From: a virus
Lineage: Duplodnaviria; Heunggongvirae; Uroviricota; Caudoviricetes
Strand: one strand, 5' to 3'
Length of the DNA stretch: 64,000 bases
IMG/VR virus record: IMGVR_UViG_3300037261_000110
In this document: piece after piece, positions 1 through 64,000 of the stretch
Layout of the letters: every line of letters begins with the position of its first letter
Numbering within the stretch: the first letter of the stretch is position 1
Program-made: the position numbers and the translations under genes
The notes under the pieces: model-generated
What the model was told of the DNA's origin: nothing
Seen by the model: the letters and a program-made list of their open reading frames with translations, nothing else
The model's database searches: none

Positions 1-66
1 ACCTAGCCCGATCTGATAGAATCTAAGGATAGCAAGGGGAAACGCTCGCCGAGCGCTCCCATGTCG

Positions 67-166
67 CGGTAAGGTGAAGGATTAACCTTACCCAGGATGG
101 TTAACGAGCGCCGTTAACCTTACCGAGTGTGGTTAACGGCGTTAACCTTACCCAGCATGGTTAACG
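67..166. repeat. Three tandem ~28-33 bp repeats, each with internal dyad symmetry (CGTTAACC-N11-GGTTAACG), preceded by a GGTAAGG/CCTTACC inverted repeat
   Basis: Seen directly: ttaaccttacccaggatggttaacg / cgttaaccttaccgagtgtggttaacg / cgttaaccttacccagcatggttaacg. Confidence 0.8.
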
Positions 167-190
167 TCGCCGCCTGGGCGCCAAAAACCC

Positions 191-260
191 GCGACTTAGG
201 CGGCGACTTAGGACCGGCGACTTAGGCGGCGACTTAGGATCACGATCGCCGCGACTTAGG
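191..260. repeat. Five direct copies of the 10-mer GCGACTTAGG at 12-22 bp spacing (iteron-like array)
   Basis: Seen directly: copies begin at 191, 203, 217, 229 and 251. Confidence 0.85.
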
Positions 261-566
261 ATCGCCAGCCGAAACCAAAATTGAATTGTCCAGCTCGAAT
301 TTTTAGCAAAAAATTGCTAGAAGCCAGCAAATTAGAAATCCATGCTACTTTCTCGTTGACTTAGCAAATTTTTCATGCTACGAAGCCTTCTGCCGACTGA
401 CCAAGCGCACCTGCTGGCACGAGATCAGTCGATGAGTCCCTGGTTAGCCGTGCCTCCTCACGGTGAGCTGCCTCTGATGCGGTGTTCATGACGCACCAGA
501 CGACTTCCGGGACGATCCTCAGCTCTCCGGCTGTACCTTTCTCGTTTGGTGCGGTCGGAGAGCTGA

Positions 567-622
567 CTTATCAGGTCATAGCTTGATTTATCATACGATT
601 TATCAGGTCACAGCCTGATTTT
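567..622. repeat. Two direct repeats TTATCAGGTCAyAGCyTGATTT, each with internal TCAGG/CCTGA dyad (operator-like)
   Basis: Seen directly in the sequence. Confidence 0.7.
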
Positions 623-708
623 TCGCCAAAATAGTAGATTAGAGCCTCATTTATACTATGATTGCCAATTGTTAATGAAAGCAACGCGCAAGTATAGCGC
701 AAGCAACA

Positions 709-805
709 CAAATTCATAAAAAGCGGACCCATCAAATTCATAAAAAACGGAGATGGGCTAAGTTTTTGGTTTTGCTGGCGATTTCGAGCTGGCAAATTCA
801 TAGAA
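709..805. repeat. Three copies of CAAATTCATA(A/G)AA; the first two extend to the 19-mer CAAATTCATAAAAARCGGA
   Basis: Seen directly; lies upstream of the small plus-strand ORF at 816. Confidence 0.7.
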
Positions 806-975
806 TGAGGAAACTATGAATTTTTTAGACTACTTGAACTACTATACGCAGAAATTGGCGTTACTTTCGTTCGGCTGGGAGGGATTTTTCACGATTCGGG
901 TCGATTCGCTCGCACACTGGACGAGCGCCTTATTCAACCAATCGGTTAAACGACCTATATTAGCGTTTGCTAATA

Positions 976-3879
976 CTATCTTAGCGGTCTACCGCGAAAA
1001 ATAGCCGTCATGATTGTAGGCTCCTCGAAGCCACGAGCGGCGATCTCCTTTTGAATTTGCTCAAGCCCGCCGATAAGGTTGCGAACTGGCGGTAATCCAA
1101 TATAATTTCGACCAGCCACTATACTTTTCGGTAAGGTACCGTCCTTTGGATTTGGCAAGGTACCTGCCTGAGAATCTGACAAGGTACCTGCTCCCTCAGA
1201 ATCTTTACGGTCCTCAGTCAGCTCTTGAAGCTTCGCCTCAACTTCCTTCCTCGCCTTTTCATTGTAGTTGCGAGAGCCAGCATAGCCGACGCCAGTCAGA
1301 CGCTTAGTACCGTACTTACGCTTCGGACGCGCCCAAGCGAGATATTGCGAAGTCGAGTCGCCCTGATCCTTGTACTTGGTCTCAGGCCAACCAAATATCT
1401 CAGCTTCATATTCTGCTAGCCACCCTGAATTCTCAGGTAGATGGACCAGATGCGCTTCCATCATTGGCGTCACACCATCCATGCGAAACTCTTTCGTAGC
1501 GTTATCAGTTGAGATAGCGATAACTGCACGCGGGCAATGTGGCGAGTTTGGATCGGATTGCTGCTGAATGTACTGAGTACCAGAACCCTTGTCTTCGACG
1601 AGAACACAATCCACATCTCTCAGCTCAGCAAGCTTGTTGAGCTTGTTTGCCATCTCAAAGAACTCCACACGCTTGCGGTAGACCTCGATCAAGTAGTGAT
1701 GGTTATCTTTAGTTTCATCCCAAATCGTTGCAACCGTATAAGCTGCACGCTCGTTGTTCTTGTTGGCAGTGTCGACTGACATAACACGACGCTTCACGTC
1801 TTTGCGCTCAGGACCGATGCGATAGCGTGTACTTGTGAACCATTCACGCTTGATGACGCCACCTTGCTCGTCGATCGGCTTGCCCATATACAAGCTGTTC
1901 CAATCCTTTGCGGATTGCTCAGACTTGATCTGCGCGAGAACATCTTTCGAAAAGAACTCAGGCCAAAGCGGATCACCAAACTGGCGTCCGATTGGATCGG
2001 GAACTGAATCGTCCAAGTAAATTGCCGGCAGGTTAATGATTTCCCAAGGGGCTCCATCGACCATACCTGCCTTGATCATCTTGTTTTCGGCCTCTAGGCG
2101 TCCGCAAAGATCGTCCGAATGCCAGCGCGTCGCCACTATGAACAGTGGAGCTTTGGGAAGCAGACGCGTAAGGTAGTCAGCCTTGAACCAAGCATAGGTT
2201 TTATTGCGGATCGTATCGGATTCCGCATCCTCTCTCGACGCAAATGGATCATCGACGCCAGCAAGATTAGTTCTGAAACCTGCAATTCCTTGTCCGACAC
2301 CACGTGTCAGATAAGCAGAGCCGTTATTTAGCACCCAATATCCGGCGGCGCGCGAAGCTGTGCTTAGCTGTATGTTCGGAAACACTTCAGCATAGCGATC
2401 AGACTCAATTATATCTCTGCACTTCTTACCAAATTCGTTCTCGACGAAGTTCTGGCTGTGTCCGGCTTGAAGATATTTCGTCTTTGGAGCAACACCCATC
2501 TTCCAGGTTGGAAATAAGCGCGAGGCATACGTCGAATTATGGGTTACAATATGTCCACGACCAACAAGAAACAAACCATCTTCGCGTTCGACAGTAATGC
2601 ATTGAGTCGATTGAGTTCCTTCAATCTTCTCGAACGAAATGTAACGTCCGTATTTACCTTCAAACTCAGTTGCACGACAGACCTTGCGCCATAGCTGAAA
2701 CGCACTCTTGAAGTAGAAAGACACGCGCCAATATTCACCGCAGTCTTTTCCGTTCAACATAGCACGTCCAGGGATGATTGAATTCTTCACCCCTAACGAA
2801 AACAGAAGTTCACTCACTGCGTCCCTCAAGCGAGAATTGGTTGAACAAAACGAACACTGTCCTGACGGCGAGACCGTTCCATCACTATCCATCAATCCTT
2901 GTAGAATTGATAAACGCACGTGATAAGAATTTCGAAGATACAGCTCAGGAACATGCTTATTGTTCAAGACACCAAGTGATACCAGATGCTTTCTAATGCC
3001 TAACAAACCAAATGCAGTCTTAGTTGTATGATCAGAAGTATGAACTCCGCACCATTCAATGCGCTCACGTACTTCCGGCTGATCCTTCACATCACATGTT
3101 ATTGTCGGTTGATCGGAATGCCCGTCGCCTAACCAATATCCAAGAACATAAGGATCAAGCGGAATCGTACGAGCCTTATATTCGACTGCTTCAAAATTTG
3201 GAAGTTTTGCACGGCGAGGAGATGTTCGATTGGCAAGATATTCAGTTGGATATGTCTTCCAATAATCACGCTTGCGATCTAATCGAACTGTCCACAAATG
3301 TTCCCCATCAACTAAAACAGCTTGTCCATCATCAGTGTATACACGATAGATTGTACGATTTTCAAACACCGGCGATTTTGCGATTATCTTAGTTGTTGTG
3401 CCGTCTGGTCCGTAAACCTTGTCACCGACTTTCAACTCAGCAATCGTTTTGTAACCGAGCGGAGTTGGAACCTTAGTATCCAGCACCATCGCTTTTGCAT
3501 GTCCTGGTGGCGCCGATATCATTAGACGCGAGTGCATTCCCTGTGACAAATCTGTCAGCTTATTCAGCATGAAGACATGCCAATCAGCCGGTGGTTCATC
3601 CGGAAAAATGTATTCACAATATGCAGTTAGGTCTTTTGGCGCGAGCTGAAGCAGAGCGCTCATGTACTCATTCGAAGTGCTTTCGTAAAGCTCTTCAAGT
3701 GCAATCAGCTGTTGCGCGGGATCGGTAGTACCTGTAAGTTCTATTATGAACTTAGTCTTTGTCGGCGTCAACATCGACTGACGTATCAGTGATGTTTCCA
3801 GCTCCGTCGCCACCATCTTCAGGTTCGTCAGTGACTTCCGTATCTGCTTGCGCGTCTTTTGCGAGATTATTTGCAGCAT
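976..3879 (-). CDS. terL: Terminase large subunit (TerL) interrupted by an in-frame intein. The extein N-terminus may start at the internal Met at 3816 or 3774
   Basis: Motifs: ATRWHSDDLCGRL, DGAPWEIINLP, FIVATRWH. A P-loop-like PPGHAK|S is split by about 319 aa that begin with a Hint block A and end in HN+S. Confidence 0.9.
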   Translation of the reverse strand: MLQIISQKTRKQIRKSLTNLKMVATELETSLIRQSMLTPTKTKFIIELTGTTDPAQQLIALEELYESTSNEYMSALLQLAPKDLTAYCEYIFPDEPPADWHVFMLNKLTDLSQGMHSRLMISAPPGHAKAMVLDTKVPTPLGYKTIAELKVGDKVYGPDGTTTKIIAKSPVFENRTIYRVYTDDGQAVLVDGEHLWTVRLDRKRDYWKTYPTEYLANRTSPRRAKLPNFEAVEYKARTIPLDPYVLGYWLGDGHSDQPTITCDVKDQPEVRERIEWCGVHTSDHTTKTAFGLLGIRKHLVSLGVLNNKHVPELYLRNSYHVRLSILQGLMDSDGTVSPSGQCSFCSTNSRLRDAVSELLFSLGVKNSIIPGRAMLNGKDCGEYWRVSFYFKSAFQLWRKVCRATEFEGKYGRYISFEKIEGTQSTQCITVEREDGLFLVGRGHIVTHNSTYASRLFPTWKMGVAPKTKYLQAGHSQNFVENEFGKKCRDIIESDRYAEVFPNIQLSTASRAAGYWVLNNGSAYLTRGVGQGIAGFRTNLAGVDDPFASREDAESDTIRNKTYAWFKADYLTRLLPKAPLFIVATRWHSDDLCGRLEAENKMIKAGMVDGAPWEIINLPAIYLDDSVPDPIGRQFGDPLWPEFFSKDVLAQIKSEQSAKDWNSLYMGKPIDEQGGVIKREWFTSTRYRIGPERKDVKRRVMSVDTANKNNERAAYTVATIWDETKDNHHYLIEVYRKRVEFFEMANKLNKLAELRDVDCVLVEDKGSGTQYIQQQSDPNSPHCPRAVIAISTDNATKEFRMDGVTPMMEAHLVHLPENSGWLAEYEAEIFGWPETKYKDQGDSTSQYLAWARPKRKYGTKRLTGVGYAGSRNYNEKARKEVEAKLQELTEDRKDSEGAGTLSDSQAGTLPNPKDGTLPKSIVAGRNYIGLPPVRNLIGGLEQIQKEIAARGFEEPTIMTAIFRGRPLR
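2536..3492 (-). mobile_element. Intein with a LAGLIDADG homing endonuclease domain, inserted in the TerL P-loop
   Basis: N-terminal block A-like (A)MVLDTKVPTPLGYKTIAELKVGDKV. Two LAGLIDADG motifs, LGYWLGDGH and LQGLMDSDG. C-terminus GHIVTHN followed by the +1 Ser. Confidence 0.8.
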
Positions 3880-4369
3880 CTTCTTGTTCTTTATCCATTT
3901 TTCGGAATGTATGCACTAGATTTGCGAGGCTCGAAGCAGTAGGTGCCTTAGACTTTTTCGTTTCAGAAATTCCGCCACGATCAACACCATTTTTACCGAG
4001 CTTACCCCACATTCCAAGATATTCGCCCATCAGTTCAATGCAACGAAAAGCTGCGTTATGCTGCTTTTCTAGCTTTGCGTTCTGAGCAAGCAACATAAGT
4101 TGTTCAAGCACCCACGTCTTTGTGAGTTCAAGGTCTTCGTCAGTCTTCGGACCATTCTTGAGAATGTCATCGATCGCCACAATCGATCCTTCAGCCGCCT
4201 CTATCTTCAGTTCGCGTATGCGCGCCTGAATCTCAAGCTGATGAAACATTTTTGAAGCGTTGCCTGGGTTTGGCGAATATCCGGCTTTTTCATATGAATC
4301 AGTAATGCCGCCGCCACGAACTATCAGGCTGCAAAAGTTCTCTCGACGAATATCTTGTAATTTCATCAT
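3752..4369 (-). CDS. terS: Terminase small subunit (TerS). The annotated start is an internal Met; the open frame extends to 4546
   Basis: Terminase_2-like motif ITDSYEKAGYSPNPGNASKM, an acidic C-terminal tail, and it overlaps the terL start. Confidence 0.7.
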   Translation of the reverse strand: MMKLQDIRRENFCSLIVRGGGITDSYEKAGYSPNPGNASKMFHQLEIQARIRELKIEAAEGSIVAIDDILKNGPKTDEDLELTKTWVLEQLMLLAQNAKLEKQHNAAFRCIELMGEYLGMWGKLGKNGVDRGGISETKKSKAPTASSLANLVHTFRKMDKEQEDAANNLAKDAQADTEVTDEPEDGGDGAGNITDTSVDVDADKD

Positions 4370-4511
4370 CTTACTTCTTGTTTGAGCCACATGATCAATG
4401 AAGAGTAACCAACCGACCGACCACTTATCTACCCACGTTTTTATTCTGCGGGTCTTCCTTCGATATTTTCCAATACGTATTTTCTGCTGATGTGCAAGCG
4501 GACTCCCTGGT

Positions 4512-5183
4512 TCACTTGGAAACGGTTTCCTTCCCATCGAATTCAATCACTGTTCTTGGTTGGTGTCCCTGATCGAACACACCATACATCGCAATCAGGC
4601 TGGCTTCCGCCCTGCCGTCGTCCTTTTTACGCTTGAACTGCGCGGCTGCACTTGGAAAGAGCTTCGAGGCACGCGCACGCGACAAATCCTTGTCAGCTCC
4701 GCATCCCATGCGCGCCTTCCAGATTGAAGGACGAACTTTGACAACCCTTAAGCGAAGTGATGCAGCAACGCCAAGAATCGTCCCAAGGCTGGCGCCGAAG
4801 GTGAATCCGTTCACACCACCATCGTGGACCATTCCCCAAACATCCTCTATATAAAGGATATTGCTCGGATGCTTACGCAGCCAACTGACGACCGCGTACG
4901 CATCAACCTCGCGTCGATTGGCAGTAGCTCCGAACACGTGGACTGGCATATCCAGGATGGCTAGCTTGCCCGCATACTCGTCAATCGCGGCTAGAGCGCC
5001 GGAATTGCCTGGATCAACTCCAATCGTCCAGAACCCGCTCCCAAGCCCGGCAAAGTTCTTGTCATCGACGAACCTCGCCTTGCAATCAGCCAGCGTCTTA
5101 CCATCTCCGCCCTCTGGCTCCGCCAGATGGCTTCCCGCTACGCGGGCCGAAACCACGTCGTTCGCACGATCTTCAGTAAACAT
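4512..5183 (-). CDS. RuvC-like Holliday junction resolvase
   Basis: Motifs IGVDPGNSGALAAID and ILYIEDVWG, and a basic C-terminal region. Confidence 0.65.
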   Translation of the reverse strand: MFTEDRANDVVSARVAGSHLAEPEGGDGKTLADCKARFVDDKNFAGLGSGFWTIGVDPGNSGALAAIDEYAGKLAILDMPVHVFGATANRREVDAYAVVSWLRKHPSNILYIEDVWGMVHDGGVNGFTFGASLGTILGVAASLRLRVVKVRPSIWKARMGCGADKDLSRARASKLFPSAAAQFKRKKDDGRAEASLIAMYGVFDQGHQPRTVIEFDGKETVSK

Positions 5184-5667
5184 ACTTCGTACATGCCATA
5201 CAACAACGTAAAAGTAAAGTAAAAGCACACATAGGGTCATTTTGGTTTGGTTCCCCACACCCTTCCGTGCGGGGCGCGAAAAGCTAAAAGAGCAACGTTC
5301 AAAAAGTAGTGTTTTTTAGCAAAAGCTAAGCTTTCTGCGGATGTGTCATAAAATCCACAACTTTTCGACCTACCACTTTTGGCCCCAAAACCCTTTATTT
5401 CTTTAGATAAGATCAATCAAAAGAATAAAAGAATAGTGGGAACCAGGAACACCAAACCAGTCAGGGTAAAACGCTTCGAAAAAATTTCTGTGCCTGAGCT
5501 GGTACAGTGAGACACCGGCGCAGATATTTGTGCCGGGCATTTTCCCCGCGACTGGTTCCGTGTTCCTCATTTACACTACGGTTTTTGAGCTTTCGTTGTA
5601 ATTCCAAGCCTTTTCACAACAATTTAATTGTTGATATTGACTTAATTGACCGTTTGTGCTGTACAGC

Positions 5668-5721
5668 TTGACAGAAGTCACTATTTGTGCTATCAACCGA
5701 CATCGCACAAATAGTGACTTC
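5668..5721 (+). promoter_or_regulatory. Sigma70-like promoter (TTGACA, 17 nt spacer, TATCAA) overlapped by a perfect 17-bp inverted repeat (GAAGTCACTATTTGTGC ... GCACAAATAGTGACTTC). A GAGGAA ribosome-binding site and the ATG at 5734 follow
   Basis: Seen directly; lies in the divergent intergenic region between the minus-strand packaging genes and the plus-strand early genes. Confidence 0.7.
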
Positions 5722-5733
5722 TGAGGAACCAAT

Positions 5734-6417
5734 ATGACTCTTTTCGTTAAAAACTTCGAGGAGCTGCACCAGAAGGTGCTCGACTTCGATCCGATCGTTG
5801 CCAATCGGCGCGGGCGTGTTGCGCTCCGTCTCAAGTTCTTTTGCGAGTTTGGCAACCGTAAAATCAGTGTTGGCGTTTATGCGCTCGCTAATGGAGCAAC
5901 CGAACGCAGGCGCTGTTACAACATCGCTGACGCCTTCAATTACCTCAATAAGTGTGGTGTTGAGCAAGATATACCAAAGGTCGAGCCCGGTCATGCAATT
6001 CAACCAGTCCGCAAAGTCAGGACCGGCAATAACGAGTTTGCCACGTCGGCGGTTGACAGAGCGATCTTGCTCAAGCCAATGCTGGACGCTTGGCACGATG
6101 GCGCACGCCGCCGCAACCCGCGCTTTCGCTACAATGGTGCAATTGAAACTCCTTGGGGAACAATCGATCTCGTTGGCTCTTACGATGGTAGGAAGCCACA
6201 TTTCGAATTTCAAGTGACTCGACAGGATACCTCGAAAAAGCTTCGTTACAGAGAAGACGAGCTGGAAAAGGCGTTCGGTGATCTATTCCGTGGCGCGAAT
6301 GGCGTCGAAGTCGAGACCTGGATTGAGCCGACTGACGATGATGTAAGCACCTATCCGAAGGCGGCGCGTTTTCCAACGATGCGCCCGAGCCGTAGAAGTC
6401 ACGCACATGAAAGCTAA
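5734..6417 (+). CDS. Hypothetical protein; first gene downstream of the operator-controlled promoter
   Basis: 227-aa ORF, RBS GAGGAA, no recognised motifs. Confidence 0.6.
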   Translation: MTLFVKNFEELHQKVLDFDPIVANRRGRVALRLKFFCEFGNRKISVGVYALANGATERRRCYNIADAFNYLNKCGVEQDIPKVEPGHAIQPVRKVRTGNNEFATSAVDRAILLKPMLDAWHDGARRRNPRFRYNGAIETPWGTIDLVGSYDGRKPHFEFQVTRQDTSKKLRYREDELEKAFGDLFRGANGVEVETWIEPTDDDVSTYPKAARFPTMRPSRRSHAHES

Positions 6418-6841
6418 TTGGTACGAACAAGGGCGCGGAGCTGCACCGCTGCCAAATCCGAATCCTTTGCCTTGGCCTTATAGTGAGATGACAACGGAGC
6501 GTGACAACGCCAGTCATGTCTTGAGTCAGCTACAGAAAATGCCGATCCATGAGCTTCAATTTGCCAAAATCTACCTGTTCACCAGTCCCGATCCATGTGA
6601 GGTTGTTCGGCGTCTGATGGATGAAGTTCGTTGGACTAAAGACTTTTCGGAAACGTTCTTTCTGGCTGGTTCGGTTATCTGGAACATCCCGCAGCTGGCT
6701 TTGTATCGTTGGACCGTTCCTCACCCGTTGCCACATAAAAAGCTGCCGGGTGTAGCTGGATTAGTCTTGTCAGACTACGTTCCATACCCATTTTCGATTT
6801 CTGTTGACATTTTTTCGAGTTCGTGCAATTTAACAGGATGA
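6407..6841 (+). CDS. Hypothetical protein
   Basis: 144-aa ORF overlapping the stop of the upstream gene. Confidence 0.4.
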   Translation: MKANWYEQGRGAAPLPNPNPLPWPYSEMTTERDNASHVLSQLQKMPIHELQFAKIYLFTSPDPCEVVRRLMDEVRWTKDFSETFFLAGSVIWNIPQLALYRWTVPHPLPHKKLPGVAGLVLSDYVPYPFSISVDIFSSSCNLTG

Positions 6842-7067
6842 CTGACTATTTCCTCTCACTGCCAAACCGGCTCGCCGAAATCGAGGCTGAGGAGCTAGCG
6901 CCCGATGGAAATCTCACCCCAGGTTTCTATCGGTTCTGCCGCAGCTCCAACGACACGCCGTCAGCGGCTGTGGCTCGCAGTCGTCCTAAGACACGTTCGC
7001 AAAGGCAGCGCTACGCCAAATATATCAGGACGCCGAACACGCTCAATCCGTCAAGGAGCTTCTAGCC

Positions 7068-7328
7068 GTGCCGCGCAAGTTTATGTACGCGGTCCTCGCC
7101 GCGTCGTTCCTGTTCTTGACGATTTCACTCGTGAAATACGTGGGTGTCGAGGAGCGCCTTATTCTCCAAATGCAAAGCGACGCAAGGGACCGCGCAAAGT
7201 CTGACGCTGTGTGGCTCGATCGCATTCGCAAGATGGAATTGAATCAGACCCTGGCGCCGAGCAACCCGGTAATCAAGCCGTGCCCGTTCATCGATCAGCA
7301 ACCTCTAGCCACGGGGTGCAGCAAGTGA
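7068..7328 (+). CDS. Small membrane protein
   Basis: N-terminal TM helix YAVLAASFLFLTISLV. Confidence 0.45.
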   Translation: MPRKFMYAVLAASFLFLTISLVKYVGVEERLILQMQSDARDRAKSDAVWLDRIRKMELNQTLAPSNPVIKPCPFIDQQPLATGCSK

Positions 7329-7564
7329 CAATGCATCTGCGCTTCCGTGTTGCCGTCTGGCAAATCTTGCTCGGACTGTTCGTTCTGATTGGCATCATAA
7401 TGTGGGCAGTGTTGTAATGCTGACACAATTGCAACTCAATATGGTGAAAGAAGCGATCGGCAATGGTCACGATTGGCTGAGCACTTTCGCCTGTATGGAC
7501 AGGAGAGCTGACAGCATGCTTGGCTTCGATCCATATGCACGTGTAATGGTGAAGGTTGTCAACC

Positions 7565-7693
7565 ATGACTCTAAGTCATTTCGAACGGCTGGTGATCGGA
7601 CTCAATATCGTTATCCTCACCGTAGTGATGACGCTCGACTACTACGCCGTAAGCCACCAGCTACAGCTGTTCATGTCCTCACCACTTTTCTGA
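7565..7693 (+). CDS. Small membrane protein (42 aa)
   Basis: RBS GGTGAAGG; single TM helix LVIGLNIVILTVVMTL; lies in a different frame from the 148-aa track ORF. Confidence 0.4.
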   Translation: MTLSHFERLVIGLNIVILTVVMTLDYYAVSHQLQLFMSSPLF

Positions 7694-7855
7694 TTTTGGT
7701 CGGGATCGTTGTCGGCATCGAAACCGGCGTCGTGTGGGGAAGCCAGTGTGGTTTCGGTTCGTTCAATTGTGTCGTTCGCAGCCTTGGCCTCGCGGGAGCT
7801 GACGCCTACTATGCCCAACGCTTTGAGAACCATCATGCTCCGCAATAAGGAACGT

Positions 7856-7975
7856 ATGTCGACAATCCAGAAGCTCACCGTCCTCGGCGGTGTTGCTTTT
7901 GCTTTCCTCTACTGTGCGTTCATCATTTTTGGGATCATGCATGCAACCACGGAGCCACCAATCTACTATGAGTGA
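7856..7975 (+). CDS. Small membrane protein (39 aa)
   Basis: RBS AAGGAA; TM helix LTVLGGVAFAFLYCAFIIFGI. Confidence 0.45.
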   Translation: MSTIQKLTVLGGVAFAFLYCAFIIFGIMHATTEPPIYYE

Positions 7976-8120
7976 ACGCCACAATTACAGGCACTGGACA
8001 CCTGGGATGTTTTGGAGCGCATTGCTACTTATCATCCTTTTAGGTTTGGCAGTGTGGGGAGCGATCGATTATGGACAATCGATCGACTACGCTTTTGGAC
8101 ATCTCTTCACCCATGAGTGA
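7968..8120 (+). CDS. Small membrane protein (50 aa)
   Basis: Start overlaps the upstream stop (ATGAGTGA); TM helix FWSALLLIILLGLAVWGAI. Confidence 0.45.
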   Translation: MSERHNYRHWTPGMFWSALLLIILLGLAVWGAIDYGQSIDYAFGHLFTHE

Positions 8121-8232
8121 GTTTGACTTCTGGACGGGCATGTATTATGTCCTCGCGCTCGGCATAAGCTTTGGCTTGGTGTGCGGCCTCGCATGCGCGT
8201 GGTTTGCCAATAATCGAGGCAAACATGCATAA
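8113..8232 (+). CDS. Small membrane protein (39 aa)
   Basis: The same ATGAGTGA start/stop overlap; TM helix YYVLALGISFGLVCGLACAWF. Confidence 0.45.
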   Translation: MSEFDFWTGMYYVLALGISFGLVCGLACAWFANNRGKHA

Positions 8233-8509
8233 CTGGCGCCGTTGGTATCTCTTCGGACTCTGTATTCTAGGGCTCGTCGGTGTCGAATTCATTCAGTTCA
8301 GTTTCGAGCCGCCGGACAAGCCGCAGGTTAGCAAGGAACACTGCGATCTGCAAGCCAGACAGATTTGCATAGCTAATCTTGATCGGACTGGCAAGGTTGC
8401 CTCTCTCAAAAAGCCGGGAGTGTTCTGTTCGTGCTGGCTGAATGGTAAGGGAATAGAGGACAACATATATTATCTGCAATACGAGCTAGACAGGGCGAAG
8501 AAAAAATGA
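8225..8509 (+). CDS. Membrane-anchored small protein with a Cys-containing ectodomain
   Basis: Start overlaps the upstream stop; TM helix YLFGLCILGLVGV. Confidence 0.45.
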   Translation: MHNWRRWYLFGLCILGLVGVEFIQFSFEPPDKPQVSKEHCDLQARQICIANLDRTGKVASLKKPGVFCSCWLNGKGIEDNIYYLQYELDRAKKK

Positions 8510-8655
8510 CCCTCGAACAGCACTCTGAAGTTCTACGTCGTCGCTTGGAGGCTTTAGCCAAGGCTTTGACTGATGCACATCGCGACGGCTACGAAGTTAA
8601 ATATACCGTCGGGTATATTTATGGGGAGACAATGCGTTCGAAATTAAAAAGCTGA
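8506..8655 (+). CDS. Small hypothetical protein (49 aa)
   Basis: ATGA overlap with the upstream stop. Confidence 0.35.
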   Translation: MTLEQHSEVLRRRLEALAKALTDAHRDGYEVKYTVGYIYGETMRSKLKS

Positions 8656-8680
8656 AGCTGACAAAGGACTTTACACACAA

Positions 8681-8800
8681 ATGAAACATGAAATATTGAA
8701 GCTGCTGAAGCAGAAGATGTCAGTCAAAGAAATCGCTCAGATACTTGGTTTGTCTGAGTGGACCGTCGTCGCTTACATTGGAGTCAGGAAGCAATGTTAG
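8681..8800 (+). CDS. Miniature LuxR/GerE-type HTH protein (39 aa)
   Basis: LKLLKQKMSVKEIAQILGLSEWTVVAYIGVRK matches the LuxR C-terminal HTH consensus. Confidence 0.5.
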   Translation: MKHEILKLLKQKMSVKEIAQILGLSEWTVVAYIGVRKQC

Positions 8801-8882
8801 CTCGTCTTGGTTATCCCTTGGTTGGTATGTTTGGCATCGCCTGCGGAGTCCAGCCTCAGCACCATGCTTCAGTCGAGCCTGA

Positions 8883-9209
8883 TTGTATCCAGGCTCGCTG
8901 GTCTTCGTTTGTGTGCTCCTGATGCCACTCACAACGAACGACCCTGAGCCGCTGCACCCACGGGCTTCGGACCTCACCACGCGCGCAGATTGGGAGGAGC
9001 GCGCGACACAGGCGACGCCCAAGGCTGAGCTTGAGCGTCAGATCATGAGTTGGAACGTCCCGAAGAACGAACGCGAGTGGTGGGCGTTGCACGAAATCGA
9101 GCGCTTGCGTGAGATAGTTCGTCTTAAACGCCCGCATCCTGTTTACGGCTTGGCGATACTCATGGTCGTGATCGCCGCGCTTATCCTCTTTCGATTCTGG
9201 CAGGGCTAA
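8883..9209 (+). CDS. Hypothetical protein with a C-terminal TM anchor
   Basis: C-terminal LAILMVVIAALILFRFW. Confidence 0.4.
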   Translation: MYPGSLVFVCVLLMPLTTNDPEPLHPRASDLTTRADWEERATQATPKAELERQIMSWNVPKNEREWWALHEIERLREIVRLKRPHPVYGLAILMVVIAALILFRFWQG

Positions 9210-9210
9210 A

Positions 9211-9441
9211 ATGATTTTCGCCGATTACCCAACAGTTTCACATTCGCTCGAACGTACGTCGCCGAAGGGTCCAGGGATGCTCTTCATCGGCACCTGTCGG
9301 TTGTGTGGAAAAACAGGGTTGACTTTCGAAGATATGAAGCGCGAGATATGCCCGAACCCGCGCGGCGTCACCGCAGACGAAAACCTGCTCAACGCCGTGA
9401 AGGGTTTCGGCGAACCCGACGTGTCAAACAAACGGAGTTAG
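9211..9441 (+). CDS. Hypothetical Cys-containing protein
   Basis: 76-aa ORF with an ATGA-type junction. Confidence 0.4.
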   Translation: MIFADYPTVSHSLERTSPKGPGMLFIGTCRLCGKTGLTFEDMKREICPNPRGVTADENLLNAVKGFGEPDVSNKRS

Positions 9442-9709
9442 AACCCGAATGGACGCTGAACTAAAGAAAAAGGTTGAGACCTTGTTGAGGAAGGCTGCGG
9501 ATGCTACCAATGCCGCAGAAGCCATGAGCTATTCGCAGGCAGCGTGCAACTCGGCAAACGCCTTGCGCGTGCTGGCAGAGATAGAAACTCGTTACGACAA
9601 CAAAGTAGAGGGCTAACCCGCCCCCCAGCGCCCCAGCCCAAGCTACGATGTTGTCGGACGCTCCGCTGCCGGCCTCGGCAGCGGAGCACTCTTTTCCGGG
9701 AGGAATTCA

Positions 9710-9856
9710 ATGGTTAATTATATTGAAACATCGTGCTTTCAGTTTCCCTGGTGGGTTTATTTGATTTGGATCGGCTGCGCTTTCGCCGGTGCTCTGTTAT
9801 TTTCATGCGTGCTTCAGCCGGCGTATAAGTGGTACAAAACGTCGCGGGCACAATGA
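9710..9856 (+). CDS. Small membrane protein (48 aa)
   Basis: RBS GGGAGGAA; TM helix WWVYLIWIGCAFAGALLF. Confidence 0.4.
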   Translation: MVNYIETSCFQFPWWVYLIWIGCAFAGALLFSCVLQPAYKWYKTSRAQ

Positions 9857-9886
9857 TACCCCCCTAAAATTGGGGGGAGGAATAAA

Positions 9887-10030
9887 ATGATTCGTTTATT
9901 GCGTTGGTATAGCTACAAGCGGCTCGATCGTATATGCTCCCGCCGGCTGGTCGCCATGGGATGTTTCCAGGCTGATTGGCGGGCTTACAATGCCATCATA
10001 GAAAAGGTGGGCTTTCCACATGACGACTGA
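9887..10030 (+). CDS. Small protein, MxRLLRW family copy 1 (47 aa)
   Basis: RBS GGGGGGAGG; paralogous to 10251..10400 (MIRLLRWYSYKRLDR...LVAMG vs MVRLLRWRSYKRFDR...LIAMG). Confidence 0.5.
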   Translation: MIRLLRWYSYKRLDRICSRRLVAMGCFQADWRAYNAIIEKVGFPHDD

Positions 10031-10232
10031 TGACAAAAAAGACACGCAGATCAGTGAACTGCGTAGCGAGGTAGCTGATTTGCAGAAATCGCGCGGGTTG
10101 AGAAATTTCGCCCTTGCAAAACTTCTCTCGCGCTGCCATCAACAACTCTTACTAAGATCACGGGTGTTTTGGAACGTGCTCGGGCTTGCCGGTGCCGTTG
10201 CCATCGGCATCGCATGGGCGGTTTATCACTGA
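10020..10232 (+). CDS. Small protein with an N-terminal coiled coil and a C-terminal TM anchor
   Basis: 70-aa ORF; VLGLAGAVAIGIAWAVY. Confidence 0.45.
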   Translation: MTTDDKKDTQISELRSEVADLQKSRGLRNFALAKLLSRCHQQLLLRSRVFWNVLGLAGAVAIGIAWAVYH

Positions 10233-10250
10233 ACTCCGGGGGAGAATGTT

Positions 10251-10400
10251 ATGGTTCGTTTGTTACGCTGGCGCAGCTATAAGCGGTTCGATCGCATGTT
10301 TGCCAGCCGGCTCATAGCCATGGGCTATCTGTTGGCGGAATGGAAATGTTTCGAGGAGATTGGAAAAGTCTTCACAAATCGGCATAATCATCGCCCGTAA
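10251..10400 (+). CDS. Small protein, MxRLLRW family copy 2 (49 aa)
   Basis: RBS GGGGGAGAA; paralogous to 9887..10030. Confidence 0.5.
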   Translation: MVRLLRWRSYKRFDRMFASRLIAMGYLLAEWKCFEEIGKVFTNRHNHRP

Positions 10401-10679
10401 GCTCTACGGCGGTGATCTCGGACGGTTTGCAGAAGTTCTCGCGAGCTGCCTCGCCTACGCTGTCATAGCCCTGCTGGTCTGTCCACTTGATCACAGCTTG
10501 GAGCACGTCAGGCGCGGTCACGACGTGCTGCGGAGCTTCGCCGCAGTAGATTTGATATCGACGCATAGGTTGCTCCGGGGAAACCGCAGGCTCGGCTATC
10601 TCGGAAAAGGAGTCGAACCGAGTGGGCGCCCGCAGAGCATCCCTAAAACCGAACCTGCAACGAACGACATAGCCTGTAA

Positions 10680-11075
10680 CTAGCTCCTTGTCAAGGCCCG
10701 AAATAGTTCTCTCATGGAGTCTTCGGTAAAATCCGGACGGCGGCGTGCTTCGTTGCGCTCGCGAAGGACGCGCCGCATGAGTATGTTGACGTGATTGCTG
10801 AGATTGGTGGCTATCTTGGGAATTGCTGTGTCCTTAACCGTATGATCAGGAGGGATAGCCAGGGCGGCGATGCCGGCGGCGACCACATTGAGGGCATTGG
10901 CGATGTCGACGCGAGTGGAACCGCGCTCGTGTTCGTCGTGGACCCAACTCTCCGCTGTCTCGACGATGCCGGTGGCGAGTAAGCGTCCGAGAGCGCGTTT
11001 GCTAGCGTGTTCGTGAAGCAATAAGTCGTCGATCATCGCTTGGTCGACAAAGCCGGGGGTATGCGCGTCGGTCAT
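10680..11075 (-). CDS. Hypothetical protein in a minus-strand islet
   Basis: 131-aa ORF with a strong RBS (GAGGAGGAAAC ATG). Confidence 0.5.
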   Translation of the reverse strand: MTDAHTPGFVDQAMIDDLLLHEHASKRALGRLLATGIVETAESWVHDEHERGSTRVDIANALNVVAAGIAALAIPPDHTVKDTAIPKIATNLSNHVNILMRRVLRERNEARRRPDFTEDSMRELFRALTRS

Positions 11076-11280
11076 GTTTCCTCCTCTCGTCTTGCATCGC
11101 GTGTAGGATCGCGACCTGTGCCTGGGGTGCTTCTGACTCCGACCATGCTAGCGCTTGTCGGAGGATTGCCAAAGCCTTTTCTGGATCGTTTTCTTCGAGC
11201 ACATCAGTGAGCGCTCGGCGAGTCCAACTGCCTTCGGATACGTCCGCCATGATTTTCTGGATAGCTGCCCGCGTGTTCAT
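11002..11280 (-). CDS. Hypothetical protein; overlaps the downstream minus-strand gene by 74 nt
   Basis: 92-aa ORF. Confidence 0.4.
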   Translation of the reverse strand: MNTRAAIQKIMADVSEGSWTRRALTDVLEENDPEKALAILRQALAWSESEAPQAQVAILHAMQDERRKHDRRAYPRLCRPSDDRRLIASRTR

Positions 11281-11396
11281 ATATTGGCTTGTAGCATATT
11301 ATCCCTCGCGAGATTGGAATGACTTGGTTTATGGTAAATGCCGAGTTGGGACGAATTGTCTTAATTCCGACACAGTTTTGCTGCATAGGTTAAAGG

Positions 11397-12242
11397 ATGA
11401 AACGCCGATTTTACGAAGAGAAGTGGCTACCGCTAAGCATTGCTAGCGAAGGACGTGTGAAAGCCTTGAATAAATTGGCGACGGAAGGTTGGCACGTTGT
11501 CAATTTCGTCCCGCACGAAAATGGCTTTCTCTATCTTTCTCTGCAAAGAGAATCCAACATGACCTCGCTCGCTGATACCCTTCAGGCTGTTTACCGTCAG
11601 CGTGACCATGGCATCAAGCCGCGTGTCCATGGTAACGGCTTCATTCAGCTCGATATGGCGCGTGACGTTCGCCTTCATGTGTGGGGTGATCCGCGCATTC
11701 CACGCCAGAAAACCTTCTGTCAAATTCACGACCACATCTTTTCGTTTGACTCCGAGCTGATCGTCGGACAGCTGATCAATATCTGGTACGACACGGAGTT
11801 GGTTATAGGCGGTCACGGCGCCTACAAAATTTACGAGCCGTTCCCGCGCGGCGGACAGGATACTGGTTTGAAAGACACGGGACATACGGTTGATATTTTT
11901 CAAAAGCCACCGGTTCTTTTAAGGACCATGCATCCTTTTGCTGACCACTACCATATGAAATGGGGTGAGTTTCACGAAACGATTGCGAGCGGTCCTGCTG
12001 CGACCATCATGCACAAGAATGGTCCGTCACAGCTCGAAACATATACCAGCCTCGGAATCGATCTGAACAACATAAACCCTGATGGCAGTGACTATCACCT
12101 GATGGATGCGCTCGACACCCGCAAGCCGCGTGTGCTTGTCCCTGTCGGGCAAGAGCCGGATAACGAGTTCCGCCGTGACATGTTCGACGACAGGTTATTG
12201 TGGACAATCATTTTTGATACGTTGTGGGAGTACAGTCGATGA
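11397..12242 (+). CDS. Hypothetical protein with His-rich motifs (HVWGDP, IHDHIFSFDS, HPFADHYH); possible metal-binding enzyme
   Basis: 281-aa ORF. Confidence 0.5.
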   Translation: MKRRFYEEKWLPLSIASEGRVKALNKLATEGWHVVNFVPHENGFLYLSLQRESNMTSLADTLQAVYRQRDHGIKPRVHGNGFIQLDMARDVRLHVWGDPRIPRQKTFCQIHDHIFSFDSELIVGQLINIWYDTELVIGGHGAYKIYEPFPRGGQDTGLKDTGHTVDIFQKPPVLLRTMHPFADHYHMKWGEFHETIASGPAATIMHKNGPSQLETYTSLGIDLNNINPDGSDYHLMDALDTRKPRVLVPVGQEPDNEFRRDMFDDRLLWTIIFDTLWEYSR

Positions 12243-12550
12243 TTCGCGAACGCAAGGTTGAAGCAACCGCTGGACCGGAAGGGCATCCTGCCGGATACCG
12301 TGTTACCGCCAACGACGAGAACGGCAAAAGGTCTGTGGCATTCTTTGCCCATACCCGCGCCGACGAATATCGCCATGCCGAGTTTATTTACTCGCATCGG
12401 TCGAGCCGCAACGGCAAGCCGTACCGTTCCAAGGCTCAAAAAGAGCTTGCGCGCGAGAAAGCCAAGCGCGTCGATGGGACATGGGTGACTGCTACCGGAA
12501 GGTCGTTTCACGACAGCACGCCGGCAAAGCCAGCGGTGGCAGCGGCGTGA
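12239..12550 (+). CDS. Hypothetical basic protein
   Basis: ATGA overlap with the upstream stop. Confidence 0.4.
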   Translation: MIRERKVEATAGPEGHPAGYRVTANDENGKRSVAFFAHTRADEYRHAEFIYSHRSSRNGKPYRSKAQKELAREKAKRVDGTWVTATGRSFHDSTPAKPAVAAA

Positions 12551-12992
12551 ATATCTGTCGCGACTGTCTGTACTACGGCGAAGGGTATCCAGGCTCGCCG
12601 GAGTGTTTCCATCCTGTCGCAACAACCAGCGTCGCGGCTTATATCGATCCGGTCACGGGAGAGCCGCACCAAGCGTCTAAATGGCAGTCGAGCTGTTACC
12701 TGATGCGTTTGCATTCTCACCAGTGTGGTCCAGCCGGACTGCTTTTTGCGCCGGCTAGGCATGCGTAGAGGGTTCGAACGATCTAGTAGACCCTGGCGCC
12801 TTCGTGGATCGTTTGATGATCGATCTCGTACATTCCTAGCCGACGAATCGGTGTAGCATGTGGAGAGGACTAAACGCAAGCGGCTTCGGCCGCTTTTTGT
12901 TAACTATTTGCGAATTTGGCTCTTGCATTTGCCTCCACGATCATGCATCTATTGGTGCAGAAAGAGTTACGAACATCGCGAAAGGAGTTCAG

Positions 12993-13250
12993 ATGCAAGC
13001 GTTCACCGAAGTCGATTGGACTCTGTGCGCGAAGTCCATTCTCAAGTCCAAAATGAAGCGGCGAGGCTTCACGTACATCGATCTAGCCGAGCGGCTTACT
13101 TCTCTCGGTGGCAAGAAGGAGACTGACGCCAATCTGCGGAATAAGGTTAGTCGCGGAACATTTACGGCGGCGTTTTTCCTTCAGTGCCTTGTCGCGATGA
13201 ACGTCAGAACGCTTCTGATCGACGAAGACATGGAGGTTGAACGTGACTGA
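12993..13250 (+). CDS. HTH DNA-binding protein
   Basis: Perfect RBS AAAGGAG; the HTH guess rests on RRGFTYIDLAERLTSLGGKKETDANLRNKVSRGT. Confidence 0.5.
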   Translation: MQAFTEVDWTLCAKSILKSKMKRRGFTYIDLAERLTSLGGKKETDANLRNKVSRGTFTAAFFLQCLVAMNVRTLLIDEDMEVERD

Positions 13251-13455
13251 GACTCCATACCAGCGTATCGGACGTGAGCAGCGTGAGCGGCAAGTCGCAC
13301 GTGCGGCTAAAATAGAAACCGAGCACAAGGCGAAGATTCGCGACGCTCGTAAGGCGGCGCGGATCGAGCGCGAGGCGCGCAAGGAGCGTGCCTATCACGA
13401 CGCCCTGGTGTCGGATTTCAACATGGACCCTGGCGATGACAATGACGGAGGATAG
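13237..13455 (+). CDS. Hypothetical charged protein
   Basis: 72-aa ORF. Confidence 0.4.
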   Translation: MNVTETPYQRIGREQRERQVARAAKIETEHKAKIRDARKAARIEREARKERAYHDALVSDFNMDPGDDNDGG

Positions 13456-13459
13456 AATA

Positions 13460-13681
13460 ATGGTGCGCGGAACCAGAACCCTTCGTGATGCCGTCGCGGT
13501 CACAGACGAGCCTGTTTTTGCGTTCGGCGTCACAATGGGTAAAATCGACAAGGCGCTGACGATGGGCGAGATGGGTAAAGCCGAAACTAGCGAATATCGC
13601 TCCATCGAAAACGAGCTGCGATTTCGTAAGGCGCAAGTTGCCGCCGCGTTGAGAGCGTTTCAGGATTATAAGGCGCCATGA
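13460..13681 (+). CDS. Hypothetical protein
   Basis: ATG directly after the upstream stop. Confidence 0.4.
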   Translation: MVRGTRTLRDAVAVTDEPVFAFGVTMGKIDKALTMGEMGKAETSEYRSIENELRFRKAQVAAALRAFQDYKAP

Positions 13682-13899
13682 CCGCCTGGACCCGCACTGG
13701 TACGCCCTACTTCGTCAGCCTGAAGACGGCGATCGACTACCATCGCACTTATGGGGCTACCATTGCCGCCGTCAAGCGCAAGATTGAGGCTGGCGAAATT
13801 CACATCGGCAAACCGCCGCTCAAACCCGGCGACCGGCTGGTGACGATCGACAAAGACACGCGGTACGCAATCGAGACACCGGAAGGGAGGAAGGCGTGA
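13678..13899 (+). CDS. Hypothetical protein
   Basis: Start/stop overlap with neighbours. Confidence 0.45.
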   Translation: MTAWTRTGTPYFVSLKTAIDYHRTYGATIAAVKRKIEAGEIHIGKPPLKPGDRLVTIDKDTRYAIETPEGRKA

Positions 13900-14198
13900 T
13901 CACTATTAAGCGGCGCGGCGCTCGAATCAATCTCGCTCAAGCCGAGCGCTCAAGCTACGCTGTTTATAACAGGGGTGACGGACTGATCTGTGGATTCACC
14001 GTCAACGGTGACAAAGGCGTCTACGACGTGCGGATTACGCAAATTGAGTTGGTGGAGTTATTGCAGTCGTGGGAGCGTTCGATGAACCACGATTTCAACG
14101 ACACCATCGGCGTCAAGCTGCCGGCAGAGGATGATGAAACCGACACTGGTGGGTGGCAACCATTTGCTCACGACGCAACGGAAAGGGAAAAGAAGTGA
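13896..14198 (+). CDS. Hypothetical protein
   Basis: Start/stop overlap with neighbours. Confidence 0.45.
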   Translation: MITIKRRGARINLAQAERSSYAVYNRGDGLICGFTVNGDKGVYDVRITQIELVELLQSWERSMNHDFNDTIGVKLPAEDDETDTGGWQPFAHDATEREKK

Positions 14199-14402
14199 CA
14201 ACCGTGAAAAAGAGGCCCACCAAGCAGCCTAGCCGGGGTATAATACCCATACACTCGATTCAAGCCCGGTCGCTGAACATACGCGAGAAAAGCGCGCTGG
14301 CATCTTCGAGGAGCTTTGAAAACACGCACAAGGGCGTGACGCTGCCACACCTGAAGTTCATGGACGACAAACCGTCTCCGCCGCCAAAAAAGAGGAGCCA
14401 TC

Positions 14403-14585
14403 ATGCCCGAACGTCCGGTTAGGTATCTCGACAAGAAGTTCTTCGTGCGCGGCGGGTTTGAGGTTGAGCGCAATGGCAACCTTTTACTGATACGCGACGC
14501 AGAGACCGGCGAGGAACATTGGGCAGCGCCACATGAGGTTAGTCGCGCACCGGAAAGGAAAAACGATGAAAAAAATTCAGGATAG
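14403..14585 (+). CDS. Hypothetical protein
   Basis: 60-aa ORF. Confidence 0.35.
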   Translation: MPERPVRYLDKKFFVRGGFEVERNGNLLLIRDAETGEEHWAAPHEVSRAPERKNDEKNSG

Positions 14586-14781
14586 CAAACACTACGCGGC
14601 TATCGTGCTTGCCGCCACTGGATTGATACCACTATCGGTCAGGCACGAGTATCGTCGCCCGCCCGGTGAGTGTTCCTACTGTGACAGCCATCGCACCGAT
14701 TCCATGATGCCGCCGCACACGGCGAGCAGCCAGTGCGAGAGTGGCAAGCGCGAACACTGTACGTGCGACGTGTGTTTTTGA
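14566..14781 (+). CDS. Hypothetical protein with an N-terminal TM helix and a Cys-rich C-terminus
   Basis: RBS GGAAAGGAAAAACG ATG. Confidence 0.45.
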   Translation: MKKIQDSKHYAAIVLAATGLIPLSVRHEYRRPPGECSYCDSHRTDSMMPPHTASSQCESGKREHCTCDVCF

Positions 14782-14782
14782 C

Positions 14783-15058
14783 ATGGATGCGCTCGACACT
14801 GCCGCCGAGAAATCCCTTCACCGGGTTCTCAACGATCTTATCGTTGACGCTTATCGTACACGGCCAAAGACTGTCGCAGCAGAATTAGCGGAGATCGTCG
14901 GCACGATTCTGGTGGACGACTGGTCCATGCTGTTTAACGCGGTTCGGTCGTATCGGCAGGCAATGGGCGATCCTTGCAGCGACGATACTCTTGACGTATA
15001 TGCTCACGTCCGCGTCACGGAGTTGATCGCGAGCGATTATTTCGAGGGGTATGAGTGA
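14783..15058 (+). CDS. Hypothetical protein
   Basis: ATG directly after the upstream stop. Confidence 0.45.
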   Translation: MDALDTAAEKSLHRVLNDLIVDAYRTRPKTVAAELAEIVGTILVDDWSMLFNAVRSYRQAMGDPCSDDTLDVYAHVRVTELIASDYFEGYE

Positions 15059-15291
15059 TGGGCGTTCACAAAAACATAACCGCGACCACTTTTCCCAAGC
15101 AGGGTAAGTGGGTGGGGAAAAGGGTTAGGGTACAGTTCCATTACGGACCTGATGAATTGATCGGGAAGTTTATTCGGGTAGATATGGAATCCCCGTACGC
15201 GACGATCATTCAGCTGGACGACGGTCGAGTCGTTCTCGGAGAAGAGTGTCAGTATTCTGGTCCATTGGAGGAGAAAAATGACGAAACTTGA
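15055..15291 (+). CDS. Hypothetical protein
   Basis: Start/stop overlap. Confidence 0.45.
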   Translation: MMGVHKNITATTFPKQGKWVGKRVRVQFHYGPDELIGKFIRVDMESPYATIIQLDDGRVVLGEECQYSGPLEEKNDET

Positions 15292-15514
15292 TCACGGCAT
15301 ATCTGTTTCGATATCCGAAATCCACGCGGCTATCGCCAACATCTCGGAAAAGTCTGACGAGCAGGTTGGCACGATCCAGGAGCTGTCGAGCGCCCTGGTT
15401 AATGCAATGTCGCTCGTCAACGCCTTCACACGCGGTACCGACGACGTTGCCAACGCTGTGAGAGCCTGCGCTGAGAAGGCGCAGCAACGGGCTGCGAAGA
15501 TAATTGGCTTTTAA
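15278..15514 (+). CDS. Hypothetical protein
   Basis: Start/stop overlap. Confidence 0.45.
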   Translation: MTKLDHGISVSISEIHAAIANISEKSDEQVGTIQELSSALVNAMSLVNAFTRGTDDVANAVRACAEKAQQRAAKIIGF

Positions 15515-15601
15515 CCATCTTCGGCGTCAGTGCTTGCTTTATTACGCACGATTGATAAGGTCTATTTGAAACGAAAGGAGCTTAACAAAAGGAGGTTAAC
15601 A

Positions 15602-16216
15602 ATGACACGGAACAAGACACGGAACATTGGTACGCTCAATCGGAAAGACCTGCGGGGAATTCCGGAAGAGGCGCTGGACAACTACGTCAACTTTCACGAA
15701 AAGCATCCACTTCTTTCCCGGTACGAGGAAGAGATCGGCAAGGTTTTGGATTCGTGGGGCGGACCAGCGATTGCGCTTTCCTCGATGGCGATCGTCGACG
15801 CCGTGCGCGCCGGCATGATGCCGGTTGAGGCTGCGCTGAGGATGCGAGTCCTCTACCTGGAAAAGGCTCTCGTGGACTATGTGCGCGACGTGGCGACACA
15901 TCCGGACGGTCCCAAGGTTTACGGACTTGCGGCGCTGCGCGCGGCGCTAAAGCTCCCACTTCAGGAAGCTATGGACATGTACGCACGCTTCGAGAAAGGT
16001 GTGCCACGTGCCCAAGAGCCTCAGTCGTCACCTGTTGATCCTAACGTGATCTGGCGCGAGGAGATGAAGGCGTGGACTCGTGGATTTGCGGAGCTTGAGA
16101 AGCGCGTCGACAAGCTCGAAGCGCTGGCAATGCCAGCGCCAGCACCAGCACCAAAGCCGCTGCCGAGGCCGCGTCGAACAATCGATCGGACAGGAACCAA
16201 GAGGACAGTGAAATGA
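15602..16216 (+). CDS. Hypothetical protein with a C-terminal coiled coil and a Pro/Ala-rich tail
   Basis: RBS AAAGGAGGTTAACA ATG. Confidence 0.55.
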   Translation: MTRNKTRNIGTLNRKDLRGIPEEALDNYVNFHEKHPLLSRYEEEIGKVLDSWGGPAIALSSMAIVDAVRAGMMPVEAALRMRVLYLEKALVDYVRDVATHPDGPKVYGLAALRAALKLPLQEAMDMYARFEKGVPRAQEPQSSPVDPNVIWREEMKAWTRGFAELEKRVDKLEALAMPAPAPAPKPLPRPRRTIDRTGTKRTVK

Positions 16217-16530
16217 ACCGGACTATCGTACTCGCAATGCTTGCTTTTACAGCGCTAAGTAGCGCTGCAAGCGCGGATTGGGTGATCCCACAGAAGGGAG
16301 CACCGGACGTGCTGGTCATCGGGACACCCGATGATTTGAAGGCCGGCAACTTTACCAACGGCTGTGCCGATCCCGGCGCCGCAGTTCCGTGCATCGTCCC
16401 GCACGGCGAGAAGCTGTACAAGTGCAGCACGCCGGAGTGTCGCACGCAGGACCGGCTTGATGCGGAGTCGCGGTCATACCGGGACTTCTTGGATCATTCG
16501 AGCAGCGTACTCGACAGGCTTGCCCGGTAA
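16213..16530 (+). CDS. Secreted small protein (Sec signal peptide; four Cys in the mature part)
   Basis: MNRTIVLAMLAFTALSSAASA followed by an ASA-type cleavage site. Confidence 0.5.
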   Translation: MNRTIVLAMLAFTALSSAASADWVIPQKGAPDVLVIGTPDDLKAGNFTNGCADPGAAVPCIVPHGEKLYKCSTPECRTQDRLDAESRSYRDFLDHSSSVLDRLAR

Positions 16531-16745
16531 TGGCAAAGCCGCTTGTGAAGTCCAAGCTTCACACCCCGTTCGAAGCCGAGCGCGCGATGCGCAAGGCCGA
16601 TCGCAAGACCGGGTACAAGATTGTCGTGGAGTATGCCTCCACGACAAACAAGTTTGTTGCGCATGCTTTATCCGACCGGGAAGTCAACGTCGGTATCGGG
16701 CTCACGATTAAGGATGCTGTCGACGAGCTAGTGTCGAAGCTATAA
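16530..16745 (+). CDS. Hypothetical protein
   Basis: ATG overlaps the upstream stop. Confidence 0.45.
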   Translation: MAKPLVKSKLHTPFEAERAMRKADRKTGYKIVVEYASTTNKFVAHALSDREVNVGIGLTIKDAVDELVSKL

Positions 16746-16750
16746 AATAC

Positions 16751-16975
16751 GTGTCATACTGGATTGAGCTTCACTGCGACGTGCTGGCGGACGGAACGCC
16801 GGATGGTATGCAGGCGTGCCAGACGAATCACGGCGACAGTCCAGGAGTAATGGTCGAAAAAGTCTCTGACATTCCAGGGGCGGTTTTAGCACTGCGACAG
16901 GGAGCGCTAAAACACGGCTGGATCGCCTTGAACAAGGTGAAGTTTGCCTGTCCATACTGCAAAGGAGTCAACTGA
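16751..16975 (+). CDS. Hypothetical protein with a C-terminal CPYC motif
   Basis: 74-aa ORF. Confidence 0.45.
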   Translation: MSYWIELHCDVLADGTPDGMQACQTNHGDSPGVMVEKVSDIPGAVLALRQGALKHGWIALNKVKFACPYCKGVN

Positions 16976-16976
16976 T

Positions 16977-17219
16977 ATGCAATTTCTCACTAAGGAAGAC
17001 CGTGAGGCATTCTCCCGACAGCTGGCAGCGATGCCTGTAAGAGATAGTATGGTCGCGCTAGCGATCCTGCATCTGGCGGAAAGCAATCACGAGATCGCCG
17101 ATGCCATCGACGGCTTGACCGGTGCGGTTCGAGATGGCGAGATCGGCGATAATATTGCCGGCGCCATATCCGAGCTTGCTACTGCGGTCACGTCGATCGC
17201 TGGTCAGCCGACTGCATGA
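16977..17219 (+). CDS. Hypothetical protein
   Basis: RBS AAAGGAG. Confidence 0.45.
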   Translation: MQFLTKEDREAFSRQLAAMPVRDSMVALAILHLAESNHEIADAIDGLTGAVRDGEIGDNIAGAISELATAVTSIAGQPTA

Positions 17220-17232
17220 AAGGAGTTTAGTC

Positions 17233-17973
17233 ATGACAATGAGTAAGAAACCGTTGATGGATGCGCAGGAGATCATATACGACGCATGGGAAGAATCCAA
17301 TCCTCGCGTCCGTGTTGCTCTTGCCAACAAGGCACTTGCAATTTCGCCGCTCTGTGCGGATGCCTATAACCTACTTGCCGAAGCGGCAAAAACGTTGGAA
17401 GAAAAACAGGAGCTGTACCACAAGGGAGTTAAGGCAGGAGAAAAGGCACTCGGGTCCGCAGGGTTCAAAAGGTGCGCCGGGGTTTTTTGGTACGCCATTG
17501 AAACCCGACCCTACATGCGCGCTCGCTTCGGTCTTGCGCTGATGCTTGAAGAGCTTGGTGATTTGAAGGCCGCGATAGATCACTATCAAGCTATGCTGAA
17601 GCTCAATCCTAGCGACAACCAGGGCGTTCGCTACTCTCTTTCCGAATGCCTGATGAAAAACGGCGACACGACGGCGTTGAAGAAACTCCTCAAAGACTAT
17701 CGTGAAGAAACCGCGTTCTGGCTTTATACCATTGCGCTCGTTGGCTTTCGGGAGAAAAAGAATGTCATAGGATTCGCAAAGCGAGCCTACTATAGCAACA
17801 AGCATATTCTTGCTGCCTTAATGGGCACTAAGCGAGTCAAGAAATCGAGACATGGAACCTACAGTCACGGCGGCATAGACGAAGCAGCGATATATCTCGA
17901 AGGTTGGACCTCTCATTGGATCAACACACCCGGTGCGGTCGACTGGCTCATGAAGACTGTCACTGTTGCATGA
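17233..17973 (+). CDS. TPR-like repeat protein
   Basis: RBS AAAGGAG; helical repeats with the LNPSDNQG motif. Confidence 0.55.
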   Translation: MTMSKKPLMDAQEIIYDAWEESNPRVRVALANKALAISPLCADAYNLLAEAAKTLEEKQELYHKGVKAGEKALGSAGFKRCAGVFWYAIETRPYMRARFGLALMLEELGDLKAAIDHYQAMLKLNPSDNQGVRYSLSECLMKNGDTTALKKLLKDYREETAFWLYTIALVGFREKKNVIGFAKRAYYSNKHILAALMGTKRVKKSRHGTYSHGGIDEAAIYLEGWTSHWINTPGAVDWLMKTVTVA

Positions 17974-18269
17974 AAGGCCGGGACTGGCTCATTGCCCGTG
18001 GCGTTCCTGTCGTTGAAGGCGATCCCTTCAACGACAGCGACGTGTCCGAGCCGACGTGGGTGCCGACGCAATACGCCTGCGGCTATACCCTGGACCTGTA
18101 CTGCGATCGGCAGACCAAGGAGTACATGCACAATTCCGATTTTCCGCACTCCTTCTTCGGTGAGACCTTTGCCGACTGTGCCCGGCAGGCTCGGGCGAGG
18201 GGTTGGGTAATTCATCGGAAAACGCGGACAGCGACCTGTCCGCGCTGCACAATAAGAAAGGGTAAGTAA
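17970..18269 (+). CDS. Cys-rich small protein
   Basis: ATGA overlap with the upstream stop; C-terminal CPRCTIRKGK. Confidence 0.45.
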   Translation: MKGRDWLIARGVPVVEGDPFNDSDVSEPTWVPTQYACGYTLDLYCDRQTKEYMHNSDFPHSFFGETFADCARQARARGWVIHRKTRTATCPRCTIRKGK

Positions 18270-18270
18270 G

Positions 18271-19302
18271 ATGCTCGCCGACGAAATCCTTGCTCCAAAT
18301 AGCCTCTCGTCAATGTTGGAGGGCTCGAAGATCGGCGCTCAGTTTCTGCGCGATTCGATTAGGCGAGCCCAGCGCTTTGAGCTGAGTGAAAATTTCACGG
18401 CGACGGTTGATTTGATTGTTACCGAGAATCCTAACGCGCTTAAGGAGGTTGACCGGGTTATCGAGTATGCCCGTCCGCCTTACGATTATTGCTGGTTTGA
18501 GTGCGCTTATGCGGATCGAAAGAAAAGTGCCGCGAGGCCAGCACCAACCGAGCCTGATCTGAAGGTGCCTAAGCGGGTTGGCGTCCTCATTCAATTGATG
18601 GACCCTGAAAACCTTTGCTATATGATGACGCTTTGCTGGTCGTTTCATCATGGTAATGAAGAAGGGTATGCGATTCAAATCGCGCCGCTTGCGCACTTTT
18701 TTGATCTAAGCGCCGGTCAGTCACCAATCGTCAAACTGCTTGCTCGGCAAAAACCAACCCGCGAGAATATTCTTCGTGAGATTCCTGATTTGACCGAAGA
18801 GGAAATTAAGCTACATATGCGGCTTTCAAGTTTCTTTGGATGGAATTCGCTCTCTCTATATTGGAGCGAGATATTGGGCGATCCAATGCAGGATCAGACA
18901 TTGGATTGGGCCGAAAGGATCGACAAGACTGCGTGGCGCAATCAGCAGCTTGCAGCCTCGCAGGGAGATTGGCTCGGCGAGCCACAGTTCTGGTTGGTGG
19001 CTCTCGCCTTTATGCAGATACGTAACGCCGTTACGCTTGACGAGCGCCCGGTGCCGGAAAAGTTGAACAAGGCTCGCCTGCGCGCGAAAAAGGAGCCACT
19101 GGTTTCCTTCACTACCTGTCGACTTTCCGAGCGTATCATGCCATCAAAGGGATTGTCGGCGGCAGCAATGCGTGCTGGCATTCGACACCACTTTGTGCGT
19201 GGACATTTTAAGGTTAGAAAGTCTGGTCTGTGGTGGTGGTCATTTTTCTGGCGTGGCAATCGCGGTCTCGGCGCCGTCTATAAGGACTACAAGGTGGAGT
19301 GA
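18271..19302 (+). CDS. Hypothetical protein (343 aa)
   Basis: Long ORF with no recognised motif. Confidence 0.6.
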   Translation: MLADEILAPNSLSSMLEGSKIGAQFLRDSIRRAQRFELSENFTATVDLIVTENPNALKEVDRVIEYARPPYDYCWFECAYADRKKSAARPAPTEPDLKVPKRVGVLIQLMDPENLCYMMTLCWSFHHGNEEGYAIQIAPLAHFFDLSAGQSPIVKLLARQKPTRENILREIPDLTEEEIKLHMRLSSFFGWNSLSLYWSEILGDPMQDQTLDWAERIDKTAWRNQQLAASQGDWLGEPQFWLVALAFMQIRNAVTLDERPVPEKLNKARLRAKKEPLVSFTTCRLSERIMPSKGLSAAAMRAGIRHHFVRGHFKVRKSGLWWWSFFWRGNRGLGAVYKDYKVE

Positions 19303-19324
19303 TCAGGAGGAAGAGGAATCCGAC

Positions 19325-19900
19325 ATGACCGACAACGTTATCGAACTGGACAAACGTCGTAAACTTACCGCCGTATTGAAAAGGCACAGTGCCGGGAGAA
19401 TTAACATCCCTGGTACTGAGCTTTTTTTCCCGCAAATTTACCGGCGGGTAGCTGTTGGTTGGACCGAGGACGATAACCATAGAGGGGTTCCCGGCCTCAG
19501 ACAGTTCATTGAATATACGCTCTCGAATGTGGACGACCATCAACATGCCAGCTCCATTTTCATGCCGATCGATCACATCGATTCGGAATGGGACGATGGC
19601 TGGCTAGTTTTACGGCATCACCTGACTGAGGAATCTTCGAGTTCTTACACGGATGCCAACATGGATTATCCTATCGATCCTTTTCCGCGTCAGACGTGTT
19701 TTCAAACCAGCGATGGCTTCTTTACGTTGGTTCATTACCCGCCGCTGCCAGAGCTACCAAATTTTTTGACGTGCTTCTACACCAGCAGCGACTATGACTG
19801 GTCGCTGGTCATTGACAAGGACGGAAAAGAGTTCACTGCGGAAATTTTGCAGCTGGTCAAGATAGAGGTTGTGCCAGACAGCTGGCTTCCTCCAAAATAA
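19325..19900 (+). CDS. Hypothetical protein
   Basis: RBS AGGAGGAAGAGGAA. Confidence 0.55.
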   Translation: MTDNVIELDKRRKLTAVLKRHSAGRINIPGTELFFPQIYRRVAVGWTEDDNHRGVPGLRQFIEYTLSNVDDHQHASSIFMPIDHIDSEWDDGWLVLRHHLTEESSSSYTDANMDYPIDPFPRQTCFQTSDGFFTLVHYPPLPELPNFLTCFYTSSDYDWSLVIDKDGKEFTAEILQLVKIEVVPDSWLPPK

Positions 19901-19999
19901 TCCATTTTTTGAGTTGACTTCATTTTCGTTTCGTTGTATGGTTCAAAAATTGAGCGAAAGTGAAAATGAACTAGCTAGGGAGGCAATCATGAAGTAATC

Positions 20000-20191
20000 A
20001 TGACGATTTCCATCAAAGAAAGCGACCCGCCCGGCAAGATTATCGTTTTCGACAACGGACTAGAAGTCCATTGCGAACTCGAATACATGGCGGCGGCTCG
20101 ATGGGTCAAGCAAGAATTTGGGCTTACGCACAACGATATGCGCAAGCTCTTCGCCGGCTACCATGAGGATTTCAAGCAGCGCTATCCATGA
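20000..20191 (+). CDS. Hypothetical protein
   Basis: 63-aa ORF. Confidence 0.4.
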   Translation: MTISIKESDPPGKIIVFDNGLEVHCELEYMAAARWVKQEFGLTHNDMRKLFAGYHEDFKQRYP

Positions 20192-20415
20192 TAGTAGATT
20201 GGAAAAATGTAGAGGACGAACCGCTGCCTGAAATCGGTCGATTTTTTGTATGGCTTGAAGAACCGTACCTGCATTGTACACATATGCAAGTTATGGTTCG
20301 TTATTCAAATCTATCATACATTGGCGGTAGTTTTGCTTTCGATTGTAGCAAGGTTCTGTATTGGTCCTACATGCCGGAAGGCCCGAATGGGCTGAAGGAT
20401 AAGGAATGGACATGA
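20188..20415 (+). CDS. Hypothetical protein
   Basis: ATGA overlap with the upstream stop. Confidence 0.4.
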   Translation: MIVDWKNVEDEPLPEIGRFFVWLEEPYLHCTHMQVMVRYSNLSYIGGSFAFDCSKVLYWSYMPEGPNGLKDKEWT

Positions 20416-20611
20416 AACCCGAGTGTGGTGCCAGCGTGCTTACCGACACCGGGCTTGGTGTCATCAATCGGGTTAGCGGAATCACGGTTACGGTCGCCGG
20501 GCATAAACGGACAGACGGGAAAGATATCCCCTGGTGCGAGTTCTATTGCTCGCACTCTTTCGAGGAACATTGGAATCGCAGTTTACATTTTTTCGACATG
20601 CGGGGTGTGAT

Positions 20612-20887
20612 ATGAAAAGTAAAGTGATCCAGCTGCCGACGAGAAAAGCAGCGGTTCAGCAATCGATCATCGAAACTCTCGAAGAGGCTTTGGATCGCGC
20701 TCGTGAAGGCGAATTTGAATCGGTCGCCGTCTCGGTGATTTATGCAGACGGTAGCAGCGGCTGCTTTACCAGCCTGTCGGATGGTTTGAGCGCCCTGATT
20801 GGTTCGACGTTTGAAACGACAGTTGCGTTGACGGCACACAAGCTTGAAAATGGTTTCAGGCTACCTGAAAGACCAAAAAAGGGGTGA
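20612..20887 (+). CDS. Hypothetical protein
   Basis: 91 aa from the internal Met. Confidence 0.4.
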   Translation: MKSKVIQLPTRKAAVQQSIIETLEEALDRAREGEFESVAVSVIYADGSSGCFTSLSDGLSALIGSTFETTVALTAHKLENGFRLPERPKKG

Positions 20888-20891
20888 CGTA

Positions 20892-21347
20892 ATGTCCTGG
20901 TCCTGGTTTTGGTTTCGCTGGCACTGGCGCGAGTTTTGGCGCTGGTTTTGGAATCAGTGGCGCGGTACAACGCCCAAACATACCGCAACCACTGTGTCAC
21001 TCACGTTTGGGCAGATAGGTGATCCTCTTATGAGCAAGATCGTTCTGAAGCTGGGTGACAAGGGCGCTACAGCGACTCTCGTGCCCAAGGATGCGCAAGG
21101 CAATCCGGCGACGCTGAATGGTGCGCCGGTATGGTCGATGGGTACGGCAGGCGTCGCCGCGATCACACCGTCAGCGGACGGTTTGTCGGCATCGTTTGTT
21201 TCGATCGCGCCCGGCGACACGACAGTCAATGCCGTCTGCGAAGGCGATCCACAGGCAGGCATTGATACCATCAACGCGACCGGCGAGATTCAGGTGCTTC
21301 CGCTCGAAGCAGCTACCGTCGACATGAACTTCGTACCGAATCCGTAA
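20892..21347 (+). CDS. Ig-like (BIG-type) domain protein with an extremely Trp-rich N-terminal segment
   Basis: RBS AAGGGGTGA; N-terminus SWSWFWFRWHWREFWRWFWNQW; the C-terminal part resembles a bacterial Ig-like domain. Confidence 0.5.
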   Translation: MSWSWFWFRWHWREFWRWFWNQWRGTTPKHTATTVSLTFGQIGDPLMSKIVLKLGDKGATATLVPKDAQGNPATLNGAPVWSMGTAGVAAITPSADGLSASFVSIAPGDTTVNAVCEGDPQAGIDTINATGEIQVLPLEAATVDMNFVPNP

Positions 21348-21427
21348 GCCGTTCGCATAGCGTCCGGCTTCCAGTAGAGCCTCGCGGCAACGTGTCTGCC
21401 GCGAGGTTTTTCTTCAGGGAGGATAAA

Positions 21428-21670
21428 ATGCCACATCATAGTGGAGACAGGCGAACGCTGCTGAAACAGCTGACGCAGCTCGCCGACGAAATGGGAGCGA
21501 TCAAGGTTGATAAGATTCGGCTTAAGGATCACGACGCGCTCGACGTGGTATTGTCGAACAAAGCGAAGTTCCGATTCATCTGCAATCCGAATCCTATGAA
21601 CCGATTGAACAATCTCCTTCAGTTCAAGCGCAAGGTTCGGGAGTTAACTATTCCAACATCTATGGCTTGA
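21428..21670 (+). CDS. Hypothetical protein
   Basis: RBS GGGAGGATAAA ATG. Confidence 0.45.
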   Translation: MPHHSGDRRTLLKQLTQLADEMGAIKVDKIRLKDHDALDVVLSNKAKFRFICNPNPMNRLNNLLQFKRKVRELTIPTSMA

Positions 21671-22017
21671 CGAAAATCCCGAGTTCGCGTACATTCTCAA
21701 ATAGACCCAACGAGCGGAAACCCAAGAAGCCCGCAAGTCATCCAGGGATAAGCCACACCAGCGGGTCGCAACGTGGCACTTTGATTGGAATTGCAATGCC
21801 TTGGACTAACGGAAAAGGAGTGGTGATTTCTGACGAAAAGGGCTGGACTCAGTTCGCGAATCAGTATGTCATCAAGCTCAAGAAATGGGGTGGCGGAGTC
21901 AAACACAGCGGTGGTGCCGGGCGTACTTCGCGTGGGTATCACGCAATAATGAGAGCGCTCGCCGATATTGGTGTGGCAGCGCGCAAGGCACAGAGGCAGA
22001 AGAAGGAAAGGAACTAG
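21667..22017 (+). CDS. Hypothetical basic, Gly-rich protein
   Basis: 116-aa ORF. Confidence 0.4.
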   Translation: MTKIPSSRTFSNRPNERKPKKPASHPGISHTSGSQRGTLIGIAMPWTNGKGVVISDEKGWTQFANQYVIKLKKWGGGVKHSGGAGRTSRGYHAIMRALADIGVAARKAQRQKKERN

Positions 22018-22028
22018 AAGAGGATCAC

Positions 22029-22133
22029 TATATCTTCGCTTTTCGTTGGCGTGGAACAGATTACTACGTCAATGAGAAATACTGTAAACCACGCGGCGCG
22101 TTTGCTTTTCGCTGGCGAGGAAAAGACTACTAC
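22029..22133. repeat. Two imperfect 33-bp direct repeats (22035..22067 and 22101..22133) that encode FAFRWRGxDYY in one frame
   Basis: Seen directly: ttcgcttttcgttggcgtggaacagattactac vs tttgcttttcgctggcgaggaaaagactactac. Confidence 0.6.
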
Positions 22134-22390
22134 TTCGAGAAAGGTCAAGGATACCGATAGCAGTTTACCGGAGCGGAGTTCCACTCAGGCATTCCCGAAA
22201 ACCAAGCTGATCACTTGGCATACCGACGCTCGTTCCGAAGTACAAGGACTCGTCGAGAGGGGATTGGATGGCGCGCGTGCAAATCGACGCCCTAAATGGA
22301 GAGTGGTTTAGTGGCCTTGTGCCTATACCGCTGTCGTGCAGGCCCAACCTGCGCCCGTTCCGGTAAGCTGCTATAAAGGAGTTTGAAATT

Positions 22391-22483
22391 ATGCGCGCTG
22401 GATGTATGATTTTTTTCGTCTGGTTGGTGGTCGTCATCGGCGCCGCCTTTGTCGTTGCTCACTTCGTCGAGAAGTTTTGGTAG
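22391..22483 (+). CDS. Hydrophobic micropeptide (30 aa, single TM helix)
   Basis: Strong RBS AAAGGAG; MRAGCMIFFVWLVVVIGAAFVVAHFVEKFW. Confidence 0.45.
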   Translation: MRAGCMIFFVWLVVVIGAAFVVAHFVEKFW

Positions 22484-22486
22484 CTA

Positions 22487-22681
22487 GTGAACCACGCTGA
22501 GTTCAGGATCGGGGAGCGGTTTCGCACCGGCGCTGGCTGGTGGCTTTGTACCGACGTAGGGACGCGGACAATCATCGCGATTCGCGATGATACTAAACAT
22601 AAACGTGATCTCTCTGGACCGCCTTACATGTTCGCTGAGCATATTTTTGACGAATACGACATCGGGGGATGCGAGAAATGA
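22487..22681 (+). CDS. Hypothetical protein
   Basis: GTG start; 64-aa ORF. Confidence 0.4.
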   Translation: MNHAEFRIGERFRTGAGWWLCTDVGTRTIIAIRDDTKHKRDLSGPPYMFAEHIFDEYDIGGCEK

Positions 22682-22968
22682 TCGGGCAGATGATGACGAT
22701 CCTGGCGCGGACGACAAATAAATCCGATATTGTTCGTGTCGATCTGCACACGCCGCCGGATGTATCCGTCCTCTCACGCATTCCTGACTTTGATTATTAT
22801 CTCGAACAGCGGTGCATCGCCTTCCATGACAAGAACGGTGGACTGTACAACTGGACGGCGACGGCAATGTGGGAAGTTGCTGCGAAGCGTAACGCTGGTT
22901 CGCTTGCCGGCACGGTCTTCGTGATCTTCGGCGACGACGAGCTGATCGACGCATTAACCATGCCGTAA
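22669..22968 (+). CDS. Hypothetical protein
   Basis: 99-aa ORF. Confidence 0.45.
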   Translation: MREMIGQMMTILARTTNKSDIVRVDLHTPPDVSVLSRIPDFDYYLEQRCIAFHDKNGGLYNWTATAMWEVAAKRNAGSLAGTVFVIFGDDELIDALTMP

Positions 22969-23005
22969 GCAGGAGCTTGCCAAGAAGCTCAAACGCGCTT
23001 ATACA

Positions 23006-23326
23006 GTGTCCATGACCGAACTCAAAGACTCTGGCTTCTGGATCGAAAAGCCTATATGGGCTGCTGACCGTCCGAAGAAGTTTTACACTTACTTCGTGGT
23101 TGGCAGGGGCATCTTTCCGCTCGACATGCTGCGTGAGCAACAGGCGTGGCCTGCGTCGAAGTCGGATGTCGTCGCGCTTGACAGCGTTGCCTACAAGTCC
23201 GATCGTACGGTTCAGCTTTGTTCCTATGCCGAGCCGTCGCGGCAGCGGTGGCTGTCGGCTGGCTGGCCTTGCACTTCACAACTAAAGGAGAAGACAAGTG
23301 GCGCCAAGAACGAAAGAACCGCCTAA
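23006..23326 (+). CDS. Hypothetical protein
   Basis: 106-aa ORF. Confidence 0.45.
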   Translation: MSMTELKDSGFWIEKPIWAADRPKKFYTYFVVGRGIFPLDMLREQQAWPASKSDVVALDSVAYKSDRTVQLCSYAEPSRQRWLSAGWPCTSQLKEKTSGAKNERTA

Positions 23327-23504
23327 GCCGATCCTGGCTGTCAAGTTCGACTTTTATGAGAGCCTGGACGCTTTTATTCAGTCGGGTATGAATCTCCTTC
23401 AAGCGGCTGAGTTCACGCTTGCGCACGGTGATCTAAAATCGCCGGTTCATGACAATCTCAAGGAGCAGGCTGACAAGTTTCGCGCGCTGCTATCGAGCGT
23501 ATAA
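23298..23504 (+). CDS. Hypothetical protein
   Basis: 68-aa ORF. Confidence 0.4.
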   Translation: MAPRTKEPPKPILAVKFDFYESLDAFIQSGMNLLQAAEFTLAHGDLKSPVHDNLKEQADKFRALLSSV

Positions 23505-23994
23505 AGGGAGACAAAGGTGGTCAACATTGAAAGCTCTCCGCCACGCGATCACGCGTGATCCGGAAACCGGTAAGTCACCCGTGATACCAGGGTTAGGGTT
23601 CAACATGTGCGACTTTGGCGCGCGGGTCGGGCATGACGACCGCTATTATCCGATCAAGGACCATCTCGACGCTTGTGGTACGGTCGCTTGCCTGGGAGGC
23701 TGGTGCTACGCCATACTGCATCCCGAGCTGGCTGACGATCAAGGAGTGATTCTTGTTCCTAGCTGTAGAGCCTACGATGGGGCAGGGCGCAAGGTTCTCC
23801 AAGAGGCAGGAGATTGGTTAGGTTTAACCAGGGAGGAAGCGCACTGGCTTTTCCAGTTCGATATGGATACAAGCAGCCAGTCACTATCGAAAGTCCCGCT
23901 TGAGAGAGCGTTGGCGGTTCTGGATCGCATAATCGAAACGGGCGAAATCATCAGAAGCTGTTGGAAAGACGCGCAGCTGGTGCTCGCCGGTTAA
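23449..23994 (+). CDS. Hypothetical Cys-containing protein; the true start is probably the internal TTG near 23528
   Basis: CGTVACLGGWCY motif; start is uncertain. Confidence 0.4.
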   Translation: MTISRSRLTSFARCYRAYKGRQRWSTLKALRHAITRDPETGKSPVIPGLGFNMCDFGARVGHDDRYYPIKDHLDACGTVACLGGWCYAILHPELADDQGVILVPSCRAYDGAGRKVLQEAGDWLGLTREEAHWLFQFDMDTSSQSLSKVPLERALAVLDRIIETGEIIRSCWKDAQLVLAG

Positions 23995-24373
23995 CTATAG
24001 CAATACATTCGGGTTGCTATTTTTCTGAGTTGGCGTACATTTCAAGCAACGAAAGGAGCCAAAGAAATGTGCAACGCATACGAGTTGATCCCTGGTCGCA
24101 ATCCCGACTCGATCTGGTGGCGGGATTGGAACGATGCGCCGGCTGAGATACCGCCGCGAGCGCAGAAGACCGCGAAGACGCGCGAGCGTGAGCGGGAGAT
24201 CACCATCCTCAACCGGGATTGGCAGCGGTCATGAGCCCGTTCGAAGAAGCTCTCGACGATCTGATCAACAAGTATCTCGGCGACATGGACGAAATCATCT
24301 CGGTCTTGGAGCTGAAGGTGATGGCGCTCAAGGAAGAGCAAAGACATGCCAATGACGGCGATCGGGAGGGCGC

Positions 24374-24835
24374 ATGAAATCGATCGGCGCTTCCAGCATG
24401 CTTGACCGGGCTATCAGCTCTTTACGAAAAACGTATGAAGGCAGAGTTTTTGCCTTCACCGTCGTTACCAATCAACAACAGCACCCGCAGTTTGCGCCCG
24501 CTGTAGCGATCCTGGGCGAGCCCGGTTATACCTGTCTATCTACCAAGCTGTATGGCGCCCATGACGACTACAAGGTCATGGCAGCGCTCGTGGACGGCGC
24601 CAACGCCAAGCTTGGCTATACGTCCGACACGGCTTTAGCAATCGTCGCCGACACCATGCATCGTTCGAACTGGAAGGCGGACCAGGAGGCGGGCATAACG
24701 TCGGTGAAAATGAGCAAAGAAGAGCTGATAGCTCTGAAGGAAGTGCTCGACGCCGCCGACAACTACGGTTCGTTGGGCATCCTCAAGCGTTATCACGAGC
24801 GGATCGACGACGCAATTGAAAGCTACGCTCTATGA
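24374..24835 (+). CDS. Hypothetical protein
   Basis: 153-aa ORF. Confidence 0.5.
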   Translation: MKSIGASSMLDRAISSLRKTYEGRVFAFTVVTNQQQHPQFAPAVAILGEPGYTCLSTKLYGAHDDYKVMAALVDGANAKLGYTSDTALAIVADTMHRSNWKADQEAGITSVKMSKEELIALKEVLDAADNYGSLGILKRYHERIDDAIESYAL

Positions 24836-25455
24836 GTGGTGATCGAAAGTTTCCGCTGGTAGGTATCAGGCGAGGCGATGACGGTCACAGTAAGGCCGCG
24901 CAAGTCTCTTGCTCGCGATGCCCCAGGAAAGGCTACATGCCGATGACCGGCAAAATGGCTCCGCCGGAAGTCGTACGGAAAAAGTTCATCGACCTTGGTT
25001 GGTGGATTGGCACACGTCATGAGAAGGGCGACGTTTGCCCTGATTGCGTCAAACTCGAAAGGTCTAACAACATGCTTTCCACTAAGAAAATAGGCGTGCC
25101 CGCGCTCGCCGCCGTGCCGCCGCGCACGATGACGCGCGAAATTCGGCGATTGATCTTCATGAAGCTCAACGAGATTTATTTGAGCGAAGAGGCGGGGTAT
25201 GGTAAGGGCTGGACCGACAAGCGCGTCGCCGAAGATATGGACTATCCCGCCGCGTGGATTGTGACCGTCCGCGAGGAGAATTTTGGTCCGCTGCGTGACA
25301 ACGAAGACCTGCGTGCGCTCCGCGAGGATATGGCGAAGCTCGAACGCGACCGGGTGGTGCTCGACGATTCCGTCAAGGCGATCGTCGCAAACCAAACGAA
25401 GCTCAACGCGCGGATTGACGATCTGCTGCGCCGGGCGAAGGAGATTGCGGCGTGA
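24832..25455 (+). CDS. Zn-ribbon-containing protein with a C-terminal coiled coil
   Basis: CSRCPRKG ... CPDC; stop overlaps the start of the downstream nucleotidyltransferase gene. Confidence 0.55.
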   Translation: MSGDRKFPLVGIRRGDDGHSKAAQVSCSRCPRKGYMPMTGKMAPPEVVRKKFIDLGWWIGTRHEKGDVCPDCVKLERSNNMLSTKKIGVPALAAVPPRTMTREIRRLIFMKLNEIYLSEEAGYGKGWTDKRVAEDMDYPAAWIVTVREENFGPLRDNEDLRALREDMAKLERDRVVLDDSVKAIVANQTKLNARIDDLLRRAKEIAA

Positions 25456-26066
25456 AAATCGACAAAGAGATCGCCGGCTACCCGATGAAACCGGTTAGGA
25501 ACTTCCTCAAGTGGATGGCTCTCCGCCAAAATGGAGTGCTCCTGGAAGATGCCAAAGTCGAAGCCAAAGCTCATGGAGTTGCGGTATCACGACTGATGTC
25601 TGCCGGACTGGTTACAAAAGAAAAGCACTTATATCATGCAACCGATCTTGGCATCCGCATCGCTCGTACCCTTTTAATTAAACGATTCAATCGAGCCACG
25701 GCAACACGGCTGATACGGGAGCTACTTGATCGGGCCGAGCAAATCAACGCTGATCCTAAGCTGGCGCATTTTATCAAGGAAATTCGTTTGTTCGGGAGCG
25801 TGCTCAATAATTCGACTGCCGATGACTATGGTGACATTGATTTGGCACTTATCCTAGAGCGTAAAACAAACTGGAAGGAAATTCTTAAAGCGGAATACGG
25901 TCGTCGGATTACCTGGACCGTCGATGACTATATACATGACCGTAAAAAAGTTCAAAGCCTTTTGAAAAATCGCGATGGACGCTTCTCATTTACCGATCCG
26001 GAAAATTTGAAAGATATTTTTACGAACAACGTGCAGCTCTATCCAGTTTGTGAGATTGAGTTGTGA
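25452..26066 (+). CDS. Winged-HTH plus Pol-beta-superfamily nucleotidyltransferase domain protein
   Basis: NTase signature FGSVLNNSTADDYGDIDLALIL (GS...DxD); N-terminal wHTH-like RQNGVLLEDAKVEAKAHGVAVSRLMSAGLV. Confidence 0.6.
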   Translation: MKIDKEIAGYPMKPVRNFLKWMALRQNGVLLEDAKVEAKAHGVAVSRLMSAGLVTKEKHLYHATDLGIRIARTLLIKRFNRATATRLIRELLDRAEQINADPKLAHFIKEIRLFGSVLNNSTADDYGDIDLALILERKTNWKEILKAEYGRRITWTVDDYIHDRKKVQSLLKNRDGRFSFTDPENLKDIFTNNVQLYPVCEIEL

Positions 26067-26293
26067 GTGACACCTTCACCCTGATCGTGGACGTGAAGCA
26101 GCGGCGTCCAGGCTGCGCTTTGATCCAGGCTGTCGGCGGTGACACCATGCTCCTCAAGCAGCTGTTCGACGCAGAGAGCTGGCTTGTAGCGCCGACGCCG
26201 GATATGTACAGTGTGACCGGCACGTTGGAACAATGGGAGGACTTCGCGGCCGAGTGCCGGCAGCGCTTCCCGCTGCCGAGGTTAAAGCCATGA
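26063..26293 (+). CDS. Hypothetical protein
   Basis: GTG/ATG overlap; 76 aa. Confidence 0.4.
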   Translation: MSDTFTLIVDVKQRRPGCALIQAVGGDTMLLKQLFDAESWLVAPTPDMYSVTGTLEQWEDFAAECRQRFPLPRLKP

Positions 26294-26490
26294 GAATCGA
26301 TATCCATGTTGTTGAGGATACTGATCGTCACACTCGGCAGGCGCTTGCCGATGCGCAGGAAGCCATGTTGGTGGACGACTACAGCAAGGCTCTCGCCATG
26401 TTGCGGATCGCGCTGGCGTGGGCTGATGTAGAACGCCCGTCTGCCCGGACCTATATCATGTGGATGATAGACGGTACGCGGCCTCCATGA
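26290..26490 (+). CDS. Hypothetical protein
   Basis: ATGA overlap with the upstream stop. Confidence 0.4.
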   Translation: MRIDIHVVEDTDRHTRQALADAQEAMLVDDYSKALAMLRIALAWADVERPSARTYIMWMIDGTRPP

Positions 26491-26535
26491 GCTTTTTTAC
26501 TTGACAACACCAAGAAAATATGGAACATAGAAAAA

Positions 26536-26781
26536 ATGGCACAAGTTCCGAAAAATCAATCTGGCGTCCCTCTCAAGTGGAAGGACCATTTTCCGCTAGG
26601 CTTCATCACGAAGCCAGCTGGCGGCGCCGGACAAGGCTACAAGTCGAAGCGCACCTTGCTCTACGATCGCATGGGCAACCTTCTTGGCGAGTTCGATAGC
26701 CGCGTCGCGGCGGAAGCCGAAGCCGAACGTTACCGCAAGGACCCTGATTTGCTTGCAACGAAAGGAGGGAAGACAAAATGA
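26536..26781 (+). CDS. Hypothetical protein
   Basis: 81-aa ORF. Confidence 0.45.
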   Translation: MAQVPKNQSGVPLKWKDHFPLGFITKPAGGAGQGYKSKRTLLYDRMGNLLGEFDSRVAAEAEAERYRKDPDLLATKGGKTK

Positions 26782-27044
26782 GTCGCCGTCAAGATGCCAT
26801 AGCCCACGCCCTGAAGACAGCTAGCATTCAGACAGGTGCTTTCGGTCGTGTGAAAGCGCTTAGTAATGCCCTTGTCCTGAAGTCACGAATGCCGGAGCGC
26901 TATCGAGATGACGCTGAGCAGCTTGTCGGGCTGCTGAGCGAGTTCGAGGATCGTCCTGGCTCTTACATGCTCTCGGCGCACGCCGATCTGCACAAGAAGT
27001 CCCGGCAACTGTTTCAGCGCTTACTGAGGACGGAGCATCCATGA
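26778..27044 (+). CDS. Hypothetical protein
   Basis: Start/stop overlap. Confidence 0.45.
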   Translation: MSRRQDAIAHALKTASIQTGAFGRVKALSNALVLKSRMPERYRDDAEQLVGLLSEFEDRPGSYMLSAHADLHKKSRQLFQRLLRTEHP

Positions 27045-27259
27045 AGATGTCCGATGTGCGCGTTGGAATGCGCCTACGCAGCACTCTCGGCAATAGTCCA
27101 TTTACGCCGATAACCGTAACCGCGCTTACTGAGCGCGGCTTCGAATATCGGTTCGACGAGCCGGTGGCGCTCGTGCCACGTTTAGGCATCATCTATCCGA
27201 CCGAAGGGCACGAGCACTTCGGCCTGGACGGCGAGGCGTTCTATGAAGTTTTGGAATGA
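27041..27259 (+). CDS. Hypothetical protein
   Basis: Start/stop overlap. Confidence 0.45.
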   Translation: MKMSDVRVGMRLRSTLGNSPFTPITVTALTERGFEYRFDEPVALVPRLGIIYPTEGHEHFGLDGEAFYEVLE

Positions 27260-27265
27260 ACTGAT

Positions 27266-27415
27266 ATGGACACCAGATATGCGGATGCGATAGTAGTCTT
27301 CGAAGAGGCGGTATCAAGCGCATGCGAGAAGGCTAATCGGGCAGGCGTCACCGATAAAGAGCTTGTGGAAGAACTGCGACGCCTTGCGAGTGCTCTTGAG
27401 AAGGAACTAAAATGA
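27266..27415 (+). CDS. Small hypothetical protein (49 aa)
   Basis: ATGA coupling with the downstream gene. Confidence 0.35.
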   Translation: MDTRYADAIVVFEEAVSSACEKANRAGVTDKELVEELRRLASALEKELK

Positions 27416-27591
27416 ACACCTATGACGCATTCTTGAATTGGGCGGTCAAGGAAATCCCGGTCGACGACATGGGTGCTCTTCGCGGTGCCTGTCAGGCAGC
27501 TGCCTTTATTTTCCGAAGGAATCCTGGACAGGTCCAGAACGACGTGCGCGAGCGCCGTGCTCGTCTTTTGTCGGGTGTCCATGCCAGCTGA
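27412..27591 (+). CDS. Small hypothetical protein (59 aa)
   Basis: ATGA overlap with the upstream stop. Confidence 0.35.
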   Translation: MNTYDAFLNWAVKEIPVDDMGALRGACQAAAFIFRRNPGQVQNDVRERRARLLSGVHAS

Positions 27592-27596
27592 GTGTC

Positions 27597-28052
27597 ATGA
27601 CCAAGCGAAAACGAAAACAAACTCGACAACCTGAAAAAGAAGAGAGAATAAAGATCGCGTTCGACAAGGACGATCCGGTCGACCGTTTTCTTTATACGCT
27701 TCGTCGACCGTATCCACGCATGATTTGCAGTATTTTTCTTAACGGCGGCTGTTTCGAACTGTACAGAATTTTGAAAGAACGCTGGCCTAATGCGATTTGT
27801 TATTATGCATCGGTCGAATCTCACATCTATACCAAGATCGGGCTGAAATACTACGATATTCGCGGTGCATATTCCGAGCTGAATCGCGACGCGCATATTG
27901 CCTTGTCAGAAACCATCGAAAAAGCAAAGAAGTGGCGCGAAGGCTTAACGGTCGGTTGGCTCGTCGACTGCATGTACAAAGACCTGGGAGTTGGAGAAGA
28001 CAAAGCCCATGACCCTAGAGAATTCGATTCCGATCATGAGCTTGACTTCTAA
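27597..28052 (+). CDS. Hypothetical protein with a basic N-terminus
   Basis: 151 aa from the internal ATG. Confidence 0.5.
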   Translation: MTKRKRKQTRQPEKEERIKIAFDKDDPVDRFLYTLRRPYPRMICSIFLNGGCFELYRILKERWPNAICYYASVESHIYTKIGLKYYDIRGAYSELNRDAHIALSETIEKAKKWREGLTVGWLVDCMYKDLGVGEDKAHDPREFDSDHELDF

Positions 28053-28260
28053 CGAGTTTGATGTGCTGCTGCGTCTATACGAGTCACGCTCGGGGCGTGC
28101 TTTGTTCATGGGGGAGCGCGCCAAAAACGCCCGTAGACTCTGCTTCAAAAATCCGCCACTATGCGGCGGCTATGAGATGGGTAACGACAGCTTCGTTGCT
28201 TCGATAACGCCAGCTGGTTCGCTTTTCGTAAACGAGAGACTGATGGCAGAGGCTGCATGA
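28036..28260 (+). CDS. Hypothetical protein
   Basis: Start is uncertain; 28009 is an alternative. Confidence 0.35.
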   Translation: MSLTSNEFDVLLRLYESRSGRALFMGERAKNARRLCFKNPPLCGGYEMGNDSFVASITPAGSLFVNERLMAEAA

Positions 28261-28592
28261 TGTACACCATCGACCAATGCATCACCATCCTCGAAGGTGA
28301 TACCTCCCTTTCGCGCTTAGAGGCGCAGTCGATCTTGGAGCACTTGAAGGAACTTAAAGGGCTCGCCGCCTATCACATTCAACTTGGACATGAGTTGGCA
28401 CAGCAAACTAAACGTCACAGAAAATTGACTCACACAGATGCAGTCGACATTGCTGCCGGCGCCGAAGTTGGTAAAGTGACGATCGCGGAAGCTGATGCGG
28501 AGTGGCCTTTGCCCGGCGGTATGGCGCAAGCGCTTGCTGAAGGCTATCTTGGCGGTAGCCCGCAGAATGAAGGGTTGGAGCCGCACAAATGA
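28257..28592 (+). CDS. Hypothetical protein
   Basis: ATGA overlap with the upstream stop. Confidence 0.45.
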   Translation: MMYTIDQCITILEGDTSLSRLEAQSILEHLKELKGLAAYHIQLGHELAQQTKRHRKLTHTDAVDIAAGAEVGKVTIAEADAEWPLPGGMAQALAEGYLGGSPQNEGLEPHK

Positions 28593-28831
28593 GCACGATG
28601 ATTCAGCGTAACAATGCGGCGTTCAATAATCGTGCAATGATGAATCGCGAACGCGAAAGAATGAAGCGCTCGTGGCGTCGAAAGCAGAAACACCAACTCT
28701 TTTACTTTGTGCTTCTGTTGGCAGGGCTTGGTAGCATCGGCTGGCTCGCCTGGACCCGCTGCATTATATGGTCGATGCCGCTCGATCCCTACGGTTACTG
28801 GATATTCAGTTTTACGGCGGCGTGTCATTGA
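28589..28831 (+). CDS. Membrane protein
   Basis: TM helix LFYFVLLLAGLGSIGWLAW. Confidence 0.45.
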   Translation: MSTMIQRNNAAFNNRAMMNRERERMKRSWRRKQKHQLFYFVLLLAGLGSIGWLAWTRCIIWSMPLDPYGYWIFSFTAACH

Positions 28832-29184
28832 CACGCTGTCCAAAATGCGGCGCCTTTTCCGGCGACGATTGGAAGCAGTGCAAAGGAGGAGAATGTCCTA
28901 TGTCCGGAGTGATACCGACGCCGATGTCCAGTGATCCAGCTGAGTTTGACGGGACGCACATAATCTTTCGCATTTGTGTTGAACCGGGAGACAAGCGGAA
29001 GACGGCGATATGGCTAGTCGCCTCAAAATATGGGGGCGATCCTCTCGGCTACGTGAAGTGGTTCGCGCGCTGGCGGAAGTACAGCTTCTTTCCGGCGGAT
29101 GGTTGTGTCTTCGAGGGCACCTGCATGCGCGAGTTGTCTCAGTTCATTGAGGACCGCACGCGCGAGCATAAGACGGGGATTTGA
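28822..29184 (+). CDS. Zn-ribbon (CPKC ... C ... C) protein
   Basis: GTGA overlap with the upstream stop. Confidence 0.4.
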   Translation: MSLTRCPKCGAFSGDDWKQCKGGECPMSGVIPTPMSSDPAEFDGTHIIFRICVEPGDKRKTAIWLVASKYGGDPLGYVKWFARWRKYSFFPADGCVFEGTCMRELSQFIEDRTREHKTGI

Positions 29185-29456
29185 AAGTGTCTAAAGTTGG
29201 CATGAGCATGCAGACTGCCATGGATATCTTGGATACGAGAGAGGGTCCATACGAAGTCAGTGATGTACTATCAGGATTCTTTCTCGACGGTGACGACGAT
29301 GGGCACTGGTACGTGATCCCCGTTACGATGCGCAAGCAGTGGCAGACGTGGATCAATCGCGCTGCGGGCGATCCTGAACCTTCCTGGGCGCTTCCGGTTG
29401 ATGATCCGTCGAAGGTGATCTTTCCTAGCTTCACGATACCTGATGACACACGCTAG
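29181..29456 (+). CDS. Hypothetical acidic protein
   Basis: 91-aa ORF. Confidence 0.4.
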   Translation: MKVSKVGMSMQTAMDILDTREGPYEVSDVLSGFFLDGDDDGHWYVIPVTMRKQWQTWINRAAGDPEPSWALPVDDPSKVIFPSFTIPDDTR

Positions 29457-29881
29457 TGAAAATTCTCGTTTGTGGTGGGCGCAAAATCACTGACAGGGGC
29501 TTTGTGTTCGATGGGCTCGATACGTTTGTCGAAGAATACGGCAAGCCTGACTTCGTTGTGCAGGGCTATGCTAAGGGGGTTGATAAGCTCGCTTTGCAGT
29601 GGGCAATTCTGCGTCGAATTCCGAACTCGGGGCAGACGTATCGTGCGGATTGGGCGGGCGAAGGCATCGCTGCTGGACCGATCCGCAACCGGCGCATGCT
29701 CAACGAGCAGCATCCAGATTTTGTGGTTGCATTCCCAGGCGACGCCGGCACTCACAATATGGTGGAACAATCCTTTTCATCCAACGTTTCAGTCGTTTTC
29801 GTGACCCTGGATCGCATTTTATGTGCGCCCGTGTCGTCCTTCGAAGCCTTGAAAGTGCAACTTGAGGAGTCTATCCTATGA
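29456..29881 (+). CDS. DUF2493/YpsA-like (SLOG superfamily Rossmann-fold) protein
   Basis: ILVCGGRKITDRGFVFDGLD ... QGYAKGVDKLALQWA ... ADWAGEGIAAGPIRNRRM. Confidence 0.55.
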   Translation: MKILVCGGRKITDRGFVFDGLDTFVEEYGKPDFVVQGYAKGVDKLALQWAILRRIPNSGQTYRADWAGEGIAAGPIRNRRMLNEQHPDFVVAFPGDAGTHNMVEQSFSSNVSVVFVTLDRILCAPVSSFEALKVQLEESIL

Positions 29882-29953
29882 AGTAGAAAAGCTAAACGGG
29901 TCTTGATTATATCAGGTGGTGGCAATGCAAAAACGGAGAAGGAACTGGAAAAA

Positions 29954-30268
29954 ATGTTAGACAGACCTACTGTCCCTGTCGATCGATTTGTCGACTTCGA
30001 CAACTTCATGCGGCTGTACACTGAAACGAAATCGCCGAAGAATCGGGAGTTCTTGCGGAACCTCTACGACACAGCGCCACATGTTTTTGGCGCAAACGGT
30101 ATCGTCATCTCGGCCGAAGTTGCCAGCGAAATTCGGGCACTGACAACGCGCGAGCATGAGGAGCCGGCGGTGCCGCAGCCAAAGCGGCGGGAGCCAACGA
30201 TTGAGCCCGAGCAACCGAAAGTGATGCAGACGTTCAAGTCTTTCGCAGAGGCTTTCAGCGATAACTAA
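29954..30268 (+). CDS. Hypothetical protein
   Basis: RBS AAGGAA. Confidence 0.4.
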   Translation: MLDRPTVPVDRFVDFDNFMRLYTETKSPKNREFLRNLYDTAPHVFGANGIVISAEVASEIRALTTREHEEPAVPQPKRREPTIEPEQPKVMQTFKSFAEAFSDN

Positions 30269-30290
30269 ACGGCTTCGACGACCAACCCAA

Positions 30291-30329
30291 CGCCGCTAGA
30301 GAGTCAGCTCTCTGGCGGCGTTTATTTTT
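30291..30329 (+). terminator. Rho-independent terminator (13-bp stem, CGCCGCTAGAGAG/CTCTCTGGCGGCG, then TTTATTTTT)
   Basis: Seen directly. Confidence 0.75.
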
Positions 30330-30416
30330 CGCTTGCTATGTTAACCATATTGTGTTAGCGGTTTTTCTCGAAAAAGCGAATGAACTCGAAAATTTTCGTT
30401 TCAAAGGAAAACCAAA

Positions 30417-30962
30417 ATGACCGCAAAGAAAATTTCTGTATCGTCGTCGGCTAACAGGTACGGTGGTCTTCCAGACAAGCTCTGGCAGATGCTGTCTCTC
30501 GCGCTCGACGATTTAGCTGCGGTCGAGAAGATGAAGGATAAGTACGTCGTTCGCATGGACATATGGTACATGCACGGCTATGTCAATGAAGCCGTGCGCG
30601 TGGCTAATCGTCCAGATTCTTTCGAGAAATACGACGACTTCATGGCAAAGCCGACAGAGATTTGCGGAATCTGTTTTGCCGGCGCTGTCATGGCTTGCAC
30701 ACTCGGCGACGGTCCTGATGATCTTCAGCCAGAAGATTTTCCCGAGTTTATCAAGTGCAAGCTTAAGGCTTGTGATATGGCTCGCGGCGGCGGCATGGAA
30801 ACGACGCTCAATACCTTTTACGGTAATTGGGATTGGGACCCGGATTCAAGCAAAACCAGAAAGCTGAAGAATGTTGTCGTGCCAGCGTATGATCGCGATC
30901 GCGCCGGCTTCAAGCGCGGGATTAACACAATGATCAAGCAGTTAAAGGCAGTGGACCTTTAG
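30417..30962 (+). CDS. Hypothetical protein
   Basis: 181-aa ORF. Confidence 0.55.
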   Translation: MTAKKISVSSSANRYGGLPDKLWQMLSLALDDLAAVEKMKDKYVVRMDIWYMHGYVNEAVRVANRPDSFEKYDDFMAKPTEICGICFAGAVMACTLGDGPDDLQPEDFPEFIKCKLKACDMARGGGMETTLNTFYGNWDWDPDSSKTRKLKNVVVPAYDRDRAGFKRGINTMIKQLKAVDL

Positions 30963-30964
30963 TA

Positions 30965-31219
30965 ATGAAGCAGGTATCAACCGAAGGTCCGATCCTTTTC
31001 GCGAAACATACCTTCAAGACGAAAAAAGGCGAGCGCAAAGTCGAGACTCCGGTCTTCGGCATCAATTATCTCGACAACTCACGCTATCCGCGCGGCAAGA
31101 TGAAGCCTTGTATGTATTCGATCCCGCTTCCAGTTGCGACGACTGCGCAGGACATATCCCACATCGCGGCTGCGGTCGCCAAACGTGAGCGCAAAAATGC
31201 CAGACGCGCAGCTCACTGA
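30965..31219 (+). CDS. Hypothetical protein
   Basis: 84-aa ORF. Confidence 0.45.
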   Translation: MKQVSTEGPILFAKHTFKTKKGERKVETPVFGINYLDNSRYPRGKMKPCMYSIPLPVATTAQDISHIAAAVAKRERKNARRAAH

Positions 31220-31448
31220 TGCCGAGCGTCACCGTTTCGTCGATTATCTCCGCCTCGAAGCCGCGAACGAAAAAGAACTTGTCAAGCAACTAGCAAAAGC
31301 GGCCGGTCCTGTGACGACTGGTATTGTGGAATCAGGTGTCCTCAGTGTCATGCCAGAAGCAATTCGGCGCCGCATGATGGAAATCATAGCGATGGAGTTG
31401 GTCGCTAACATGCTCGACGAGACGGAAAGTGTAGTGGTAGAATCATGA
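31197..31448 (+). CDS. Hypothetical protein
   Basis: 83 aa from the internal Met. Confidence 0.4.
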   Translation: MPDAQLTDAERHRFVDYLRLEAANEKELVKQLAKAAGPVTTGIVESGVLSVMPEAIRRRMMEIIAMELVANMLDETESVVVES

Positions 31449-31582
31449 TCGAATTCATCGGTGAAGCTGTAGTCATCGTCATCCTGGTAGTCGGGACGCT
31501 GAAAGCTCTACAGTGGATATCTCACAAACAAACGACTACCTATATCGTCGAAAATGAAAAGGACAAGGACGAACATGCCTAG
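31445..31582 (+). CDS. Small single-pass membrane protein (45 aa) immediately upstream of the SPFH gene
   Basis: ATGA overlap with the upstream stop; TM helix AVVIVILVVGTLKAL. Confidence 0.4.
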   Translation: MIEFIGEAVVIVILVVGTLKALQWISHKQTTTYIVENEKDKDEHA

Positions 31583-32501
31583 ATCAAATTTCGGTGACAG
31601 TGAAAGGGGCACACGCAGCCGTTCTCTTTCATTCGGTGGCATCGGTCTGATCGTTGTCGTCGTGCTCGGACTCATAGTAGCCTGGGATGGCTATTACACG
31701 GTCGATGCCACGCAGGCGGCGATCGTCAAGCAATGGGGCGCCCTTTCTGACGTGACCTTCGAGGGGCTGCATTTCAAGATACCGTTTGCGCAGACCGTGG
31801 AGTATATCGATCTGAAGCAACAGACCGATCTGTACAATCCGGTTGAGGGCTATACAGCTGATCAGCAAATCGCCAATATGTCGGTTGGCGTCCAGTGGCA
31901 CGTCAATCGAGATCGCGCCAGTCTGGAAGCGCTCTATCGGCAATACACTGACGTGCCCGGCGTCAAGGCGAAGCTGATCGACTCAAACCTGCCGACGTTC
32001 CTGAAGAATGTCTTCGGGCAGTACACGGCGGTCAAAGCCATTCAAGATCGTGCCAAGTTGAACTCTGATATCACGACGGCGATCGTCGCCTCTATCGGCA
32101 AAGACTCGCCGATACAGGTAGAGCACGTCAACGTACAAGATATCAAGTACGATCCGACTTATGAACGCGCCATTACAGAGCGCAATCAAGCCGAAGTCGC
32201 GGTTCGTACCAAGGAACAGGACTTGGCGAAGGCCAAGGTCGAAGCCGATATTGCTGTGGCGCAGGCGACAGGTCAAGCAAATTCTGCACGCGCTAAGGCG
32301 GAAGGCGATCGTGATGCCGCTATCGCCGCCGGCAACGGCAAGGCCAGCGCTATCAAGGCAGTCTCTGACGCGCTCACGCAGAATCCGTCCTATCTGGAAC
32401 TATCGAGAATTGAGAAGTGGTCCGGTGGGGTGCCCCAGCAAATGATCCCCGGTGCCACGGTGCCGTTCATCAATCTCGGACAACCGGTCGCGAGCAAGTA
32501 A
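31575..32501 (+). CDS. SPFH/band-7 (HflK/HflC/prohibitin-like) membrane protein
   Basis: N-terminal TM helix, SPFH core (VKQWGALSDVTFEGLHFKIPF...) and a long Ala/Gln-rich coiled coil. Confidence 0.7.
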   Translation: MPRSNFGDSERGTRSRSLSFGGIGLIVVVVLGLIVAWDGYYTVDATQAAIVKQWGALSDVTFEGLHFKIPFAQTVEYIDLKQQTDLYNPVEGYTADQQIANMSVGVQWHVNRDRASLEALYRQYTDVPGVKAKLIDSNLPTFLKNVFGQYTAVKAIQDRAKLNSDITTAIVASIGKDSPIQVEHVNVQDIKYDPTYERAITERNQAEVAVRTKEQDLAKAKVEADIAVAQATGQANSARAKAEGDRDAAIAAGNGKASAIKAVSDALTQNPSYLELSRIEKWSGGVPQQMIPGATVPFINLGQPVASK

Positions 32502-32531
32502 CTTCCTTTCCTTCCCGCGATCGGAAACTAG

Positions 32532-32560
32532 CCGGGGAGTAAAATCCCCGGCTTTTTTGG
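32532..32560 (+). terminator. Rho-independent terminator (GCCGGGGA-gtaaaa-TCCCCGGC, then TTTTTT)
   Basis: Seen directly. Confidence 0.8.
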
Positions 32561-32693
32561 AGCCATACAGTGAAAAAGCGTAAAATCAAATCACCTACAG
32601 CCTTCTTGCGCGCGGTGGAGAAGAGGATGCACCATAATCGCGCCATTTCGTCGAGACAGTTTTACACTAGGAAGGGAGCCAATAGGCACGCAA

Positions 32694-32951
32694 ATGACAA
32701 AAATTCATGACACGCCATACACGTTCGCCGGCATGCCGGTGGTCGTCCACGAAGCCAAGATCGTTACGCGCACCTGGAAGGAACGCCTGTTTTCTCGCCC
32801 CTGGCGTCCGTTTCGAAACTTCAAAATCGTTCCGCCAGCAATCCCGGATGGACAGGTTTTTCGTGTGGTTGACACATGGCATATGACTGTTGTCACCTGG
32901 AATAACCTTATGAGAGAGCTTGAGAGGGTTCCTCGAACCTTGGAAATGTGA
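32694..32951 (+). CDS. Hypothetical protein
   Basis: 85-aa ORF. Confidence 0.45.
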   Translation: MTKIHDTPYTFAGMPVVVHEAKIVTRTWKERLFSRPWRPFRNFKIVPPAIPDGQVFRVVDTWHMTVVTWNNLMRELERVPRTLEM

Positions 32952-33081
32952 ACGAACTCAGGAATCCTGTCATTTCGAGATTATTTTTCGAAAAGCCTTT
33001 ACATCTTGGTTAATAAATGCTATCTAGCCGAAAGTTGACGCGAACACTCGCGCCTTTTGGTAACAATCACAAGGAAAATCC

Positions 33082-33813
33082 ATGCGTCTGACTCCCCAAG
33101 ACATACTCGATTCACCAGAAATCACAGAACCCGCCATTCTCATTTTTAAGAGCGGCGCTGAGATTCTGGTGGATGATTTGTCACCCGTTCAAGATGACGA
33201 GACTGACAACTTCGTTGCCGACGACTTCGGCTATTGTCGCATGGTAGCGATCGATGAAGCAGGTGCTGTCCTGGTTTTTGACAGTGACGCTCTCGAATCG
33301 ATCACATTCAGCCCCAAAGACAGCGCCGCCATCATCGGCGACGAGTATGTCGAGCAGGGCGCTTCAGGTGAAGCAACGCTCGGCTATGCCGATTCGGCGC
33401 CTCCCATGTACGCCGACAACGGTGGCTTCGACGAAGACGAGTACATTGGTCCGGACGCCGATCCCGATGGCTATATCGACGAAGCGGACTTCGCCAATCT
33501 CGTCAAGCTCGGTTTGAGCGACATCGACGATAACGATGGCGAGGGCGAGGAATACGTCGTTGGTGGCTTCCGCGAAGACAACGGAATGCCGTACGCTCTC
33601 ACGGTCACGATGTTTGATCCCTTGACCGGCGAGGAAGTCGAGATGCCGGCGGAGCTTACGGCGGTCCTCGATTCCATGTTCCTCGGCCTCGGCGGCGAGA
33701 ATATCCCCGACAACGGCTTCCTGGACCCGTCAGCGCAAGCTGGTGCCGGCGTCGGCGACCATCATGCTCGCATGTCCGTTGAAGGCGCCGACACATGGCT
33801 GGATCGCTCCTAA
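33082..33813 (+). CDS. Highly acidic (Asp/Glu-rich) protein; candidate DNA mimic
   Basis: 243 aa with very high D/E content throughout. Confidence 0.6.
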   Translation: MRLTPQDILDSPEITEPAILIFKSGAEILVDDLSPVQDDETDNFVADDFGYCRMVAIDEAGAVLVFDSDALESITFSPKDSAAIIGDEYVEQGASGEATLGYADSAPPMYADNGGFDEDEYIGPDADPDGYIDEADFANLVKLGLSDIDDNDGEGEEYVVGGFREDNGMPYALTVTMFDPLTGEEVEMPAELTAVLDSMFLGLGGENIPDNGFLDPSAQAGAGVGDHHARMSVEGADTWLDRS

Positions 33814-34169
33814 TCGATCCCAAACTTCGATCGATCACGACAATCAAAATCATCAACAACGCGGATATCTTCCGCGTTGTTGGCGGTGATTTTGTCTCGA
33901 AGAGGACACCTGACAATAATCTGGTTCACTATCTTGTCGAACCAGATGCGAATGAATGCGGATTTTGCATTCGCGGCATGCACATGCCAGAAGATTTTAT
34001 TTTCAGTATGAGCGTCATTACCGGTTCTCGTCCTTATCAGGATTCTCCTTATTGGAATGCAAATTTCAGTTACTTTAATATTCTCAACAATGTCTTATTT
34101 TTGACAAGAACTGAGAGTAACGAATACATACTAACACAGCCGGAAAAGGTTGTTTGGAGTAGCAAATGA
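33795..34169 (+). CDS. Hypothetical protein with visibly AT-richer codon usage
   Basis: 124-aa ORF. Confidence 0.35.
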   Translation: MAGSLLIDPKLRSITTIKIINNADIFRVVGGDFVSKRTPDNNLVHYLVEPDANECGFCIRGMHMPEDFIFSMSVITGSRPYQDSPYWNANFSYFNILNNVLFLTRTESNEYILTQPEKVVWSSK

Positions 34170-34645
34170 ATGTAGATCGTCTTAGGCGGCTAGCAACCGC
34201 TTTGCGTAGTCGAGAGTTCCCCGAACATGTCGCTTTCAATCTTTGCTATGTGAAGCATGACTTCGCTTCCGGCGATCTGACAGTGGATGCGGACGGAGAT
34301 TTGTACGACACCAGCATGGATGTGAAACTTCACGTCAATGGAAAACAGCCGAAAGGCACTGACTGGTGCGGGACTTGTTGCTGCAATGCCGGCATGACCA
34401 TCATGCTTTTTGAACCGTTGACTTATTGGGACAAGTCACCACGTTTTCCAGCTTACCAGCTGGCGCAGAAGCTCCTCGGGCTTGACGACGACGAAGCGGA
34501 ACAGCTCTTCATTCCTGATCCTCGCTTCTGTCCGCTCGATTGGGAGAAAGTTACGCCGGAGCAATCTGCCGACGTGATTGACAATCTGATCGCGACCGGG
34601 AAGGTTGACTGGTTTGTAATCGCTCCGCTGGCAATGGCGGCATAA
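34166..34645 (+). CDS. Hypothetical protein
   Basis: 159-aa ORF. Confidence 0.5.
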   Translation: MNVDRLRRLATALRSREFPEHVAFNLCYVKHDFASGDLTVDADGDLYDTSMDVKLHVNGKQPKGTDWCGTCCCNAGMTIMLFEPLTYWDKSPRFPAYQLAQKLLGLDDDEAEQLFIPDPRFCPLDWEKVTPEQSADVIDNLIATGKVDWFVIAPLAMAA

Positions 34646-34656
34646 AAGGACGAACC

Positions 34657-34956
34657 ATGGCGATGCGCTTTGTTGACCCGTCCGTCTGGAATGCGGTCAA
34701 AGTTAAGGAAATGACGAAGAAAGAGATTCGTGCTCTGATCAAAGACGCGAAGAGTCTTCAATTCTTTGTTCATCCTGGGTACTGCACCTTTACCGACGAG
34801 ACAGTCTTTCGCGTCGAAGTGAGCAAGGCTTGGGCGAGCGAGTTTGTCACTACTGTCCCGGTTGATGATCTTCCAGGCATTCAGGTGATCGATTACGAGG
34901 GTGAAAAACTAATGCGTTTCTGGCCGAAGGGAACGTTCAACGTCATCTCGGGATGA
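34657..34956 (+). CDS. Hypothetical protein
   Basis: 99-aa ORF. Confidence 0.45.
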   Translation: MAMRFVDPSVWNAVKVKEMTKKEIRALIKDAKSLQFFVHPGYCTFTDETVFRVEVSKAWASEFVTTVPVDDLPGIQVIDYEGEKLMRFWPKGTFNVISG

Positions 34957-35354
34957 ATAATCATCTTGAATATCAGCGAGCTTGGACAAAGAAAAATCTC
35001 GCTCGCGTACGTGCTCAGCAGCGAGCATGGTATCAAAGAAACATAGAGACAGTACGGAAGAAAGCAAAAGAGAAAAACGCTTTACATCCTGAGATAAAGC
35101 GTAACGAAAAACTTCTAACGAGATACGGTATCTCGGCAGAAGAGTGGCAAAAACTCTTCGAGACTCAAGGGTCGTGTTGTGCTATTTGCCGGACGCCCGA
35201 ACCCGGTTCTCAGGATTGGCATACTGATCACGATCATGCGACTAAAGTGGTTAGAGGTATCTTGTGCTTTAATTGCAATATCGGACTTGGAAAGTTCAAA
35301 GAGAGTTCCGATTTGCTATTAGAGGCGGCAGACTATTTGGACAGGTTCAGATGA
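34953..35354 (+). CDS. Endonuclease VII-family (His-Me finger) nuclease, copy 1
   Basis: CCAICRTPEP...DHDHATKVVRGILCFNCNIGLGKF matches the T4 gp49 Endo VII core. Confidence 0.7.
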   Translation: MNNHLEYQRAWTKKNLARVRAQQRAWYQRNIETVRKKAKEKNALHPEIKRNEKLLTRYGISAEEWQKLFETQGSCCAICRTPEPGSQDWHTDHDHATKVVRGILCFNCNIGLGKFKESSDLLLEAADYLDRFR

Positions 35355-35611
35355 TAGCTAATCCGAAGGAAAGGTTCGCTACGAGCTTCATTCTCGTCGT
35401 CGTCACCTTTGTTGTCGTATGCAGCTTCTTCGCAGCGCTTGCGGAGATACGGAAGTCGCCATACGCCGATCTTCATGATTGTTCTGCGGCGGAATTTCTC
35501 AATTTGGAAAAGCCACCGGTGTGGCATTGCACGGATCGATATCAAACCAAAGCAGAAGCTGCGGCTGAACTTCGTTGGGTTCAACGTTATTTCTATGAGG
35601 CCAACAAGTGA
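35351..35611 (+). CDS. Membrane protein
   Basis: ATGA overlap with the upstream stop; TM helix FILVVVTFVVVCSFFAALA. Confidence 0.4.
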   Translation: MIANPKERFATSFILVVVTFVVVCSFFAALAEIRKSPYADLHDCSAAEFLNLEKPPVWHCTDRYQTKAEAAAELRWVQRYFYEANK

Positions 35612-36057
35612 CTTTTCGCTTTCAATCAATGATAAAGCGCGCCGATCTTCGGGAGAACCCCGACGTGATCTACCTCTTCGGCGACAACGACCAGCGCAGC
35701 GGCTACGGCGGGCAGGCAGAGGAGATGCGTGGCGAACCCAATGCTCGTGGCGTCCGCACGAAGAAAGCGCCTAGCAGGCGTCCTGATGCATTCTTCTCCG
35801 ACGCGGAGTTCGAAGAGAACCGCTTGCAGATAGATAATGATCTGTTCGGTTTGTGGGACCACCTAGCAGCGGGCGGCGATGTAGTCTGCCCGATGAATGG
35901 GCTCGGAACCGGCTTGTCAGACCTTGCGGCGACCGCGCCGCGCACTAACAATTTTTTGAGACATCAGCTCGAAAACTTGCACACGCACTTTGGATACGAG
36001 CGTCATCCGGAGCGCCTGGAATCTGCCCGTAAATGCCAACCTAACAGGAGCTACTAA
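35608..36057 (+). CDS. Hypothetical protein, paralogue of 52443..52820; possibly LOG/SLOG-like
   Basis: IYLFGDN ... NARGVRTK ... GGDVVCPMNGLGTGLSDL. Confidence 0.5.
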   Translation: MTFRFQSMIKRADLRENPDVIYLFGDNDQRSGYGGQAEEMRGEPNARGVRTKKAPSRRPDAFFSDAEFEENRLQIDNDLFGLWDHLAAGGDVVCPMNGLGTGLSDLAATAPRTNNFLRHQLENLHTHFGYERHPERLESARKCQPNRSY

Positions 36058-36058
36058 A

Positions 36059-36376
36059 ATGTGGGACTGGTTTCATCAAATCTTCGCCGGTACGCAGACG
36101 CGTGTCGACTTCATCATCGCTGATGCGAAGCGTGTTTCAGATCGTTTCGACACCTTCCAGCAGCAAGCCACTGTCAAGGCTGACTCGCTGGTCGTGAAGA
36201 GCAGCATGCTTACCGACCAACATGCGGCTATGGTCGCTCGCTTGGACGCTGCGCATGCCTCTACGCAGGCAAAGATCGGCAGCTCTGTGGTCGACTTACA
36301 CACTCAGGCTGCGATTGCCGCTACTGCCAAGGCTGCGCTCGCGCCTGTCATCGCGCTCGCGCCGGCAAAAGCATGA
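36059..36376 (+). CDS. Hypothetical protein
   Basis: 105 aa. Confidence 0.45.
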   Translation: MWDWFHQIFAGTQTRVDFIIADAKRVSDRFDTFQQQATVKADSLVVKSSMLTDQHAAMVARLDAAHASTQAKIGSSVVDLHTQAAIAATAKAALAPVIALAPAKA

Positions 36377-36573
36377 CGCTGAATCTCTATGGCTCGTGCC
36401 CTACCTGCGGCGCTCAAGGCGAATATCGCGAGAGGCGCCCAAATGGCAACGATAAGTGCGTCAACGGGCACACCTACCCGTCGTCGAAAGCCATCGGGGC
36501 GCCAAAAAAGCCTAGCCAACCGAATCTTGGCAGGCTTGCTAAGTCTCCATGGTGGAAACGTCAACATACCTGA
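36373..36573 (+). CDS. Zn-ribbon small protein, possibly the N-terminal part of a frameshifted gene
   Basis: CPTCGAQGEY...CVNGH. Confidence 0.4.
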   Translation: MTLNLYGSCPTCGAQGEYRERRPNGNDKCVNGHTYPSSKAIGAPKKPSQPNLGRLAKSPWWKRQHT

Positions 36574-36952
36574 GCTGCGTTTGTCGTCGGGGTTCGCAAA
36601 TGAATCTCGAATTGATTTATGGTCGATAGACCCGTCACCGGCAACCGGCAATGTCGCGACGGCTTACGAAATAAAGATCAGCCGTGACGATTGGAAAAGG
36701 GACAATGCGATCAAGCAGCGCGGGGCTCGACTGTTTGCCGATCGCTTCTACTATGTGACGCCGCCGGGCTTGCTGAAGCCGGAAGAGATTCCGGATTGGG
36801 CAGGACTGATCGAAGTTGATCCAGACGAGAAAGACGCCTGGGATAATTTGGTTCGGTGCAAAACAATTGTCACCGCGCCAAAGTTGGACAAAGCACACCC
36901 GACTTGGGGTTTGGTCGTTTCCATGCTCCGTCGTGTGCCAATGGAAGTGTAA
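36443..36952 (+). CDS. Putative PD-(D/E)XK-type nuclease domain protein; possibly joined to 36373..36573 by a frameshift
   Basis: IDLWSID ... AYEIKISRDDWKRD. Confidence 0.4.
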   Translation: MATISASTGTPTRRRKPSGRQKSLANRILAGLLSLHGGNVNIPELRLSSGFANESRIDLWSIDPSPATGNVATAYEIKISRDDWKRDNAIKQRGARLFADRFYYVTPPGLLKPEEIPDWAGLIEVDPDEKDAWDNLVRCKTIVTAPKLDKAHPTWGLVVSMLRRVPMEV

Positions 36953-36957
36953 AGCAA

Positions 36958-37185
36958 ATGTTGTGGATGATGCTTGTCTTGTTCGTAGGCTCTTCGACGG
37001 TTGTTCCGTATGAAGTGCCATTCAGGTACAACAGTTATCAGGATTGTGCTGACGCAGCTTTGTGGATTAGTGGGCAGGCAGTCCGTTACATTGGTGAAAT
37101 CTACTGCGTTCCAGATCATCCGGCGAAGTTTCCGCAAGACATGAAACCATTGAAACCATATCAGTATCAGTATGTCCCTCGTTGA
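36958..37185 (+). CDS. Small secreted protein (signal peptide)
   Basis: MLWMMLVLFVGSSTVVP. Confidence 0.45.
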   Translation: MLWMMLVLFVGSSTVVPYEVPFRYNSYQDCADAALWISGQAVRYIGEIYCVPDHPAKFPQDMKPLKPYQYQYVPR

Positions 37186-37405
37186 GCCTTTCACGAAAGA
37201 CGAAGAGATTGATCGTCTTCACCAAGTAATTGATGCCCGTCTGTTTGGCACGCGCGTTGGAGCTGTGCGCGAGCTACAGTATAAGGTTAAGGTATTCGCA
37301 GAGTGCTTCGATATTCTCGATACGCTGCCGCTGGATGCCGAAGCACGTATAGTGATCGAAGTTTGTAAAGACAGGCTAGGAGTGAAAAATGGCAACGGGC
37401 ATTGA
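37172..37405 (+). CDS. Hypothetical protein
   Basis: 77-aa ORF. Confidence 0.4.
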   Translation: MSLVEPFTKDEEIDRLHQVIDARLFGTRVGAVRELQYKVKVFAECFDILDTLPLDAEARIVIEVCKDRLGVKNGNGH

Positions 37406-37724
37406 TTTTCCTGAAGCGAACTTTACTTATGGTCCGCCGGCAGGGATGACCGAAGATCAAGTGAAGTCGTTGCGCGTTTTTACCGGTCCTACCCATTCGG
37501 AGGATCGGTTAGACCGTGAAGTCATCTCGAAGTGGCAGCTCACCCCGGAAGAGCTTGCAGAGATAGCCCGCACTGGTGTCGTTTGGCTTTACATCATCGG
37601 CGATGGTCATCCGCCAGTCTATGTCACCGGTACATCACCGTTCGCGTCTGTCACTAAGACCGAAGAGAAGGCTGCGCAGACGTGGTGGGAGTGGTTATCT
37701 GGTTGCGATACGAAGTACGTCTAA
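37389..37724 (+). CDS. Hypothetical protein
   Basis: 111-aa ORF. Confidence 0.45.
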   Translation: MATGIDFPEANFTYGPPAGMTEDQVKSLRVFTGPTHSEDRLDREVISKWQLTPEELAEIARTGVVWLYIIGDGHPPVYVTGTSPFASVTKTEEKAAQTWWEWLSGCDTKYV

Positions 37725-37990
37725 TGCCGCCACTCAAGCCGGGTCATTATTGCTACTTGGCTCGCTGTGCGACAGATACGTGCGCAAATGATCGGTATGG
37801 ACCATTCGACAGCTCCGACGAGATGTTCGCTTGGTTCAAAGAGCATAATATAGAATACCGTCCAGGTGCGCCTTATTTCGGCCGTGCGCCACTTTTCTTC
37901 GAGGAAATGTCGGATGGCGAAGCTGATCATCCGTGGGCAACCGGAGCTTACTACCTATACCCAGCTTTAGCTAAGGCGTTTGAAAAATGA
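37724..37990 (+). CDS. Hypothetical Cys-containing protein
   Basis: TAATG overlap with the upstream stop. Confidence 0.4.
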   Translation: MPPLKPGHYCYLARCATDTCANDRYGPFDSSDEMFAWFKEHNIEYRPGAPYFGRAPLFFEEMSDGEADHPWATGAYYLYPALAKAFEK

Positions 37991-38244
37991 TCGAACTCAA
38001 AGTCATGTACTATCCGAACGGTGAGCGTCATCGCGCCAAAGAGATAGGCTATCTGCAAATCTCCAATATTTCTGATTTGGAGGATGTCTCGGACTATGAA
38101 TATACTTTGCACAGCGCAACTTCTCCGATGACGTGGCGCGGGCCTGAAACTCACCACGGCATCTGGCGTGGACACAATCGCAAGCATGAAAGCATCTGGT
38201 CTCTCGTGCGCAAAATCCTAGAGCAGAACAAGGACTGGCTGTGA
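37987..38244 (+). CDS. Hypothetical protein
   Basis: ATGA overlap with the upstream stop. Confidence 0.45.
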   Translation: MIELKVMYYPNGERHRAKEIGYLQISNISDLEDVSDYEYTLHSATSPMTWRGPETHHGIWRGHNRKHESIWSLVRKILEQNKDWL

Positions 38245-38317
38245 TTTACCTCCTCGCAGCTGTCGTCTTTGGCGTCATTGTTCTTTGCACTTACGTAGTT
38301 CTGAAAGGGTAACGATT

Positions 38318-39319
38318 ATGAGCTGGTACGTTTTTGATCTTGATGGCACGTTAGCCGACAACGCACATCGGCAAAATCTGCTTCCAGATAATTGGGATGC
38401 TTTCTTTGAGGCGTGCGATAAAGACACGCCGATTTGGCCTGTCCTCGATCTGATGACGAACCTATGGTCGGACGGACACCGTATCGAAATTTGGTCAGGT
38501 CGTGCCGCTGCGGTACGTGACAAGACCGTTCGTTGGTTCGAGGATCAGTGTGGCATCTTTCTCGACTTGTCCAAGATCGTGTTGCGCATGCGCATGGAGA
38601 GCGACTATCGTCCGGACGAAATCATAAAGGCTGAGTGGTTGGCGGAGTCACCTGCAAAACCAGATATCATTTTTGACGATCGCCAAAAAGTCGTTGACAT
38701 GTGGAGAAAATCTGGTGTCGTCTGCGCCCAGGTCGCGCCCGGCGATTATGACATGAAGATTCGTCCGTCGAGCAGTGTCGCGACCGGCGAGGATCACATC
38801 CTGGTCCTCATGATCGGACCTTCCGGAACCGGTAAGTCCAGCTGGATCAAGCATGGTATGGAGATTTGGGAAAAGAATGATCCCGACGACTATGATCCTA
38901 CCTGTGTGATTTCGACCGATTTCATCCGCGCAAATCTGACGAACGATTATAAGAATCAGAAGCGCAATGGGGATGTTTTCAAGGCGGTCGAAGCCTTGGT
39001 TCGAACGCGCATGAGCTGCGGACTGCGCACGATCGTGGACGCCACTCACCTGGACCCGGCATGGCGCAAAAAACTTGTCTCGCTTGTTCCGCCGGGCATG
39101 AAGGTGATGTATTGTGTTGTCAACGCAAGCCTCGCCGTCAAGCTCGCGCACGCAAACGGACGCGAACCAGATGTGATCATAAGCCAGCATCATACCTTCA
39201 ATCACCAACTTTCGGACATTCTCGCGGGCGATGGCTTGCCCAATGTGATCGTCCAGGCAGATATTCACAATGATGACGGCTCCTCAATCATTATCGATCC
39301 CTACGAGAATGATCAGTGA
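38318..39319 (+). CDS. pnk: Polynucleotide kinase/phosphatase with an N-terminal HAD phosphatase and a C-terminal P-loop kinase
   Basis: HAD motif VFDLDGTLADN and Walker A GPSGTGKSS. Confidence 0.75.
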   Translation: MSWYVFDLDGTLADNAHRQNLLPDNWDAFFEACDKDTPIWPVLDLMTNLWSDGHRIEIWSGRAAAVRDKTVRWFEDQCGIFLDLSKIVLRMRMESDYRPDEIIKAEWLAESPAKPDIIFDDRQKVVDMWRKSGVVCAQVAPGDYDMKIRPSSSVATGEDHILVLMIGPSGTGKSSWIKHGMEIWEKNDPDDYDPTCVISTDFIRANLTNDYKNQKRNGDVFKAVEALVRTRMSCGLRTIVDATHLDPAWRKKLVSLVPPGMKVMYCVVNASLAVKLAHANGREPDVIISQHHTFNHQLSDILAGDGLPNVIVQADIHNDDGSSIIIDPYENDQ

Positions 39320-39783
39320 CTGAAACAACCGTAAAGCGTCGTGAGTACATACAGAAATGGCGGCGCGAACATAAAGAGCATATACTAGAAGTCCAGCGAA
39401 GATGGCGTGAAAGTCCAGGAGTTCGCGAACGAATCCGTGCTTCAGGGCGAAGAAGTCATGAAAAGTATCGAGATGAAAGAAATAAACGTCAGCACGCTCG
39501 TCGACAGCATCCAGATTACAATCAGATGTTTGAACAACAAAATGGATTATGTGCTATTTGTAAGAAACCTGAAACAAGCATAGATAGTCGCTCTGGTAAG
39601 CCCAAACAGCTGGCTCTTGATCATGACCATATCACAGGAAAAATCCGTGGCTTGCTCTGTCAGAAGCATAATATAGGCTTAGGTTGTTTTGACGATGATC
39701 CTGTGCTTATGGAAGACGCCGCCAGCTACGTTCAAGAGCATCGTGATCTACAACGATTCGAGAGTATGCTAAATGTCACCTGA
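39316..39783 (+). CDS. Endonuclease VII-family nuclease, copy 2
   Basis: CAICKKPE...LDHDHITGKIRGLLCQKHNIGLGCF; AT-richer than neighbours. Confidence 0.7.
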   Translation: MTETTVKRREYIQKWRREHKEHILEVQRRWRESPGVRERIRASGRRSHEKYRDERNKRQHARRQHPDYNQMFEQQNGLCAICKKPETSIDSRSGKPKQLALDHDHITGKIRGLLCQKHNIGLGCFDDDPVLMEDAASYVQEHRDLQRFESMLNVT

Positions 39784-40057
39784 TTCACTAGATTTTCAAA
39801 TGGGCATCTCAATTGGCAGACTAATTGAGCGATGCGAGCGCAAGCAAAGATTCGATATGGTCGTCGAAAAGGTGATCGTCGAGCATGCCCGCAAGGTGTG
39901 TCTCGAACACAAGTTCATCCTAATGGAAACCCATTACGCTGACACGCGTTCGCGTATTTGGGGTGCCCCTTCACATCTCCCGAAAGAGCCGACGCCTCAG
40001 CCTCCCGGCACGCCAATGCTAAAGCGTATGATGGCTGGTATGGGACGCGCCGCATAA
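39773..40057 (+). CDS. Hypothetical protein
   Basis: 94-aa ORF. Confidence 0.4.
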   Translation: MSPDSLDFQMGISIGRLIERCERKQRFDMVVEKVIVEHARKVCLEHKFILMETHYADTRSRIWGAPSHLPKEPTPQPPGTPMLKRMMAGMGRAA

Positions 40058-40911
40058 TGTCGATAGTAGCTTACTCAGCCGGGCTCGTTATCACGGATGG
40101 ACGCATAACCGTTGACGATTATATTGCGTCCGATTCGTGGGTAAAATTCCAAGAGCTGAAAAATGGCAATGGGTATATCGCGTTTACCGGCGATCTCTCC
40201 GCTTTTCAACCCATGAAGGAATGGGTAGAGGCAGGTGCCGATAATCAGGAGTGGCGTCCTAAAATAGAAGCGACGGTTATTGTGTTCGATTCCAATGGAA
40301 CGATCCGCGAGTTTGAAGATGATGGGCTTATAATTACCGAAGCGCATTACACACGTGTATGGGGCTCAGGAGCGCCGTACGCGTCAGCAGCGATGTGTGC
40401 CGGCGCTTCCCTACTGGAAGCGGTTAAGGTCGCGATCAAGTGCTGTTCGAGCTGCGGCGGCCTTATACAGACCTACGATTACCCATCTGCCTGGGTTCGC
40501 CGGATTTGCCTCCCGCGATTAAACCGGGTAGTTTTCCTTCTTCAGACGATCGCGAACTTCCTGCATCGGCGGGAACGGAATCGTGCTTGTGCGGACTCTC
40601 GTATTCGTTGTTACGACGATATCCACACCGAAGTATTTCTTCACCTTCTTCTCGAAGGCTGGATAAGGTCTGGCGCGGCGCGTTGCGCCAACGCCGGCAG
40701 TGCTCATGGCTCGACGGTAATGCTGGTAGACCAGATCGGCGTCATGCTCAGCGCCTTCATCGTCGGAAATGAAGAACGGCTCAAGATCGTCATCCTTGAC
40801 TCCGGTACGAGAACCGTTTGCACGGATCAAGTCCAGAAAGAACTCGTCTTCCGGAGGAGTCGATTGGATGACCTGTTCCTTGAGCCACTTAGTGTTCGGC
40901 GGAAAGCGTAG
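40057..40911 (+). CDS. HslV-like (proteasome beta-type, Ntn-hydrolase) peptidase. The 3' end is uncertain and the protein probably terminates near 40520-40600
   Basis: MSIVAYSAGLVITDGRIT (Thr/Ser nucleophile after Met1) and VWGSGAPYASAAMCA (HslV GSGGxYAxAA). The open frame continues only because it is antisense to the primase gene. Confidence 0.55.
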   Translation: MSIVAYSAGLVITDGRITVDDYIASDSWVKFQELKNGNGYIAFTGDLSAFQPMKEWVEAGADNQEWRPKIEATVIVFDSNGTIREFEDDGLIITEAHYTRVWGSGAPYASAAMCAGASLLEAVKVAIKCCSSCGGLIQTYDYPSAWVRRICLPRLNRVVFLLQTIANFLHRRERNRACADSRIRCYDDIHTEVFLHLLLEGWIRSGAARCANAGSAHGSTVMLVDQIGVMLSAFIVGNEERLKIVILDSGTRTVCTDQVQKELVFRRSRLDDLFLEPLSVRRKA

Positions 40912-43338
40912 AACGTTCCAATCATCTACTTCGGTATTGAGCATGTCGTAAAGGAACGCGGCTTGTACGTCCGGATCAGCCACGGCTTCGGCGAGCTTGA
41001 CAAAATACTCCTTATCACCAACCTTTTCCTCAGACGGGCTTATAATGAAGAAGCGGCGCTCGTCATAAGTTGCCGGAACAACCCATTCTTCATTCGAGAG
41101 GAAAGCGACGCGAGTATAATTGCTGCCCTGGAATGGCATCATGCCCTTGAACTCGTAGGTGATGTTCTCGCCCGTCAATAGGTGCTTTAGAACTCCTTCA
41201 CCTGCCATGTCACCCGCCCACACTGCTTCTTCGAGGCAAACATAGAGCTTGCCGAATAGATGCGCATTGAACTGTCCAACGATCTGCGTGCGATTGGCGA
41301 TCGTTTGTGCATATTGTTGGAGTAGCTTGTTCAGGAATACGTCGAAGATAAGCGACTTGCCGGTTCCCTTCTTGCCGCGCACAACTATAGCCGCGCCAGT
41401 CTTCTCGCCTGGACGTTGAAAGATGTGTGCAATCAAAGTCATCAAATACTGAAAATTTGCATCGTCGCCACGGCAGATGATGTCTTTGATGTGATTGCGG
41501 ACCAATGACCAATCGCCTTCTTCTGGTTCTAGGTTAAACCCACGCCAATGATTAAAGACGCGACCGCGTACGATGTTTGGCGGCGGTTCGAAGATCAGTC
41601 CTGCATCATAAGTTTTGCGACCATCCCATTCCATGAAGCATTTCCCGATGTTGAATTTTTTCATTTGCATGCCGGTGCCACTCGGCTGCATGACACCAAC
41701 GTTTTCGTTGCAGCGGAGCTGCTTGTAGGTTTCGACTGACATGATGTCATACGGATCGTTCGGATAGGTGGTTTTTTCATTGGCTTTCAGTACGGAAAGA
41801 TCACCCTTGATCAGGACCACGGAAAATCTTTCGGTTTCTCTTTCGAGCCGATGAAGAACTACCTCCGGAAAGTCGCCGATCTTGTCGTCTTCTTTTTTGA
41901 CTGGCGTTGCTTCCGCCTTCTGGTAGTCGGCTATCGTCTTTTTGATGACGCCGGCTTTCGCGCCTTTCGTCTTATTGTACGTGAGCGTAGCGATTTCATC
42001 AAGTTGGATCGCAGTAGGAAAAGTCTTGGCAACGGCTTTAGCGAAAGCATCGGTGTTTGTTCCGTGGATTTTGTTGTCGTCGTTTTTCAGCCAGTCGATG
42101 ACTTCGGCGGCGGACGCAAATGTCGTCTTGTTGGCTTCGGCGTCCTCTTCGTCGGCGATCTCCGCGACGAACGGCATTAGGTCTTCGACCGTGAAATTGG
42201 CTTCTTGGCAGATCAGGTCGAGTAGGTCGACGCGATCCAGCTCCGCGCATGAGTCGTGCATGCACTTGAGAATGAAGTGATGGCTGGTCGGGTCTGTGCT
42301 CGCGAAGAAACCCATGTCATCGACGTTGCCGGCGTCGCTGTGCGCGTCGTCATTGGGACAGGCGACCGTGACCTTCTGTCCATCATCCTTGCGCACGTCG
42401 AACAGGCTGCGACACATTTCGGCGGCGTCAAAGTGAGTGCTGTGCTTCGCGACGAAGCGCATGAGCCCTTCGGTTTTATGATCCTTGCGTGCTTCTTCAC
42501 CTTCTTCGATCCATGGGTTGTCTGTCTCAAAACCCTTGGGATCGATACCCTTGATTTCTTCGATATCGAGTGCTTCGCCGGTGGTGACGCGGAAAACAAA
42601 GTCGTCGCGTCCCTTGGGATGGCGCGGGGTGTACATCAGGCGGGACGGATCGGAGCACGCGCGATCGGCGGTCGCGTTCAAAAGCCTCGCCACGCCAAAA
42701 TACTTTGACTTCCACTCCTCGATAGCCTTTTTCTGGCTACCGCCGCGCTCGGCGATCACAAACGGTTTGGATAGGACCAGGATGACGCGCAGCTTCGGCA
42801 TCGGCGCGTGCTCGATTATGAGCTGGATGCCGTCATTGTCCTGAATTGTCGATGCGATATGCATCGTTTTCAGGATACTAGGGTTGACGCGTTTGATTTC
42901 GCGCATGTAGCCGATGACCTGATCATCAGTCAGCTCGGAGTCGCTCTTCGCCCAGGTCAGAACCTTGTCCTTCTTGATTTTGGTTTGGGTTCCATTGTGC
43001 GAATAGGTTGTGTGAATGATTGCGAACAGTCCAAGCTCTTCGCATTTTTTCTCTATGCGTTCGATCGAATCGCCGGTGTCGATGTCGAGAATGACAAGAG
43101 AGAGCTGATCGACGGCGGTCGATTTTCTGTCGCTTACGTTGCGCTGTCCGGAAGGCAAAACTGTGCCCTGCAAGATGGACATGCCATCCTTTTGGCCTTC
43201 TTCATGGTGCGAGAGAAATTCGACGAGCTGGCGTACAGTCGAAGTGTGGGCAGGCCACTTGAATGCACGAGCTTCCTTGGCTGACGCGATCGAAACAGTC
43301 TGGTCGAGAATTGGGCAATCTTCAAGTTCGTCTGACAT
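40519..43338 (-). CDS. Primase-helicase with an N-terminal AEP/PrimPol-like domain and a C-terminal D5/P4-type SF3 helicase domain
   Basis: LVILDIDTGD (DxD motif) and Walker A VVRGKKGTGKSL; 939 aa. Confidence 0.7.
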   Translation of the reverse strand: MSDELEDCPILDQTVSIASAKEARAFKWPAHTSTVRQLVEFLSHHEEGQKDGMSILQGTVLPSGQRNVSDRKSTAVDQLSLVILDIDTGDSIERIEKKCEELGLFAIIHTTYSHNGTQTKIKKDKVLTWAKSDSELTDDQVIGYMREIKRVNPSILKTMHIASTIQDNDGIQLIIEHAPMPKLRVILVLSKPFVIAERGGSQKKAIEEWKSKYFGVARLLNATADRACSDPSRLMYTPRHPKGRDDFVFRVTTGEALDIEEIKGIDPKGFETDNPWIEEGEEARKDHKTEGLMRFVAKHSTHFDAAEMCRSLFDVRKDDGQKVTVACPNDDAHSDAGNVDDMGFFASTDPTSHHFILKCMHDSCAELDRVDLLDLICQEANFTVEDLMPFVAEIADEEDAEANKTTFASAAEVIDWLKNDDNKIHGTNTDAFAKAVAKTFPTAIQLDEIATLTYNKTKGAKAGVIKKTIADYQKAEATPVKKEDDKIGDFPEVVLHRLERETERFSVVLIKGDLSVLKANEKTTYPNDPYDIMSVETYKQLRCNENVGVMQPSGTGMQMKKFNIGKCFMEWDGRKTYDAGLIFEPPPNIVRGRVFNHWRGFNLEPEEGDWSLVRNHIKDIICRGDDANFQYLMTLIAHIFQRPGEKTGAAIVVRGKKGTGKSLIFDVFLNKLLQQYAQTIANRTQIVGQFNAHLFGKLYVCLEEAVWAGDMAGEGVLKHLLTGENITYEFKGMMPFQGSNYTRVAFLSNEEWVVPATYDERRFFIISPSEEKVGDKEYFVKLAEAVADPDVQAAFLYDMLNTEVDDWNVLRFPPNTKWLKEQVIQSTPPEDEFFLDLIRANGSRTGVKDDDLEPFFISDDEGAEHDADLVYQHYRRAMSTAGVGATRRARPYPAFEKKVKKYFGVDIVVTTNTRVRTSTIPFPPMQEVRDRLKKENYPV

Positions 43339-43665
43339 GGTATATCCTCAAGAGGTAGTGAACGATAACGTGTCCTCCGGAGGCTTACGCGCGGTTGACG
43401 CCATCAATTCCTGTTGGTGTGAACTTGCCTTGATAGCATGATAACTTGAAATAAGCAAAGGTTTTATTAGTGACCCTAAGCTTGACACAAGTTGTTGTGG
43501 TTCACTGGAAGGCAAGCCACAGGAAAAAGAGAAACAGAGGAATGAGTAACACCAAAAATAAAGCTAGTCGTCGACCAGCTGCTTGCCTGTTGTCCGAAAT
43601 ATGTGGTACTTTTCGGTCAACGTATTTCTCTGTCACAATAGGGCCGATATAAGGCGGTTCTGTCG

Positions 43666-44256
43666 TCATCCCAAATTCCTCACTAACTTCGTAACACCTT
43701 TTGACGGTTCAATGTAGTGTTGTGTCGTCTCAATGCTCGCGTGTCCCGCGAGTTCTTGAACGTCTCGAAGCGAGCACTTGTACATGTTCACCGACCGCGC
43801 CAGAGCCGTGATCATAGAACGGCGTCCAGAGTGGCTGGAAGCCCCCTGGAAGCCAGCGCTGCGGTAGAGCTGCCAGAGATAGACCGCGATGTGGTTAGGC
43901 GTCATGGCGCCCCCCTTGACGGCGCGGATGACCCTGGTCTCCAAATAGGTAATTTTCTTACCTTGACTCAGTTCGCGGAGTGCCTGATAAAGTTCAGCAT
44001 GGATCGGAATTTGCCGTCGTTTGTCACCCTTTCCGATCACATCAAAATAGTCGGTATGGAGGCGTCCCTGTGCGTCGCACAAATTGGACCAGTCCAAATC
44101 TGCAACCTCGGATGCTCGCAAGCCGGCCCTATATGTCAGGAGAATCATCACTTTATCCCGCAGGGGATGACGCTCGTTCGCGGCAAATTTTAGAAGCTCT
44201 CGAAGTTGAGGCTCCGTCAGGATTTGCGCCTGTTTCCGCCGACGCCGTAAACGCAC
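43666..44256 (-). CDS. Minimal tyrosine recombinase (catalytic domain only, 196 aa)
   Basis: Catalytic residues R (YRAGLRASE), K (GKGDKRR), HxxR (HSGRR) and H...Y (GHASIETTQHY). Confidence 0.75.
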   Translation of the reverse strand: MRLRRRRKQAQILTEPQLRELLKFAANERHPLRDKVMILLTYRAGLRASEVADLDWSNLCDAQGRLHTDYFDVIGKGDKRRQIPIHAELYQALRELSQGKKITYLETRVIRAVKGGAMTPNHIAVYLWQLYRSAGFQGASSHSGRRSMITALARSVNMYKCSLRDVQELAGHASIETTQHYIEPSKGVTKLVRNLG

Positions 44257-44268
44257 TGAAACTCCTTC

Positions 44269-44703
44269 TCAATTGAGCCAGTGGTGCTCAACTTTTTTGC
44301 CACCGGCTTCGTATTTATCTTTGATCCTCAGATAGTGATAATAGTGCAGGTGGTAGTGATAGTCAAATCGACGCTCGTCGTCCTTCGATTTTGACTCTCG
44401 CATCAGCTGAAGAAACACGACGGCGCGAAGGCGCGCAATGAATCCGTAAGCCAGTAGCCGAGAGTTGATTTCCCATTCGTACGCACGGTCGAAGTCGACA
44501 CTCGCGAAAAAACCTTGCGCGCGAATCTCGTCGAGTTCCGACAGCACGAAGTTCCATTTGTGTTGATTCGAAAGCCCTTGGTCATCCTTTTCCTCTTGAA
44601 GGATGATTTCACGGGCAAGGCTGAGTGCCTTCTGCGCGTTCTGCGCGGCTACGTTGCTAACAGCCTTTTGCGGTGTTACGTCTTCTAGGATGCGACCTGT
44701 CAT
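44269..44703 (-). CDS. Hypothetical protein
   Basis: 144-aa ORF. Confidence 0.5.
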   Translation of the reverse strand: MTGRILEDVTPQKAVSNVAAQNAQKALSLAREIILQEEKDDQGLSNQHKWNFVLSELDEIRAQGFFASVDFDRAYEWEINSRLLAYGFIARLRAVVFLQLMRESKSKDDERRFDYHYHLHYYHYLRIKDKYEAGGKKVEHHWLN

Positions 44704-44709
44704 ATGACA

Positions 44710-45051
44710 TTACAGCGTCACCGGATCGAAATCATGCCGCGTGCCATCAACCGTGATCGACACTAACGTGTCCAGGTTGATTGACCGAATCGCTTTTGGT
44801 TCGCCTGCTTTGCAGGCACGCACGTCAACGACCGGATATATCTCCGGATGGTTGACGCGGCGGGTTTCAATGCCCTTCTTTGCCGACTCGGACGCCGCTA
44901 CGCCTACTAGGCGGTGTTCGATTGCAGTCGGATGAACATTCATTTTACGCAGCGTGCCGTCCTTCTTGAAGAATTCGACGCTGATGAAATGAGTGCCGGC
45001 GCCTTCTATTAGCGCCTTGGCTCGGGCATGTGTGTCTTCGCGATTCGTCAT
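44710..45051 (-). CDS. Hypothetical protein, DUF2693-like
   Basis: FISVEFFKKDGTLRKMNV. Confidence 0.5.
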   Translation of the reverse strand: MTNREDTHARAKALIEGAGTHFISVEFFKKDGTLRKMNVHPTAIEHRLVGVAASESAKKGIETRRVNHPEIYPVVDVRACKAGEPKAIRSINLDTLVSITVDGTRHDFDPVTL

Positions 45052-45322
45052 GTGACTCCCCTTTTCACTTTTGCTAGACGAAATGTAAGAAAAGGTGGGC
45101 GGGAATCAAGCGATTTGAGTTCTTGTGGTTAACTGCTCCCTGGTTGTTGGCGGGGCGGGTAAATGTGTCGTCCAATTCCATGCACGGGGCAGTTTTTGTT
45201 GAGATAGAAAAGCAGCTTACCGTGCTGGTCGAAGTAGCAAACAGACTGGTCTTTCGTCGTATTAGGACAGATGCAGTCGGCGCCTCCGTTGTTTTGAATG
45301 TCAATCAGAAGATCATCGATGG

Positions 45323-45946
45323 TCACTCGCCAGGACCTTTCTTGAGAACGTCTTCCGGCTTGGTGACTTTGAACTGGTATCCGCCGCTTCCGTCGTCGGG
45401 AACATCGCCCTGAGCGCCAGATGATGTGTCTTTGTCTCCTTCGAGACCCGGCTTACCTTTGCCGCCTTTTCCCTTGCCGCCTTTGCCACCGGCGCCGCCG
45501 ATGTCGTCGCCTTGTCCGTTTTTCTCGATGTCGACGACATCTCCGCTCTCGACTTGTTTCTTTGCGGCAGCGAATTTCTTAGCAGCTTCTTTCGAGTAGG
45601 GCAAGGCGTAATTCAGCGGTGCCAAATCCGAGTCCGAATAGACGAAATTGCTAAGCCAGGGAACGACTTGACCCTTCCTGTCAGGGTACAGCCATAGGTA
45701 AATATGACCGTTAGTGTTGATCCCTGGATTGATAATTTCGACTCCTTTCAGCCGACCTTTTATGAAATTCGCTTCCGCAGGCCAGCCTTTGTAACTCTCG
45801 AAGGAGTAGCTGATCGACGTGATGACGACGATTGCCAGCGCTGTCAGCACGAATTTGAACGGGCGCGTCGCCCGGTGATTGATGAAAGCTAGGGCAACGA
45901 GCGCCACTAGCAAGACCGTGTACAGACCTAAGAAAAAGTTGGACAA
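45323..45946 (-). CDS. Two-TM membrane protein with a Gly/Lys-rich C-terminal region
   Basis: TM helices LGLYTVLLVALVALAFI and FVLTALAIVVITSI; GGAGGKGGKGKGGKGKPG. Confidence 0.55.
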   Translation of the reverse strand: MSNFFLGLYTVLLVALVALAFINHRATRPFKFVLTALAIVVITSISYSFESYKGWPAEANFIKGRLKGVEIINPGINTNGHIYLWLYPDRKGQVVPWLSNFVYSDSDLAPLNYALPYSKEAAKKFAAAKKQVESGDVVDIEKNGQGDDIGGAGGKGGKGKGGKGKPGLEGDKDTSSGAQGDVPDDGSGGYQFKVTKPEDVLKKGPGE

Positions 45947-45958
45947 GATTGGCGCTCC

Positions 45959-46669
45959 TTATGGGTGGCTGTAGGGCGACGCTACCGGCATGGTGCTCAT
46001 GCCAGGAATGCCGCTGCCGGAAGAATCGCCGCTTAGCTCGGTCACGCGCGAGGCTACCAGCTCTTCATCGCTCTGTTCGATATTGAGGATGGTTCCCTGT
46101 GCATCCACGTCAAACATGACGACCGGAACCTCTTCCCAAACTCTGTGGAAAGTGGCGACGCGGGAATCAGCCACGACATACGTCGGATTGACCTTTTCGA
46201 CCGAAGTCTTCACGTCGAAGGTTTTCTCGGCGCCATGTGGCATTCCGACGTTTTCGATGCGACAGGCGAACAGATGGATACTCACCTTGTAGGTGCCGGG
46301 AACGATTCCGCGCATCGAATAGAACTCTTTGTGATCGTGCGAGACCACAAGGGTTCCATCCGGGAGCTTGGTCGAGCTGTTTACGTCGCCGCGATCGTCA
46401 AACTCCAAGTGAGCCAAGCCGTTGACTTTCTGCTTGAAGTAGGTGACGGCGCCAGTCGGGTCCTTCACCCAAAGGTCTACGTCACAGTTGTCAACTGCCC
46501 AACTGGCAGAGACTACGAGCTGAGCGTTACGCGTGGCGTCGGCGTCACTTTTCGACGGGTTCGTGTCGACAATGGCAAGCAGGAACAGCGCCGCCAACGT
46601 GGTTATGAAGGCGTTGGCGAAGTCGATGTAGCTGAGCTGCCACGACGAATCTGTGGTGAACGGGTTCAT
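45959..46669 (-). CDS. MotB/ExbD/TolR-like membrane protein with a non-OmpA periplasmic domain
   Basis: SWQLSYIDFANAFITTLAALFLLAIV aligns with the MotB consensus [22 protein letters not shown], including the conserved Asp; start overlaps the MotA-like gene stop. Confidence 0.65.
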   Translation of the reverse strand: MNPFTTDSSWQLSYIDFANAFITTLAALFLLAIVDTNPSKSDADATRNAQLVVSASWAVDNCDVDLWVKDPTGAVTYFKQKVNGLAHLEFDDRGDVNSSTKLPDGTLVVSHDHKEFYSMRGIVPGTYKVSIHLFACRIENVGMPHGAEKTFDVKTSVEKVNPTYVVADSRVATFHRVWEEVPVVMFDVDAQGTILNIEQSDEELVASRVTELSGDSSGSGIPGMSTMPVASPYSHP

Positions 46670-47166
46670 TATTCGTCATCCATGACGCCCGAGAGCGCGC
46701 TGTACCAGAAGAGCTGGTTGCTGAGAAAGAGAGCGGACGCAACCCCGAGACCGGTTGTCGAGAACACGATGCCGAGCGGCGGAAGCAGGTGCGGAGCCAA
46801 TGTCGCCATCGTGAAGCTAGCAAGGTTGCTAGTTCCGCCGAATGAGCTGTAAAATAGGAACATGCTGCCGCAAACGGTTCCGAGAATGCCCCACAGGAAC
46901 ACCTGAGTGGCATAGAACCAAACACCAGCTAGCCACTTGCGGACGCGGCGCTTGTGCCATTCTTTCGGATCGGTAGCGTGCTTCCAGGCGACGTAGCCGA
47001 TCGTTAAGTTTGCCGTGACTGCTATGGCTGCGATGATCTGCGTGATGTGGGTCACGTCAAACGAATAGATCAGCGTCGCAATGCCTTTTGAGGACAAGTA
47101 GAAGACGATAGTTCCGACAAGCAGTGTGATGACGAACCACACATAGAGTGGGGTAAATTTTCCCAT
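46669..47166 (-). CDS. Minimal MotA/TolQ/ExbB-family channel protein (4 TM, 165 aa)
   Basis: Family signature LWGILGTVCGSMFLF (GLLGTVxGMI) and TTGLGVASALFLS (TTaxGLxvAIP). Confidence 0.65.
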   Translation of the reverse strand: MGKFTPLYVWFVITLLVGTIVFYLSSKGIATLIYSFDVTHITQIIAAIAVTANLTIGYVAWKHATDPKEWHKRRVRKWLAGVWFYATQVFLWGILGTVCGSMFLFYSSFGGTSNLASFTMATLAPHLLPPLGIVFSTTGLGVASALFLSNQLFWYSALSGVMDDE

Positions 47167-47171
47167 GGTAG

Positions 47172-48248
47172 CTATTCTTTCTCTTTCGCTTGCGGTTGAT
47201 GTTCTACTTCAATCGCTTGGATGATTTTGGAGCTGGTATTGCCTGCACCTACGGCTACGTTTACCGTACTTATTTTGTTCTCTTGAGAAAGAACTTTGAG
47301 GGTCACACGGTCGCCTGTGTCCAGGACAAAGATGTGATTTGGAAGGTCATCTTCTTCGACGAGCGGGAAAGGCGAATTGGTGAACTTGGTAGAGACTTCG
47401 AGAATCCTGTCACCAACCTTAGCCTTACCCTTCAGCACTGAGTCCGGCAGGATTTCCTTAATAAGCATACCAACGCCTTCCGGTGATGGCGTGTACGAGA
47501 CGCCAAGCCGAGGCCAGACGATTTTCTTGGTGTCCTGATGGAGATCGCGGATGACTTTCTCGACGATTTCACTCGGGATCGCGAACGGAATCGAGCCGCC
47601 TTGAACGACTTTGATCATGTTGTTGATGCCGACAACCTGTCCCGCCATATTGAAGAGAGGACCGCCGCTGTTGCCATTGGTGATACGTAGATCGGACTGC
47701 ATGTAGTAAACCGGCGACAGCGGCTCTATCTTGCGATAGGAAGCCGAGAGGTAGCCATGCGTCATTGTCCACGTCAGCTCGACGGGCATGCCGATCGCCC
47801 ACACTTCGTCGCCCACCTTCAGATCGGAGGCTGGTGCGAAGCGAAGAATCTTGTACGGTACTTCTTTTCTGAATTTCTGCCAATCGTCCACGCGGAGCTG
47901 GGCAACATCCGCCAGCACGTCAGCGCCGACGACCGTCGCCTGATACCATTTCGTGCTTTTCTTAGTCCTGATGCGCAGCTGGTCTGCCTTCTGCATTCCC
48001 TCGATGACGTGCGCGTTGGTCGTGATCATCCCGGAATCGTCACTGAAAAACCCGGTTCCGACAGCGGTTCCCTGCTGTCCGGTTGCTGGATCAACCGTGC
48101 CGCCGGCTTCAATGAAAACGACGCCTTCCATTGTGCGGTCGACGAGATTGGGGAAGTCATTTCCGAAAATGTAAGAATTTCCGAGGAGCACGAGGAGGGA
48201 AACGCAGCTGATAAGCGTTATCAGCAAAGGGCGAAGCTGGATTTTCAT
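47172..48248 (-). CDS. HtrA/DegP-family (S1C) serine protease with a signal anchor and a PDZ domain
   Basis: His (TTNAHVI), Asp (DVAQLRV), Ser (TNGNSGGPLF) and a PDZ segment (GKAKVGDRILEV). Confidence 0.8.
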   Translation of the reverse strand: MKIQLRPLLITLISCVSLLVLLGNSYIFGNDFPNLVDRTMEGVVFIEAGGTVDPATGQQGTAVGTGFFSDDSGMITTNAHVIEGMQKADQLRIRTKKSTKWYQATVVGADVLADVAQLRVDDWQKFRKEVPYKILRFAPASDLKVGDEVWAIGMPVELTWTMTHGYLSASYRKIEPLSPVYYMQSDLRITNGNSGGPLFNMAGQVVGINNMIKVVQGGSIPFAIPSEIVEKVIRDLHQDTKKIVWPRLGVSYTPSPEGVGMLIKEILPDSVLKGKAKVGDRILEVSTKFTNSPFPLVEEDDLPNHIFVLDTGDRVTLKVLSQENKISTVNVAVGAGNTSSKIIQAIEVEHQPQAKEKE

Positions 48249-48413
48249 AATTTGTGGCCTTTCCGGCTTTTTGGATAATGCTCGCATTAACCTAAATTGT
48301 CAATCGAAAAATAATGTGAACGAACTCGGGAATTTTTGGCGGTGTACGATCTCGCTTGACAAATCGAAGAAATTGTAGCATGAATCTGGCGAAAGATAGG
48401 AAAACAGGTAGAG

Positions 48414-50678
48414 ATGAAAATAGAGACCGCCGAGAGAGTAGCCGAGTTTGCTGGTTTTCTTGAAGAGAAAAGCTTCACGATAGCAGCAAACGGTAAAGCT
48501 TTTCGGGTCCTCATTGATAAACTTTACTCAAACGTTCATCAAGCTATTGTACGCGAGCTGATGACGAATGCTTGGGATGCGCATGTTTCGGCGGCAAATC
48601 TAAAACCTTTCGAAATTCACGTGCCGACAGCGTTTGAGCCCTTCTTTTCTATTCGTGACTTCGGCTGTGCAATGACTCACTCAGAAGTCATGAACGTCTA
48701 CTCGACGATATTCGAGTCAACCAAGGATGCTCGTGACGATCAGGTCGGCGCCTGGGGCCTTGGCTCAAAAACACCTTTCGCCTACACTGACACTTTTGGC
48801 GTGCAAGTCTGGCTAGATGACCGCCATAGGGTGTATAATGTCTTCATAGATGCGACCGGTGTCCCAAAAATCGCCCTGGCGCTCGACGAAGAGAATGACG
48901 GTGCCGCGAACGGCGTTGAGGTATCCTTTCCAGTCGGTGTCAAAGATGCCGGTCTTTTTCGAACCGCGCTCGAAGTGGTTAGCATTGGCTTCGAAGTCAA
49001 GCCAAAATTTTCTGGTTCGCTCAATGTTCTGGAATTAGAGAAGCGTCGTCAAGGTGCTGGCTGGTTCACGTTCGTCTATTCCAGTGGACCAACATGGTTG
49101 AAAAAGCCGGTTGCTCGGGTCGGCTGCGTCCTCTATCCGATCAAGCTGGACGTGGTGTGTGATCTCATAAGAGACAAAGCGACGAAGCCAGAGTGCTGGC
49201 AGCTTTTGTCCAGCGTGCATGGTTTTCCGGGCACGCCAATGATCCTCGATTTCCCAATTAGCTCGATCGAAGTCACAGCCAATCGTGAAGACTTATACTA
49301 TTCGGAACGAACTGTCAAGTCTATTGTTGATAGATTCGAGACAATCGTTCAGGAAATGAAAGCTGAGTTTTTAGCTAATATCAAGAAAGGCAAGACTCTC
49401 TATGAAGTGAATATGGAAGTCCTCGAAGTCTGCGAGATGTTCGCCGACGTTGCCTCTGGCGTCTCTAGCTATCTCCGTGATTTTGCTCGGCAACAGAGCT
49501 TCAAAGGACGAAAGCTTCTTCACAAAATCGTTTTTCGACATAGATACAAAACGGTTGAGGAAAAGAACGCTGCCGGTGAGGCAGTCATTTATCGAGTTCC
49601 GACTCGTTACAATAGCATTCAATTCGTCTACTATCTAGGCTCGAAATTCATTCGTCAACCAGGACTGCAATTCTGTGATTCTGAGGAAATGTCTTGGACT
49701 CCGCGTGTTACCGACTTCTTCGTTGAGCTGCCGGGCGAAAAGGGTAAGCGCGTGCCGTACGCTGCTCGCCGCATTCGTCACGAGCGCAACGAAGCCGGCA
49801 CGACCGTGCGCCACGATCTTATGTGGATCAAGACACCCTCACTCTCGGACCCTCACTTCGTAAAAATGTGGATCGGGCTCGGGCGCCCGCCTTATAAACT
49901 GGTCAACGATCTGGTGAGACCGCCGGGCATTCCGACCGAGCGCTATATAACCCCGATGCGCATTTATAATTCGAATGCAGATACGTGGGAAAGGTATGAC
50001 GATTTCGACGTTGAGAATGACGCCGGGTTTTATGTGATGCTCAACTGCGGGCTTCCGGAGCATATAAAGAGCGTGAAGCTCTGCGATCTGATCGGATTTC
50101 TGGAATCAAAGCGCGCGATCCACAATGCCCGTCATATCATTGGCATCCCAAAGAGCCGCAAGTCAGTTCTCTCAAAATCCGATCAATGGATTGACATGGT
50201 TCCCGTCCTTAAAGCAGCCTACCGCAAAGCGCTCAACGTGAAGCAGGCAGCGGTCAGTTTCAGTGTTAAAGAGATCACAATCGACAAAGGGGATCAAGGC
50301 ACGTTAGAAAGATTGAACCGCAAGCTTGGTAGGTTTGATCCGGCGTCGCCGTTCGTTCAAGCGATTAAAGCCTATGATCGGTTGGGAGCGATTGAGGCGA
50401 CAGCTGCCGAATTTAAGAGTGCCTGGAATCATCGATGGGTGCTTGATTATGAGGAGCGTGCGAAGCTCGACGAAGAATACAACGCGCTCGCCAAAAGTGA
50501 CCCGGCGCTGGTTTCTGAGATTGGCTCTATCAAGTCTGCCATCGAAGGTGTTTTTCAAGCCTATCCTTTACTGCAAAAAGTGCCATATCCCGATCAAGAT
50601 GCTTTGAAAGCACTCGACGACTATATTGTAGCGATGGACTGTTTTAGAGGGGCGCTTGCTAGTGGCTTACAAAAATAA
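48414..50678 (+). CDS. rIIA: rIIA-like protein (GHKL ATPase-domain protein)
   Basis: FRVLIDKLYSNVHQAIVRELMTNAWDAH matches the T4 rIIA N-terminus (VVRELITNMIDAH); also GAWGLGSKTPF. Confidence 0.8.
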   Translation: MKIETAERVAEFAGFLEEKSFTIAANGKAFRVLIDKLYSNVHQAIVRELMTNAWDAHVSAANLKPFEIHVPTAFEPFFSIRDFGCAMTHSEVMNVYSTIFESTKDARDDQVGAWGLGSKTPFAYTDTFGVQVWLDDRHRVYNVFIDATGVPKIALALDEENDGAANGVEVSFPVGVKDAGLFRTALEVVSIGFEVKPKFSGSLNVLELEKRRQGAGWFTFVYSSGPTWLKKPVARVGCVLYPIKLDVVCDLIRDKATKPECWQLLSSVHGFPGTPMILDFPISSIEVTANREDLYYSERTVKSIVDRFETIVQEMKAEFLANIKKGKTLYEVNMEVLEVCEMFADVASGVSSYLRDFARQQSFKGRKLLHKIVFRHRYKTVEEKNAAGEAVIYRVPTRYNSIQFVYYLGSKFIRQPGLQFCDSEEMSWTPRVTDFFVELPGEKGKRVPYAARRIRHERNEAGTTVRHDLMWIKTPSLSDPHFVKMWIGLGRPPYKLVNDLVRPPGIPTERYITPMRIYNSNADTWERYDDFDVENDAGFYVMLNCGLPEHIKSVKLCDLIGFLESKRAIHNARHIIGIPKSRKSVLSKSDQWIDMVPVLKAAYRKALNVKQAAVSFSVKEITIDKGDQGTLERLNRKLGRFDPASPFVQAIKAYDRLGAIEATAAEFKSAWNHRWVLDYEERAKLDEEYNALAKSDPALVSEIGSIKSAIEGVFQAYPLLQKVPYPDQDALKALDDYIVAMDCFRGALASGLQK

Positions 50679-51147
50679 AGATGATGACAAAAAATGGAGA
50701 GAAGCTAACGAGGATCATCTAAAGCAATATAAAAGAGACTACTACAGACGGAAGTATGGAAAAAATCGTGAAAAAATGTGTCCTAAACCTAAAAGACGCA
50801 CAGATCACTTGAAGAGATACGGTATCACTATAAATGAGTGGGAGAAGATGTTTGAAAAACAGGGTAAAATATGTGCTCTGTGTGGATCAGATGTCCCTGC
50901 CAAACACTCAAATCGATGGAATACGGATCATGATCACGATACAGGGATAATTAGAGGAATTATTTGTTGCAGTTGTAACAATGGATTAGGTCTATTCAAG
51001 GATGATCCAGTGCTACTGCGCAAGGCCGCCAACTATATAGAACTAAGCAAACCTCTTAATTTTTTACTTGACAATCGGAAAAAACCCGAGCATTATGCCG
51101 AAACTCAAACCATAGAGACGGACAGCAATGAGCACGATCCCGCATAG
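50656..51147 (+). CDS. Endonuclease VII-family nuclease, copy 3, inserted between rIIA and rIIB
   Basis: CALCGSD...TDHDHDTGIIRGIICCSCNNGLGLF; AT-rich codon usage. Confidence 0.75.
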   Translation: MLVAYKNKDDDKKWREANEDHLKQYKRDYYRRKYGKNREKMCPKPKRRTDHLKRYGITINEWEKMFEKQGKICALCGSDVPAKHSNRWNTDHDHDTGIIRGIICCSCNNGLGLFKDDPVLLRKAANYIELSKPLNFLLDNRKKPEHYAETQTIETDSNEHDPA

Positions 51148-52156
51148 CATTACCGCCAATTCGATCTCGGTTCTGATCGATTATCGGATGCGCGTCATTC
51201 CGAAGTCGTCTGTGAACTTCGATGCAATTCGAGCCGAACTCGGCAAGGGCGAGAAGGCGGATATCGGCAAGCTCAAGTCGCTGGTTGACATTCCATCGTT
51301 CATCGCTCGGGTCACGGCTGGACGTATTCGCGTCTCCGACGACGAAGTGTATTTCAAGTCGGAAAAAGTCAACAGCTACGCGGCTCAGCGTCTTTTGGAG
51401 CACCTGAGAGACGGTGATTCGATCGAACCGCTTGCCAAGCTGCTCGACAAGCTGATGGACAATCCGAACCCGGCACTCCGCAACGATCTGTGGCTGTGGA
51501 TCGAACAAGCCAATCTGCCGATTGCCGGTGACGGTGATATCTTGGCCTTCAAAAAGGTCGATCCGGAATATAAGTCGTTCCACAAGAACACCGATGGCAC
51601 GTACCACGTTCATCGTGTCGGAACACGCGTTCACATGCCACGTGAGCATTGTGACCCGAACCGTCATTCGGTTTGTTCGACCGGGCTGCACTTCTGTTCA
51701 TATGGCTATCTGCACACGTATGAAGGAACCAGCGGGCACGTCGTTATCGTGAAAATCAACCCACGTGACATTACCGCGATTCCGTCTGACGCCTCCGATC
51801 AAAAGGGACGCTGCTGTCTCTATGAAGTGGTCCAGGAAATCGACCAGGAGGAAGCTAAGCAGTTTTTCAGGGGTAACGTCGTCTCGCACGTCGGCACTTA
51901 TGACGAGCCAGAGCCCGACGAACCGCCGGTGGATTGGGACGATCATGAAGGCGGCTACGAGATCGGCGAGGGAGCTGCCGAGCCAGAGGCTGTGGTCAAT
52001 GCCAGTGATGACGGATTCACGATCGTCATCGGCAGCAAGCGCGTCAGCCGCCAGCACCTGAATGATACCGTCGCCAGTCTCGGACAGCGCGGCGCCGCCA
52101 AGAAGCTCGGCATACCACGCACGTCGCTTCAGGACGCACTCAAGCGCATGAAGTGA
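51128..52156 (+). CDS. rIIB: rIIB-like protein with a C-terminal HTH
   Basis: CSTGLHFCSYGY ... VVIVKINPRDITAIPSD ... CCLYEVVQE matches the T4 rIIB core. Confidence 0.75.
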   Translation: MSTIPHSITANSISVLIDYRMRVIPKSSVNFDAIRAELGKGEKADIGKLKSLVDIPSFIARVTAGRIRVSDDEVYFKSEKVNSYAAQRLLEHLRDGDSIEPLAKLLDKLMDNPNPALRNDLWLWIEQANLPIAGDGDILAFKKVDPEYKSFHKNTDGTYHVHRVGTRVHMPREHCDPNRHSVCSTGLHFCSYGYLHTYEGTSGHVVIVKINPRDITAIPSDASDQKGRCCLYEVVQEIDQEEAKQFFRGNVVSHVGTYDEPEPDEPPVDWDDHEGGYEIGEGAAEPEAVVNASDDGFTIVIGSKRVSRQHLNDTVASLGQRGAAKKLGIPRTSLQDALKRMK

Positions 52157-52398
52157 TGAAGATGGTGGTTCAGCCAATCGATCAGCTTCGCACGCTGCAA
52201 CAGTCCGCAGCAACGCGTGCTGAGAAACTTCGCGCCGAATCGGCACGCGCAAGCTGTGAAGCGCAGATCGCCGAAGCGGAGAGAAACGCCTATCGCGAGG
52301 CAATCAGCTTGCTTGAAGAGAAAGCGAAGCAACCGGTTTTACGAACTGCACCTGAAACCTTGGAGGCGCTTGGCGCCAAGACATTCCACGACAGATAG
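52153..52398 (+). CDS. Hypothetical coiled-coil protein
   Basis: 81-aa ORF. Confidence 0.45.
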   Translation: MMKMVVQPIDQLRTLQQSAATRAEKLRAESARASCEAQIAEAERNAYREAISLLEEKAKQPVLRTAPETLEALGAKTFHDR

Positions 52399-52442
52399 CA
52401 ACCTCGCCAGTACCCGGCTGGCTAAAAACAAGAAGAAAATGC

Positions 52443-52820
52443 ATGCCGGTAATTTACAAACGTTCAATCACTGTCAAGGACCTGAATGACAATCCGGATA
52501 CGCTGTTTTTATTCTGCGAGAATGCGGAATATTCCGGCGACGATGAAGGACTCGCTAAATTCAGAGGCGAAGAAAACGCCGTTGGCATTCGCTTAAAGTA
52601 CCGTTCAGGGAATAAGCGCTCCGCTCACATCTCTTGCGAGTCTAGCTTCGAAGGGTTCGCCTTCTTAGACGAAGATTTAGAGCCCGTCTTAGAGCACGCC
52701 AAAGCTGGCGGCACTGTTGTCATCCCGTCTCATGGTTTCGTTCCCTCGCGTCTCTGCGAGGACGTGAAGGCGTATCTGCTTGAGAAGTTAGAGGAGATGG
52801 AAGACGATGGTGACGAATAA
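52443..52820 (+). CDS. Hypothetical protein, paralogue of 35608..36057
   Basis: Shared blocks LFLFCEN ... NAVGIRLK ... GGTVVIPSHG. Confidence 0.5.
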   Translation: MPVIYKRSITVKDLNDNPDTLFLFCENAEYSGDDEGLAKFRGEENAVGIRLKYRSGNKRSAHISCESSFEGFAFLDEDLEPVLEHAKAGGTVVIPSHGFVPSRLCEDVKAYLLEKLEEMEDDGDE

Positions 52821-53166
52821 ACCTTTTACTCACGATTTTTGTCCTGAAGGGCGTGATGAATTCGCGGAGTATCTTGCCAGAAATGTGGATAAAGAGGGCT
52901 TTGCAATAGCACTGGCATTGTTGCATGTCGCGGCGGTGGCGGAAGAGTTGCCGGGTGCCATAAAAGAGCTTGGATATATGTCCGGTCTTTTAGACCAAGA
53001 CAAAAACACGTTCGAAGTGATTGGCGATAAGCTCGGCGAGATTGCTGAGGCAATGGGCCTGCATCGCGTAAATAGCGTTGCCGATGCCGGCAACGATATT
53101 CGTATAGGGCTTGACGGAGTTGCTGATGCAATTAGCAGTCTTACATCGGCAGTGGAAAGCAAATGA
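52807..53166 (+). CDS. Hypothetical protein
   Basis: 119-aa ORF. Confidence 0.45.
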   Translation: MVTNKPFTHDFCPEGRDEFAEYLARNVDKEGFAIALALLHVAAVAEELPGAIKELGYMSGLLDQDKNTFEVIGDKLGEIAEAMGLHRVNSVADAGNDIRIGLDGVADAISSLTSAVESK

Positions 53167-53663
53167 TGACAAACCCGGATGACACTCTTCGAAATCGTAT
53201 TGCTGCTCTTCATGACGCACTCCATTTCGATGGAATAAGAGATAGAGCGAGAAGAATATACGAGAACCGTGTCTGGTTTAACTTAAACGAGTTACGAAAA
53301 GAAGCTGCGCTTTCTTTTGCAGAGAGCCGTGGCTGGAAATTATCAAAAGCCTCTTTCTCGTTCAGACAATTACGTGAAGGAAAATTCAGGCCAAATAGTG
53401 ATGATTGGCGCTCAGACTTGCATTACAACGAACCAGGAGCGTCGGCTCCCGATCATTGTGAATATTTTCGCAAGCCAAAGTGCGAGGGCGGTAGGTTCAT
53501 TATGCCGGCAGCTATCGTCAGCCATCCCTATGGACCACCTGACGCTAATGTCCGTTTTTTCGAAGGAAATGGTTTCATCGCCGAACTACTTCCCTGGTCA
53601 TGGTACTATCCACAAGGAACGTGTGCTATTGTGGTCACGATGAATGAAGATCGAGCTGCTTGA
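53163..53663 (+). CDS. Hypothetical protein
   Basis: 166-aa ORF. Confidence 0.5.
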   Translation: MMTNPDDTLRNRIAALHDALHFDGIRDRARRIYENRVWFNLNELRKEAALSFAESRGWKLSKASFSFRQLREGKFRPNSDDWRSDLHYNEPGASAPDHCEYFRKPKCEGGRFIMPAAIVSHPYGPPDANVRFFEGNGFIAELLPWSWYYPQGTCAIVVTMNEDRAA

Positions 53664-55447
53664 CGGCGGCATTTACGCCGCGACGATCGCCTTCCAGCAA
53701 CGACTGCGCTTTCGAGCTGACGGCTGGCTTTGGAATCCAGACCTAAAAAAGTGGACGACCAAGGATAGGACGAAAGTCATCCCTTGGCTTCCATTCTGCG
53801 TCGGGCGCGCGCGTGAAGTTCTCGACGATCAGATAGAGCACGAGCGCGTCAGGATGGCGCCTAGTTTCGCTGCGGACGCCGATATCGACATACCGGTGCC
53901 CGTAGCCTTTCATATACGGGACAGAAAACCGTTTGAGTATCATCCTTTTCAAAAAGCGGGAATCAAATTCATTCACGAGCACAAGGATACCCTGCTCGCC
54001 GATCCTCCTGGGCTCGGTAAAACCATTCAGGCGATCGGCGCCTCAAACTTGGACGCATCAATCCGTCGCGTGCTTATTATCTGCCCGGCTTTCATGAAAA
54101 TCCATTGGGAGCGTACCTGGACGGATTGGGACGTTAAACACTTATCGGTCGGCATCGCCCGAACGCACTCATACCAGAAGGATCGAGTTATTCATCGGGA
54201 GCATGTTTGGCCGAATAGCGACGTTGTGATTATCAACCCGGAGCTGTTGGAGGCGTTTGACGAACATACCAAGGCGCTCGAATGGGACTTGATGGTTATC
54301 GATGAATGGCACCTTGGATTCCCAACCGGCAAATCAAAGCGCTTCAAGTCAGTCTTCGGCGGACGTTACACCAAACCCAAAAAGAAAGAAAAAGCCGAAG
54401 CCGGTGACGATGGACTTCCGTCCGATACGGGCGAAGAAGCGCCTGTTTCTAACCGGGACTCCCCTCACGGCGAGGCCGATTCAGCTGTGGTCGCTGTGTG
54501 AGAAGGTCGATCCGCGCGGGCTCGGACGCAGCTGGAAGAGTTTCATCTATCGCTACTGCGGCGCCCATCATGACGGGTTCGGCATTGACACTCGCGGCGC
54601 GACCAATCTGGATGAACTACAGTACAAACTGAGAACATCCTTCATGATTCGCCGTGACAAAAAGGAAGTCATGGGAGAGCTGCCGCCGAAGTCGCGTCAA
54701 GTTATCGTGATGCCGGACGATGGCATTCAGAAAAAGGTCGAAAACGAGCTGTCGGCGGTTCGCGGGCTGGTTTCGCTCTACGAGAATTTAGTCGGGCTAG
54801 CGCCAGCAGAGTCGATCGAACAAACCGATAATCGCTTCTGGCAGGCAGTGGCAACGGTTCATGGGCGCTTCATCGACGCCAGCTTGCAGCTCTCGCAGGA
54901 TTACAGTCTCGCCTTCGAGGAGCTGTCGAAGGCGCGCAAGGAGCTAGCTTTAGCTAAAGTTCCGCTCGCAATCCAGTACATCAACAACCTAATGGAATCG
55001 GGCGAAAAGGTCATCGTTTTCTGCCACCATACGGTCGTCGCTGAGGCGTTAAAATCACACTATCCTCAGTGTGCTTATATCACCGGCAAAGTCCCTACGC
55101 AGAAGCGCCAGGGGCAGGTAGACCGCTTCCAGGACGATCCGAGCTGCAACCCAATGATCGGCAACATCGACGCTGCCGGCGTTGGATTCACGATGACAGC
55201 GGCGTCCCACGTCGTCTTCGTTGAACTGGTGTTCAACCCGTCAAATATGGAGCAAGCCGAAGACCGTGCATGGCGCGACGGGCAAGAGAACGCTGTGCTT
55301 GTTCATTTTCTCGTGGTGGATCACTCTTTCGATGCTCGAAATATCACGATTCTAGAAGAAAAAGCTGAGGTTTTAGAACAAGTTCTGGATTCCAACAAGT
55401 ATCGTAGCTTAAGCTTTCTTGCGGATATGCTAGCCGAGAATCGTTAG
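53644..55447 (+). pseudogene. SNF2-family helicase split into two frames (53644..54501 and 54302..55447) by a 1-nt shift inside an A-rich tract at 54372..54395
   Basis: ORF1 carries motifs I (ADPPGLGKT) and II (MVIDEWH). ORF2 carries motif III (LFLTGTP) and motif VI (QAEDRAWRDGQ). Confidence 0.75.
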
Positions 55448-55525
55448 AAAAATTTGCTAAAAACTTGACTCTTTCCGTTAACCGTGCTACGTAGAGAAAT
55501 CATTTTCTACGGAAGCAGCTTTTCC

Positions 55526-56140
55526 ATGTTGAATATCACAGTCACCACATGCTCTCGGATGATCGATCTGGATGATTATCGTGTAGGGGATGTGATCATT
55601 GACGATATCGCAAATTCGTTGTCGAAACAATGTCGCTACAACGGCAACATACCGGGCAAAGCCATATACAGCGTGGCAGAGCACGCGCCGTACGTAGCTC
55701 GTCTAGCCAAGCTCTACATCCTTCAGCACGAAGCGCCGTTCATCGAACAGTGGAGCAATGACGACAAGGCAATGTGCTGCCTTGGCGCCGTCTGTCATGA
55801 CAATCCGGAGTACATTACTGGCGATATCACCCGTCCGATCAAGCGTCATATCTCCAACTTCAGAGAGATTGAAGCTGTGATTACGCCAATCATGGAGAAG
55901 GCTTTCGGGATAGAACTGACTGACGAAATGCATGCAGTCATCAAACGTGCCGACGACGTTATGGCTGATATCGAGATGCGCTATTTCTTTCCCTGGAAGG
56001 TAATGGGCAAGGCGCCATCCGAATATCGTCTGACAGATTTTTCCGGCGTGAGCAAGCCGGGTCTACCACCAAGCAAAGCGAAGAGGTTATTCATGGTTGC
56101 GTTCAATAAGGCGATTGCCGGGAAGTGGACGGAACTATGA
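55526..56140 (+). CDS. HD-domain 5'-deoxynucleotidase (YfbR-like)
   Basis: YSVAEHAPYVARLA ... CHDNPEYITGDITRPIK. Confidence 0.65.
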   Translation: MLNITVTTCSRMIDLDDYRVGDVIIDDIANSLSKQCRYNGNIPGKAIYSVAEHAPYVARLAKLYILQHEAPFIEQWSNDDKAMCCLGAVCHDNPEYITGDITRPIKRHISNFREIEAVITPIMEKAFGIELTDEMHAVIKRADDVMADIEMRYFFPWKVMGKAPSEYRLTDFSGVSKPGLPPSKAKRLFMVAFNKAIAGKWTEL

Positions 56141-56811
56141 ACCTGGAAGAATTTAACGAGTATCGTCGAACGCTGAATGTTTCCGATCCTGCCGTAATTA
56201 ACCTTGGCTACGAAAAGATCGCTCGTGATCTGTATCCAAGTCCGGAGTGGATTGGATATTCGCTCTTAAACGCGAAGGTTATCCCAAAGAACTACGTGAT
56301 ATGGGAGCCGGCGGCTGGTAATGGTGTACTAGCAAATGCTGCCAGAGAAAGTGGCTATGACGTAGTATCTTCAGATATTCATCCCAATTGGGTTGTCAAC
56401 GATTTCACTTTCGATTTTCTAAAACTAAAAACCGGAGAAATACCATACGGCAAGCTGCAAAACTGCAATCGACTGGCTATTTGGACAAACCCACCGTTCG
56501 GAGATCGCTGCAAGCTTGCTGAGAAGTTTATCGAGCACGCGATAGAGCTGACCGAGCCGATGCTTGGCATGGTCGTAATGCTCGGGCGCAGTGACTTCGA
56601 CTTCGCTCGTAGCCGCAGGCATCTGTTCGGGGAGAGCCCGATATTTGCTGGTCGCTTGAACATGTCAAAGCGTCCACGTTGGATTGCCGGCACCACCGGA
56701 GCACCACGTTTTAACTACTCTTGGTATTTTTGGGATTGGCAGAAAAACCCGAAAGAAAACCCGATTGTTTTGTACGACTACTACAATGGGAAAGATGACG
56801 ATGACGATTGA
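56137..56811 (+). CDS. N6-adenine DNA methyltransferase (orphan)
   Basis: Motif I EPAAGNGVL and motif IV IWTNPPFG. Confidence 0.75.
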   Translation: MNLEEFNEYRRTLNVSDPAVINLGYEKIARDLYPSPEWIGYSLLNAKVIPKNYVIWEPAAGNGVLANAARESGYDVVSSDIHPNWVVNDFTFDFLKLKTGEIPYGKLQNCNRLAIWTNPPFGDRCKLAEKFIEHAIELTEPMLGMVVMLGRSDFDFARSRRHLFGESPIFAGRLNMSKRPRWIAGTTGAPRFNYSWYFWDWQKNPKENPIVLYDYYNGKDDDDD

Positions 56812-58402
56812 GAAAAAGCCATACAAGGATTATACCTTGTTCGAACTGATTGAGCTTGAAGAAGAGCTTGGTAGCGAGCGTCAAGTCTGCAAATTCTTGG
56901 AGTGTCCGCGTTCGTCGTTTCAGAACCACATAGCTGAACTCAAGGCGGAGGCTTTCAAGGATCGACCGCAGAAGGCAGCTGTTCGCATCGATCCACTGAA
57001 GACCGGAGTTAAGCGCTTCATCTTTACATCAGCCCAAGACTCAACCAACGTCTTCAAGCCGTTCCTTATCAATCTCCTCGCCTACGCCGACTATTGGGAC
57101 GCGGACCTTCGCATCGGTGGCTTCACTTACAACAAGAAGCTGTTCGAGGATCACTCGAAATACCACGCCTATTTCGTCGAAGAAGTTCGTCCATATCTCT
57201 GCAACGATCGACTAGAGATTGGTCCAAATCTCGTATTTCTCGGCGAGATGAACACTCTTCCGACTGCCGTGTCTCCGCTGAGTGGTCTTGAGGGCTATAC
57301 CCAAAATCGCTCGGGTATCTTCCCGCATGCCAAGGTCCAGATGCAATCGATCGGGACGATAAAAGGGCAACGTCCGAAGACACTGGTTACGACAGGTTGC
57401 GTGACGCTGCCAAACTATGTGCCTAAGAAGGCGGGTATCAAGGCTGAGTTTCATCATATCCAAGGCGCCGTGTTTGTCGAGCTGATGCCGAACGGTGATC
57501 CTTTCATGCGTCACCTGATGGCAGATCACAATGGCAACTTCCAGGATTTAGACTGGCGCATGGACGATGGTGAGATCAGCTTCGGAAATCCAGTCGAAGC
57601 AATCACTCATGGTGACATTCATTGGGAGAATATGGATCGTACCACCGCCGGGCTTGTTTGGTTTAACGAGAAGGACACACTGGTCGACGTGTTGAAGCCA
57701 CGCTTTCAGATTTTCCACGACACACTCGACTTCGACAATCGCAGTCATCATCGTATTAAGGACTCGCATCATTTGTTCAAGATGCATGTTCGTGGTGACG
57801 ATTCGATCGAAGAGAATATGATAGGTATCGGTGATTTCCTTCTACAAACCTCGCGCGACTTCTCTCATTCGGTTGTTATTGAATCCAACCACGATCGTCA
57901 TTATCTCAACTGGCTCAAGACGGCAGATTTTCGTCTTGATCCGGCGAATGCTCAATTGTTCCTTTGGGCTACGCTTGAGTGCTATAAGGCAATCGAAGCC
58001 GGCAATGATAAGTTCTCGATCTTCGAACACACTGTTCGTGAATATGGTCCGGAGTTGCTAAAGGATAAAGTGGAATTCGTTCGCGAGGACGGTTCCTTCG
58101 TCATCTGTGAGACGCCCGATCGCGCTGGTATCGAGAATGGTTTACACGGGCATCTCGGAGTCAACGGCTCGAAGGGCTCGGTAAAGGCTCTCACCAAGAT
58201 CGGGCCTCGCACGAATAGCGCTCACACGCACTCGCCAACGATCATTGACGGCGCCTATTGTGCCGGCACTTATTCGAAACTCGATCTGGAATGGAACCGT
58301 GGGCCTAGCTCGTGGGCGCACGCCTGCATCGTCACTTACCCGAACGGTAAGCGCACGATTGTTCAATTTTGTAACGGGATGTGGCGCGCTCCGCTCGACT
58401 AA
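56795..58402 (+). CDS. Large protein with an N-terminal HTH and calcineurin-like metallophosphoesterase motifs
   Basis: HTH (LGSERQVCKFLECPRSSFQNHI); GDIHWEN, ESNHDRH, HGHLG, AHTH in canonical order. Confidence 0.5.
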   Translation: MTMTIEKKPYKDYTLFELIELEEELGSERQVCKFLECPRSSFQNHIAELKAEAFKDRPQKAAVRIDPLKTGVKRFIFTSAQDSTNVFKPFLINLLAYADYWDADLRIGGFTYNKKLFEDHSKYHAYFVEEVRPYLCNDRLEIGPNLVFLGEMNTLPTAVSPLSGLEGYTQNRSGIFPHAKVQMQSIGTIKGQRPKTLVTTGCVTLPNYVPKKAGIKAEFHHIQGAVFVELMPNGDPFMRHLMADHNGNFQDLDWRMDDGEISFGNPVEAITHGDIHWENMDRTTAGLVWFNEKDTLVDVLKPRFQIFHDTLDFDNRSHHRIKDSHHLFKMHVRGDDSIEENMIGIGDFLLQTSRDFSHSVVIESNHDRHYLNWLKTADFRLDPANAQLFLWATLECYKAIEAGNDKFSIFEHTVREYGPELLKDKVEFVREDGSFVICETPDRAGIENGLHGHLGVNGSKGSVKALTKIGPRTNSAHTHSPTIIDGAYCAGTYSKLDLEWNRGPSSWAHACIVTYPNGKRTIVQFCNGMWRAPLD

Positions 58403-58403
58403 T

Positions 58404-58874
58404 ATGATCGCCCTTCAATTCTCAACTCATACAGGACTAGCATCACTAGCGATCCGCAGCTTCACTAGAGGCTGGGTGACTCATGTTGACTGTGTGCTGC
58501 CGGATGGACGCCTATATGGCGCGCGTATGCATGGAGGCGTCCAGGCACGTTTGCCGGACTATACCAAATTCAAGCAAACAAAAATTCTCTATCTTCAGAC
58601 GACGCGCGAACAAGAGAACGCCTTTTATAGCTTCCTGGATGCACAATTAGGTAAGCCGTACGATTGGACGGCGATATTCGCCTTTGTCGTCAATCGTGAT
58701 TGGCGTGAGGATGATAGCTGGTTTTGCTCCGAGTTGATCATAGCTGCCTTAGAGTTCGCCAAGATTATTCGCAAGCTTTCAACGTCCTCGAACAGAGTAA
58801 CACCTGAAATGGGTATGTTCATGATTTCGGCGATCTGTATCGATCCGCCCGGTTTTGTGGAAGCAGTCTTTTGA
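58404..58874 (+). CDS. Hypothetical protein
   Basis: 156 aa; ATG directly after the upstream stop. Confidence 0.5.
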   Translation: MIALQFSTHTGLASLAIRSFTRGWVTHVDCVLPDGRLYGARMHGGVQARLPDYTKFKQTKILYLQTTREQENAFYSFLDAQLGKPYDWTAIFAFVVNRDWREDDSWFCSELIIAALEFAKIIRKLSTSSNRVTPEMGMFMISAICIDPPGFVEAVF

Positions 58875-61039
58875 TCAACACCAACTTCGCCTACGATACG
58901 CTTGTCTATGATTTGGAATCGGACGGTTTACTAGACCGGCTGACGCGTATCCATAGCCTTATCATTCGTCATTATGAGACCGGCGATGTTTATGTGTTCC
59001 GCAGAAACAAGACGGAAGATACGATTATAAACGGCGTGCGCATGCTTGAGCGCGCGAAAGTCCGTGTCGGACATAATGTCATTGCTTTCGACGAAGAAGC
59101 CATCAAGCTAGTCTATCCGGATTATAACCCGCAAGGAAAATTGCGCGACACCCTGCCTATGGTCCGCATGCTGTTTGCCGATCAGAAGGATAAGGATTTT
59201 CGTCTATGGGAGCGCAACCAGCTCCCTGGTCAGTTGATCGGTGCCAATACCCTAAAAGCATGGGGCTATCGCGTTGGGCTTAACAAAGGTGACTATGCCG
59301 ATGATAAAGCCGCCGAGGCTAAGGAAAAAGGCATCACTGATCCTGACGAGATAATTCAATACGTTTGGGGCTCCTGGAATCAGGAGATGGAGGATTACTG
59401 TGAGCTTGACGTTGATGTGAATGTTGCATTGTGGGCGAAGTGTTTGCGCGCGCAATGGCCCGAGCCATCGATTGTATTTCAGCATCAGGCGCACAGCTTG
59501 TGGTCGGACGCAGAGAAGAACGGTATATATTTTAGGAAAGAGGAAGCGGAAAAGCTCGCCGAGGAAATCAAGGTCGAAGCAGAGAAGTTAGGTAAGATCG
59601 CGATCGAGCATTATGGGGTTTGGTTCGCGCCTGGGAAAAAGTACATCGTAGCGCCACTATGGGACGATCCCGGTGGCGTCAACAAGAAGAAAAAATATCC
59701 CGAGCCGCGTAAGAAATGGGGCGAGGATTTGTCTCGCTCGATTTGGGGCGAGATATGCATTCCTAAAAAGTCGCTGAAATTCAAGGACCCGAACCGTGGC
59801 GATCGGTTCGAAGGCGCAGCTTTCTGTCCGATTGTCTATAAGGAGTTCAAACCGACTTCACGCCAGATGATCATTGACCGTTTTACGGTGATCTATAACT
59901 GGAAGCCGTTCGAAGACGATTTCACCGAGAAGGGTAATCCGGAAATCAATGACGAAGTGCTCCGCAACCTGATTGGGAAGATTCCCATGGCTGAGGAGCT
60001 GGCGGAAGTCTTCTATCTTAACAAACGACTAGGACAGATCGCGACCGGTAAAGAGGCGTGGCTAAAACACGTCGATGCGGAGGGAAAAATTCACCCACGC
60101 TTCAACGTCGGCGCAACGTTGTCTGGTCGTGTCGCGCATTCTAATCCCAACATCGGTCAAGTCCCGCGCGTCGTTAAAGTCGACGTGAAAAACAAGGATG
60201 GCTCACTTAACAAAAAGGTTTTAGGACCGGACGGTAAACCAATTGCCGCCTGCTTTGATGCGAATGGTGAGTTCAAAAAGAAGGTTGTCTTAAAGGGTAG
60301 AAAAGGCAAGCACGGCTGGGATTGTCGCCATCTGTTTTATGTGCCTCCGGAATGGGGCATCATGGTTGGTTGCGATCTAGCCGGTATCGAGCTGCGCTGT
60401 CTCGCCAATCTCGCGCAGCCGTTCGACGACGGCGTGCTGATCGATATCATCCTGAATGGTGACATTCACGCCATCAACCAAGCTGCCGCCGGCCTCGATA
60501 ATCGCGATCAAGCCAAGACACTGATCTACGCGCTGATCTATGGTGGCGGAGATCGTAAGCTCGGAGCCATCGTCCAGCCGCTCGCCGACGAAGAGACGCA
60601 GCGCAAGCTTGGCGCTGAGATGCGCGCTCGACTGATGCTCAACGTGCCGTCGCTGCGCTTCGCCGTTGAGTGGGTGAAGAAACATGCCTCAAAAGGGATT
60701 TTACCAGGACTCGACGGTCGTCGTCTGTTCGTCCGCTCGCCGCACTCGGCGCTCAATTTGAAATTGCAAAGCGACGCGACGCTGATTGCGCAGAAGTGGG
60801 GTTTGCTGTGCGAAGAAAGCTTGCTCGATATGGGCTTGGAGCATTCCTGGAACGGTGACTTTGTATTTCTTATGTGGGTCCATGATGAAATACAGATTGC
60901 TCTTCGTCATGGTGTCGATGTTGCAGAAGTTGAGACTCGCTTGACCGACGCCGCAGCTAAAGCAGGGCTGTATTTCGGGTACGTTTGCCCGGTCGCGGCT
61001 GAAGCAAAGCATGGAGCTGATTGGGCGATCACGCACTAG
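58871..61039 (+). CDS. Family A DNA polymerase with an N-terminal 3'-5' exonuclease domain (T7-like)
   Basis: Exo I (VYDLESDG), Exo II (GHNVIAFDEEAI), motif A (DLAGIELRCLANLA), motif B (RDQAKTLIYALIYGGG), motif C (VHDEIQI). Confidence 0.85.
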   Translation: MINTNFAYDTLVYDLESDGLLDRLTRIHSLIIRHYETGDVYVFRRNKTEDTIINGVRMLERAKVRVGHNVIAFDEEAIKLVYPDYNPQGKLRDTLPMVRMLFADQKDKDFRLWERNQLPGQLIGANTLKAWGYRVGLNKGDYADDKAAEAKEKGITDPDEIIQYVWGSWNQEMEDYCELDVDVNVALWAKCLRAQWPEPSIVFQHQAHSLWSDAEKNGIYFRKEEAEKLAEEIKVEAEKLGKIAIEHYGVWFAPGKKYIVAPLWDDPGGVNKKKKYPEPRKKWGEDLSRSIWGEICIPKKSLKFKDPNRGDRFEGAAFCPIVYKEFKPTSRQMIIDRFTVIYNWKPFEDDFTEKGNPEINDEVLRNLIGKIPMAEELAEVFYLNKRLGQIATGKEAWLKHVDAEGKIHPRFNVGATLSGRVAHSNPNIGQVPRVVKVDVKNKDGSLNKKVLGPDGKPIAACFDANGEFKKKVVLKGRKGKHGWDCRHLFYVPPEWGIMVGCDLAGIELRCLANLAQPFDDGVLIDIILNGDIHAINQAAAGLDNRDQAKTLIYALIYGGGDRKLGAIVQPLADEETQRKLGAEMRARLMLNVPSLRFAVEWVKKHASKGILPGLDGRRLFVRSPHSALNLKLQSDATLIAQKWGLLCEESLLDMGLEHSWNGDFVFLMWVHDEIQIALRHGVDVAEVETRLTDAAAKAGLYFGYVCPVAAEAKHGADWAITH

Positions 61040-61045
61040 CATGTA

Positions 61046-61717
61046 GTGCTTGACAGATTAACCACGATGTGCTACGACAGACAAATAATGCCGATCACGA
61101 TTTACGTCATTGAGAACGGTGTCAATGACAAGAAATATGTAGGGCAGACTTGCGGACCTGTTGATAACAGGTTCCGACAGCATTGCACTAAAAATGGCTG
61201 CACAGCCATCTATCGAGCTATCACAAAGCACGGTAGAGAACAATTTTCGATCCGTACGCTTTTCGTCTGTCCAGACGATCAAGCGTATGCAGACGAGATG
61301 GAGTGTTGCGCGATCAAGGTATTCGGAACGACGGTCCCGAATGGTTACAATCTTCAAGAAGGTGGATCGAATGGAAAGCACTCCATAAAGACAAAGGAGA
61401 AAATGTCAGCTACCGCAATGGGACATGAGGTTTCAATTGAAACGAGAGCAAAATTAGCATCTGCTAATATTGGAAATAAACATGCTCTTGGATTCAAGCC
61501 ATCAACTGAAACTAGAGCTAAAATGGCGGCAGCTCAGAGAGGTAATAAAAATCAACTTGGACTAAAACGATCGCCAGAGACTTTGATAAAGATGGCAGCA
61601 GCTCAACGAGACAAGAAGTGTTCAGCTGCCACAGCCGCTAAAATATCAGCATCACTGGTTAACTACCACAAAAACAAGAAAAAGAAGACAACAAACGATG
61701 CGCGTACTTACATTTGA
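61046..61717 (+). CDS. GIY-YIG homing endonuclease with NUMOD3 repeats
   Basis: IYVIENGVNDKKYVGQT and three repeats of SxETRAKMAAAQRGNK. Confidence 0.8.
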   Translation: MLDRLTTMCYDRQIMPITIYVIENGVNDKKYVGQTCGPVDNRFRQHCTKNGCTAIYRAITKHGREQFSIRTLFVCPDDQAYADEMECCAIKVFGTTVPNGYNLQEGGSNGKHSIKTKEKMSATAMGHEVSIETRAKLASANIGNKHALGFKPSTETRAKMAAAQRGNKNQLGLKRSPETLIKMAAAQRDKKCSAATAAKISASLVNYHKNKKKKTTNDARTYI

Positions 61718-62318
61718 CTGTGAGACTACAGGGTTGGAAGTTAACACTAATAACCTTTTAGCAGAAACTAACGATTATCCCTTATCCATCGCCGCGTTTC
61801 TGTATGATATGGATAAGATTGGTGAGACCTTCGAGCTAATGAAGGTTGAGCCAGATAGCATGCTTGCGTGCTATTTCAATTATGGGATCGACAACAAACC
61901 CGATGCACAGCGCATCAATGGAATAACGAGAGAGAAGCTAGATACGTTTGGCCTGTCGCCGCATGAAATCCTGCCTCTCTTCGCTGAATTCCTGGACAAG
62001 GCCGATCGCATAGTTGGACACAACGTCAAGTATGACGCCGACATAATGCGCATCGCTTTTGCGCGCGCCGGATGGGAAGGAGACCCGTTCGAAGGACGTG
62101 ATCTATACTGCACGTGCCGCGAGGCACGCACAGTTTGCAAAATACCAAAGTATCGCATGGATCATGCTGAAGATTGGAAGCTCCCGAAACTGATCGAGGC
62201 TTACAAGTTTTTCTTTGGTGATGGTTTCAATGGCGCGCACGGCGCCGTCAATGACACGAAAGCAGCGTTTGACGTGTATCTCGCGCTGCAAGGCAAGAAA
62301 GCAAAGGTTCAAGGTTAG
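61698..62318 (+). CDS. DEDDh 3'-5' exonuclease (DnaQ/epsilon-like)
   Basis: Exo I (FDCETTGL), Exo II (GHNVKYDADIM), Exo III (HGAVNDTKAAFDVY). Confidence 0.8.
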   Translation: MRVLTFDCETTGLEVNTNNLLAETNDYPLSIAAFLYDMDKIGETFELMKVEPDSMLACYFNYGIDNKPDAQRINGITREKLDTFGLSPHEILPLFAEFLDKADRIVGHNVKYDADIMRIAFARAGWEGDPFEGRDLYCTCREARTVCKIPKYRMDHAEDWKLPKLIEAYKFFFGDGFNGAHGAVNDTKAAFDVYLALQGKKAKVQG

Positions 62319-62320
62319 TG

Positions 62321-62815
62321 ATGCCGATTACAGTTTACATGATCGAGAATACCGTCAACGATAAGAAGTACATAGGGCAAACCTGTGATACTATAAAGAA
62401 GAGATTTGCCGATCATTGTAAGCCAAGTCAAAATGCTGTCATTGCTGATGCTGTGCGTAAATATGGTAGGGATAGTTTTTCGATCTGTGCGCTCTTTGTT
62501 TGTCCAGATGACCATGACTACGCCAATCAAATGGAGCGTCGTGCGATTGAAATTTACGGAACGTTAGCACCAAATGGCTACAATCTCATGGATGGCGGTT
62601 CATTAAACGGAAGACATTCCGAGGAAACTATCTTGAAAATGAAGGAGGCTAGAAAGACAAATCGGCCTAATTATAGACATTCCGATAAAACCAAGCAGAA
62701 AATGTCGGAGACCAGAAAAGGTAAGCCTAATGGCTTGCTAGGGTACAAGCATAGAGAAGATTCTAAGCAAAAAATGTCAGAGTCTCAGAAGAGAAGACAT
62801 CAGAATGTCGCTTGA
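62321..62815 (+). CDS. GIY-YIG homing endonuclease with NUMOD3 repeats, copy 2
   Basis: VYMIENTVNDKKYIGQT and HSEETILKMKEARK / HSDKTKQKMSETRKGK. Confidence 0.8.
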   Translation: MPITVYMIENTVNDKKYIGQTCDTIKKRFADHCKPSQNAVIADAVRKYGRDSFSICALFVCPDDHDYANQMERRAIEIYGTLAPNGYNLMDGGSLNGRHSEETILKMKEARKTNRPNYRHSDKTKQKMSETRKGKPNGLLGYKHREDSKQKMSESQKRRHQNVA

Positions 62816-63893
62816 TTTTGAATCCATCTTTCACAACTACGTTCAAGCTAATAAGCGCGTCTTCTCTCATGATCGAAGCAAAACGCTCGGTGCTTCGGAA
62901 ACCTTTAGCTGTCTACGCCGTTCTTGGTTTACTAAATTTGGCGAAGCTGCTGGTTTCATTCAGGATGAAGATGAAGCTGAGCGCTCTTGGGGGGCTATGG
63001 AGCGTGGTAACGTAATTGAGAATGCTTTCGTAGTTCCTGCCTTTCGACATTCTGATCTTGAGCTGCTTTATGCTGGCGAAGAACAGGAAACATTAGTTGA
63101 TGGCTTGAACTCGGCAACGCTGGACGGACTGATCACAGGCTTAAAATCTGACGCGCTGAAGAAATACGGTATCAATGATATTGAGTCTGACTGTATTGTG
63201 TTGGAGATAAAGTCGATTGATCCGCGCGTCTCTCTTGATGAAGAGAAAGCAGTTCACCATGGACAGGCGCAAGTCCAATTAGGCATCGTTCGAGCCTTAA
63301 CTGAATTCAAGCCAGTATATGCCGTCATTATTTACGTGGATGCCTCATTTCTCGACGTTATCTATCCTTTCGTCGTCAAGTACGATCCACTTAAATACAA
63401 GGCAGGTAAGACAAGAGCCCGCATTCTATTCGAGGAAGTTGGCGCCGATGGTTATCCCGGCGACATTCACCCGGAAGGCAAGCTCTCAGACGAGTGTCGC
63501 TACTGCCCCTGGTTCGGCGCGTGCTCGGCTGTCACCAAGAATCTAATCCCAACGGAAGATGATTCTAAAAATCTCGACAGTGAGACGATTTCTCAAATGG
63601 AGGGGTTGATCTTTGAGCAAAGAAATGCTAAGAGACTAGAAGAAGATGCGCACGAAGTTAATGAGTCTGTGAAGCAGCGCATCAAAGACATGCTAGTCGC
63701 TAACAGCACGAAGCGTATGCGCTCCCTGCCTAAGAAGAAAGGGAGCAACGAACCTACTTGGTCTGTTTCTTGGTCGTCGCTCGACGGTAAAGAGACGCTA
63801 GACAAAGATGCAGCCAAGGCCGCCGGCATTGACTTGCAGAAGTACATGAAGTCCGGCAACCCGTACGATCGTTTGACGATCACAACAAAGTAA
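62805..63893 (+). CDS. PD-(D/E)XK (Cas4/RecB-like) nuclease with a C-terminal Cys cluster
   Basis: DGLITG ... VLEIKS (D...E-x-K) and CRYCPWFGAC. Confidence 0.6.
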   Translation: MSLDFESIFHNYVQANKRVFSHDRSKTLGASETFSCLRRSWFTKFGEAAGFIQDEDEAERSWGAMERGNVIENAFVVPAFRHSDLELLYAGEEQETLVDGLNSATLDGLITGLKSDALKKYGINDIESDCIVLEIKSIDPRVSLDEEKAVHHGQAQVQLGIVRALTEFKPVYAVIIYVDASFLDVIYPFVVKYDPLKYKAGKTRARILFEEVGADGYPGDIHPEGKLSDECRYCPWFGACSAVTKNLIPTEDDSKNLDSETISQMEGLIFEQRNAKRLEEDAHEVNESVKQRIKDMLVANSTKRMRSLPKKKGSNEPTWSVSWSSLDGKETLDKDAAKAAGIDLQKYMKSGNPYDRLTITTK

Positions 63894-63901
63894 CCCGAAG
63901 G

Positions 63902-64000
63902 AAAGATATCAATGGGAACCGCACTCACTACTGCAAAGAGCACGGCAGTCGCCACGACAGGCGACAATCCGTGGCTCGCAGCCGCTGCCGATTCGAACAG
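63902..64000 (+). CDS. Hypothetical protein, 5' partial at the window edge
   Basis: RBS GAAGGAAAG; ORF runs off the window. Confidence 0.35.

Follow-up and report, generated by a model that had tools for sequence, protein, structure and literature searches.

In phiCbK-like phages, Lacusarx and the Mesorhizobium phage Cp1R7A-A1, binding boxes for the host regulator CtrA cluster in the terminal repeats, and in phiCbK and Cp1R7A-A1 CtrA binds promoters that lie there and activates them (PMC9437464). The recognised CtrA half-site is TTAACCAT (PMC3692519, PMC6180460). The published account of these boxes predicts 20 sites per genome in Cp1R7A-A1 and 23 in Caulobacter phage CcrRogue, and describes neither arrays nor iterons (PMC9437464); the two arrays that follow terL in CcrRogue alone hold 18 TTAACC-type matches. 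In the cultured phiCbK group, a 10-kb direct terminal repeat begins, at its left boundary, in or just after terL, and the repeat module considered below is found 0.8–2.2 kb inward from that end (PMC3556154), the arrays of phiCbK itself at about 0.8–0.9 kb and 1.9–2.2 kb. Finally, phages of the phiCbK type persist as episomes, with an origin that has been postulated and not located (PMC12195562).

The locus described here comes from an uncultivated phage in a wood-associated metagenome, and the window, the whole 64,000-nt stretch of DNA that was analysed, shows 64 kb of its ~150-kb genome. Positions 1–815 of the window are a repeat-packed non-coding stretch downstream of terL (976–3879, minus strand), a 967-aa ORF that carries a LAGLIDADG intein and is preceded by terS. 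This agrees with the sequence-only reading, which had placed the region downstream of terL next to the packaging genes. The extent given there, ~800 bp at the window edge, stands only in part: 1–815 is non-coding and a 62-aa ORF starts at 816, but the window edge cuts the feature, which in other assemblies of the same phage continues for 351 nt past window position 1 (position 13774 of locus L141) up to a gene for a DUF932 protein. In full, the intergenic region, flanked by terL, the 62-aa ORF and the DUF932 gene, measures 1,166 nt (~1.2 kb), and 1–815 is its terL-proximal two-thirds. Seven same-phage assemblies are 99.9–100% identical across it. Searched for as a protein, the window's own TerL is present on 149–153-kb scaffolds and on several shorter contigs, and the region is interior to the 149–153-kb scaffolds. 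The contig ends of two assemblies (L142 and L143) were rejected as physical termini, because both break at a G11 (poly-G) run, an assembly artefact.

No convincing ORF lies in 1–815, as had also been claimed: in five independent assemblies the gene callers leave the stretch empty, and the sole long ORF (571–801, minus strand, 76 aa) gives a low-complexity peptide read from the repeats. Rfam and tRNA scans gave nothing relevant, positions 1–1000 have no DNA similarity to deposited phages, TerL-based locus searches of viral, metagenome and genome collections found no close relatives, and the genome collection yielded no sequence linked to a host. The four repeat families of the sequence-only reading are real and lie where it had put them; within the 64 kb all are confined to this region, far above chance as judged against dinucleotide-preserving shuffles of the window. 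An additional repeat element is a pair of 18–20-nt boxes at 261–299 and 763–800. The idea that this pair bounds an invertible segment was rejected, as its two sub-boxes keep their order without mirroring and all seven assemblies (7/7) have one orientation.

The first family, the dyad array, is here called array B1. Repeat finding delimits it as three tandem units at 80–168, reading CGTTAACCAT-N5-GGTAAGGTTAACG on the terL-sense strand; as a pattern, TTAACCTTACC-N5-TGGTTAACG occurs three times at 82–166 with spacings of 32 and 28, and allowing up to 3 mismatches gives 3 matches in the window where 0.01 are expected. The units are made of TTAACC-type elements resembling CtrA half-sites, with TTAACC(A/C/T)T in each, and TTAACCAT itself is present in two of the three. 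The 351-nt extension holds a second triple array in inverted orientation, 115–202 nt beyond the window start, together with the G11 run and a single GTTAAGGTTAAT. The window's dyads do not have the geometry of a full CtrA site: none of the three units shows the canonical TTAA-N7-TTAA spacing, their TTAA elements lying 6, 13 and 19 bp apart, and across relatives TTAA–TTAA distances peak at 6, 13, 17, 19, 21 and 27 bp and, less strongly, at 11 bp. Because of this non-canonical spacing, published box-based scans would largely miss the arrays.

Canonical boxes appear just beyond the window. In the 10 kb after terL, read from another assembly of the same phage (L155), there are 54 TTAACC/GGTTAA matches and 10 boxes of the TTAA-N7-TTAA form, against 4 and 0, respectively, in the 12.8 kb that precede terL; N7 boxes number zero in the whole 64-kb window and zero in the ~77 kb examined outside the post-terL 10 kb. 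The L155 boxes are intergenic, upstream of genes at 15587, 16094, 17373, 19483, 20637, 21925 and 22422, with a −35 element immediately next to two of them. Shortly past the window edge, two early promoters share the order dyad unit, GTTAACCCTTTGTTAACCAT, −35. Such skewed, intergenic, promoter-proximal N7 boxes are the published signature of CtrA-controlled phages. That the dyads are CtrA-type boxes heading a CtrA-box-rich early gene block is a point that the sequence-only reading had missed.

The likeness to the LPEG phages, phages of Alphaproteobacteria whose clusters of CtrA sites lie in terminal repeats or gap regions (Mascolo et al. 2022, PMC9437464), extends to several features. As in those phages, TTAA-type boxes are skewed to the intergenic DNA after terL (10 N7 boxes in 10 kb against none in ~77 kb) and adjoin the −35 elements of small genes without assigned function, and the TerL belongs to the clade of phiCbK-like phages and Cp1R7A-A1. 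A 12-bp repeat in the gap of Sphingomonas phage MMDA13, TGCGTTAACCAT (PMC9437464), matches the core of the window units, and the Cp1R7A-A1 probe used for EMSA contains a dyad-like element and an N7 box as here, with a residual shift that was ascribed to half-sites (PMC9437464). Unlike the sites of that description, the dyad units here are composite, TTAACCAT-N5-GTAAGGTTAAC, spaced non-canonically and set in two inverted triple arrays, and lineage-specific iterons, an AT-rich tract and a terminator accompany them. The region is an uncultivated addition to the phage control regions with clustered CtrA boxes, with a composite architecture of dyad arrays, iterons and AT-rich tract that is conserved but undescribed.

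With moderate confidence, and going by sequence, we favour a reading in which this is a control region between the late terS–terL operon and an early block, its TTAACC units serving as CtrA-type sites. We infer that the reader of the dyad units would be CtrA; a phage-encoded protein of similar specificity is possible. In its specific form this alternative, which we regard as unlikely, has a dimeric regulator encoded by the phage, for instance a repressor of early genes, use the TTAACC dyads as its operators, and leaves only the separate N7 boxes to CtrA. Dyads of 23–25 bp are typical of dimeric-regulator operators, their spacing differs from that of full CtrA sites, and at the early promoters dyad and N7 box stand side by side as distinct elements. 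The half-site, TTAACCAT or TTAACCCT, is nevertheless that of CtrA and is conserved across phages whose TerL proteins are only 31–48% identical, which points to a conserved and probably host-encoded reader. The 111 window ORFs, which cover less than half of the genome, match 34 Pfam families, and among the 25 of these that are listed there is neither a helix-turn-helix repressor nor a winged-helix family. CtrA control has difficulties of its own. As the window units lack canonical spacing, CtrA binding here is something we infer, and an alphaproteobacterial host is assumed, and the closest cultured TerL is that of a Microcystis phage that has no arrays.

To place the region among its relatives, loci were gathered by two routes. 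A pattern search for TTAACC arrays matched at least 119 viral contigs. Because these viral loci are motif-selected, their number is no measure of how general the module is among TerL relatives; 41 of them (33 distinct) encode a TerL homologue of 31–48% identity, with the arrays directly downstream. Together with the window and Cp1R7A-A1, the 33 viral loci make up a comparison set of 35 distinct loci. In 29 of these, the first 2.5 kb beyond terL contain at least 6 TTAACC matches, and in 22 a group of at least 4 iterons comes just before the distal array. Seen from terL, the shared layout begins with (array A) and GGGACCC repeats; after about 1 kb come lineage-specific iterons, whose period is often 26 bp, then an inverted TTAACC array B, CGTTAACCAT with a promoter, and small genes. 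The window phage follows the order of iterons, TTAACC array, then promoter and small genes. Four further loci were picked through TerL similarity, independently of the motif, namely L146 (76% identical), L147 (65%), L150 and L152 (49% each), and these have a terminator or hairpin, an AT-rich tract, iterons, TTAACC arrays and the next gene.

Among cultured phages, CcrRogue and Cp1R7A-A1 have an equivalent layout, and near-identical triple dyad units are found in Cp1R7A-A1 and L146. The window TerL is 29–35% identical to those of Cp1R7A-A1 and the phiCbK group and 43–48% identical to those of most module-bearing viral contigs. The arrays are absent from Microcystis phage Mwe-JY26, which has the closest cultured TerL, from roseophage DSS3P8, the next among those checked, and probably from L154. 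Aligned globally three ways, the region matched too poorly for footprinting. Judged by its sequence and layout, the region is the local form of a conserved module that follows terL in the phiCbK/Cp1R7A-A1 supergroup, siphophages of Alphaproteobacteria. The earlier proposal of multiple arrays of protein-binding sites fits these comparisons, in which the iteron and TTAACC blocks, as putative binding arrays, keep their position and order down to a TerL identity of ~31%.

On the terL side of the region lie elements of more familiar kinds. A palindrome, TAGCAA...TTGCTA, followed by a T-run (304–330, minus strand) scores as an intrinsic terminator on the terL-sense strand and is likely to be the end of the terS–terL transcript; clear intrinsic terminators occupy the equivalent place, just before the iterons, in L150 and L152. 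Next to it is a predicted promoter, P356 (TTGACT-N14-TGCTACG, 356–381, plus strand), which would fire toward terL and has counterparts in the same orientation in L146 and L147. TGCTACG at 376 is its predicted −10 element, and the TTGAC...TGCTACG pattern recurs upstream of plus-strand genes at 55465 and 61050. The TAGCA/TGCTA palindromes that had been listed as one repeat family are present at 304–381 but resolve into these two elements, the terminator hairpin and the −10 of P356.

Farther toward terL, a long inverted repeat with a 19-bp stem and a 10-nt loop (519–566; z = −8.75 on the plus strand) is kept in L146 and L147, where 3 of 12 pairs have changed in a compensatory way; the favoured strand varies among phages. 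The pairing of P356 with this hairpin is conserved in 3–4 phages. A small RNA made from P356 and ending in the hairpin was considered and stays a tentative side observation, as the intervening sequence is not alignable and the favoured strand differs between phages. Two copies of TTATCAGGTCAYAGCYTGATTT follow on the plus strand (568–589 and 600–621; 0.00 expected), each a palindrome with a 6-bp stem and then a T-run. This TTATCAGG pair would form two small hairpins next to the conserved one, candidates for weak terminators or operator sites. Three copies of CAAATTCATA(AAAA) at 709–806 (plus strand) lie upstream of the 62-aa ORF; CAAATTCATAAAAA is found at 709 and 733, and the third copy, at 793, is degenerate and falls in a 10-nt perfect inverted repeat (794–803/814–823) that spans the ribosome-binding site and the start codon. 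The ORF itself (816–1004, plus strand) has a GAGGAA ribosome-binding site and is convergent with terL, which it overlaps by 29 nt. It is called as a gene in five assemblies (L141–L143, L155 and L156); no homologues of it were found, and no gene is called at the equivalent place in L146.

Between the terminator and the dyads lie the iterons. Five copies of GCGACTTAGG at 187–265 form two 26-nt double units plus one, with exact copies at 191, 203, 217, 229 and 251 and irregular spacings of 12, 14, 12 and 22 bp; other matches in the window carry a mismatch and occur in chance-level number. The GCGACTTAGG tandem pattern has 15 matches in viral contigs, all within coding sequence for GGDLGGDL repeats of unrelated proteins, and these were set aside as irrelevant. 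Adjoining the iterons at 266–303 is the start of an AT-rich tract with a conserved AATTCAATTTTGG-like box, and the tract at 281–360, which abuts the iterons, has a GC content of 36%; comparable tracts are present in L146 and L147. The iteron core is shared with L146 (CTAAGTCGC, six copies at the equivalent position), whereas L147 has a different iteron, ATCCCGA, six times at the equivalent place. Iteron identity does not track TerS: L146 shares the iteron with a TerS of 49.5% identity and L147 differs with one of 61%.

A second cluster of four iterons lies 6.66 kb further on in the same phage, as part of a second iteron/TTAACC module, and the gene behind it has the same promoter-proximal element, GTTAA(C/G)(C/G)TTAATTCTT(C/T)ACCAT. 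Both clusters (2/2) sit directly upstream of promoters and genes with this common element, so promoter control together with the TTAACC reader is the most economical reading of the iterons. The data leave three functions side by side: promoter control, an origin, and a packaging or terminal-repeat boundary.

Iteron-type origins are known from lambda (ori), from plasmids (oriV) and from satellite phage P4 (ori/crr), and the Caulobacter chromosomal origin, Cori, is controlled by CtrA. The region resembles these in having direct repeats by an AT-rich tract, a distant second cluster, boxes of a host-regulator type and a promoter inside. An origin reading, possible though doubtful, would have a phage initiator such as the DUF5906 primase-helicase (40519–43338) bind the iterons beside the AT-rich tract, with the flanking CtrA boxes silencing or licensing it as at the Caulobacter chromosomal origin. 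The tract of 36% GC abuts the iterons, and the same arrangement recurs in L146 and L147 (in L147 with ~130 nt of very AT-rich DNA); it lies between divergent promoters, P356 and the early promoter, with the long conserved inverted repeat nearby. Lineage-specific iterons are what a cognate initiator would lead one to expect, the second, smaller cluster resembles the control iterons of plasmids, and the phage family combines episomal persistence with an unlocated origin (PMC12195562). Unlike iteron origins and Cori, however, the region has no enrichment of DnaA boxes (8 observed against 9.5 expected in 35 modules) and no adjoining initiator gene, the nearest replication genes being ~40 kb away. 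No change in GC skew marks the site, the iterons are irregularly spaced, and because both clusters lie directly upstream of promoters, a purely regulatory role explains them equally well.

Packaging sites offer another comparison. In lambda cosB and in the pac sites of SPP1 and P1, arrays of TerS sites are mixed with host-factor sites next to the terminase genes, and the region likewise lies by terS–terL and mixes phage-specific with host-factor-type sites. The left end of phiCbK-like direct-terminal-repeat genomes (Gill et al. 2012, PMC3556154) has the same order of terS, intein-containing terL, non-coding repeat module and small early genes, and it too has GGTACC/GGGACCC repeats near the 3′ end of terL; the window phage is known from scaffold interiors. 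Three copies of AAGGTACC with a 24-bp period (1133–1188), inside the terL 3′ tail, encode GTL three times and contain GGTACC three times; by sequence, these GGTACC copies are the counterpart of the GGTACC/GGGACCC repeats that stand just after terL in relatives. By analogy with the cultured phages, a terminal-repeat region is plausible for the window phage, and the region is probably linked to a terminal repeat.

A stronger claim, that the repeats are TerS recognition sites setting the left end of a long direct terminal repeat, with the second module 6.7 kb away as its right boundary, seems to us quite unlikely. Synteny with terS–terL is strict across the clade, and the left physical end of the relatives is at terL codon 652 in phiCbK-like phages and just downstream of terL in Colossus (PMC3556154). 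In the window phage, 6.66 kb separate the two iteron/TTAACC modules. Over its first 11.5 kb, CcrRogue has GGGACCC in the post-terL array (six copies, 24-bp period) and otherwise only at 10277 and 10503, and its iteron core is confined to 1827–1919 and 10520; the annotated right boundary, at 10321, thus has such outlying copies on both sides. In a genome of 66% GC, however, two additional GGGACCC copies are within chance, the CcrRogue iterons lie ~1.8 kb from the left cut, and the distances from motif to cut differ between the two boundaries. Unlike the cosB and pac arrangements, iteron identity here does not follow that of TerS, as the comparison with L146 and L147 shows, and the mapped cut in relatives is 1–2 kb away. 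As TerS sites, the iterons are weaker candidates than the GGTACC/GGGACCC repeats beside terL.

The remaining proposal of the sequence-only reading, a partition-like site, finds no support. A centromere-like site for plasmid-like maintenance would account for arrays of short repeats in a group whose members can persist as episomes (PMC12195562), but we consider it highly improbable: no ParA/ParB-type family is among the matches listed for the 111 window ORFs, no partition genes adjoin the region in any of more than 40 loci, and the arrays lie upstream of promoters. With partition removed, what stands of the overall interpretation is a set of multiple candidate protein-binding arrays near the packaging genes, with pac, cos and ori as candidate functions.

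Within the reading that we prefer, CtrA control at the head of an early block, the parts would fit together as follows. The region would separate the late terS–terL operon from at least 10 kb of small, individually promoted genes of early type, the first of which encodes the DUF932 protein. Moving away from terL, a 3′ zone with P356, the conserved hairpin, the two small hairpins and the small ORF would be followed by the terminator, the AT-rich tract, the five iterons, the two inverted arrays of three TTAACC dyads and the first early promoter. The TTAACC units would be clustered CtrA-type binding sites; host CtrA~P would occupy the arrays and gate the early promoters, and the start of the phage programme would in this way be tied to the cell-cycle or motility state of the host. 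The iterons would be bound by a phage-specified protein acting with the TTAACC-bound factor at the head of the early block. The anatomy of the region, its conservation and the skewed distribution of boxes are direct observations of this analysis.

CtrA-controlled 'lytic deferment' and the episomal persistence of phiCbK-type phages are recent ideas for which the cis-acting DNA is not yet mapped. A defined module of terminator, AT-rich tract, iterons and arrays of TTAACC half-sites recurs after terL in dozens of phages, cultured as well as uncultivated. The result carries the CtrA-box signature into an uncultivated lineage of 150-kb phages and narrows work on CtrA binding, origin activity and recognition by terminase to segments of 100–300 bp in phiCbK or Cp1R7A-A1, within a model phage family. 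One further conjecture, which we offer tentatively and think unlikely to be correct as a whole, is that the conserved module is the unlocated origin of the phiCbK-supergroup phages, gated by CtrA like the Caulobacter chromosomal origin, and that the presence of its motif set at both boundaries of the terminal repeat couples the start of replication with end formation. [quoted passage not shown]

The minus-strand gene terL contains three copies of AAGGTACC that repeat every 24 bp exactly (window 1133–1188), where 0.59 would be expected, and they translate to a GTL-x5-GTL-x5-GTL insert within a variable linker in the TerL tail. In relatives, GGTACC or GGGACCC repeats spaced at 24–48 bp lie just 3′ of terL, whereas in the window phage the AAGGTACC repeats are inside the gene. 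Caulobacter phage CcrRogue carries six GGGACCC copies at an exact 24-bp period directly after terL, in its left terminal repeat (844–964 of its locus). The AAGGTACC repeats may be a DNA signal within coding sequence, for example a terminase site. The window TerL (976–3879) also contains a LAGLIDADG-type intein; by contrast, the 562-aa TerL of the closest relative, L146 (76% identical), is without one.

In the neighbouring non-coding region, two adjoining 18–20-nt boxes at 261–299 are repeated as reverse complements at 763–800, 482–483 nt apart. The box order is unchanged between the two sites (a b ... a′ b′), so the arrangement differs from a simple inverted repeat. Ahead of the second iteron cluster lies a related box, AAAATTCGCTGGCAAAATCG (around 20186–20205 of L155, another assembly of the phage that extends beyond the window start). 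At 794–823, a perfect 10-nt inverted repeat (AAATTCATAG/CTATGAATTT) surrounds the ribosome-binding site of the 62-aa ORF and takes in its start codon, and may provide translational or operator control.

Between the paired boxes, a long hairpin or inverted repeat at 519–566 is conserved in two relatives chosen by TerL similarity (L146, 7976–8019; L147, 3173–3217). All three versions have a GCTCTCC/GGAGAGC outer stem and a loop rich in pyrimidines or purines; the inner stem shows compensatory changes, and a conserved promoter facing terL lies 140–180 nt upstream. The hairpin could act as a small RNA or as a DNA cruciform, on either strand. Beyond the window start, at 166–178 nt, the second dyad array contains a G11–12 homopolymer (L141, 13940–13952), at which two independent contigs of the phage, L142 and L143, both stop.

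Elsewhere, the window encodes a 939-aa DUF5906 primase-helicase-like protein adjoining a short (196-aa) tyrosine recombinase (40519–44256, minus strand), together with likely homing endonucleases (three proteins of the Endonuclease VII family and two of the GIY-YIG/NUMOD3 type). Upstream of replication-module genes are two plus-strand promoters of the form TTGAC-N15-TGCTACG (55465–55490 and 61050–61075), each with the CtrA-half-site-like element TTAACC in its spacer. In several relatives (L034, over its whole locus, and also L036, L037, L078, L089 and L112), a full cassette, consisting in order of a terminator, GGTAACC, CGTTAACCTTAAC, GTTAACCAT and GTGGAAAAAGTGCTTGACCGAATC, recurs every 0.5–1 kb between small genes. 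One TTAACC-bearing promoter unit thus punctuates their entire early block. Its −35 element adjoins GAATC, a GANTC site of the CcrM type.

Follow-up and report, generated by a model that had tools for sequence, protein, structure and literature searches.

Class 3 inteins have been known in the P-loops of terminase large subunits (TerL) since 2010, when they were recognized at the definition of the class, and terminase P-loops are one of the niches most commonly occupied by inteins in phages. The class is defined by the WCT triplet, a Trp at block B position 12 (B:12), a Cys at F:4 and a Thr at G:5 (PMC2807308, PMC5050341). The prototype, the DnaB intein of mycobacteriophage Bethlehem, combines His65 and Trp67 in block B with a Cys in block F that is obligate, the residues Thr-His-Asn in block G and a Thr or Ser at +1; in class 2 (KlbA-type) inteins, splicing depends on Cys+1, F:4 is Asp and the WCT triplet is absent (PMC2807308). 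Two further class 3 inteins, DnaBi1 of Mycobacterium smegmatis (Msm; PDB 6bs8) and DnaB1 of M. chimaera (6rix/6riy), have been characterized experimentally (PMC6195587, PMC7664689). In phage terminases, Kelley et al. (2016) described the site TerL1-a as a "classic" P-loop insertion; the P-loop sites in their mycobacteriophages were in TerL proteins of the Terminase_1 type, and TerL6 inteins were found only in the C-motif (PMC5050341).

The locus analyzed here lies in a 64-kb stretch of DNA (the window) from an uncultured phage of ~150 kb, and differs from the sites of Kelley et al. in this origin, in its Terminase_6-type extein and in its P-loop, PPGHAKST. The TerL precursor gene is located at 976..3774 (-). 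Mechanically, the open reading frame extends over 976..3879 (-) from an ATG at 3879 to a stop codon at 976..978; gene callers use the start at M36 (3774), which gives a protein of 932 aa. This precursor is identical to metagenome protein P0001, and the identical 932-aa protein was called on 12 metagenome contigs from several samples. The TerL assignment is supported by PHROG 38 (terminase large subunit, 2.4e-93) and by Pfam Terminase_6N and Terminase_6C. A small terminase subunit (TerS) gene (3752..4546 (-); Pfam Terminase_2, 2.7e-5; PHROG 51, 6.5e-12) lies directly upstream and overlaps the TerL start. Megablast of positions 1-12000 of the window against 50,697 GenBank phages gave no match, which means that no cultured phage in that set is closely related, and our comparisons were made at the protein level. 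When PDB sequences were searched with the ligated extein (phmmer), nothing was returned at E <= 0.01, and no solved TerL can therefore be named by sequence. Rfam (at gathering thresholds) and ARAGORN searches of the whole window found nothing.

The TerL gene is interrupted by an in-frame insertion of 319 aa, from Ala1 to Asn319 (2536..3492 (-)), placed between the Walker A Lys and Ser (PPGHAK/.../STYASR; slashes mark the junctions). Sequence, phmmer and tblastn matches, conservation and a structural model together indicate that the insert is a class 3 intein. The 94-aa N-extein (3493..3774 (-)) ends in the Walker A segment ...RLMISAPPGHAK, with Lys(-1) at 3493..3495. The C-extein (519 aa plus stop, 976..2535 (-)) comprises the remainder of the ATPase domain together with the RNaseH-like nuclease domain, and its STYASRLFPTWKMG is conserved in intein-less alleles. 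When the 319 aa were removed, the match to Terminase_6N changed from partial (profile positions 73-214) to full-length (1-214 of 215). In the ligated extein, both the N-terminal ATPase domain (Terminase_6N, 35.6 bits, cutoff 22) and the C-terminal RNaseH-like nuclease domain (Terminase_6C, 35.4 bits, cutoff 22.6) score above the Pfam gathering thresholds, as in Terminase_6-type TerL proteins. The original prediction had proposed a LAGLIDADG intein of roughly 319 aa at these positions, splitting the TerL P-loop at K/S, with Ala1, a terminal HN and Ser+1; each of these elements holds, and codon positions show the coordinates and length to be exact. Overall, the insert is very probably a bifunctional class 3 intein, in which a HINT splicing domain predicted to be active encloses a LAGLIDADG homing endonuclease predicted to cleave DNA.

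The homology of the insert to known inteins is far beyond chance in phmmer, Pfam and tblastn comparisons. The best PDB sequence matches were 6bs8 (E 1.8e-14) and 6rix (E 2e-12), followed by PI-SceI (E 2e-6), and in the alignments to 6bs8 and 6rix the residues A1, W, C and THN were in register. An AlphaFold2 model of the intein (pLDDT 95.7, pTM 0.92), searched against the PDB with Foldseek, matched PI-SceI, the yeast VMA1 intein, as the best whole-molecule structure (E 8e-21, TMq 0.80), and its splicing domain superposed on the class 3 DnaB inteins (TMt 0.81-0.84). PI-SceI has the same two-domain layout, but is a larger class 1 intein (454 aa, Cys1, Cys+1) of ~18% sequence identity. DnaBi1 and DnaB1 share with the TerL intein Ala1, D62-x-x-H65-x-W67, the block F Cys, THN and Ser+1, and also the location in an ATPase P-loop with a Mg-coordinating P-loop Ser at +1; the block B numbering of Msm DnaBi1 is the same as in the TerL intein (PMC6195587). 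They differ in being mini-inteins without an endonuclease, and their host protein is a replicative helicase of bacterial origin, not a phage terminase.

The TerL inteins of the actinobacteriophages YungMoney and APunk (Gordonia phages) and Kostya (a Mycobacterium phage), located at site TerL1-a, are likewise full-length class 3 inteins with a LAGLIDADG domain. These are 35-38% identical to the window intein over ~100% of its length (tblastn E 5e-56, for YungMoney, to 1e-37), and their insertion point is also between the Walker A Lys and the following Ser or Thr (GPQTGK/ALALDT...TRN/S, RKNGK/ALDVET...THN/T and SQVGK/LVAHDT...THN/S). The Bethlehem DnaB intein resembles the window intein in its P-loop location and phage origin (PMC2807308), and differs in having Pro1 and in residing in a DnaB-like helicase, a likeness that we take from its description rather than from an alignment.

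The endonuclease domain is nested between blocks B and F, at approximately aa 100-280 of the intein (2653..3195 (-)). Pfam detected LAGLIDADG_3 over aa 193-240 (2.1e-6, 28.3 bits against a cutoff of 22.5), together with a weak Hom_end match, and the structural model matches known LAGLIDADG endonucleases (below). Of the two LAGLIDADG motifs Pfam detects only one, the second (block E, SILQGLMDSDGTV, aa 195-207, 2872..2910 (-)), in which D204 lies within LQGLMDSDG; the first (block C, PYVLGYWLGDGH, aa 114-125, 3118..3153 (-)), with D123 within VLGYWLGDG, is recognized by its motif pattern, by the fold match and by the phmmer alignment of aa 114-145 to residues 209-239 of PI-SceI. In both motifs, position 8 is still acidic. 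Among 46 inteins inserted at the same TerL site, D204 is invariant, and the D123 column is Asp in 41 and Asn in 5. Block D (LNNKHVPELY, 2938..2967 (-)) has K179 and P182, which are invariant in a 40-sequence alignment. We also considered C213-x-x-C216 in this domain as a metal site, and dropped it since the CxxC is not conserved among homologs.

It is conceivable that the intein splices but that its endonuclease has become inactive, with the homing cycle past fixation and inheritance only vertical. The nearest intein relative is just 58% identical, so there is no sign of a very recent transfer. However, D123, D204 and the block D Lys179 have been kept and are conserved across the family, and the domain was modelled at high confidence and matches PI-SceI, PI-PfuI and I-DmoI (for I-DmoI, Foldseek E ~1e-5, TMt ~0.57). 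In addition, the four closest exteins have no intein, and the closest intein, the one of 58% identity, resides in an extein of only 51% identity; closest relatives that are free of the intein represent the state that maintains an active endonuclease. For these reasons we consider an inactive endonuclease unlikely, and favor an intein with a functional one.

The base composition of the intein is also unusual in its surroundings. Its GC content is 0.439 and its GC3 0.364, compared with 0.501 and 0.513 for the C-extein, and its GC content is within the lowest 0.5% of 957-nt windows across the 64 kb. The sporadic distribution of the intein and its atypical base composition both count for mobility. 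An HMM built from the 46 inteins at this site, run with filters off against all six-frame ORFs of at least 60 aa, found only the TerL intein (E 2e-135); the next best match was at 0.13, and the window thus contains no further intein of this family.

Splicing blocks A, B, F and G are present in order, followed by a nucleophilic +1 residue after the C-terminal Asn. Block A (AMVLDTKVPTPLG, 3454..3492 (-)) begins with Ala1 and aligns residue for residue with ALALDTPLPTPSG of Msm DnaBi1. Block B (GQAVLVDGEHLWTV, 3286..3327 (-)) contains D62 (B:7), H65 (B:10) and W67 (B:12, the W of the WCT triplet). Block F (STQCITVEREDGLFLVG, 2560..2610 (-)) contains the aromatic F308 and, at F:4, Cys298, the C of the triplet and the predicted initiating nucleophile; it aligns with VRCVEV...LYLAG of 6bs8, where Cys298 is opposite Cys118, the catalytic residue of Msm DnaBi1 (PMC6195587). 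Block G (GHIVTHN/S, 2533..2556 (-)) contains T317, the T of the triplet, with H318, N319 and Ser+1, and this Ser+1 is also the Walker A Ser of TerL. Across the 46 inteins, H65, W67, C298 and the T, H and N of block G are invariant, D62 is present in 40, and position +1 is occupied by Ser in 40 cases and by Thr in the other 6; F308 is invariant in the 40-sequence alignment. A further 40 inteins, inserted two residues upstream, show a similar pattern (W, C and N in 40/40, T in 38/40, penultimate H in 39/40). An insert lacking block F or G, the outcome that would have spoken against the original prediction, was thus not found, as both blocks are present and conserved.

These residues bear on the reading of the insert as a degenerate element, such as a decayed intein, a BIL-like domain or a domesticated endonuclease domain, that would not splice and would leave TerL either inactive or working with the insert in place. 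The WCT triplet by itself does not suffice for splicing, since grafting it onto the gp41-1 intein resulted mostly in cleavage instead of splicing (PMC7664689), and for the TerL intein splicing is inferred. Against a degenerate element, H65, W67, C298, F308, T317, H318, N319 and S+1 are all intact, and the same columns are invariant among relatives that are only 37-58% identical overall, a pattern indicative of purifying selection for splicing. The insert also parts the two Walker A residues Lys and Ser, and ATPase function is incompatible with such a split. In addition, this allele of the phage is found repeatedly, in several samples. That the phage needs a working TerL P-loop, and that the identical protein is found on 12 contigs, argues for splicing. 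We therefore regard a non-splicing insert as very unlikely and an intein capable of splicing as the better reading.

With regard to class, Ala1 leaves the intein without an N-terminal nucleophile; position 1 is Ala in 40 of the 46 inteins at this site and Cys in none. The original prediction had for this reason described a "class 2/3-type" intein, leaving class 2 open, in which the +1 residue would attack the N-terminal junction directly without a block F nucleophile. The absence of Cys, Ser or Thr at position 1 is common ground here, but known class 2 inteins have Cys+1 and Asp at F:4 (PMC2807308), whereas this intein has Ser+1 and Cys298. [quoted passage not shown] The intein at the identical site of a homologous Terminase_6-type TerL, that of Caulobacter phage CcrRogue (JX100814; NCPPGHAK/...HN/STYASRLF), annotated in GenBank as [quoted passage not shown], also has no N-terminal nucleophile (Pro1) and has a Cys in block F. 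It belongs to another lineage, however, with 341 aa, a block B of D-H-S-F and a block G of VVVHN; as its block B has no Trp and the Thr of WCT is replaced by Val, its triplet is incomplete.

The intein starts after PPGHAK as AMVLDTKVPTPLGYKTIAELKVGDKV... and ends as ...GHIVTHN/STYASR, with Ala1 encoded at 3490..3492, Asn319 at 2536..2538 and Ser+1 at 2533..2535. These boundaries were compared with intein-less relatives of this conserved protein. Four of them, P0003, P0006, P0008 and P0009 (extein identities of 80, 68, 65 and 65%, respectively), are uninterrupted across the site, reading PPG[HS]AKSTYASRLFPTW and running straight into STYASR. Likewise, PPGHAKSTYASR is uninterrupted in 32 of the best 120 TerL homologs, the closest of which has 80% extein identity. 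At the DNA level, the syntenic contig L006 of an intein-less phage aligns at both junction flanks, with 37/60 and 48/60 bases identical. Because intein-less relatives are continuous across the site, both boundaries are fixed and a hidden Cys1 or Ser1 is ruled out; moving the boundaries by +1 or -1 would produce GHAKATYAS or GHANSTY, and no homolog has either sequence. A canonical class 1 intein with its true start shifted to a Cys, Ser or Thr, which the original prediction had named as a boundary that could overturn it, has negligible probability, as intein-less alleles set the ligated sequence as ...GHAK-STYASR, no support for a shift was found, and no Cys, Ser or Thr occurs from Ser(-8) of the N-extein to Thr6 of the intein.

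We hypothesize that the class 3 TerL intein splices by the route established for the mycobacteriophage Bethlehem (MP-Be) DnaB and Msm DnaBi1 inteins. The precursor would be unable to bind ATP because its P-loop is split. The thiol of Cys298, positioned and activated by His65, Trp67, Asp62 and Thr317, would attack the Lys(-1)-Ala1 bond, giving a thioester-linked block F branched intermediate, and the N-extein would then move to the hydroxyl of Ser+1 to form a block G branched ester. Cyclization of Asn319, with help from His318, would release the intein, and an O-to-N acyl shift would restore the native PPGHAK-STYASR P-loop in an active TerL of 613 aa. In co-infections, the endonuclease (D123, D204) is expected to cut the P-loop coding sequence of intein-less TerL alleles, with repair copying the intein into the cleaved allele (homing). 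Splicing, the branched intermediates and the endonuclease activity are inferred.

A role of the intein beyond that of a selfish passenger, as a conditional switch on DNA packaging, can be suggested by analogy. In the related class 3 intein Msm DnaBi1, splicing has been shown to be blocked reversibly by oxidation or zinc. Since the TerL intein combines an internal thiol nucleophile, Cys298, with a split Walker A motif, TerL maturation could in principle be blocked reversibly in the same way, and the onset of packaging would then depend on the redox state or the metal status of the infected cell. In DnaBi1, however, the regulatory Cys48 is joined to Cys118 by a disulfide, and the TerL intein has no equivalent of this Cys48, its N-terminal splicing lobe (aa 1-100) being free of Cys; regulation would therefore need a different route. 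We consider such a switch improbable.

The TerL intein is an ordinary further case of a well-described and very common type, and it leaves current knowledge unchanged. Its value is practical. A "terminase" of 932 aa should be annotated as the precursor of a 613-aa enzyme and a 319-aa mobile element, and for protein engineering the locus offers a class 3 intein of full length whose structure is modelled with very high confidence. For studies of phage populations, the window and contig L006 provide a well-delimited pair of intein-plus and intein-minus alleles.

The TerL ORF that contains the intein occupies 976..3879 on the minus strand of the window in one long frame, and is overlapped by the small-terminase gene directly upstream (3752..4546; Pfam Terminase_2 and PHROG 51). 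Gene callers used M36 (window 3774) as the TerL start on public contigs, giving a protein of 932 aa, and this exact protein (P0001) recurred in several metagenome samples, on 12 contigs of which the longest listed was 149 kb. In the ORF translation, AMVLDTKVPTPLGYKTIAELKVGDKV... begins directly after PPGHAK, and the intein terminates in ...GRGHIVTHN, followed by STYASRLFPTW. The original prediction had placed an intein of roughly 319 aa at 2536..3492, and both coordinates and length were exact, based on the minus-strand codons for Ala1 (3490..3492), Asn319 (2536..2538) and Ser+1 (2533..2535). Deletion of the 319 aa rendered the Pfam Terminase_6N match full-length (1-214 of 215), compared with a partial match (profile positions 73-214) with the insert present.

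A search of the precursor against a collection of 5.8 billion proteins returned 1391 matches at E <= 1e-10. Among the best 120 of these, the P-loop was uninterrupted in 32 (PPG[HS]AKSTYASR[LIM]FP[TSA]W), an insertion of ~320 aa lay exactly at K|S/T in 48, and an insertion lay two residues upstream in 40, although intein carriers are over-represented in this set because the query included the intein. The four closest exteins among the matches listed were all without an intein (P0003, 80% identical; P0006, 68%; P0008, 65%; P0009, 65%). P0003 is encoded on contig L006 (56.7 kb), whose gene order matches that of the window phage (resolvase-like gene, TerS, TerL, DUF932), and comparison of its DNA with the window flanks joined over the junction gave identities of 37/60 and 48/60. 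The P-loop of the intein-less alleles, whose comparison had been proposed as a check, is thus continuous across the site and confirms the boundary. Moving the boundary by one residue predicts GHAKATYAS or GHANSTY, neither of which was present in any homolog. These homolog junctions, together with the absence of Cys, Ser or Thr between N-extein Ser(-8) and intein Thr6, exclude an alternative boundary that restores Cys1 or Ser1.

Class 3 inteins are distinguished by the absence of a nucleophile at position 1, the WCT triplet (Trp B:12, Cys F:4, Thr G:5) and, in most cases, a Ser or Thr +1 residue, and the block F Cys is their obligate initiating nucleophile (PMC2807308, PMC5050341, PMC6195587, PMC7664689). 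The window intein has Ala1, D62-x-x-H65-x-W67, C298, T317-H318-N319 and Ser+1, and its block B residues carry the same numbers as those of Msm DnaBi1 (Asp62, His65, Trp67; PMC6195587). Among PDB chains, its closest sequence matches were class 3 DnaB inteins, one from M. smegmatis (6bs8, E 1.8e-14) and one from M. chimaera (6rix and 6riy, E about 1e-11 to 1e-12), followed by PI-SceI (E 2e-6, endonuclease part). In the PDB-chain alignments AMVLDTKVPTPLGY was aligned with ALALDTPLPTPSGW, DGEHLWTV with DAQHQWPT, and TQCITVEREDGLFLVGRGHIVTHN with VRCVEVDNPEHLYLAGPGMVPTHN. Class 2 (KlbA) inteins need Cys+1, have Asp at F:4 and are missing the WCT triplet (PMC2807308); this class was rejected in view of Ser+1, C298 and the presence of the triplet. 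Ala1 in the original prediction was therefore correct, and its "class 2/3-type" assignment narrows to class 3. Overall, the sequence data support the TerL insert being a class 3 intein. Alignment to terminase and other known inteins also supports the reading of a LAGLIDADG intein, as blocks F and G are present with C298 and T317-H318-N319 conserved.

Conservation was assessed in 46 same-site (K|S/T) inteins extracted from the top matches, and in an independent alignment of 40 sequences each only 37-58% identical to the query. H65, W67, C298, T317, H318 and N319 were invariant in the same-site set (46/46), D62 was present in 40/46, position 1 was Ala in 40/46 and never Cys (0/46), and +1 was Ser in 40 and Thr in 6. 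In the 40-sequence alignment the invariant positions included D24, H65, W67, T296, C298, F308 and T317-H318-N319. F308, which follows the catalytic Cys by ten residues, is the aromatic residue of block F; its counterpart in the prototype intein, Phe330, is needed for splicing (PMC2807308). Also invariant were the first LAGLIDADG core (L117, G118, W120, L121, G122, G124), K179 and P182 of block D, and D202, D204 and G205 of the second LAGLIDADG motif. Thus the residues kept are those of splicing and endonuclease catalysis, as would be expected of elements that still have to splice and home.

An AlphaFold2 model built from the 40-sequence alignment had a mean pLDDT of 95.7 and a pTM of 0.92. In Foldseek searches of the PDB, its top whole-molecule match was PI-SceI (E 8e-21, TMq 0.80), with further matches to the TliVMA and PhoVMA inteins and PI-PfuI. 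Class 3 DnaB mini-inteins matched the splicing domain (TMt 0.81-0.84), and I-DmoI and I-Tsp061I matched the endonuclease domain (TMt about 0.55). Based on these matches, the predicted architecture is a HINT domain interrupted by a nested LAGLIDADG domain. Both motifs retain the acidic residue at position 8, D123 (VLGYWLGDG) and D204 (LQGLMDSDG).

[quoted passage not shown] Cys298 would attack the Lys(-1)-Ala1 bond, Ser+1 would receive the N-extein, Asn319 would cyclise, and an O-to-N shift would regenerate PPGHAKST. Ser+1 would serve first as splice nucleophile and afterwards as the P-loop Ser, a dual role described for the +1 Ser of DnaBi1 (PMC6195587). That the identical allele recurs in several samples points indirectly to a viable phage and hence to TerL maturation. 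Redox- or metal-conditional splicing that gates packaging, a reading suggested by the DnaBi1 precedent, we consider unlikely. In a co-infected cell, the endonuclease would act on empty alleles, at the conserved P-loop coding sequence.

Mobility of the element is pointed to by its sporadic distribution, low GC and single family member in the window. The nearest intein among the matches listed, in P0002, is 58% identical, yet its extein is only 51% identical, and the intein is scattered in distribution, being absent from the nearest exteins. Intein DNA has a GC of 0.439 and GC3 of 0.364 (C-extein, 0.501 and 0.513). Its GC ranks in the bottom 0.5% of 957-nt windows taken across the whole 64-kb sequence (mean 0.516, SD 0.031), where no second member of this intein family was found.

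A class 3 intein in the TerL P-loop is a well-documented configuration that would not surprise a specialist. Mycobacteriophage TerL P-loop sites were catalogued by Kelley et al. (2016), with K|T named the "classic" P-loop insertion (PMC5050341), and a 2025 survey of actinobacteriophages gives 293 inteins in TerL and 287 of class 3. By tblastn, related inteins were found in 792 GenBank phage records, the best being the TerL inteins of Gordonia phages YungMoney and APunk and Mycobacterium phage Kostya (35-38% identity, full length), all at Walker A K|S/T as in the window TerL. In Caulobacter phage CcrRogue (JX100814), the same Terminase_6-type extein has a GenBank-annotated intein (589..1611) whose insertion site, PPGHAK|...|STYASRLF, is identical. 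It starts with Pro1 and has D-H-S-F in block B, C-R-C-L-T-V-E in block F and VVVHN in block G; thus it is without an N-terminal nucleophile and keeps the block F Cys, but W and T of the triplet are missing, and its lineage differs from that of the window intein. This intein may be a class 3 variant of non-WCT type. Likewise, the Mesorhizobium phage Cp1R7A-A1 junction reads ...VVHN|STYCSRLFP. What is mildly new is that no relative of the window intein exceeded 58% identity among the matches listed, and that the Terminase_6 P-loop gains a class 3 intein of WCT type, carried by an uncultured phage (about 150 kb).

The class 3 inteins two residues upstream, in 40 of the best 120 TerL homologs (e.g., P0013, P0052, P0057, P0085), have the junctions PPRH|A...THN|[TS]KSEF, so that the +1 Thr/Ser takes the Walker A Gly position. 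They retain W and C in 40/40 and T in 38/40, share 40-51% identity with K|S-site inteins, and formed their own clade in a crude NJ tree. The two groups look like sister lineages at adjacent P-loop sites. Twenty TerL homologs exceeded 1000 aa (P0016, 1544 aa; P0033, 1382 aa; P0031, 1253 aa; and 17 others), some long enough for two or three inteins, and precomputed Pfam matches of the long homologs included Hint, Hint_2 and Intein_splicing besides LAGLIDADG_3.

Two paralogous, free-standing GIY-YIG + NUMOD3 homing-endonuclease-like ORFs on the plus strand (61046..61717, 223 aa; 62318..62815, 165 aa) lie on either side of a DnaQ/RNase_T-like exonuclease gene (61698..62318, plus), with a family-A DNA polymerase ORF (58871..61039) directly upstream of the cluster. 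Together with the intein endonuclease, they give the window phage several kinds of mobile endonuclease. The second GIY-YIG ORF falls in the other of the window's lowest-GC patches (about 0.43). The stretch of about 1.3-1.6 kb that separates the TerL stop from the next called gene (DUF932) contained no convincing ORF in the intein-plus or the intein-minus phage (window 1..975; contig L001, 8800..10125; L006, 9690..11247), and Rfam gave no match in this region. No tRNAs were found in the window. That the phage is large and of lytic type is confirmed by the neighbouring genes (4512..5258 and 40519..43338, minus; 48414..50678, 54302..55447, 56684..58402 and 62805..63893, plus), among them those for a RuvC-like Holliday junction resolvase adjoining TerS, a 939-aa DUF5906 primase-like protein, an RIIA-like protein, an SNF2-type helicase, a "DNA transfer protein" PHROG and a RecE/Cas4-like exonuclease.

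Follow-up and report, generated by a model that had tools for sequence, protein, structure and literature searches.

A long perfect inverted repeat in register with a host-type promoter: a candidate operator at a divergent gene boundary of a large uncultured tailed phage

A long inverted repeat that lies across a promoter, between two divergently oriented blocks of phage genes, raises the question of whether its symmetry acts in DNA, as the site of a regulatory protein, or in RNA, as a hairpin ahead of the first gene. The repeat was studied in a window of 64,000 nucleotides, by which the whole stretch of DNA analysed is meant, that is part of a roughly 150-kb uncultured tailed phage of the Lacusarx/CbK-like assemblage. 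Sequence 100% identical to it was found in several metagenome assemblies, where the longest scaffold measures 152,899 bp (ERZ28655145 scaffold_107). The closest isolated phages, namely Microcystis phage Mwe-JY26, Sphingobium phage Lacusarx and phages of Erythrobacter, Citromicrobium and Ruegeria, share 42–50% identity in terminase and about 30–40% in rIIA, and at the DNA level the region matched no isolated phage in either the near or the distant search mode. The host is probably an alphaproteobacterium. The genome looks like that of a large virulent phage, based on rIIA and on relatives with terminal repeats, and the parts examined showed neither CI/Cro-like nor integrase genes.

Leftward from the locus, on the minus strand, lie the genes for a RuvC-like resolvase (4512–5258), the small terminase subunit (terS, 3752–4546) and the large terminase subunit (terL, 976–3879), the last of which is interrupted by a LAGLIDADG intein, while a long series of small genes runs along the plus strand from 5734 onward. 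The palindrome does therefore lie between divergent gene blocks, as the first-pass annotation had it. Only two related lineages, L015 and L016, were found, both with the same divergent architecture and with 60–66% identity to the window in RuvC, 66–77% in terminase and 37–42% in the first rightward gene. Searches for relatives based on terL returned only distant phages or short contigs, and the candidates P0004/L022 and L011–L014 proved to be different phages that lack an orthologous first gene.

A perfect inverted repeat of 17 bp had been reported at this site. The palindrome is real and its arms are longer than that, being perfect over 19 nt, with the left arm at 5672–5690, the right arm at 5705–5723 and a non-palindromic centre of 14 nt between them (5691–5704, plus strand). 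With one mismatch allowed the arms extend to 22 nt (5672–5693 and 5702–5723) and are separated by 8 nt. This is the top-ranked short-range inverted repeat of the window, where the next longest perfect one with a loop of at most 40 nt measures 13 nt, and the longest perfect inverted repeat in 100 Markov resamples was 9–14 nt. Perfect arms of 19 nt are far beyond chance. At up to three mismatches the two sites just given are the only occurrences of the arm in 64 kb (expectation 0.13), and no further copy was present in the 9 kb to the left of the window, which brings the total examined to 73 kb. The full palindrome had no match in 185,579 bacterial and archaeal genomes. Exact matches to the arm in IMG/VR came from three loci in the same unrelated context, each with one arm and no second nearby, and were attributed to chance. 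A by-eye comparison with the motifs of CtrA, LexA, CRP, IHF and the C-box gave no fit. All eight metagenomic copies of the region were identical, and constraint on the repeat can consequently not be read from variation.

The promoter associated with the repeat consists of the -35 hexamer TTGACA (5668–5673, plus strand) preceded by C, which gives CTTGAC, a 17-nt spacer GAAGTCACTATTTGTGC (5674–5690) and an extended -10 element TGcTATCAA (5688–5696, plus strand; TG at 5688–5689 and hexamer TATCAA at 5691–5696). It had been called a consensus promoter, which overstates the match (10 of 12 positions, with 4 of 6 in the -10), but the promoter itself is backed by two independent lines of evidence. 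A generic promoter scan did not report it, since the -10 ends in A instead of T. Its signature, TTGAC-N15-TGCTA, has four exact copies in the window, all on the plus strand (356, 5668, 55465 and 61050), against 0.09 expected; four matches were reached in none of 100 shuffles, and the 9 kb to the left of the window contain a fifth copy. The class resembles the alphaproteobacterial housekeeping consensus (CTTGAC-N17-CTATAT), a likeness that fits an alphaproteobacterial host and serves as a lead and not as a test. In the intergenic region the promoter at 5668 was the sole promoter-like site, in either direction, to score at least 9. In L015 and in L016 the best promoter-like intergenic site likewise faces the orthologous first gene, and TTGACA-17-TATAGT and TTGACA-17-TATTAA, respectively, stand directly before it. 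At the sequence level the promoter is well supported and we consider it very probably real, with a transcription start predicted at about 5702–5705 from the usual distance of 7 nt after the -10. The gene placed directly under its control would be the first rightward gene (5734–6417, plus strand, 227 amino acids), whose ATG at 5734 is preceded at 5 nt by the Shine-Dalgarno sequence GAGGAA (5723–5728, plus strand). Comparable palindromes were absent from the other promoters of the TTGAC-N15-TGCTA class. A leftward 'late promoter' motif, AAGAAATAAAGG, was also considered and was not enriched.

Repeat and promoter were found to be closely registered. The left arm spans the last two nucleotides of the -35 and the entire spacer; the 17 nt originally described are exactly the spacer, to which the longer pairing adds the two final bases of the -35. 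Its reverse complement, GCACAAATAGTGACTTC, occupies 5705–5721 in the right arm, and the 14-nt centre contains the -10 hexamer and the predicted start. Counted from that start, the left arm spans about -32 to -14 and the right arm about +2 to +20, so that the right arm begins 1–3 nt 3' of the start, and its 3' end is the first G of the Shine-Dalgarno sequence. The dyad symmetry overlaps the footprint of RNA polymerase, as that of an operator does. There are three perfect TTGACA-17 promoter-like sites in the 64 kb, and the top-ranked inverted repeat of the window coincides with one of them, which argues that repeat and promoter are functionally coupled.

The third half-site-like sequence proposed upstream also exists, and it is larger than had been claimed. 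The 24 nt at 5637–5660 (TTGACTTAATTGACCGTTTGTGCT) match 5668–5691 at 18 positions and lie exactly 31 bp upstream of them. They belong to a partial copy of the -35 and spacer, termed unit A (5637–5665, plus strand), that comprises TTGACT followed by a spacer. Unit A carries the TGCT of the promoter class, as TGCTG where the class has TGCTA, and its -10 position reads TGTACA, with G for the key A and A for the final T. It is likely a defunct copy of the promoter, and it may act as an auxiliary binding site. The centres of the three units lie at 5651, 5682 and 5713, and are thus 31 bp or three helical turns apart, as expected for cooperative protein binding. The 9-nt core of the units, TATTTGTGC, has three exact copies in the 64 kb, all of them within 5525–5713, at spacings of 31, 126 and 157 bp that equal 3, 12 and 15 helical turns. 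The outermost copy (5525–5533, plus strand) precedes the left-arm core by 157 bp, or 15.0 helical turns, and sits within a small hairpin that tops a larger structure; because of that position its standing as a site is uncertain. An 8+8 palindrome at 5617–5633 has no other copy in the window.

The position of the start bears directly on whether the symmetry works in DNA or in RNA. An mRNA that begins at the predicted start carries one arm only, and its folding is no better than that of shuffled sequence (z = 0.0). As the predicted start lies between the arms the mRNA of this promoter cannot form the hairpin, and for that transcript the symmetry can therefore matter only in DNA. The stem is no terminator either, since a T-run follows it on neither strand, and it was absent from the terminator scan.

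A hairpin could arise in transcripts that begin upstream of 5672, be it from an unrecognised promoter or from unit A (TTGACT-17-TGTACA), whose predicted start at about 5672–5674 falls, at 5672, on the base with which the stem begins. Such transcripts would fold a 19–22-bp stem that ends at the Shine-Dalgarno sequence and that might modulate translation, be processed by RNase III or stabilise the transcript at its 5' end. The stem is a strong one (-30.2 kcal/mol, z = -6.8) and stands directly before the Shine-Dalgarno sequence, much as long stable stems stand just 5' of the ribosome binding site in the ompA 5' UTR, the lambda N leader and the T7 early RNA. RNase III acts on double-stranded RNA, and the length of its substrates is matched by the 19–22-bp stem. 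The difference here is that the best-supported start is inside the loop, so that the main transcript would lack the left arm. Unit A, in turn, deviates at the two positions that matter most in a -10, with G at -11 and A at -7, in addition to its departure from the class at TGCTG. A role in RNA would further leave the exact bounding of the left arm by the -35 and the -10 unexplained, the third copy is direct and unable to pair, and pairing along the stem is perfect, free of G-U pairs and bulges. No Rfam family was assigned to it: Rfam 15 gave nothing at the gathering score, and only microRNA-shaped matches of 18–20 bits against thresholds of 51–200. A hairpin in the 5' UTR is accordingly a minority reading that we consider unlikely.

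A role in DNA, as a protein operator that represses a host-type promoter, is the reading that we favour, with somewhat more confidence than doubt. Host RNA polymerase with the housekeeping sigma factor would use CTTGACA (5667–5673)-17-TGcTATCAA, start at about 5702–5705 and drive 5734–6417 and probably also the small rightward genes that follow. From the arrangement of the arms we infer two identical sites of 17–19 bp for a sequence-specific DNA-binding protein, one in the spacer and one at +2 to +20, which at 31 bp centre-to-centre, or three helical turns, would present themselves on the same side of the helix, and a weaker third site another 31 bp upstream. Occupied sites would exclude or trap the polymerase and so probably switch the operon off. 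Since no further copy of the site occurs in the 73 kb examined, the simplest reading is a regulator dedicated to this one promoter, which the phage probably encodes itself, possibly from within the operon, in which case autoregulation or a timed shut-off might result.

The locus had been described as a textbook repressor-controlled promoter, and the placement of the arms over the spacer and at +2 to +20 is indeed repressor-like. The arm centres are 31 bp apart, however, which does not agree with a textbook operator for a single dimer and points instead to two or three separate sites or to a higher oligomer; half-sites of a single dimer lie in adjacent major grooves, within about 10–20 bp in total, and the arms are not spaced in this way. 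Given this spacing, and because the sequence does not name the binder, the repeat was assigned to no named system.

The candidate binders that had been put forward fared unevenly. The product of the first gene had been listed as a small helix-turn-helix protein, but it has no recognisable domain and no match in Pfam, PHROGs or PDB, and its AlphaFold2 model was unusable (pLDDT 41). It belongs to an orphan family of three members, confined to three phage lineages: two large searches covering billions of proteins recovered it with its two relatives and one fragment, and searches of IMG/VR, of JGI metagenomes and of isolated phages yielded no relative. The product of the second gene, which has no known domain, shows weak conservation in L015 and L016. 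The protein at 12993–13250 (12858–13250) had been counted as a helix-turn-helix protein too; it is a DUF6471 protein, a family with neither a demonstrated DNA-binding fold nor a solved relative. The third suggestion held, in that 8681–8800 (plus strand), in the same rightward block, encodes a genuine helix-turn-helix protein of 39 amino acids. It is the sole recognisable DNA-binding protein within 10 kb, and a survey of about 30 products as far as 17 kb recognised no other helix-turn-helix. On these grounds we infer it to be a candidate binder.

That operators may lie over promoters is a long-established principle, and the layout seen here can be compared with several known cases. In lac O1, tetO, lambda OR/OL and P22 Mnt/Arc, dyad DNA likewise lies over the spacer and the +1 region of a sigma-70-type promoter, nearby extra sites allow cooperativity and steric repression is expected, as the same layout would suggest for this locus. 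It differs from these classical operators in having arms of 17–19 bp placed 31 bp apart, and two or three helically phased sites. The sites of phi29 p4 at the early promoters A2b/A2c and the late promoter A3 consist of an inverted repeat CTTTTT-15 bp-AAAATG. The repeat is most like cases of this type, with distant, helically phased sites; in phi29 a small protein of a virulent phage acts on widely spaced inverted repeats and silences host-type early promoters; there is no similarity in sequence or in protein, and the phi29 sites are short A/T tracts while the arms in the window are long and specific. In the distantly related group of phiCbK, the early XRE-family repressor TgrL acts mainly on host promoters (PMC10688885). 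It shows that small early helix-turn-helix repressors occur in this broad group of phages, with the difference that host promoters are its main targets.

The two related lineages were also compared at the locus. In L015 a different perfect inverted repeat of 12 bp, TAAAATTCATAG and CTATGAATTTTA with 22 nt between the arms, was found in the interval from promoter to ATG. Both of its arms lie inside the predicted 5' UTR, so that its 12-bp stem would be contained entirely in the transcript, and the RNA folds moderately (z = -2.6), which is a point in favour of the hairpin. A 10-mer of this repeat, AAATTCATAG, recurs in the window at 710, 734 and 794 and, inverted, at 814, where about 0.1 copies per window would be expected by our own calculation; the cluster (710–823) surrounds the start of a small gene at 816–1004. 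The reuse of the 10-mer in direct and inverted copies, at different promoters of two phages, is more in keeping with a protein site than with a hairpin. At the corresponding position L016 lacks a repeat, and 7 nt separate the end of its -10 from the ATG. With the L015 repeat placed within the 5' UTR and none in L016, the operator is not a conserved feature of the locus. As far as the sequences of these lineages go, a palindrome beside this promoter is recurrent and not universal, and its sequence is not conserved. L016 and L024 showed two intergenic differences, both outside the repeats, a number that carries no statistical power.

The intergenic repeats of the relatives also bear on a further possibility, in which the intergenic region (475–700 bp) is a hub for the origin of replication and the orphan first-gene product its autoregulated initiator, which would start replication by binding direct copies of its site and curb its own synthesis by binding the inverted copies that cover its promoter. 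An AT-rich block at 5395–5440 is conserved in L015, L016 and Lacusarx, and the region further contains a 170-nt hairpin and the phased copies of TATTTGTGC, whose helical spacing would suit such a role. Multi-copy repeats occupy the same region in relatives, with six copies in L016 and about eight of CATCACGC in Lacusarx, and beside the repeats nothing but the first gene and its promoter is conserved. The cumulative GC skew has its minimum at about 6–8 kb, but the change in skew is explained equally well by the switch in gene orientation. The arrangement is reminiscent of iteron plasmids (RepA of pPS10 and P1, RepE of F and pi of R6K), in which an inverted repeat over the promoter of the adjacent gene is accompanied by direct copies upstream and by an AT-rich stretch. 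It departs from them in that the first-gene product has no detectable similarity to Rep or winged-helix proteins, nor to any initiator or DNA-binding fold in Pfam, PHROGs or PDB, in that only three to four copies are present here, and in that the repeats of L015 and L016 do not overlap the promoter. The repeat motifs of the relatives are, moreover, not demonstrably homologous to those of the window, and a weight matrix built from the L015 and L016 sites did not find the arms. An origin hub of this kind is improbable, and so is the wider proposal that the orphan 227-amino-acid product, with or without the second gene product, is a new sequence-specific DNA-binding protein for phased TATTTGTGC-type sites that would regulate its own gene via the palindrome and organise the AT-rich block and the 170-nt hairpin as a replication and regulatory hub, shared with different sites by a small lineage.

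It is less probable still that the repeat is a functionless by-product, left when the 31-bp promoter unit was recently duplicated and inverted locally. Unit A attests to a tandem duplication of the -35 and spacer unit, the clonal nature of the copies means that persistence under selection is not demonstrable, and L016 does without a repeat. Against this, a perfect 19-bp palindrome placed over a core promoter and its +1 is unlikely to be neutral when unselected, the three units are phased at precisely 31 bp, and an analogous repeat occupies an analogous place in L015. The weakest alternative is a cos/pac-like packaging or genome-end signal, with the repeat as the cutting site of terminase and the upstream copies as sites for its small subunit, in a layout that mirrors that of lambda cos, where a symmetric site and repeated sites are followed by the terminase genes. 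This we regard as very improbable given that relatives in the group have direct terminal repeats of about 10 kb on the other, far side of terL (PMC5648845), as the annotation of Caulobacter phages also indicates, that a separate and very repeat-rich, gene-free stretch of 1.2–1.8 kb lies just after terL in this phage and its relatives, that no metagenomic contig ends at the repeat, and that the sequence of the arms is bound up with promoter elements.

The operator reading that we prefer has several implications for this phage. The TTGAC-N15-TGCTA class helps to annotate its transcription units. The unique 19-bp site, available in inverted and direct copies, would be a clean bait with which the regulator may be pulled down, and further copies of TCACTATTTGTGC at other promoters would mean that this regulator is a global and not a dedicated one. 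If the reading is true, the repeat would be the control point for a block of about 40 small, mostly uncharacterised genes.

Between the leftward RuvC-like and terminase genes and the rightward block that starts with the first gene (5734-6417 (+)) lies an intergenic region whose size depends on the start assigned to the RuvC-like ORF. The RuvC-like ORFs of the window (4512-5258 (-)) and of two related phage lineages, L015 (8001-8768) and L016 (3576-4226), are extended at the N-terminus by 47-100 residues, and these extensions lack conservation across the three phages. Their true starts probably lie near the WTIGVDPG motif, so that the intergenic region would span roughly 700 bp and not 475 bp. 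Within it, an AT-rich block, CCTTTATTTCTTTAGATAAGATCAATCAAAAGAATAAAAGAATAGTG (5395-5440), shows recognisable conservation in L015 and L016 and looser conservation in the Sphingobium phage Lacusarx. The block was also tested as a repeated late-promoter motif, with a negative result.

Between this block and the promoter region of the first gene lies an imperfect long hairpin of about 170 nt (5421-5592). Its predicted folding energy was -66.6 kcal/mol (z = -5.8) on the + strand and -70.1 kcal/mol (z = -6.9) on the - strand. A structure of equal stability (-69.6 kcal/mol, z = -4.9) but of other sequence occupies the same relative position in L015 (7520-7712), and a smaller one was found in L016. 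A structured RNA is one possibility for the window hairpin, a cruciform/origin element another; an Rfam search returned no match for it.

Further downstream, a perfect 8+8 palindrome, CAACAATT-T-AATTGTTG (5617-5633), sits directly upstream of the partial copy of the -35 and spacer unit (5637-5665), at about -86 to -70 relative to the predicted start. It is of the same size as a typical dimer operator, and no second copy was found in the window. Another inverted repeat is built from the 10-mer AAATTCATA(G/A), present between 710 and 823 as direct copies at 710, 734 and 794 and as an inverted copy at 814. Combined, these copies yield an inverted repeat, perfect over 10 bp, which surrounds both the Shine-Dalgarno sequence and the ATG of a small gene (816-1004). 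The identical motif makes up a 12-bp inverted repeat adjoining the first-gene promoter of L015 (7330-7375), and it looks like a second putative regulator-site pair common to the window phage and L015.

The stretch directly after terL is free of genes for 1.17 kb and dense in repeats (window 1-815 plus about 350 bp to its left; L027 12999-14164). It contains three units TTAACCTTACC...(A/G)TGGTTAAC at ~82-165, in which CtrA half-site sequences of the TTAACCAT type occur; a direct repeat, GGCGACTTAGG, present five times at ~192-270; and two TTATCAGGTCAyAGCyTGATTT repeats at 568-625. Gaps of 1.5-1.8 kb are found at the same place in relatives, and the stretch is possibly a terminal-repeat boundary or packaging start. 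It also holds a promoter-class match, TTGACT-N15-TGCTAC (356-380 (+)), directed towards the 3' end of terL and followed by a 19-nt, 84% inverted repeat (519-537/548-566); positions 356-566 could encode a short RNA, non-coding or antisense, of ~170-210 nt. The large terminase gene itself (976-3879 (-)) carries a LAGLIDADG-type intein-like insertion at residues ~140-450 that is missing from the L015 and L016 terminases, in which residues 2-139 join directly to 449-949 by tblastn.

Elsewhere, two nearly identical promoter-like sites, TTGACAAT...GAGCATTAT (TTGACA-17-CATTAT), were located in intergenic positions at 48303 (-) and 51068 (+), ahead of genes starting at 48287 (-) and 51128 (+), and may represent a second promoter subclass.

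Multi-copy repeats were also observed in relatives, in the intergenic regions equivalent to the one before the first gene, namely six copies of TTTAGTAGTTTT in L016 (3125-3458), about eight of CATCACGC(CC) in Lacusarx (3074-3250) and about eight of TTGGACTC in Mwe-JY26 (2630-2865). This suggests that a repeat-rich hub is a lineage-wide feature, with the sequence of the sites differing from phage to phage.
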